Positions 1 through 64,000 of a stretch of 64,000 nucleotides of DNA are shown in pieces. The notes beneath the pieces were generated by a model that was not told the origin of the DNA, did no database searches, and saw nothing but the letters and a program-made list of their open reading frames with translations. The DNA comes from Amoebidium appalachense. Its lineage: Eukaryota > Protista > Ichthyosporea. Numbering within the stretch: position 1 is the stretch's first letter; each line of letters starts with the position of its first letter. Made by a program: the position numbers and the translations under genes. The stretch is from the NCBI GenBank assembly GCA_963693365.1, contig CAVNZM010000004.1:2192389-2256388 (forward strand), written 5' to 3'.

Positions 1-198
1 GCGGCGGTACACATGTTAGAAAGGGGGTCGACGGTGTGGGCGTGGGTTTCATTTTTGTTTTCGTACTTGGGTTTGTTTCTATTTTTATTATCAGAGTTGT
101 TTCCTTTTTTGGTTTCTTTTTTCAAAAAAAAGAATTTTGGCGGTGGTGATGGTGGTGGTGGTGTGTGTGTGTGCGTGCGTGCGTGGGGTAGGGTTTGT

Positions 199-254
<56 letters not shown>

Positions 255-407
255 AATGTCAAGGAGTGGTCCCTACACAGAAGAAATGTCGTATCGGTCT
301 CTGTGTTCAAGGGGGAAAGGGAGTGAGGGGAGGGGGTTCGGGGGGGGGGGGGGGGGGGGGGAGGGAGAAGACGGTGGGTTCGAAGGGGGGAGGAGGGAAC
401 GGGGAAA

Positions 408-448
<41 letters not shown>

Positions 449-592
449 CTTTTCATTCCCTTCGTGCCTGCATTGACATCAGAGAAAACTGCATTCATGC
501 CACTTTCTCGAATCATCATTTTTGTAAAACGGATGAGCAGAGAATGATAAGAAGGAAGAGGGGCACCGAAGTGTGGCTGCTGGGCCTCTTTG

Positions 593-635
<43 letters not shown>

Positions 636-742
636 AGAGAGAATGCAGGAAAGGAGATATGTGTTTGGTGATCGGAGAAAGTGGGTGGGTAGAGGAGCCT
701 CTCTGTCGACAGCCAGCCAATGACATGGGGATCTGCACATAC

Positions 743-5578
<4,836 letters not shown>

Positions 5579-6302
5579 GGCAGCTGCACCAGCAGAGCCC
5601 GCCAGCAGCGCCTACGCATACTCGAACAAAACTTTCGGAAGTCAAAAGTGATCGATCGGATCGATCGATCCGGCACGGCGCGAGCGCTATATTTGTAGCG
5701 GGCGAACTTTCGGATTGGGCCTGCAACACAAAGAGCTTTAGCATAGCTACACATAACATATACCAGAGAAGGGTCATATTCATATCACTCTTTTTATGTG
5801 ATCAATATAGCAACAGACATAAAACAACGGAATATTCAATACTAGCCATATTGTGTACATAGCTCCTGTATGATCATGATTAACACATAGGATCTGATTC
5901 GAACGGACCACAGGTCATAGCGGTGCAGGCGCAGCTGCAGCTGCCGCGGCCGCCAGCGCTAGCTGTTCCACATAAGGACTTTGGCAGGTAAACACCAATT
6001 GAAGCTGCTTATTAGTCCAGGTTCATCTGCGGCTTAGAACTTTATTTTTGGAGCTTTTTTTTCCTTTTGATGCCTTTGTGCCCGCGTCCCAGGCTCCCGG
6101 CGTGTACATGAGCGAGCCCCAGGGCTGCGGGGCAGCCTGGGCTCACAGATTGGAGCTGTTTGATTGGTTACAACGGACTCTGGTAATCTAAGGATCTCTC
6201 TATGTCGTCATTTGTTGCCTTATAATTAGATATAAATCAGCTCTGTGAAACACCGGCTAAATCTTTAGGATTATTATTGGCTATTCACGCACCTTATGCG
6301 GG

Positions 6303-6340
6303 TATATAAACAGGATTTGAACCCAGAACTCTCATTCATT
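6303..6340 (+). promoter_or_regulatory. Putative TATA box and initiator of adhesin paralog A
   Basis: TATATAAA at 6303-6310 with TCATT about 29 nt downstream (6332). The same arrangement is seen upstream of paralog B. Confidence 0.5.
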
Positions 6341-6518
6341 GTTTGCATCCGCGTCGACAAGACGACAAACGACACGACATATCCCGTTCGTTGTCAAAGT
6401 TTTGAGGACCGTGAAATTACGTATCCGATTCCAACCCTTTTTTTTTTCAAACCTTACCAGTAGAAACATAAAGTTTGCTGCGGCACGTAATTGGGAGGGT
6501 GTGCCCCCGCATGATAAG

Positions 6519-8468
6519 ATGGGGCTCTTCTCAAGAGCTGCTTGGCGAACCTTCGCCTTTGCTTGTTGTCTAGTCCTTCTTTTTACGAGCATTTCGCCAT
6601 CATCAGCAGACGAGGGCGACATTTACTCGTGTGAGAACGCACAGTAAGTTTTCATCCAAACCAATACACTAACTTACCATTTGATGTTTGTGAAACACGT
6701 GGCAAGTGGCAAGCACCCAAGATCACGACCGATATATTTCCTACAGAGTGAACACGCATTCGCACACAGAATGGCATTCCACAAAAGAGCACGTTGATGG
6801 GTTGTTGTGACATTTGTAGCTCATTTGGATTAATCAGCCTCCTTTCACGGCGCCTTCACCTACATTTGTAGCTCATTTGGATTAATCAGCCTCCTTTCAC
6901 GGCGCCTTCACCTAAAGTCTCATTTGATGCATATGGCCTTCCGAAAGCAGGCTAGAGCTCCCTTCAAGTATAACTGAGTTTGTAATCAATTGAAACAGCT
7001 CAAAACATGTGATATGAGTTTGTGCAGCATGCATTCAAACCGTTTACTAACATGAATTGTCTGAACGTTTTCCAGATATGATTTCGTTTTTGTTATCGAT
7101 TCTTCTGGCTCCATCGGTCAAGGCTGGGGCTGCGGCAATAACGTCTGCTGGAATCAGAGTAAGTGCATGAGATACACTCTGGTGTTCTGGTGCACGTGTT
7201 CGTGCCTTTGTGGACCGCCACCCGCCTCAGGTTTTTCTTGATGTTTTCGATCGCGGCTCGCAAAGGCGTTTGTGGCATACTGTACAAACGCAAGCATTAC
7301 AAAGTATATGTATAAAGCCCTCAAGAATTGGGACAACTGTTTTTTGTTTCAGCAACGGGAGTGTCATGCTCATTGATGTATACGCCCAAACATTGTCAAG
7401 CTGAAGCGCGCTCGTTCACTAATGGCGTGGTGGTATGGTGGCACAGTGCTCGAGTTCATCAAGCGGTTCCTAAACCATCCACGAGTGACCATCAGCCCAT
7501 CAAAATCAAGAGCGGCTATGATTCGTTTTGGCACGAGCAACTACGGCTATTACGAGGGCGTCACGGTGGACGTTAATCTCAATGACCCGAGGGCCTCAGA
7601 CCTCAATGCCCTTACCGCCGCTGTGGGGAGGCTCCCATACGCTGCCGGATACACGCCAACTTCGCGCGCCATTGACGAGGCACGCAATGTTTTCCGCAAC
7701 AACAACCAGCACCCTGGAGCCACTAAAATCATGGTGGTTCTGACCGATGGTTACCACACTAGCAGCTGGGATCCCTGCCCGACATCATCCTATGCTAGAG
7801 CTGAAGGCATCAACATTATCGCTGTTGGTATCAACGGCTACAGATACAGTGAGCTAAAGTGCATGTCTGGTGCCGACGACAGAATTATTGCCGTAAGCGA
7901 CTTCAACGTGCTGGCGAACGTTCTGGACAACCTCTTGTCCAAGATCTGCACGGTGAGTATTTCTCGTCATGCTCATAATTATAATTATGAGTAATCAGTT
8001 TTTCACATGTTTCAATGTACTGTACTGCTCATAATACTGAAATGTCATGTGGTACGTACATAGTTGCTAGCCGAAACGTTGTTAGATCTAGAGCCTAGCA
8101 CCGGCATTGTCCCGAATTGAAGTTGCAAATGTCATGTAGTTACTATAGGCTATGGCTCAGCGTATGTTGGCTAGAGTGCAGCCTCAACGATGCACAGGGA
8201 TGGCTAAACGTACCTAATACTAACGCATGTCCGCAGGTGGTTCCACGTAACGGTGCATGGAGCGCATGGACCACCAGCAGCTGCAGTGCCACGTGCGGGG
8301 ATGGTATCCAAAACTGGATCCGTTGGTGCGATAACCCAACACCCAATAATGCTGGTATGTTACATTTACCAAAAAATTCATGTGTCTAATAGAAAGCCAC
8401 TAAGTCTTGCACCGTGTGGTTCTGAATTAAATGGGCCACGGCTTGCACTGCTACCAATGTGTGTGTGT

Positions 8469-8503
<35 letters not shown>

Positions 8504-8590
8504 GTTGCAAAAATTATCAACGCACCGGGTATTCCCTGTTCCCTGCTTTTCGTGCACTGCAGATGCCTCAATTGCGGAGATATTTTGGCT

Positions 8591-8634
<44 letters not shown>

Positions 8635-8868
8635 TGCACTATGGCAATAACATGTACGCCTGACTCGGATTTGAAACATCAGGATTTTTGGCGAATGTAG
8701 CAATGTTTGGGGAGGGGGGGGGGGGGGGGGGGGGAAGGGGGAAGGGGGGGGAGGGGGGGGGGGGGGGTGGGGGGGTTGTCCTGTGGGGGTTAAATTTAAA
8801 TAGAAAGACGATAGCCCGGTACCTTTTTTTTCTTCGCTTCCTCTTTCTTTCTCGCCCTCTCTTTTTTT

Positions 8869-8914
<46 letters not shown>

Positions 8915-9848
8915 AGCCTCGGGTCTTTAGGCACCTTTTGAAGGCAGGTGTTGACTGTGCTTCTGTGTGGCATGTCTCGTTCAGGTGTTGACTGTCTGTG
9001 TGGCATGGCTCGTTAATTAAAAACGTTGCTATGCAGGACAAAAGTGCGGTGTCACTGGCCAGGACGATGTGACAGAGGAAATGCACAACGGCAAGATGAC
9101 CCAGAAGCAAACGAAACTCCATACCTGCAATGTGGACCCATGCCCCATCAACTGGTGAGTGGCTAAATTACTGGTTTCTGTTATGATGTGTTACTGTTGC
9201 AAAAAAAAGGGAGGGGGAGAAGGGGGGGGGGGGGGGGGGGGGAGTGTGGGAGGAGTGGTACAAGACGGGGTTGGGTGGTGGTGGTGGTGGTGGGGGGGGG
9301 GGGGGGGGGGGGGGGGTTGATTGATTGTGGGGCGGGGATCGGGGCAAGGGGACAAAAATGTTGAAGTACCGTAGGCAATGTCACTGTGAAGGTTCCACTT
9401 CTACCTATTTACTTCTGGTATCAAACTGCGCACAATGCAATATGATGGTACTTACTCCCTATATACCCGCAGTGAGGTTGGCCCATGGAGTGAGTGGACC
9501 GCCTGCACACCCGGGTGTGATGGGAAGAGCCCCACAGTGGCAGGTACCCGAACAAAGACTCGCAGTGTTTCCGTTCAGCCACAGTTTGGTGGTCAGGCCT
9601 GCCCAACACTCACCCAGACGGAGGGATGCTCAAGCACGTAAGTGGATAGCCGAACCTTTTGTTAGTTTATCAAAGCCAATCATATACTGAGTCTTGAATC
9701 TGTGTATCCCCGAGCTGCACTTCCCTCTGCCCCCTCCCCCGCTCCCTCCCTTCCCTGTAACACCCCCTCATCCCCCACCCACCCACTGGTACTCGCGCTT
9801 CCAAAGTGCACCACCCCCGCCTCCCTCGGCCCCCCCCCCCCCTCCCTC

Positions 9849-9879
<31 letters not shown>

Positions 9880-9894
9880 ATCATAAACACACGT

Positions 9895-9930
<36 letters not shown>

Positions 9931-12541
9931 TTGTTAGGTCATGTGTCGGCCATGCTGTTGACCAACTTTGCGGTCCAGAATCATGATACCCAGCCAATTT
10001 ACCAATTTGAAATACCACCTCTGACATCAGTACGGTGCCACACAGGTGTGCGGTTGACTGCATCATGGGGGAGTGGACCGATTGGTCATGTGACGCCTCA
10101 AGCCACTGCGATGGTGCAAATTCGCAAGCCAACGGCACACAGACAAGAACCCGCCAGGCCGAGCGCCAGCCAGCAAACAACGGAACGGTGCGTAGAGATG
10201 CACACCCAGCATTCCAAACTGGGGTGTAGTGCACGTGCATGACAAACGATAAATTTTTGGACTTTCATACAGTATACTCTAATATTACATTATGATAGTG
10301 GGTTTGCAAACTTTGCACACGTCTTCTCCCACGCCCTATAGTATAATATACTATGTTGTGCCTTTTTTTTTTTTTTTTTTTTTTTTTCCGGGTTCCCGTT
10401 GCACGTGCACCTCACAGAAGCTACCGTCTTCCATTTGGTTTACTAAGGCAATATCGTACTCCTACAGCCAATAACAAGCAGAACTTATTTGCCCCGCTAA
10501 TACCTTTTCACCTTTTTTCTGCGCAGGAGTGCCCCACCCCCACGAGGGAAAACGACACCTGCAGCTACGACCACTGTGAGCAGAGCTGCAGATTCCTCGC
10601 ATGGTCAGAGTGGGCCCCGGCCCTAGTTTGCGAGCCGTCAGATGTGGGAACCGTGCCCTCAGTTACTGGCACGCAGACACGCACCCGTGTTCTGGACAAC
10701 CCGCTGAACAAGGAGTGCGGCAACATGGGCAACTTCCTGAACGAGACGGAGGTGCACACTGTTCTGTGTGATGTGGACTGCCGGCAGGAGTGGAGGAATT
10801 GGGCCGACTGCACGAGCAAATGTGCTGATATCGGTAGGTGGCCCAGTTTCATGGTGCTGGTGCGCACATGTGCTGCCATGCATGAGACTGTAAAGGGATT
10901 GTGCCCGTTGCAAAGGCAGGTTGGTGTCTATTTTTGTAGTCTCTACATAGTTCTGGGCACAAAACTTGTGCTCACCATCTTCCCTACCATCGTCATAACC
11001 CGTAAACATAAACATTACATCGATAAGTTTCTTACCTTTTCTCGCTGCAGATAAGGGCACGCAGACACGCATCAGGGTGGACCTTCAGCAGCCATACAAA
11101 AACGGCAAGAAATGCAACGAAACACGCACAGAGACCAGAGTGTGTGAGCCACTGATCTCTGAGGAGTGCCCAGTCAACTGCCAGGTGAGAAATGGGGCTG
11201 GGGTTCATTAGCTTTTTAGAATAGATAACTTTTCTTGCTCACTCCTTTCTAGTCTTTATTACTAGCATTGCTTCTTTCCCCCTTCCCCCCCTCCTCCCCT
11301 CACCCTCCCCCTTCCTCCCCTCCAGAACCCTCGTTGGCAACATATTCCTCCCCCCACCCCCCCCCCCTCCTCCTCCTCCTCCTCCTCCTCGTCCCCGGGG
11401 CAAAACAATCCCTTTCCCCCACCACTATCTCTTCCTAATCGTGATCCCCTCTTGTTTACCACCCATTCTCACAAGCCATCCGTCAGGTGTCCGATTGGGC
11501 CGAGTGGTCGCCATGCAACTACACGTGCATCGCTGGTGTGCCCGATGCCACCGGCACCAAGAATCGCTCAAGAACCATCACCATGCCCCCAGCCTACAAC
11601 GGAACGGACTGCCCTCCCCTAGAAGACCTGGTATGCATTTGTGTATTCCTTTACTTTTGCCCTCTCCTCCCCCAGCCCCCCTCCCCCCTCCCCTCCCTTC
11701 CTCCTCCTCCCTCCCCCCTCTCTCCCCCCCCTCCCCCCCCTCCCCCCCCTCCCCCTCCCCTCCCCCCCCCCCCCCCCCCCCCAACCACCGCACAACCACC
11801 CCCACCACTTACACCAATGCGCCCTACCGTGCATACCCAACCTGCTAGCCCCGTACCGGCACCCCCTTCATCATCCCGCTTTCTTTTCCTCTCATTCTCT
11901 TCATCTTTCCCACATGGCCACTAACAATGCAAAAATACCATGCACCCCTGCGGCTACTTTTGACAAACGTTCAGTTTGTGGAACTTACTCTCCTTGCACC
12001 ATAACCCTGTTGTCCTTTTGGTTGCTTGTAGACTAACTCCCCCCCCCCCCCCCCCCCCCCCCAGCAATCGTGCACGGTGACGTCATGCCCTGTGGACTGT
12101 GTGCAGACCGAGTGGTCGTCGTGGAGCATCTGCTTCTGCGGTGTTGAGGTCGAGCACAACCGCACACGAAACACCGTCACAAACGCAACAAATGGCGGCA
12201 TCCCCTGCGGTGAAACCTGGGAGACACAGAACTGCTCCCTGGGCTCGTGCATTGCTCCCCCCATTGTTGTTCCCCCCAACAACACCCCCAAGATTGTGGG
12301 TGGGGCTGTGGGTGCGGCCGCCGCTGCCGGCCTTGCTGGGTTGGGAGTCCTGTTATGGGCCCGCCGCAACCACCTGGCCAACATTGCCACCATGCGTGCA
12401 TTCGAGCAAGATGCCCTGTTTAACACGGCCGCTGCAGGAAACAACCCCCTGTTCTCTTCGCCCACACAGGAGGTCCTTAACCCTGCTTACAGCGCCGAGA
12501 TCGATGCCCCACCAAGCACGGGCAGCATGCACCAGCTTTAA
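6519..12541 (+). CDS. Type I membrane adhesin, paralog A: signal peptide + vWA (MIDAS) + 7 TSP1 repeats + TM + integrin-beta-like NPxF/NPxY tail
   Basis: 11 phase-consistent GT-AG exons: 6519-6643, 7076-7158, 7447-7952, 8237-8354, 9037-9154, 9473-9637, 10046-10187, 10527-10833, 11051-11184, 11487-11630, 12065-12541. Signal peptide MGLFSRAAWRTFAFACCLVLLFTSISPSSA. vWA motifs FVIDSSGS, GYTPT, VVLTDG. Repeated WxxW..C...RxR..C units. TM IVGGAVGAAAAAGLAGLGVLLW. Tail ...AFEQDALFNTAAAGNNPLFSSPTQEVLNPAY. Confidence 0.9.
6810..6913. repeat. Perfect 52-bp tandem duplication in intron 1 of paralog A
   Basis: ACATTTGTAGCTCATTTGGATTAATCAGCCTCCTTTCACGGCGCCTTCACCT at 6810-6861 and 6862-6913. Confidence 0.95.
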
Positions 12542-12944
12542 GATCGGCTAAAGTTTTTCTAAAGGCACTGTAGCATCTGCAAATTTAGGTTGCTTTCTGC
12601 ATGAAATGTTGTTGTCAACCCTTGTAACTACTGGGCCCCGTGGGGCTCCACACTAGAATTTTGATTGGTTGAACTTGTGATGACGAATGCATTCTTACCC
12701 GATTTATGGGTATGTTTTAGTATTGACGGTTACAATCATAGCCTACACTTACCATGCATATTTTTTATCTTCGGTTACAAACCAATAAAATCTGCCCTTT
12801 CATCTAAAACTACATGTTGTGGTATATCTCTCTCTCTCTCTCTTTCTCTCGCTCCCCCCCCCCCCCCCTCCCCCGAGGCTGTCTCTCTCGCACTCTCGCT
12901 TTCTCGCTTCCTCCCCCTCTCCCCCCTTTCCCCTCCCCTCCCCC

Positions 12945-13002
<58 letters not shown>

Positions 13003-13185
13003 AAAAAAAGAAAAAAGAAAAAAGACGTATATTCGCATTTTCTATCAAACAATTCAGCATATGGCCACCTGCAAACTCCTTCTCGATTAGTTTTTTCTCG
13101 GGTTTAATCAAGCCTAATGACCTGCACATTTCATTGATTTGACCCTTTGGTTGTGCATGTTAATCCCACCATGCAATCCCCAATT

Positions 13186-13257
<72 letters not shown>

Positions 13258-13269
13258 AAACAAACACCC

Positions 13270-14882
13270 ACCCACCCACCCATTCAACCGACACGACTCT
13301 GTGCACATCCTCCGTTCTTATTTTGCGCCGTGATCTGCATGTGTATTTTCCATCGGTTGCTGCATCTCCGTATACCAGACCGTGTATTGCATCTGCCCCT
13401 GTCTTCCCCCCCTCCCCCCCCCCCCCCTCCCCCCCCCCCCCCCCCCCCCCCCCCTCCCCCCTCCTTCCCCCCCCCCTCCCCCCCTCCTCCCCACCCCGGG
13501 AACACCCAGGGTATCTAAGACCCCTAGCCCTGCAATAATCAGAATCCACTCGTACACATATATGTTCAAACCTCCCATCTCCCCCATCATCTCCTTCGGG
13601 CTTCCCCCACCTGCCCCCGTCTTCTTCTTTGCCCTTTTCCTAAAGAAAATAGCATCTGTACCAGAATCCGTATCCTGTCCTCTCTCTCCTGCCCTTCCTT
13701 ACTCCACCCACCCACCCATTCACCCACCCACCCGCCCACAATCCACCTACCAATCCATTTACCTGTAAAACACCTGCCGTCCCACCGTTGGGCTTCTCTT
13801 CCTCTCCCCCTCCTTCTCCCCTCTCCCCCCCCCCCCCCCCCCCCCCCCGCCCGCCCCCAACATTTCTGTTCTGGTTGACCCCCCCCCCCCACCCTCCCCC
13901 CCTGCGCTCCCAACATTTCTGTTCTGGTTGAACCCCCCCTACCCTCCCCCCTCCCCCCCCCCTCCCCCCCCCAAAACCCCGGCCCCCACTGCCCCCCGGC
14001 TGCCTGCACCTGGAGCCGACAACAACCACTCATGTATCTGAACCTGTTGCAGACTTCCCCAGCTGCTCTTTTCCACCCCCTCTCCAAGCCTCCAACCGCC
14101 ACCCTACATACACACATGCTACGTCTGCTTGACGATATCGATTATGCGCAAGGCATGTCCTAGACAACCTAACTCCCTATTTCCTACTCAAACGTCACTC
14201 CTCGCAAAACATTTCACCGTGGTACTTCATATTACCCCCCCCCCCCCCCCCCCCTCCCCCCCCCCCCCCCCCCACCCACCCACAACCGCCACCACCAACA
14301 CTACATTTTCAATCTCCGATGATCTGCTTCTATCATGGAAACCGCAGTGGCCCACACAGTCTGCATGCCATGCATGCTCGACACTGCCTTCCCCCCTCCC
14401 CCCCTCCTCCCCCCCCCCCCCCTCCCTCCCCCCCCTCTCCCCTCCTCCTCCTACTGCACAAAGTGACACGGTGAACCTACCTTTGATCCCCCCTCCCCCC
14501 CCCCCCTCCTCCTCCTCCCCTGCCGGCCCTGGCCATACACCCCCCCATTCTCGTCCTGAGGCTCTCCTCTTCCCCCCTAACCTTCCTCCCTGACTGTCCC
14601 ATATGGAATCAAAGGCCATCACATGTGATCACATTACTGGTCTGCCAATCACACAACCGCTCTTTTCTAAGTCGCATAATCAGGTTCTAGCCTACCCAAC
14701 CCCCCCCCCCCCCCCTCTGGCCCCATCTCCCCCCCCTCCCCCCCCCCCCACACACACATTCCGTTCCCCCCTCCCCCCTTGACCCCCTTACCCCACTCAT
14801 ACGGTACCCTTTTTCGACCGACCATCTCACAAAACAACTCGGTTCCACCGCCCGCATCACCGCAAGCACTATCTTCTCTCTT

Positions 14883-14913
<31 letters not shown>

Positions 14914-15332
14914 ACCCCCCCACCCCCTCCCCCCGGGGCCCCCCGGCCCCTCCCTGTCCAACACTCTGAAGCAGATCCTGCCTCTCCCCTTCCCCTCTCC
15001 CTCCCCCCTCCCCCCGCACCCCTCCCATTCCAGGCCCCTTGCCCCTTGCTGGCCTGGCCATTAAAGGATATCTTCCCCTTCCATTGAATAGTATCCCCGC
15101 CCCCCCCCCCCCCCCTTCTCCTCCCCATACACACACACAAACCGTTATACACACAGCAATATCTGGTCCAGACTAACAACTGGCAATTAAAAGCACGCAC
15201 ACGAAGTCTTACCCCCGCAAGCTTTCAATCGCTATTCTTTAGTGAACCACCACTCTGCAGCCGAGTTTACCATGACCTCTCTAACTTGTTTTAGTGCCTC
15301 CTTAGCTTGTGCAGTCTTTCCCTTCCCTCCCC

Positions 15333-15416
<84 letters not shown>

Positions 15417-16223
15417 TTCCCCCAACCACCACCAACACAGGTGGGGAGGGAAGGGGCGACGGGGAGGCCCCGCAGGCGGGGTAGGGGGGGGGGGGGGGGG
15501 GGGGAAGGAAGGGGGAGGGGGAGGGGGAGGGGAGGGGGGGGAGAGGGGGGTAAGAGGGGGGGAGGGGGGGAAAGAGGGATGACGGTCAATAAAGGGCATG
15601 GAAAGTAGCACTCGTTCCTGTTCTAGACCGAGAGCAGTACAGAGGCAGAGAGGTAGATTTGCTGTACCCACAACATCCCGTTAGATAACATGCATGACTT
15701 CTATCCAGTAGGCATGCTTGCAAGATTAAGTACACCCGTCATTTAAGTATGGTGAATGTACAGAGAAGCATTCTGTATAGGGCAAGCCAGAACCCAACTT
15801 GGCATCCCCTTGAAAATTCATTAACAACGGCATTCCATAGCCCCCCTCCTCCCCCCCCCCCCCTCCCCGTTGCACCGGGAAAACGGCACTGAGGTGGAGA
15901 GGCAGAGTGGGGCGGAGGGGGGACGAGGAACGGGAGGGGGGGGAAGGGGCGGAGGAGGAGAATTCCCCGGGGGGGGAGGGGGGGGGGGGAGGGGGGGGGG
16001 AGGGGGGGAGGGGGGGGGGAGGGGAAGGGCGGAGTATTGATTGTTGTGACTGTGAGGATCACTGGCACGTGGCAGTCGACGAGCACTTGGCCCATAATTC
16101 GACCTTACCTCAATGACCACAGCCCAGTCGCCCAGTCGTACATGGTCACACAACTTCACACAAAGCAGCTGTCGGTGTGTGTGTGTCTGTGTGTGTGTGT
16201 GTGTGTGTGTGTCTGTGTGTGTG

Positions 16224-16256
<33 letters not shown>

Positions 16257-16316
16257 TTCACACGAAGCAGCTGTCGGTGTGTGTGTGTGTGTGTCTGTCT
16301 GTGTGTGTGTCTGTGT

Positions 16317-16410
<94 letters not shown>

Positions 16411-16531
16411 CAGTGTGTGTGTGTATGCGCGCGCTTGTGTGTGTGTGCGTGTGTGCGTGTGTGTGTGTGCGTGTGTGTGTGGATGTGTGTGTATGTGTGC
16501 GTTGTGTGCGCGTTGTGTGTCACAGTGTGTT

Positions 16532-16585
<54 letters not shown>

Positions 16586-16935
16586 GTACATGTTTTTTTT
16601 TGTGTGTGTGTGTGCGTGCGTGCGTGTGTGTGTGTGCATGTGTGCGTGCGTGTGTGTATGTGCATGCGTGTGAGCGTATGTGTGTGTGTGTGCATGCCAG
16701 CATGCTTGCGTGCGTCTTGTGTGTGCGTGTTGTGCGTGTGCGTGTGTATGTTTGTACGTATGTGTGTGTGTGCATTTGCGTGTGTGTACGCGCGTGTGTG
16801 CGTGTGTGTGTGCGTGTGCGCGCGTGTGGTTGTGCATTTGCTGTCAGTGAGTGGGTTTTGACCATTACGCAGATTTGGTGCCAATTTCATGTGCCTGGCG
16901 CGAAAACGCTGCACAACATCATGCACCGGGTACCT
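13270..16935 (-). CDS. Possible small-exon gene convergent with paralog A (model not resolved)
   Basis: Islands of unique sequence bounded by AG/GT on the minus strand: 16168-16109 (LLCVKLCDHVRLGDWAVVIE then GTAAGG) and 14043-14010 (VQIHEWLLSAP). Further candidates lie near 14800-14870, 14305-14365 and 13270-13392. I could not build a full phase-consistent chain. Confidence 0.25.
16175..16830. repeat. Degenerate (GT)n/(GTGC)n microsatellite block
   Basis: Directly visible; includes a short duplication of AAGCAGCTGTCGGTGTG near 16163 and 16265. Confidence 0.9.
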
Positions 16936-17189
16936 GCAATGAATGCGTCAGGCGCAGGTATTTTGTAGTTCCGATGCCTGAATTTCACACGCACCCGGCC
17001 CCGGATATCTTACGGCGTACGCGCAGCTATAGCTAGAGCATGCATGCATACGTGGGGGTTGGGCGTGGGCAGTTCAACGCGTAACGCGGCCTGCTGCCTC
17101 CTACTGCCTACGTGACTCCGGCACATTTATGTGCAGACCTTGCAGTATACCAGACAAAAAGTTTATCTATCAAATATATATATATATAT

Positions 17190-18026
17190 TTTCTATCTAA
17201 CAACTGTTGTAAACCTGGGCCTGTAACGCTCTCGATATATGGTCTGGTCCCAATAGCTGCTAGAGTATCCTATCTCGCGCTGAAATTCAATAAGCACATA
17301 AGCCGCTTAAAGAAGTATTTGCCCTCCCACCCTCTCTTCTCTATCCGACCTGTCCCCTCCTCACCTCTCCCCTCTTTCCTCCCCTCTCTCTCCCCTTCTC
17401 CCCTGGGCACAAATACAAATAAACCCCGCAATAGTGTGTGTGTGACTTTGGACTGCCACTTACTTATTAAACATGTACACAATCACAAGATAATCACGCA
17501 ATATAACAAATGGAAAAAGATACCACACGACACTAGACCCGATGAAAGCATACACCTTGAAAAACTAAGCCTTATGTCTCGTTTTATATATACTGACCGC
17601 CTCAACCATATTGCCAAATATGGCACTCGCAAGTGTATAACACCTAAATACATATTACCTTCCTGTAGAACTGGTCTTTCTCTAGCTGATGGTATTATTG
17701 ATCAATTACCACGCTTTTACTGTACACGTGCTATACAGTGGAGATCTAATAAGTATAAGGTGGCATCATTTGCATGCCCAAACAACACACACACACACCA
17801 GTTTAACCGGTCATGTATCGCCAAATGTAGTTTGATAGACCACATAATACCGCAACACACACACGTCACATTCACAACAGACACCCAGAAAGATAGCCTA
17901 CCTGTAAATTACAACATCCTTGATTTTATACTAAACACGCGTAACTACGACCTGTTTATTAGATGTATTGATAGGCTTGAGAAACACATCACTACAAAAT
18001 TATAGCGCACGCGCACACACACACAC

Positions 18027-18083
<57 letters not shown>

Positions 18084-18115
18084 CCAGCTGATACCGAGTG
18101 TCCCGAGGGGAGCCC

Positions 18116-18160
<45 letters not shown>
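17190..18160 (+). mobile_element. Probable 5'-truncated non-LTR retrotransposon (post-RT C-terminal region) followed by (CA)n and poly(A)
   Basis: Intronless AT-rich ORF (17112-18005) with LVPIAARVSYLALKF..RL, DGIIDQLP..RAIQWR..ACP..FNRSCIAKC..NILDFILN. From memory this resembles the Cys-containing C-terminus of LINE ORF2 proteins in fungi and protists. No RT catalytic motif is present. (CA)n follows the stop codon, then a long poly(A) at 18120-18160. Confidence 0.5.
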
Positions 18161-18161
<1 letters not shown>

Positions 18162-18354
18162 GGGGAACCCCAACTAATTGATTTCTCCTTGTAGTCTTTA
18201 TGGTGTCTCGTAGAGAAAGTAAACCCTGATATATAGTCACCACCCGACATCTATGTACGTGATCATGATATACCGCTGAGGGGATATTCCGAGCAAAACC
18301 CCCCCCCCATACCTGAGACTGGTTCTCTTTGCCTCGAGTAAACAGCGTAAACCC

Positions 18355-18391
<37 letters not shown>

Positions 18392-18691
18392 TGTCTTGAA
18401 TCTAGTACTGCTGGAAGCTGTAGCTGAGAAGTTGAAGGGCCAGCTCTAGTCATTATCATCAACCCTTATCTGGTGGACACGTACGTAACACGTGGAAAAA
18501 ACATCAGAATTTCGTGGTGCGCTTTAGGCCAGTTGGAATCGATTTTGAGTGAGCCACATTATGCTAGATCTGAAGCATTCCGGTTGGTGCATATATATAA
18601 CCGTTAGCAACGACGGATGTGCCTAATCCGGTCGCAACACAAGCACGGATACAATTCACCAATCACTTGTGAGCTCATCTTGAGGGGAAGG

Positions 18692-18723
18692 TATATAAGG
18701 AAGCGTGGCCGGTAACGTTCATT
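18692..18723 (+). promoter_or_regulatory. Putative TATA box and initiator of adhesin paralog B
   Basis: TATATAA at 18692-18698 and TCATT at 18719, with spacing similar to paralog A. Confidence 0.5.
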
Positions 18724-18838
18724 TGTGAATCCAAATCAACCGGCAGGATTCACGTACAACATAACGAAGAATTTGTTCCCCTTTCTAAACCTAGCGTACA
18801 GCCTACTATAGCGAGCTCTCTCTTTTAGCGAACTGAAA

Positions 18839-19517
18839 ATGTTTTCCATTTTGTCTGCCCCCGCCAGGGGTGGCGGGTGCACGTGGATTAGGCGCGTTGT
18901 TGCCATTTCCCTACTGGTCTTGTTTTGCAGCTCTGTTCAACCAACGGCCGCCCGAGCCGACACAGATATTGTGTCGTGTGAAAAATGCACAGTAAGTTTT
19001 CACCATGGTTTTTGTTTGGATTCTCCACCGAAGTGCTTTCTTCGACTGCTACGGGACGGGAGGGGTGAGAAAGAGTTGAAAACAGTGGGCCATGCACATG
19101 GCAGTGTTTTCGTATGAGCGGTAGTGGATCATGAACAAACCATACAACAGGATGGTAAAGAACGCAATGAAAAGTAGTGGCTATATATACCTGGTTCTGC
19201 AATACAATAGGATGCTGAAAAAAAATATAATCAAAACGATCAAGAAGGATAAACCATGGCCAAGTTTAGGAGCGGAAAACCCACACTAGGAAAAACGATT
19301 TCACTGAACAGAAATATAGTAGATAAGAGAAAAGCAGCACATATGGGTAGGTGAGCTTATGGGCAGGTGGGCCTATTCCATTCACAGTACGGGAGCTAAA
19401 ACCAGTGCTGTTTGCAGGTACGAGTTTGTTTTTGCCATCGACTCGTCTGGGTCCATCAATAAAGGCGACTACTGCTCTGACCTTCGCTGCTGGGGCCAAA
19501 GTAGGTGTCATAATTGC

Positions 19518-19549
<32 letters not shown>

Positions 19550-19769
19550 CGCTGCTTGCACCTTGTACACACCATTTTGGCACATGCACGTTTATGTGCC
19601 GCCAAATGTGCACCAATGTGAAACCATTCGTTTTCTTAGCTTTATTTTATTTTTATTAGAACATGTAAAAATGGATAAAACTTTGAGTTTGATGAAGGTT
19701 GAGATAACCGCAAATATACACGTGACTGTTTTCCCCCTTTGTTCCCTGAAACATAAACACACACGTACA

Positions 19770-19819
<50 letters not shown>

Positions 19820-20046
19820 CCCACACACACATGCGCGCGCACACAGGCACACGGGCGCGCACACGCGCAGGCAGGCACGCAACCACGCATACTTGCACGC
19901 ACGTACACACGCTCACAATCACGCACGCACGCACGCACACAGGCACGCATGCACACACACACGCGTGCTGGCACACACACACACACACACACACGGCCAA
20001 AAAAAAACACTAGCACATTCATACACATCCAGAAAAAGCCAACACA

Positions 20047-20083
<37 letters not shown>

Positions 20084-22113
20084 ACACACCACCCTACCGC
20101 ACAAGCACATCTACATGCACACGTGCACAGGCACAGACACGCTCTACACCTGCACACACACTTCACTCATCCACACACTCACGACACACACAAAACCAAA
20201 AACCATTATCATTACTAACATCACGTATAAGTATATGATAGTACTTATCCCCAGTGGCCTTGCTAATCCTATTTTGCGTCCATCCACAGTGAAGGACTTC
20301 ATTGTTCGTTTCCTCGCCCATCCACGAATCACCATCAGCCCCCAGAAATCAAGAGTCTCTCTCGTCCGCTTTGGCACAAAGACAAATTCGGACTACAATG
20401 GGGTTGTTGTGGATGTTTCACTAGACGACACACGTGCATCTGATCTCAGTTCCATCACAAAAATTGCACAGACACTCCCGTATGCGCCTGGTCATACCCC
20501 TACTAGTGCTGGTGTTGATGAGGCACGAAACCAAATGACGAGCTTTTCTCGTCCAAATGTCACGAAAATTATGGTGGTGCTTACGGATGGCTTCCATTCT
20601 GCCGGCTTTGATCCGGAGGAATCGTCCGCCGTAGCGCGCACGGAGGAGGGGATAAATATAATCGCGGTTGGAATCGGCGGATACAAAAAGGAGGAATTAC
20701 TTAATATGGCGGGATCGCTCGATCGCATAATCGAAGTGAGCGATTTCAGCAAACTTGAAAGCACTTTAGACCAACTTCTAAGCACCATTTGCACCGTTGT
20801 TCCGCGTAACGGTCAGTGGGGGGATTGGTCGTATGAGCCATGCACAACCACATGTGGGGTAGCTACAAAGAAGGCCTTTCGCTACTGCAACAACCCCTAC
20901 CCCAATAGCTATGGGCAGCCATGTACGGGTACAGGGGTGGTCAATGTGAAGTACAACGGCAAGGACACACTCATGCAGACACAGACACGAGACTGTGAGG
21001 TCATTCCATGCCCCATCAACTGGTATACATACTCCCCTCCCCCCCCCCCCCCCCCCCCCCTTCCCCTCCGGCCCCTCCCCCCACCACACACACATACACA
21101 CACGCCCCAAACCCCCCTCCCGCTTCTTCTGTAGGTCGACCCCACTTCCTTCAGGGCACACAGGGCACATTATCTCCTTGAAATAAATAAAATAAATGTG
21201 GCTGGAATTCCGTCTTTCTTGGTTTGGAGTTATGTGACCTTAATCTGCAACCAAAATATGAACACCCTATAGCAGCACCAATCCATTTAACTCAATAGAA
21301 ATCCTAAATAACCCCCCATAACTCCACACATCCCTCTCATTTCACCATCACATGCATTTTTCTAAATTTCATCCCCCCCTGCAGTGCTGTCAGTGAGTGG
21401 GGTGCCTGGAGTGGCTGCCAGCCCGGCTGCAACAACCAGGACCCACTAGTGCCCGGCCAGCAGACACGCACCCGGCAGGTCACCACTGAGCCCATGCATG
21501 GCGGCCAGATATGCCCCACACTCACCCAGACATACCCATGCACTTCACTGTATGCAACCCTCCCCCCTCCCCCCTCCCCCCTTCCCTCTCCCCCTCCCCC
21601 TGGCGGCCCCCCACCCTTCCACCCTTTTCTAGCTTTCGATCTCTTGTTACAAGCTCGCTCTCTCTCCCTCCCTACCTCCCCCCTTCTGTGAGAGAGGAAA
21701 AACTCAGAAAACGGCATGCGAGGGTGTTTTCTGAGAGGTGTGGAGCTATTATGTATGCTTGAGGGTTACTAGTGAGTGATATTGAGATTTGGTTAAAACG
21801 GGGAAAGATTAGTGGCGTTATAGAGTGTTCATGTCTCCTGTCTCGACCCCCTTCTCCAACCCCCTTCCTTCTCTCTTTTCTTTCCACCTTCCCCCTCCCC
21901 TCCGGCTCCCTAAATCTTCCAGTCCGTTCCGTTATGTATATAGCCATTACCACACAAGTCCCCCAATGCGCCCCCCTAAGGGCAAAAAAAAATAAAAAAA
22001 ATAAAAAAAAGACCCTTACTCCAGATATCTCTCTAAGTCAGTAGCTGCCATCGAAAAACGACCATCCAACACACGTGTGTTCCCTAACTCCCTCCCCCCC
22101 CCCCCCCCCCCCC

Positions 22114-22145
<32 letters not shown>

Positions 22146-23407
22146 CCCCCCCCCCCCCCCCCCCCTCCCCTCCCCAACCACCACCACCACCACCATCCAC
22201 CCCCCATCCTCAACTTATCCTATCTCTCTTCCATGACCGTCCCCATCTCCAACTCCCCTAACCCCCCCCCCCCCCTCCCCCCCCCCCCCTTCTCCCTTCC
22301 CCTTCAGGTGCAAGGTGGACTGTGAGCTCAGCCAGTGGGCCGACTGGGTGTGTGATGCTGCCAGCAACTGCAACGGCATCAATGCAGCCGCCAATGGCAC
22401 AAAGACAAGAACTCGCCAGGTTGCCCGCCAGCCGGCAAATGGTGGCCAGGTACACTATCTCCCCTCCCCCTCCCCCCTTCCCGCCACCCCTCCCTTCATC
22501 CTTCTCTTCCCCATCCCCCAGTCCCCCCCCCCCCCCCCCCCGTCCCCCCCCCTGCCCCAACGGTGCTTCCTCTTTTCCCCTCCAACCCTCCCCCCACGTC
22601 CCATCTTCGGCCCCACTTCCTCTCCGGTCTCCCTTTTGCCTCCTGCTTTCGTGCCCATTTCTCTCCCCCCTTCTTATGACGATACCCGCACATGAAAGCC
22701 CCCAGTGATCATACATTCGTTTATGCCCAAGAGCAGAGGCCATTTATGCCCCCTCTTCCCTGCCTCTTCCTCGATGTCTCCTTTTCTGTTCTACAAACTG
22801 ATGCTAAATAGGAACCCGTAAATCCATCTTTTGAGATATGCACATGCAAGATTGTCTTTAAGTTACCTATATAATGACCTACCACCACAAGTTTTTAACA
22901 TAACTACTTCCCCACCACGCACAGACATGTTCCGGCCCACTCAGTGAAACTCTACCCTGCACCTTCACCTCGTGTACCATCGACTGCAAATACAGCCCTT
23001 GGGCCGACTGGTCAACACCCATCCCCACCTGCCCCCCTGCCTCCCAGGGCACACTTCCTAATCTTCAGGTCGATCGCACCCGCACCCGCACCGTTGAAAA
23101 ACCCCCCGGGAGCAGTGCAAATTGCAGTGCGATGGAGGGGGTGCAAAACCTGCAGCAGATGCAAACAGTGACTGTGCCGTGTAACGTGGACTGCCGCTAC
23201 TCCAAGTGGACTGATTGGTCGCTATGCTCCAGTCGTTGCACAAACACCTCGGGTACGTAACATCCCCAATCCCCCCCTCACCCCCCCCCCCCCCCCTCGC
23301 TCCCCCCCACCCACGCACACACACACACATACACACACACTCTCTCTCGCTTTCTCAGCCTTTTCGACTATATGGCTCCCCTCCCCCCACCCTCCCCGTG
23401 CATGACT

Positions 23408-23442
<35 letters not shown>

Positions 23443-23675
23443 TTCCCCCCGAGGATGGGCTCTGCTTATTTTGCATACTCTTTATGTGTGGTTTGCACTC
23501 TGCATGGTGTTGTCCGTTATCTATGTGTACTTCGTACTTTATGACGCATTCAAATCTCCCCCGCCCCTCCCATACACACACACACGCCCACCCACCCACC
23601 CCCCTCTTCGACTCCCCCCCATCTCCCCCCTCCAATACACACACACACGCCCACCCACCCACCCCCCTCTTCCAT

Positions 23676-23709
<34 letters not shown>

Positions 23710-23907
23710 ACCACCACCACCACCACCACCACCCCACCCCATCCAACCTTTGCCCTCCTTTACCAAAGTCTCATCTCCCTCTCAACATTTTTGCACATCA
23801 TCTAAAGGCCGCCTTCCAATCCCATTTATCTTGCCCATTTCTTTCTTCTCCCAATTATCTCCCTCCTAAGCAGAGACCATGTATTCCTAACACTCCGTAA
23901 TCTCCTC

Positions 23908-23948
<41 letters not shown>

Positions 23949-24004
23949 CCCCGCCATAATACTCTCCCCCCTCCCTTCCACTGCCCGTCTCCCTCCCTTC
24001 TCCG

Positions 24005-24035
<31 letters not shown>

Positions 24036-25716
24036 CCCTCCCCCTAGTTCCAGGCACGATGTGGAGCAGCCGTTCGATCATCCAGCAGGCCCACAACCAG
24101 GGCACTGCCTGCACCCAGGACACCCACAGGGAGACAAAGTGCGAGGACACCTCAGAGTGCCCTCGTGACTGCCTCGTACGTGCCCCCCCCCCCCCCCCCC
24201 CCTCGGCCTTTCAGCTCCCCCTCTCCCCCTCCCCCCCCCCCCCCCCCTCTTCCCCGACATCATGGCAACCCCGACTTTTTGCTCGTCACCTTTTTCCCAC
24301 TCTCCCTTATCAGAGTGTCCTCGTTGTAACCTCTGCAACCCGCTACCTCCCTCCCACTCTCCCTCTCTCCCTCTTCCCCCCCCCCCCCCCCCACCTCCCC
24401 CCACCCCCCCCCACCCCCCCCCCCCCCCCCCTTCCCCACCCTCTCCCATCCTTGTCTGGCCTGGCCACAAACCCACCACCTCACCCCAACCACCTTCCCA
24501 GTTATCCATTTTGGGCTTTATAATGTAAGAAGCCGTCACTCTTTTTATTTGCATACAGTGACTATTAATCCGTAAAGCTAACATATGATTATTGCCCAAT
24601 CAGGTGGCCGACTGGTCCACATGGACCACGTGCACCTACACGTGTACCCCCGGCAACCCCACGGCCCAAGGCACCAGCATGCGCACCCGCACCATCTCCC
24701 ATGCCCCCATGTTTGGTGGCAGGGACTGTCCCGTGACTGTCGAGAGGGTATGTGCTTACCATCCCCCCCCCCCCCTCCCCCCCTCCCGGCCCACACACCC
24801 AACCACTCACCCCCACCTGCACACCTCCCCATTCCCCCTGCCCCTCTGTGCCGGGGTTGACCTGGGCCTCTCCTCAGCATGCGCTCTGCTTGTCATTCAT
24901 ACTCTCTATGTGTACTTTGCATTCCTTAAAGCACACATTCCCCCCTCCCCCCTCCCCCCGCTCCCTCCCCCCCCCCCCCTCCCCCCCTCCCCCCGCTCCC
25001 CTCCCCCCCCCCCCCCCCCCCCCTCCCCCCCCCCCGCGCGGGGTTCTCCCTCCCTTACTTTCCAAAGAATAAAAAATATGTACATACTACACCCTGTGTT
25101 GCATACACTTACACAAAAGCACCAGGAATTTAAATTCCCAAACACACTTTTTGTACACACACGAAGCCATGTGCTCTAGACTCGCATCCAACTAACCCAT
25201 CCCCTCCAACCTCCCTCCCCCCCCCCCCCCCCCCCCCCCCGGCCCCTCCCCCCTCCCCTCCAGCAATCGTGCACGGTGACGTCATGCCCTGTGGACTGTG
25301 TGCAGACCGAGTGGTCGTCGTGGAGCATCTGCTTCTGCGGTGTTGAGGTCGAGCACAACCGCACACGAAACACCGTCACAAACGCTACAAACGGCGGCAC
25401 CCCCTGCGGCAATATTTGGGAAACAGAGAAATGTGCCCCAGATTCGTGCATATCTGCCAAGGCCGAGACAGCAACATCAACAAAGTCTAACACGGCAAGT
25501 ATTATTGGTGCAGCCGTGGGTGTAACGGCCGCAGCCGGATTGGTTGGCCTTGTGGCGGTGCTTTGGGTCAGACACAACCATATGGCTAGCCTGGCCACCA
25601 CCCAGTCAATCACGCACGATGCTCTGTTTAGCTCGTCTGCGTCAGCAAACAATCCACTGTTTGCAAGCCCTACAACGGAAACGGTAAACCCTGCGTATAT
25701 TGATTCGGTGGTGTAG
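18839..25716 (+). CDS. Type I membrane adhesin, paralog B: signal peptide + vWA (MIDAS) + 7 TSP1 repeats + TM + NPxF/NPxY tail; apparent +1 frameshift in exon 1
   Basis: 9 exons: 18839-18991, 19418-19500, 20290-21022, 21385-21549, 22308-22449, 22925-23252, 24048-24175, 24604-24747, 25264-25716. vWA motifs FAIDSSGS, GHTPT, VVLTDG. TM IIGAAVGVTAAAGLVGLVAVLW. Tail NNPLFASPTTETVNPAY. Removing one A from the A5 run at 18981-18985 restores SCENAQ (as in paralog A) and the exon 1/2 phase. Confidence 0.85.
23451..23554 (+). repeat. About 105-bp dispersed intronic repeat, copy 1
   Basis: GAGGATGGGCTCTGCTTA...GTGTACTTCGTACTTTATGACGCATTCAAA. Close copy at 57563-57667; partial or diverged copies at 24878-24930, 37781-37815, 40660-40715, 51903-51957. 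Confidence 0.85.
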
Positions 25717-28479
25717 GTGCACGCAATGCATACTTGGTGCATAGGTGGGTGTTGCGCCTAAGAACTCTGATTTGTGTTGTACTCTCTAAAGGGTGAAGGG
25801 GGGAAATGTCATTCCATCGTTGTTTTTTTTTGGAGCCTCCTTTTATTTGCTTTTTCAGTTTTTTTTTTTTTTTTGGTTAGTTGGTTCGGGCTGTGAAATT
25901 TAAAACTACTTCTTAAGCCCCGAGGGCACGTGCGGGCCGCGTGTTCATTGGTGGCTTCACCACGGGTGACATAATTATGCTCTCCGGTATGTGTGTGTCT
26001 ATATGGACACCAGCGTGAGAGATCTCTGCCATATGTAGCTAATAGTGACGTAACAGTGATGTAATAGTGACACAATGACGACGTATGTGCTGGCACATAC
26101 TCGAGCAATCTTATCATCATTCCCACTCCAGTGTCCAATTGCTTAGTAATCGTATACTTATAAAGCGTTAAAGCGGCACACACTTGATATAAAGCATTGT
26201 GTGTATATACGTGTGTGTTTCTTTTCTAATATCAATAAATGCACTGGTATGACGTAATGGACCGAGGTACAGGGCACAGCACCAGCAGATCTAGACTGTG
26301 TAACACACTGGCATTTTCCACGTTTCCAGAGTATTCCAACATCTTTTTTCTAGGGGGATATTGGAGGGAGGGGAGAGTGGGGGGAGGTGGGGAGGTGGGG
26401 AGGGAGAAGGTGTGGGGGTGGGGGTGGGGTGGGGGCTGGGGGGATGGGGTGGGGGGGGGGGGGGGGGGGGAGAACATGGGGAATGAAATGGCCAGGGATG
26501 GGACGGGGAGCTGTGGAAAAATGGGGGGGGGGGGGGGGGGAGCAGGAGAAGGAGCGCACAGGAATATTTGGGAGTAGAAATGATACGAGTCGTTGCGGCC
26601 TAGTAGCTAGACTGATGGGGGAGGGGCAGGGACGTACACCGAAATTGGGCATCTAGCTGGCAGGCAGGAGCAAAGAGGGCCGGGGGAGGGGGGGAGGGGG
26701 GGGGGGGGGGAGGGGGGGGGGGGGGAGGGGGGGTAACCAAAAATTCATAGACCTCTTATCAAGCCCCCCCATATATCAAAACCTTGTCCCCCCCTTCCTC
26801 CCCCCCTCCCCGGGGGGACTCCTGCCGCACTCGGGGAGGGGGGACTCCTGCCGCACTCTCCCCTTCCCCACCGGATTCACGGTATCCCTAATAGTCTACT
26901 TAGTGAGCTTAACAACCCCCCTTCCCCCCCCCTCCCCCCCTCCCCCCCTCCCCCCGGCCTCCCCCCCCCCCCCCTCCCCCCCCCCCCCCCCCCCCCCCGG
27001 GGGGCTCCCCCAGCCCTCTGAACGGTTTTTGAAACCATTCCACAGGCTCCGACTTTAAACACTATCTTGGCTCAGTTGAAAACACATCGAAACGTTTCAA
27101 ACATGATTATAGACGCTTATCATAATCGATATGGATTACTACGTTTCTGCCTACGTGACACTTGTATCGGGCTATTGGCCATGGCCCTCTCTCTGCAGCT
27201 TTCAGGGACCAGAAGACAACGATTGAATATGTGTGCCTAAACGATCTGTTCACCAAGTTGGTAGCCTTACGCCTTTCGAACACCTCGTGATTTCCAAGTA
27301 CTGGCCAAGGGAGGCAGCATCGTGGGCATGGTGTACATGCGTAGATGGCATGGCACATGCAGTCTCCAACCGTGTGCAATTTGATGCATCACGAAGTAGA
27401 AAGGACTATCTGCTTACTATGGAACTCTTGTGACCGCGAGCAAACGCCTCCTTATGAGACAAAATTACCCACACATGTATACAAAAGTGAGTGACATAGG
27501 CTGTCACATGTACAAGTTGTCACGTACCCCCAAACAAATATACAGTGTAGCTAATATTAACAGCCTTTCTTTCCCGAACCGTGTGTGACGGATTTCTAGG
27601 CGGGCCCGGGTACCATATCAGGAGCGGGCAATTTTTGAATTCTCCCTCCCCGGCCCCGCCGGGGAAAATTTGAGGTTTTTGGACCTCAAAGAAGTCAAAT
27701 CCTGCAAAATCCACTACCGGGAGGCCAAAAAGGGTGATTTTACAAAAAAGGAGGGACATACATGAAAAAGAGAAAATGGGCGAGTTCAGTGGGCTGCCGA
27801 TAAGTATATTTCGTGCTGGGCCGGTATACATGCTGCCGTGGTTGTTGCTGTAGACGGCAGTATGGCATCGCATGTGTCACGTGACCTGCACGTGAATGCG
27901 ACCATGTGCAGGCACTGAGTCTAGGGGGATTTGTATGTGTGTTTTGGAGCACCGACAAGGCAGAGCCAGGGTGAGGGATGTGTAAACATGGAGTTTAGGG
28001 AGATCGTGCTGCTATTGTAACATGTGCACAAAACAGCCACGTGCACCGGCACACTCCGGTGTACAGAACAATAATATGCACATGCGTCACTGTAATATCA
28101 TGTATGCGCATGCCGCACAAGGTTTAGGAGACCACCACAGTATATACTATTTTCTTTTGGTTGATATCCATGTAGGAATGGTGTGTTGCAGTTGTCATGA
28201 TCAGCCTGAGGCAGGCACGTGCACTCACTGAATCACTAGAACTCATGAATAAAAAATACATTCGCTAAAAACGGCAAGGTAAATTTGGGGCCAAGCTATT
28301 ATTTCCCCCTTTTAAACGTTTTTTTAGCTCCAAGAACTTCGACGCCAAAATTTCTATATTTGGCCATCGTATATGATAATGAACACGTGTACTTAAATTA
28401 AAGTAGTTATATAAATATGAGCGGCCCGTTACAAATACAGTGACGAAAAACAGTGACCCACGAGCAGTTTTTCTTTCTA

Positions 28480-28525
<46 letters not shown>

Positions 28526-29804
28526 ACACACACCAGACACACACACCACCACCACGGTGACCACCACCACCACCACCACCACCACTCACCCCTTAAAAAA
28601 ACCACACACATACGTGCACGTGTACACACACACACAGAACACCACCACCACCTCCACTGGACCCCATTTCCTCGTTGTTTTCTTAAGCCTTCAGACCAGT
28701 CCTGCACACTGGAGTTAAACAATTGAATTCACCTAGGCTGACATGCATCCACCCCCGCCTTCCACTTCCCCTCCCCCCACCCCCTCCCCCCACCCCCCCC
28801 CACCCCCACCCCCTCCCCCTCGATGAAGAAGGGCCCCCGTAAGCCTTGGGGGGGGGGGGGGAGGGGGGGGGGAGGGGAGAGGGGGGAGCTCTTGAGCCTC
28901 CGGGTAGGGAAGTGGGGTCCGGGGATCCGGAGAGGAGGGGGGGGGGGGGGGGGGGGAAGGGGGCATATAATATTGGGCCTAGATATCATAGTATGGGGCC
29001 CCGGGGGAGGGAGAGGTGGGGGGGGGGAGGGGGGAGGATCCACGGGAAAGACCTTTAGGTGCATGTTCTTATTTATACCCCCTTCGAATCATCCCCCCTC
29101 TCCCCCCCCCTCCCCCCCCCTGAGTGCAGGCCGTGACGTAGCTACGATAACCCTGCAGAAGGCAACAAAAATGTATTAATTACTAGCACTATACATGTGT
29201 TCATAGTGCAGCTTGCACCACGTATGATCTCAGCAACTTTAAAGTAGTCACAAAGTTTAGTTATTTTCATTATTTTCATTGCTCTGAACTCTATTACTCT
29301 GAAATGATCACCGTGCATGTGCCGCAAGATAACAACCCTATATGTGTGCAGCTGCTGCCTGCAGGTTAGACTCGCTGAAAAGACAATTGTCAGTGTGCAC
29401 CCGACGCTTGCAGCTGCAGCTAGCCTCTGCAACATTAATACTTGCCAAGTGAATGCTCTTACACTTGATCATCATTCACTCAAAAAACCGAGGACCGACA
29501 GATTAAATATTAATGTCGATCCGAATGATCAGCAAGTGTCTATGCGTACTACTATATATACACACACGTAAAATGCGAAGCTATCAGTTACAAGGCACAC
29601 CTGCTGCACTGGCACACATACACATACACACCGGCAGATCGATGCTGTCAAAATTTACTTTCATGTACTTCGTAGGTCCGACACAGGTGCACATGAACAC
29701 GTACATATGTACAAGCCGCGCACACACCACACCACACATACACACACACACACACACACTCACACACACACACGCACACACGCACACACGCACACACGCA
29801 CACA

Positions 29805-29836
<32 letters not shown>

Positions 29837-29854
29837 CACACACGCACGCGCGCG

Positions 29855-29920
<66 letters not shown>

Positions 29921-30360
29921 GACACACACACACACACACACATCACTGGGTGCGCTCGCTGGGGATTAGTTTTTTGGCACGCTGTTGACTTTATCGTGTG
30001 TTTATTATTTGCTATTTATTGGCCAGCGGCCAACATTTAAAAATATACTATATACCTAAAAATAGATACTGACTACGGCCAGCAGACATTATACACCTTC
30101 CAGGACACATTAACACCAATAGTCTAACACACCATACTCTCGATCACAAAGAATTCCTAACAAACAGAGAAAAGTGCAAAGGCTCTGTACTATTACTCAG
30201 ATTCTAAATTTTAATTCTTTACAGTAAACTTCGGAATGAAAGCTAGCCCCCCCCCCCCCCCCCCCCCCCCCTCCCCCCTAACATGACTGTACGAAGAACA
30301 GGTATAACTTGAAGCACTACAACACATATGAGATCCGTTACATTGGTGTACATTCCAATA

Positions 30361-32017
30361 TTAGACACTAGTTTGGCTACTCTGACTACTCTGAGATCCT
30401 GATTGGCTGCCTGCAGACTTGCGGCCACGATTACTTTGCTTTCGATCGTGCCATTGCAGCTGCGTCTCTCCAGCAGGTGGCAACGCCAGGCCCAGCACAG
30501 CAGATGCACGAGAAGGGGGTGGGAACTGCCCACCAGCCGAGGGCTGGCCCACATGGCCCAAGTAAGGATGGGGACCGTGCTGCGGCAGTAGCCCAGGCAT
30601 GGGGAAGGCAGGGCCGGGCTGAGGCGGCATGATGCCCCACGGTGGGGGCCAGCCATGTGGGTGGTGCGGGCCTGGATGGGGTGCAGGGGGCATGTGCGGC
30701 ACATGGCCCTGCTGCATGTCAAGCGCGGGTGCTGGTGGCATGGCATCCTGATTGGCTGCAACCCAACGTGGGCAGCTCTTGGCCCGATTGGAGCCGGGGC
30801 AGCCCTTGCCCTGGCGGCCACACGTCTTGCAGGTCTTGGGGGCTCTCTGGGGTGGCTGCATAGGAGGGGGCACCGGCAAATCCATCTGCAGGGGCCCCTC
30901 AGGGCCAATGTTGCGATGCTTTTTGCCCACTAGCATGGGCAAGGGCCGCTCACGCTGCGCCCCTGCATCGACACCGTCTGGAACAGGGAGGGGTGGCAAG
31001 GGGGCAGGCCGTATGGTTGCTGGCACAGCGTCTGCCCTCTCCTCGCGCATACGCTTGCGGTGATCTGCCAGGCCCTCGTGTGTGGAGCGCTGTGCATGTG
31101 CCGTCTGCCAGGTCTTCCACTTGTCGAAATGCTTCTTGATGTAGGCCGCATCCTTCATGTAGATTCCCCCAGCCACAGAGGCAGCCTTGTTGAAGTCTTG
31201 GGCCAAAGCCTCGAACAGCTGGCCGTTGGGCTTTGCATGTGCCTTGTAGGTGCCCAGGAGCAGCGTGCTGAATAGCTTGCGCTCCTGAGGGGTAAGCACC
31301 GGAAGGAAGGGGATGGCCACATGTTGCTTCTGCGCCAGGAACTTGTAGTCGCCCCTCAGTGCAGGGTCCGGCTGTGGTGCACCACGCGCCACCTGGTTGC
31401 CCCCCCCCATGGCAGCACCGTCACCCTCCTCGACCTCACAGTCCTCTGGCCCGCCCATCACGCCATTGGCTGCAGGCTCGATGTTATCAGACGGAGGTGG
31501 GGGTGCGGGCACCGCAACTGGCTCCTGCGCCGGGGCATTGGCCACACAGGAGAGCGGGGCAAAGTTGAAGTACTCCTCCGGTAGCTTGTAGCAGCCTACG
31601 GGTACCCACTGGGGGTCGAGGTGATGGCCGTACAGCATCAGCGCCAGTGCCTCCATGTCGTCAACAATCCAGGGGCTGTAGTGGGGGGGCCCCGATGCCT
31701 GGCCCAGGCGGTTGCGGTAGTGTGCACGCAGGTTGTGGCGGTGGCGCCTATTGGACATGGTGGCGTCCAGCAGGCGCAGCGACATGCGTGTGGCCCCAAA
31801 GTGGGTGGCCAGGGGGTTGTGCACTGCCCCCTCCACCTCGTTGGTGCCCCGGATGCAGCGGTAGCGCATGAGCCCATCTGCGTCGGCAGTGGTCTCGTAG
31901 TAGAGGGGCAGGCCGGGGGGGTCCGACAGACAGCCATTTTGGGCGTGTTCGAGCAGCGACTGTGGGGGCACAAGCAAACATCAGAGAGATGGGTGGGTGG
32001 TGGTGGTGGTAGTGTGT

Positions 32018-32064
<47 letters not shown>

Positions 32065-32145
32065 GGGGGGGGATGGGGTTGCTAAGGAAAAAAACGAGCA
32101 GGGAAAGGCAAAAAACAACTGGCTAGGCAGCAAGGGCCGTGCGGG

Positions 32146-32211
<66 letters not shown>

Positions 32212-32787
32212 ATGTTTGGGGGGGGGAGGGGGGGGGGGGGGGGGGGGGGAGGCTAGGGTGTGCGTGTGTGTGCAGATGAACCAAGGATGACAAATAAGCG
32301 AAGAATCTTTTCTGTGGTGGTGGAGTTGTTGGGCGCCTGCAGGGGGAGGGGGGGGGGGGGGGGATGTTGCCTCGAGTCTTTCAAAGCCATCCTTCTTGAA
32401 CAGAGGCTTGCCATCCGGTCCGGGCGGCACATCCTTGTAGGTGTTTTTGAACTCCACCAGCCGCGAGACCAGCGTGTATGGGTCGGGAATAACCCGCCGG
32501 ATGCGCTCCATGAAGTAGCTCAGGTCGCCGCCCTTGAGCTCGGTTTCAATGTCGATGCCCTTCTGCTCCAGCACCCCCTGTGAGGCAGGATGCCAATATT
32601 AATTTACTACGCACACTGCAATTTGGGTTTGGTAGACTTTGATACCTGCCGTTATTGTAGGACCCCTCCCCTCCACCCCCCCCATCTTCTCCCCCAACAC
32701 AAGTAAAAAATGCATGTGGCTATTTCCCCCCACAACCCTACATTATTTCTCTCTAGGCATATGAATAACCCCCACTCTCCTCCCCCC

Positions 32788-32826
<39 letters not shown>

Positions 32827-33999
32827 TTGCCCCCCCTCTCTCTGAGGCTCAGGCTCTCTCTCTTCCCTCAGAAGTTTTGTCGAAGGTGTGCATGGTTGTG
32901 GGTGGAATGGTGAGTGTGTGCTAACGAGTGTATGTGTGTGTGCGCGTCAGTCACGCATGTTGTTGTTGCCGTTTTTTTTATTTTTATTTTTTATTTTTTA
33001 TTTTGGGGGGGGGGAGGGGGGGGGGGCACCTTCACATGTCCGTAATCCTCTTCATTCCACACAAATATTGCCTCGCTGAGTGCGCGTGCGTACTCAGCCC
33101 TGCGGGGGTGTGACTTGTACGTGCCGTCCGCCGTGTTTGCAATGGAGTGGAAGGCGTCATTCAGCACAGTCTGCCACACCACCTCCCCAGGCGGTGCCTG
33201 GCCCAACATGCCCTCTCTGGGAGCTGCCTCGGGTCCCCCTGGGGCTGCCTCAAGGCCCCCCCGGGGCTGCCTGGGGGTCCTGGGGGGGTGCCTGTGGGCC
33301 GGCAAGGGGTTGCTGCTGCTCGGCAGGGGGAGGACTGGCAGGGGGAGGGGCTGGGTCAGGGACCACCGGCACCTCGGCACCTGGGTCCGGTGGGGGCTGA
33401 ATGGGCCGTAGCCACTGCAGGTGCACCATCAGCTCAAAGGGCGGCGGGCCCAGCTCTCCCAGGGTCTTGCCCTTGTCGGGGCCAAAGGGCACCTGCATGG
33501 CCGGCGACAGCACCTGATCCACCCGCACCACTGCATGCTTCTTGCCCACCTTCATGCCCCCCCAGCGCTCCGGCTGCACAGCCAGCACCACCCCGGTGGC
33601 TGCTGCAGCATGTGGGCCCCGCCGGGGCACAATCTCAACCCCTTCACCGAGTGCCTTTGCATGAAGCCGCGCTGCATGTCATAGAGGGAAGCAAAAAACT
33701 CAGCCAAAAAGCCACAGCACCAACGTTTTTCTCTTCGCTCCACAAAAATCAAATGCATATTCCTTAGCAACCCCCTCTCCCCCCCCCCCCCCCCCCCCCC
33801 CCCCCTTCTCCCTCCCCCCCCCCCCCCTCTCCCAGTGCCCAGCTTGTGTGGCACTTGCACGTGTTAACAGTGCTATAGCCCCCCCCCCCCCCCCCCCCCC
33901 CCCCACCACCACCACCACCACCACCAATCACCCCCTCCTTTGATAGCCACCCGACACCCAGCATAACACAACTGGAACACTGGCCCATGTGGTCAGCCA

Positions 34000-34030
<31 letters not shown>

Positions 34031-34960
34031 CTCCCCCCCTCCCCTCTCCCTCTGGGGGGCCCACAATCTTTCTATATCTGGCATAAGCACATAAGCACTG
34101 GGGCAAAAAGCAGGTGGGATACACACCTGACAGGTTTGGCCTATCGACCACGGCCGAGTAGACCTGCAGGGACGCATATGCATCAAGGGCAGCGTAGGTG
34201 GCCTGCACCTCTGATAGCGGCTCGTGCCAGTTGGAGCATCGAACAAGTGCCGGCTTGGGCAGCTTCTTGCCTATGACCTGGGCAGTGATGTCGGCCAAGC
34301 CCCGGGCCGCAGAGGTGATAGCTGCACGGGCATAGCAGAACCGGCCCAGCTCCAGATAGCTGGCCACAGGGGTGCCGTAGTCCTTGTTGAGGTGGGCCGA
34401 GTCCGTGCCGATCTGCTTGCCCACCTTGATGATGCTGGGGTCCCTAAGCAGCGCAATCAGCTCGTCCACCAGCCGCGCGGGCGGGCTGTGGTTGGGGCCC
34501 ATGCGTGCCAAGTGGAAGATGTACACGGCCCGTGCGGTGGCAATCTGCAGCGTGCAAACCTTGGACCGCGCCTGGCCCACCCGATAGACCCACTCGCAGT
34601 CCAGCCCCACCACGCGGTGCTGCTGCCCCTCCAGGTCGGCACGAATGGCCGCTGTAGCCACCACCGCCCCCTGGCAGTCGGTGTACACCGGCTTAGGGTA
34701 GTTGGCCGGCAGCTCCAGCCCAGGCAGACCGTCCGTCACGCTTACCAGCGCAGCCTCGTTCAGACGGACGGGGCATTTTGGCCGGGCTAGGGTTGGAAAC
34801 ATGCGCTCAACAAACGCCCGGTCTTGGCAGCACCGATCTGTGTAGAAGAAGGCCGGGCCCTTGCTGTTGAGCGCCGCCGTGGTGGCAGAGATGCGCTGGA
34901 TCACGGGCTCAATCTCCTGGTGGCTGCAGTCCCGTGTAAATACCTGCGCCCGGATCTCTG
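30361..34960 (-). mobile_element. Mutator-like (DUF6729-type) transposase ORF with inserted DEDDy 3'-5' exonuclease and C-terminal Cys cluster; N-terminus disrupted
   Basis: Exons about 34960-34127, 33671-33030, 32577-32371, 31959-30361. Motifs in order: FYTDRCCQDRAFVERMFPTL (second D); exonuclease VGLDCEW / KVGKQIGTDSAHL / YAALDA; VLNDAFH (DxxH); GCLSDPPG; YRCIRGTNEVEGAVH (E); CKTC..CPGSNRAKSC. One homopolymer frameshift near 33256-33262. No TIRs or TSD identified. Confidence 0.7.
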
Positions 34961-35045
34961 GGGTGCCGCACTGTGTGAGAGGGCATCTCCGAGCAGCCAT
35001 GCATGTTCTAGCTTCCCTTACCACATGGCCCTTCACGAGACTTCA

Positions 35046-35350
35046 GTGCCCACACAATCCTTTCCCCCTCCCTCCCCCCAAACCCATGTGCCCACATACT
35101 TTCCCCTCCCTCTCCCCCAAAACCCTTCCCCCTCCTTCCCCCCAAACCCATGTGCCCACATACTTTCCCCAGGCCTCCCTTTCCCCCAAAATCTTCCCCC
35201 CCCCCCTCCCCCTAAACCCATGTACCTACAATCCTTCCCCCTTCCTCCCCCTAAACCCTTGTGATCACAATCCTTTCCCCCTCTCTGCCTTCCCCCCAAA
35301 CCCATGTGCCCACGATCCTTCCCCACTCCCCCTCCCCCCAAACCATGGGA
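35046..35350. repeat. Degenerate minisatellite (CCCAAACCCATGTGCCCACA core, about 6 copies)
   Basis: Cores near 35077, 35141, 35211, 35250, 35295, 35337, separated by C/T-rich spacers. Confidence 0.8.
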
Positions 35351-35520
35351 CAGCCCTCCATATGGCACCTACTGTCCCCCCCCCCCCCCCCCCCCACCCC
35401 ACCCCGGGCCTCTTGCCCTCTCTACCTTCAACCCCGACGGTGGTGTCTCTCCCCCCCCCCCCCCCCCCCTGCATCCCTTGCAATCACTGGCCCCTACTCC
35501 CATTCTGCTTGGCAGAAGCT

Positions 35521-35568
<48 letters not shown>

Positions 35569-35569
35569 A

Positions 35570-35951
35570 TTCCCCGCCAAAAACTTTGCCGGCACAAACC
35601 CCCAGACAATTAAACGCCTTCCACTCTTCATGCGTGATCAGTTTCCGGCCTACCTTAGCCACCGCAGTGGGCTCGACCTAAAGGTGGTAACATTGTTGCG
35701 TGCACTGGCAGACAAATGTGTGGGCCCAAACGCCTTTGCCACCCTCCTCTCGGAGCTCCACAAGCAGCGATACGACGAGCAGCGGCTCCTGTATTACTCG
35801 AGGGCGCTGCATTGGACCAAGTATGAACTCAAAAAGCGTAACGATTTCCGCCCCCACGACCAGCGCCTGACAGAACTTCCCCCAGAGGAGCAGGCGGCTA
35901 AGTTCTCGGCGTTTGGTGACAAAAATGGTTACGCTGGACATGTGCCTTCAG
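35570..35951 (+). pseudogene. N-terminal exon of the same transposase family, in inverted orientation
   Basis: Plus-strand translation KNFAGTNPQTIKRLPLFMRDQFPAYLSHRSGLD...LLSELH...FSAFGDKNGYAGHVPSG, ending at a G|GCAAGT donor-like site. I recall this motif set lying N-terminal to the EIR/YTD block in DUF6729-type proteins. Confidence 0.65.
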
Positions 35952-36194
35952 GCAAGTGTGCACTGCATTTTGGGTGTGTAAATGGTCCCCATTGTTTTGT
36001 ATGCACGTGCTTGGGCATTTTTTGGGTTGGCTTGGTAGGGTTTTGTTTTATTATTTTTTATTTTTTTTTTAGGGGGGGGGGGACTTGGAAATGGGTTTTG
36101 GAAGTGTGGTCAATAAGTTTCTATTATGGTGGTGGTGGATGTGTGGTGGTGGATGTGCGCCTGTGAGTGTGCGTGTACTTGTGGGTCCGTGTGT

Positions 36195-36225
<31 letters not shown>

Positions 36226-36987
36226 GGGGAGGGGGAGGGGGGACATGGTGATGGATTAGGTGGTGGTGGTGGCAATCAGTCATGGTGGTGGTGGTGGTGG
36301 TGGTGGTGGTGGGGGGGGGGGGGGGGGGGGGAGGGGCAGAGGGATCATCAGAGGGGTGAAAGCATAACGGTCCATGTACCAGTTAGTTGTATTTTTTCCA
36401 ACAAAGTTGAAAGTGGGTCCACTCTCCGGTCTTCACTGACTCATGGACAACCAATGAACATGCGCGCCATTAACAGTGTGACCAATCACAAAGCGGCTTG
36501 AAAATATCTCTTTCACCTTTTTCACTCTGAAGCTGAGCCCAGCAAGTGTCCGCTACAGTATAAATAAATAAATAACACATACCATAAAAATATTCCATAA
36601 GAATTTTATATATATAAGTTAAAACATTACATATTAATATTTTTTGGAAATCCCTGTTTTATTATTGATAAATTACTGAATGTAGGGCACTCGACTATCC
36701 AGCAATTTTTATATCTCAGTAGGCCGAGTTTATCTTCGTGTTTTTTGAATTTTTATCTGGCGCGCACGCACAAGCGGGACATTCCGGGACCCACCAAGGC
36801 CTCCTAAATAGCAGTGTGCTATTTAGGAGGCCTTGGGACCCACACATAGTTGTTTCTCTTGTCGCATTTGCTGTGCCCGTGCCCGTGCGTGTGCTGCTTT
36901 GGAACGAGTTGTTTCGATTTCACAGTTTCTTTCAAACTTTCAATCATATTTTCACTGTTCTTCATGTGAAAAAGCGACTTGTAAAAC

Positions 36988-41264
<4,277 letters not shown>

Positions 41265-42518
41265 TCTGGGGCTCCTCCTGGCTCTAAGTCGTTTTCCCAC
41301 ATCCGGCTTGTATCTCCCACTTTCCAATTATTGTTGATTCGTCTTTTACACTCGTGATCGCCATCCACACCAGTAACATCTTCGTCTCCCTTCTGGCCCC
41401 CATTGAGCGGAATTTCTTGTTTCTTTCGGGCAGCCTGCTCCAGATCGGGAGTTCATTCAGCACACATGTACACTCGGCTATTATGTCATACACTCGACAA
41501 TCGTTATATGCATTCTGTCCATCTTCTCATCTACGACAGCTCTCCCGTCCCCGTGGCAACACATTCATGCCAACATTCCTACGGTCTTCTCTCTTTCAGC
41601 CCACAAGTTGAACCTTGCCATCTGCTCTTCTCGCCGTCCTTTTTTTTTTTTTTTTTTTTTTTTTTTTCCCGCCCCGACTTTCGTGCCCTGTGTAGCTGCC
41701 CGGCGATTTCTACCACGTTTTGCTCCACCTTGAATGTTTCCGCAATGGATCATCATCACCACAATCATCTTCACGTAGCCTCCTTTTTTGTATCTGCTGC
41801 TGCACGGGTTCGGAGCAACTGCACCATGTCAACATTTACCACCTCACTCTCATTTATTGTCCGCTGAGCTGCCTCTCTGCCGCTTGCTGCCATAGCAACA
41901 GGAACGGAAGTTGACCGGCCAACATTCAATTGTGCTCTACAAGTGTTTTGTTGGCTGGTCGAAGACTCGGTCAGATCGAATCGTATGTTGTGTGGCGTAT
42001 TCTTCTGCTTGCCTGGCAGCGTAATGTGCGAGTATCTGCAATGATTATCTCATCCACTTTCTCTGGGTCAATCTGGGTGTTGATGGCTGGCAAGGTTTGC
42101 TGCGCCTTATTGCTGGACCAGATACTAGCCGATAGTGAAAGTTTGGGTGAGTTGTTCCTAGGATTCTTTGGGAAATCGCAGGTTTTTTCAGAGGCAATGC
42201 CTTAAATTTTTTTCTAGATTAGGGGCGAATCGGATGAAACTTTTAAATTTACATTAATACATACATCGAACGTTTTGCACGTTTAGTCTAAGATTGCAGT
42301 TGTGAAGTGGTTCTCACCATTCCTACTCAGTCGACCGTACGGTGACCCAGCATGCATATTCCTACGTTTTTGTTTGCTTTATAAATATTGTCACCGCTAC
42401 TTCATCCTATTTTTGTGATTACCGTTGTAAGGGGCTGATGCAATTTGCAACGTAATAAACCGTCATTTTCTTGGTTCTTGCAATCCTCTTGTCTCGGTGC
42501 CCCCCCCCCCCCCCCTCC

Positions 42519-42541
42519 ACACACGCACACACACACACACA

Positions 42542-42599
<58 letters not shown>

Positions 42600-42662
42600 A
42601 CCACCACCACCACCACCACCACCACCACCACCACCACCACCACCACCACCACCACCACCACG
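42519..42662. repeat. (CA)n followed by (CCA)n microsatellite
   Basis: Directly visible. Confidence 0.95.
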
Positions 42663-42976
42663 GTGGTGACCCGGGGCCACCACTCCACAGCCCCCTATGG
42701 TAATAATCATTCATACATGTCCAGCTATGATATCGATGCCTATCTATGCGTAAACACGAGCTGCATGCCCTAATGCATATGTACACAGCTAATATAGCAT
42801 ACGTGTTGACTCGCAATTTTTTTTTAAAGTTTATGCCTGGCGCCGCGTATGTTCAGTTACGACTGTATTTACACATCCGGTGTCACACCTACTACCCACA
42901 CAACATGGCAGGCCCGGGCCACACGCCCTACACACAAATGCATACGTACACTGGTGCGCTAGCCCGGATCGATCCC

Positions 42977-43015
<39 letters not shown>

Positions 43016-43393
43016 CGCTCCCCCCTCCTCCGGATCCCGCCCCTCCCCCCCCCCCCTCCCCCCCACCCCACCCCCTCCCCCTCCCCGGGCCGCCCCCACC
43101 TCCCGTGCACGGCCTTCCCGCGGAATTCCCTCCCGAGGCCGCTTGACAATGTTCACTACTACTACGTAATGATCGAGATAATACCCTGTGACAGTGTCAC
43201 ACGCACACACAAAAGCATACACACACGTGCACACACACACTCACACACACACACACCACACACAGACATGTGCACACATGTACACACACACCCACTAGTG
43301 GGCCCGGGCCACACGCACACGCACATAAGCACACAGACAAAACACGTGCACGTGCACACACACACACGTACAAACAAGCACACACACACACGT

Positions 43394-43476
<83 letters not shown>

Positions 43477-43829
43477 CATATGCACACACACACGAACGCG
43501 TGCACAGTGGCACGCACCGTGCATGTTTACACTGAGGTCGAAACCTCCGTTAACCCGATTGGTCTAGCGCGCAACATTTACGTCATCAAGTCTTGTGGAA
43601 GCCAATCGTTGCACACCAGTCATCCAAGGGCTATAAATCGGTATTTTGAAGAATTCAAGGTATTCATTCTGAAATTGCTTCTTTTAAATTACATTTGATT
43701 TAGCTAAAAGCGATTAGTACCCCACAATAGATATCCGTCAGATTTTACTGTATTATGAACTAATTATGGGCATATTCCGTGTATTCTACTATCTATGGGT
43801 TTATGGATCCGCGACGCATGCAACTTAGA

Positions 43830-43913
43830 AAAAAGTAGCTTGGAGAGCCTTCAGTTTTTAGGATTATTTACAAAAAGTAGCTTGGAGAGCCTTCAGTTTT
43901 TAGGATTATTTAC
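43830..43913. repeat. Perfect 42-bp tandem duplication
   Basis: AAAAAGTAGCTTGGAGAGCCTTCAGTTTTTAGGATTATTTAC at 43830-43871 and 43872-43913. Confidence 0.95.
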
Positions 43914-44610
43914 ACTCTCTTCTGCGTCTTGCACATAGAGCGCTTTTGGAAGCTCTTCTCATGTATAAGTTGTTTTTCTTTTTATAGGAACATAAGGTTG
44001 TTGTGGAAAGTTGGATCGAAGAGGTTTAGTGCACAGCCCGTCTTGGATCCCTTGCAGGACAAGCTACCATGCACCTGTGAAACCCGATATATGTGGCCCT
44101 TAACGAACTTGGATATGGATCTAGCTTGAATAAGCTCCCTATAGCCATACACCACACAAGGATCTGACCATGTCCATCTCTTCCCAAGACAACATCGGGC
44201 TGCTCTATACGCCGGTGATTATCCCTTTGTTGTCCCATCCTGCTTGCTATCGAGCTATCCTTTTGGATTATGCATGAAAAGTGGACATTAACAGTAAATG
44301 GCAAGTGCTATTGTTTCTTCTTTCTTGCTGGATGCACATCCCAGTCACGTTCCAAACAACAACATCCAGCATGCGCACATACCTGTTGGAAATGTTCTAT
44401 CTTGATCTTCAAGTATTCTTTCCCATTACTCATAGTAAAGCATGGGAAGATTTAGTGTGCTTTCGTGTGGATATAACACCAACGAATGCGGAAAAATGTC
44501 GCTCTATTTTTTTTTTTTTTTTTTTTTTTTTTGGAGTGTTTAAGGGCCCGGAATGCGCCGATTCAGGTGTGACGGAAAGGTTGGGAACCCCAGTAGGGGC
44601 CTAGCTGGGC

Positions 44611-45190
<580 letters not shown>

Positions 45191-45767
45191 TGTGGCTGAC
45201 ACAGTGAGTATGTGTGCTGGTGTGTGCTTGCCATGGTACGTGAGTGAGTGGGTTTGTGTGTGTGTGGGTTACCGTACATAAGTCGCAAGTGATGTGTGCG
45301 TTAAGGAGGCAGGGGAAGGGGGAGGGGGAGGGGGGGAGGGGGATGGGGACTTCAACTGAGAGATGAGATGCGCTGGTGCCTTGGCTAGATATGCAAGCTG
45401 TGTTTATTTCCTGCAATTATTCAACCTGAAGTATGTGCATATCATCCGGATGTACGATTGTGCTAGTGTTAGAATTATAACGCCTATGTGCATCCAAGTT
45501 GGGGGGACCTGTATGCTGTGTTTGTAGGTGACCGAGTGAGCTTGTGTGTGGGCGTGTATCCAAATGTGGTGTGTTTGGCTCTCTACATATCTGGAATCAC
45601 TCTCCCCACCACAATACCAAAATACACTACAGAAACCGTGCTCCCGCCTTTATCCCCCGTCCCCCCCCCCCCCCCCCCCCCCCGGATTCCATTCCCATAT
45701 TTTCCTTCCTTCCTCTCCCCTTAAATTGAACATAACTATCAAAAAAATCTTGTCGTGCACTATTGAC

Positions 45768-63948
<18,181 letters not shown>

Positions 63949-64000
63949 GTATGAATAGGTGCAAAAAGGGCAGAAGCTGTTGCTTGTGTGTCCTATATGC

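Follow-up and report, generated by a model that had tools for sequence, protein, structure and literature searches.

Two adjacent genes of Amoebidium appalachense encode paralogous proteins in which a hydrophobic leader, a MIDAS-bearing vWA domain, seven TSRs, a Gly/Ala-rich membrane segment and a tail with the motif NPLF-x8-NPAY follow each other in one chain. By analogy with known adhesins, these proteins are probably single-chain, metal-dependent adhesion receptors, which are predicted to be coupled to actin by talin and to need no partner subunit. The tail resembles that of integrin beta subunits and the head and stalk those of the apicomplexan TRAP family. A first-pass annotation of the window (the whole 64,000-nucleotide stretch of DNA that was analysed) had proposed this architecture and the splicing behind it; both held for the two paralogs, with the leader called as a signal peptide from hydropathy only.

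Gene structure and splicing

Both genes lie on the + strand, gene 1 at 6519-12541 (11 exons, 772 residues) and gene 2 at 18839-25716 (9 exons, 775 residues), and their products are 53% identical. All introns of both genes are GT..AG and the joined exons give open frames. The exons of gene 1 are 6519-6643, 7076-7158, 7447-7952, 8237-8354, 9037-9154, 9473-9637, 10046-10187, 10527-10833, 11051-11184, 11487-11630 and 12065-12541. Exon 1 codes for the putative signal peptide and for Cys38 (6630-6632), the predicted partner of Cys237. Exon 2 starts the vWA domain with DSSGS (7098-7112), directly followed by a C-x4-C loop, and exon 3 holds the remainder with T139 (7653-7655), D170 (7746-7748) and Cys237 (7947-7949; Pfam VWA E 1.9e-20). 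Exons 4-10 (8237-11630) encode TSR1, which is of the thrombospondin type, and TSR2-6, which are of the spondin type. Exon 11 contains the end of TSR6, TSR7, the membrane segment (12293-12358), NPLF (12443-12454), NPAY (12479-12490) and the stop of a 60-residue tail.

Gene 2 has the same architecture with a 49-residue tail. Its leader and Cys47 are encoded by exon 1 (18839-18991), DSSGS (19440-19454) and the C-x4-C loop by exon 2 (19418-19500). Exon 3 (20290-21022), the counterpart of gene 1 exons 3-5 with two introns fewer, codes for the rest of the vWA domain and TSR1 (Pfam VWA E 1.9e-20, TSP_1 E 4.7e-4). TSR2-6 follow in exons 4-8 (21385-21549, 22308-22449, 22925-23252, 24048-24175 and 24604-24747), and exon 9 (25264-25716) holds the end of TSR6, TSR7, the membrane segment (25501-25566), NPLF (25651-25662), NPAY (25687-25698) and the stop.

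The splice model of gene 2 corresponds end to end to EukProt P0002, a transcript protein of Amoebidium parasiticum (775 residues) that joins vWA, TSRs, membrane segment and tail within one chain; 770 of 773 aligned positions agree with the exon translation. They disagree only where exon 1 joins exon 2: the run of A at 18981-18985 is five long in the window and would be four according to the transcript protein; the extra A is most likely an assembly slip. For gene 1, nine of the ten introns are backed by spliced contigs of run X2, seven by exact GT..AG joints and two by loose ends entering exons 4 and 11, the latter end coming from exon 10 and reaching the first bases of exon 11. The joint of intron 7 is not represented in the run X2 contigs, none of which covers the whole gene. 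The host Amoebidium is single-celled and related to animals.

The membrane segment and tail resemble integrin beta

Membrane segment plus tail scored 24.8 bits (gene 1) and 24.2 bits (gene 2) with the Pfam family PF08725 (Integrin_b_cyt), whose cut-off is 23.4 bits. When a profile of this region was compared with 177,635 PDB sequences, three matches were obtained at E<=10, and all were integrin beta: beta2 with E 0.011 and beta1 with E 0.19 and 0.27. The beta1 alignment runs over 68 positions with one inserted residue. In both paralogs the distance from the Trp ending the membrane segment to NPxF is 29, the same count as in the printed beta1 chain, and the 8 residues between NPLF and NPAY (12443-12490 and 25651-25698) are identical to the spacing in beta1 and beta2. 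This bears out the integrin-beta-type tail recognized in the first-pass annotation, and the beta1 and beta2 motifs quoted there agree with the PDB chains. As a sequence match the resemblance is low-scoring; no integrin was found at E<=0.001 among 1.84 billion representatives, and the ESM Atlas returned only generic matches below 0.9 and no integrin for the membrane segment and tail.

Within the NPLF-to-NPAY block, 12 of 16 residues are identical between the paralogs. The codons differ at eight of these 12 positions, so it is at the protein level that the motif has been kept. Leaving aside the converted TSR7 stretch, no part of the proteins is better conserved than this block, at 75% identity compared with 53% overall. 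The membrane segments contain 6 (gene 1) and 4 (gene 2) Gly in 22 residues and one GxxxG each. Asp and Glu number 5 against 3 Lys and Arg in the 60-residue tail of gene 1, and 3 against 1 in the 49 residues of gene 2. A Trp precedes NPxY/F by 5 residues in beta1 and by 4 in beta2, and in integrins it is part of the talin contact; the paralogs have Ala or Ser there, and their closest aromatic residue ahead of NPLF is a Phe at -8. The position of the alpha clasp reads ARRNHLAN or VRHNHMAS and thus contains no HDRRE/HDRKE.

Predicted coupling to talin

The best functional model, by analogy, is SibA of Dictyostelium. According to the available part of PMC9197732, SibA has a vWA domain, a Gly-rich membrane segment and two NPxY motifs, the proximal of which is needed for talin binding, and the accessible text of PMC12686525 describes a SibA-talin link that bears force. 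The beta tails of Capsaspora use their NPxF to recruit human talin (PMC6450878). With these two precedents talin coupling is a reasonable inference for the paralogs.

Both proteins would be secreted and adopt type I topology, as judged from hydropathy. Mg2+ or Mn2+ at the MIDAS would bind a substrate ligand through one of its acidic residues. The talin head would bind the proximal NPLF and thereby link the receptor to actin, as with SibA and the Capsaspora integrin tails, and talin would pass actin force on to the vWA head; an alpha subunit would take no part. The pair Cys38-Cys237 (gene 1) or Cys47-Cys246 (gene 2) is predicted to fasten the N-terminal segment to helix 7 at its end. Since TSR1 is placed directly behind this helix, as in MIC2 and TRAP, a pull on the stalk would bring the head into an open, high-affinity state. 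Amoebidium releases crawling amoebae (PMC11286789), and the receptors would most likely serve these cells in traction or attachment. In Creolimax the adhesome is nearly complete and is upregulated in amoebae (PMC4739763).

The first-pass annotation had named kindlin as well as talin as a binder of integrin beta tails. For the paralogs a kindlin partner is unlikely, since kindlin has been reported from animals alone (PMC4325847). The distal motif therefore needs another partner, possibly a recycling factor of the SNX17 type. This leads to an alternative reading of the whole tail: the ectodomain binds a ligand, while NPxF and NPxY together act as a trafficking signal, with PTB-type clathrin adaptors internalising and a SNX17-type FERM protein recycling a receptor that serves in uptake or is controlled by turnover and bears no actin force. 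NPxY motifs do serve in trafficking, and in beta integrins the membrane-distal one is a binding site of SNX17 (PMC3328392); the Trp missing ahead of the proximal motif also fits. Yet the end of the membrane segment, the 29-residue distance, the 8-residue spacing and a Ser/Thr-rich linker jointly match the integrin beta family, with no other family above cut-off, and a head of the force-sensitive type on a stalk of seven TSRs suits traction better. We consider it rather unlikely that trafficking is the only role of the tail; both roles can coexist, as they do in integrins.

The head and stalk compared with TRAP and integrin

The MIDAS residues are D50/S52/S54, T139 and D170 in gene 1 and D59/S61/S63, T148 and D178 in gene 2. 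The seven TSRs of each protein are of the WxxW type, with 6 Cys apiece except for TSR4, which has 4. Pfam detected VWA (E 2.8e-23), TSP1_spondin in six stretches and TSP_1 in five on the whole protein.

In members of the TRAP family, a signal peptide, an ectodomain of vWA and/or TSR and a membrane segment near the C-terminus are combined with an acidic tail and a subterminal Trp (PMC9019593). Their I domain, which stands in tandem with a TSR, has a link between an N-terminal Cys and the end of helix 7, and activation of TRAP and MIC2 involves pistoning of the I domain and a disulfide-linked ribbon (PMC7351488). The paralogs share the leader (again from hydropathy), the Cys-flanked MIDAS vWA, the TSR right behind helix 7 and the membrane segment near the C-terminus. 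Residues 46-275 of P0002 align to Toxoplasma MIC2 in one stretch over the vWA-TSR junction (E 2.7e-9), with both flanking Cys in register and an ungapped run between the helix-7 Cys and the TSR Trp; the structure model is poor past residue 251. PDB matches of the head include MIC2 and Plasmodium TRAP, and the top ESM Atlas match is a TRAP cluster (0.91).

These findings, together with a membrane segment rich in small residues as is typical of rhomboid substrates, could suggest a true TRAP-family gliding adhesin, alveolate-derived or ancestral and moved by a TRAP-type connector. We regard this as very unlikely. The tails are not acidic and, as the first-pass annotation had stated, contain no Trp, and these are the two decisive TRAP features (PMC9019593); NPxF-x8-NPxY is found instead. 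The Atlas match shares 159 of 256 features, below the 170 that are typical for members of one family. In a word-based search of proteins of 426-1357 residues, all eight non-self matches of the vWA were animal collagen-like (23-32% identity), those with names being collagen VI/XII-like. Structural matches listed for the vWA comprise alpha-I, collagen, vWF, PTMP1 and MIC2, and among the Foldseek matches listed PTMP1, alpha-I and collagen VI domains outrank MIC2 (rank 30). As far as such similarity indicates, the vWA by itself is nearer to animal matrix domains than to MIC2. The flanking Cys pair is also present in mussel PTMP1, whose vWA scores 48.8 bits compared with 37.5 for MIC2 vWA plus TSR. 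For these reasons, TRAP-type allostery of the heads is put forward as an analogy.

The paralogs share with integrin beta (human beta1 and beta2, Capsaspora, Sphaeroforma) the end of the membrane segment, the distance to NPxY/F, the motif spacing and an extracellular vWA with a MIDAS of the DxSxS..T..D type. Alpha and beta integrins exist in ichthyosporeans, and the membrane segment and tail are in register with beta1. A highly divergent integrin beta, with the leg replaced by TSRs and still paired with an alpha subunit, is nevertheless most improbable. The vWA matches Pfam VWA and structures of the alpha-I/collagen type, and no integrin beta head family was found at E<=1 in the Pfam search of the whole protein. 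All ectodomain Cys lie in the vWA and the TSRs, in keeping with the lack of a PSI/hybrid/EGF leg already noticed in the first pass. Neither paralog has an LLxxxHDRKE alpha-interacting motif, and there is no sign of an alpha partner. Asp-Asp after DSSGS, the ADMIDAS pattern, is absent from both; the integrin beta-I head is defined by ADMIDAS and SyMBS in the Kang et al. preprint.

A chance or neutral tail likeness, with the paralogs being ordinary surface proteins of vWA and TSRs (of the wall or holdfast, for instance), is very improbable: the PDB E values are modest and the two known copies are related, but NPx[YF]-x8-Nxx[YF] arose in only 23 (gene 1) and 7 (gene 2) of 200,000 shuffled tails, counts that are not independent between paralogs, the motif block is conserved while silent sites diverged, and both tails exceed a curated cut-off.

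Relation to other receptors and implications

No relative of these vWA+TSR+TM+NPxY proteins was found outside Amoebidium in searches that included 1.84 billion representatives. Of the receptor family that had been proposed, the two paralogous genes stand, so far in one genus. Our searches found no published description of the architecture and no literature linking Amoebidium with integrin and talin.

Single-chain receptors that are not integrins but have an NPxY tail are, as a kind, already known from Amoebozoa. SibA-E are single-chain type I receptors with an extracellular vWA, a Gly-rich membrane segment and two NPxY motifs (PMC9197732, available part), and the paralogs have the same three features, including GxxxG. 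They differ in the stalk of seven TSRs right behind the vWA and in belonging to a holozoan lineage in which canonical integrins are present too. Reports of Sib proteins are confined to dictyostelids, as far as the available text of the Kang et al. preprint goes, and no Sib protein was named among the nine vWA matches of the word-based search (426-1357 residues). The Entamoeba Gal/GalNAc lectin heavy chain and the Acanthamoeba mannose-binding protein are non-integrin adhesins with integrin-like tails as well; they are amoebozoan, have lectin ectodomains, and talin binding is only proposed for them, in contrast to SibA, for which it is shown (PMC12686525, in the part available). Cnidarian TSR+VWA proteins combine both domains in one opisthokont protein but carry trypsin and ShK domains; the accessible part of PMC5446238 mentions no NPxY tail, and describes most cnidarian TSR proteins as lacking a membrane segment.

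A bolder interpretation, which we find possible but doubtful, is that in Amoebidium, a close relative of animals, a vWA head was fused to a captured, true integrin beta membrane and tail module. The result would be an "integrin in one chain", a TRAP-type force-activated I domain on a TSR stalk that is opened by talin-actin pull without alpha, independently of apicomplexan TRAP and dictyostelid Sib. If so, the amoebae would gain traction from a TRAP-like adhesin that is connected to adhesion machinery of the animal type.

How widely talin uses non-integrin receptors, and whether these are of convergent origin, was asked in a 2025 study (PMC12686525, as far as its available text shows). If talin-coupled, the paralogs would be a holozoan example of such receptors, from a lineage that has canonical integrins as well, and would suggest that integrin beta tails can be transferred as modules. 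The two best-studied designs of I-domain adhesion, TRAP head and integrin tail, meet here in one natural protein, which would allow force-driven I-domain activation via talin to be studied with no alpha subunit involved; an assay for tail clustering is published (PMC6450878). When the whole protein was used as the query, the PF08725 score fell to 20.2, below the cut-off, and domain-based adhesome surveys would therefore miss such receptors.

Gene structure and transcript support

Joining GT..AG splice sites in the window gave two plus-strand genes in head-to-tail order, gene 1 (6519-12541; 11 exons, 772 aa) and gene 2 (18839-25716; nine exons). They have eight introns in common in position and phase; gene 1 has two extra ones, one after the vWA domain and one within TSR1. 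From exon 2 onward the paralogs have the same residue at 376 of 712 aligned positions. Both products start with a hydrophobic leader, followed by a vWA domain with the DSSGS, Thr and Asp residues of the metal site (MIDAS), seven TSRs (six Cys in six of them, four in TSR4), a Gly/Ala-rich membrane segment of 22 residues with Trp as the last, and a tail with the motif pair NPLF-x8-NPAY. The Pfam families matched by the ectodomains were VWA, TSP_1 and TSP1_spondin. Splice models and Pfam thus agree with the first-pass annotation, which had described a tandem pair of this domain order. After DSSGS both paralogs carry a 7-residue insertion enclosing a C-x4-C loop, different in sequence between them, which could be a tuning element for ligand choice.

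Searching with gene 1's last exon retrieved two of 7998 candidates: a TSR-only protein and P0002, a 775 aa EukProt protein of the ichthyosporean Amoebidium parasiticum, which we take from its name format to stem from a de novo transcript assembly. P0002 agrees with the translation of gene 2 at 770 of 773 aligned positions and unites vWA, TSRs, membrane segment and tail in a single chain; for gene 2 this confirms the claimed splicing of the vWA exons to the membrane exon. It departs from the window solely at the exon 1/2 junction, which reads CENAQYE in P0002 and CENAQYD in gene 1. At 18981-18985 the window has five A, which put exons 1 and 2 out of frame; four would restore the frame of P0002. 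Since the assembly is rich in long homopolymers, the extra A is most likely an assembly slip and not the mark of a broken gene. Such a slip would lead annotation to miss or truncate gene 2. A pseudogene is excluded by the intact transcript protein, and the in-frame alternative acceptor at 19425 is excluded as the main form by the junction in P0002.

The evidence for gene 1 comes from run X2, one of three sequencing runs, all from one sample and of presumed RNA origin. Its contigs were aligned from 6400 through exon 10 and had seven GT..AG joints where the splice model places them; two loose ends extended into exon 4 and exon 11. The proposed splicing of gene 1 is therefore supported for nine of its ten introns, the exception being intron 7, and no contig spans the gene. 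X1 and X3 had no genuine coverage of gene 1, which counts neither for nor against the model. Both genes are real and are expressed as spliced transcripts.

The opening 50 codons of the two last exons (12062-12211 and 25261-25410) encode 48 of 50 residues alike, and their degenerate codons differ at only 3 of 46 positions, compared with 28-67% elsewhere. This tract is likely the result of recent gene conversion across TSR7, ending before the membrane segment and tail. By eye, a direct duplication of about 52 bases was seen within intron 1 of gene 1 (6809-6913).

The cytoplasmic tail

Membrane segment plus tail alone scored 24.8 and 24.2 bits against Pfam Integrin_b_cyt (curated cut-off 23.4), and no other Pfam family exceeded its cut-off; on the whole protein the score was 20.2, under the cut-off. 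A profile built from the membrane segment and tail of both paralogs had three matches at E<=10 among 177,635 PDB sequences, all of them integrin beta: beta1 twice (E 0.19 and 0.27) and, as the best match, a beta2 tail at E 0.011. Against beta1, the alignment extends from membrane segment to second motif and contains a single-residue insertion. From the Trp ending the membrane segment to NPLF there are 29 residues in both paralogs, the same count as in the printed beta1 chain. An integrin-beta-type tail with paired motifs, as had been proposed, is hence borne out, with modest scores. Because different codons are used at eight of the 12 identical residues of the motif block, the motif is, to judge from the codons, kept by selection at the protein level.

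The HDRRE clasp is absent from both tails, and the Trp found at -5 (beta1) or -4 (beta2) from the first integrin motif has no counterpart in either paralog. In integrin beta this Trp has a role in talin binding. A conserved DALF places a Phe at -8 in both Amoebidium tails. At E<=0.001 the profile had P0002 as its one match among 1.84 billion representatives, and no integrin was found there. In the ESM Atlas the tail had no match at 0.9 and only generic membrane-tail clusters below.

The head and stalk

Residues 46-275 of P0002 gave one continuous alignment with Toxoplasma MIC2 (E 2.7e-9), in which the Cys preceding strand 1 and the one ending helix 7 are both aligned; from the latter to the TSR Trp it is gapless. 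Plasmodium TRAP was also matched, and the top ESM Atlas cluster for the head was TRAP (0.91; 159 of 256 features, with 170 typical within one family). In TRAP and MIC2, as far as the available part of the source describes it, the disulfide-linked segment extends as helix 7 pistons to an open, high-affinity state under force (PMC7351488).

The vWA domain alone matched mussel PTMP1 with 48.8 bits and the same Cys pair. With vWA plus TSR1 as the query, P0002 and eight animal or metagenomic vWA proteins were found (9 of 1707), the eight at 23-32% identity and the named ones mostly collagen VI/XII-like; none of them has an NPxY tail. Structure models had a pLDDT of 34 (single sequence) and 39.7 (nine rows), the vWA domain being the only usable part of the latter. 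In Foldseek with the modelled head, MIC2 came at rank 30, behind PTMP1 and the domains of alpha-I, collagen VI and vWF, and the list contained no beta-I domain. By sequence and model the vWA itself is thus closer to animal matrix domains than to MIC2. Together these matches put the head in the alpha-I/collagen/TRAP class and not with beta-I; it is TRAP-like with no implied descent from TRAP.

Relatives and novelty

P0002 was the sole match of the membrane-plus-tail profile in the protein search (1 of 7996). Twenty pattern matches in metagenome contigs came down to three loci, TSR-only or due to chance. Viral contigs gave one weak TSR match (1 of 1) and no tail (0 of 28), prokaryote genomes one weak match (1 of 11); neither pointed to a donor among viruses or bacteria. 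Outside Amoebidium, these protein, metagenome, viral and prokaryote searches, all of limited sensitivity, turned up no relative. Because the protein searches were word-limited or used short queries, and missed the product of gene 1 itself, they argue only weakly for absence elsewhere. Two of the metagenome contigs carry intronless ORFs with an N-terminal membrane segment and spondin-type TSRs (L001, 831-2700; L002, 208-3801, with two such ORFs in tandem); their layout is virus-like and the TSR is their sole tie to the receptor.

Receptors other than integrins that carry an integrin-type talin tail are already known from Amoebozoa. Cnidarian TSR+VWA proteins exist as well; unlike the Amoebidium proteins, the accessible text of PMC5446238 describes them as having trypsin and ShK domains. 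In the survey of Kang et al. (preprint 10.1101/2020.04.29.069435, in the part available) non-canonical type II beta subunits have LamG, vWD, Ig and EGF domains, and the TSP1 cases are alpha subunits. The first-pass annotation had not recognised the architecture as described in opisthokonts; likewise, the titles and abstract openings of papers retrieved in searches of the open literature held no description of it in Amoebidium or another holozoan, and the accessible portions of PMC5560861, PMC8061703 and PMC13366479 do not mention it. Hence the TRAP-like vWA-TSR ectodomain with an integrin-type talin tail appears to be a new combination in a holozoan.

Possible function

We consider it probable that the products are single-chain adhesion receptors coupled to actin by talin, a receptor function that we infer by analogy. 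The MIDAS metal would hold an acidic residue of a surface ligand, the TSR stalk would space the head from the membrane and bear tension, talin (presumed for Amoebidium) would link the proximal NPLF to actin, and tension would open the head. In the available parts of the sources, SibA has a vWA domain, a Gly-rich membrane segment and two NPxY motifs, the proximal of which is required for talin binding (PMC9197732); SibA-talin bears force (PMC12686525); and Capsaspora beta tails recruit human talin via NPxF (PMC6450878). Kindlin is rejected as a tail partner: according to the text available of PMC4325847 it is found in no premetazoan, yet premetazoan beta tails retain the distal motif, so NPAY needs another partner. 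In animals SNX17 binds the distal motif (PMC3328392). Talin, integrin, VWA, TSP_1 and thrombospondin have no occurrences in two supplementary files of PMC11244446. Amoebidium releases crawling amoebae (PMC11286789) and Creolimax amoebae raise a nearly complete adhesome (PMC4739763, accessible text), which points to a role for the receptors in amoeboid traction or attachment. A more tentative proposal is that an integrin beta tail was captured to form an 'integrin in one chain' that is activated by force. Simple exon shuffling at the membrane boundary is rejected because TSR7, membrane segment and tail lie on one exon in both genes.

A different reading, rather unlikely to us, is that the NPxF/NPxY pair is a trafficking signal. 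That the proteins are true TRAPs, as the continuous MIC2 alignment might suggest, is very improbable: in PMC9019593, as far as accessible, membership requires that the tail be acidic and hold a subterminal Trp, whereas both Amoebidium tails lack the acidic character and, as had been noted before, the Trp. A divergent integrin beta subunit with an alpha partner would explain the tail but is very improbable, since in the available part of the preprint of Kang et al. integrin beta is defined by a cysteine-rich stalk below a beta-I head that bears three metal sites, and neither is present here; the reported lack of the integrin leg thus stands. Equally hard to credit is a chance resemblance of the modestly scoring tails, whose pattern arose 23 and 7 times per 200,000 shuffles.

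Neighbouring genes

A multi-exon gene on the minus strand (633-5611) is divergent from gene 1, with about 1 kb between the starts, and has a weak BIR match at 3286-3603 (E 0.0059, under the cut-off). At 30364-36127 lies an intron-containing gene or transposon-like element, perhaps with a Zisupton-like transposase; because its 3'-5' exonuclease domain (34026-35042, minus strand; PF01612, E 4.5e-15) and a DUF6729 piece (35567-36127, plus strand; E 6.1e-6) are on opposite strands, we suggest an inversion or misjoin at poly-C tracts. The plus-strand gene at 38097-40293, with an Arg/Asp/Glu repeat region, RRM-like exons and a weak PRP38_assoc match (E 0.0013), is possibly a splicing factor. A multi-exon myosin gene on the plus strand (46726-63149), which we assume to be class V-like, heads toward the window end with Myosin_head matches at 46726-47070, 54674-55033 and 58200-58568, IQ-like stretches at about 60261-61230 and, around 62688-63149, a region resembling a coiled coil.
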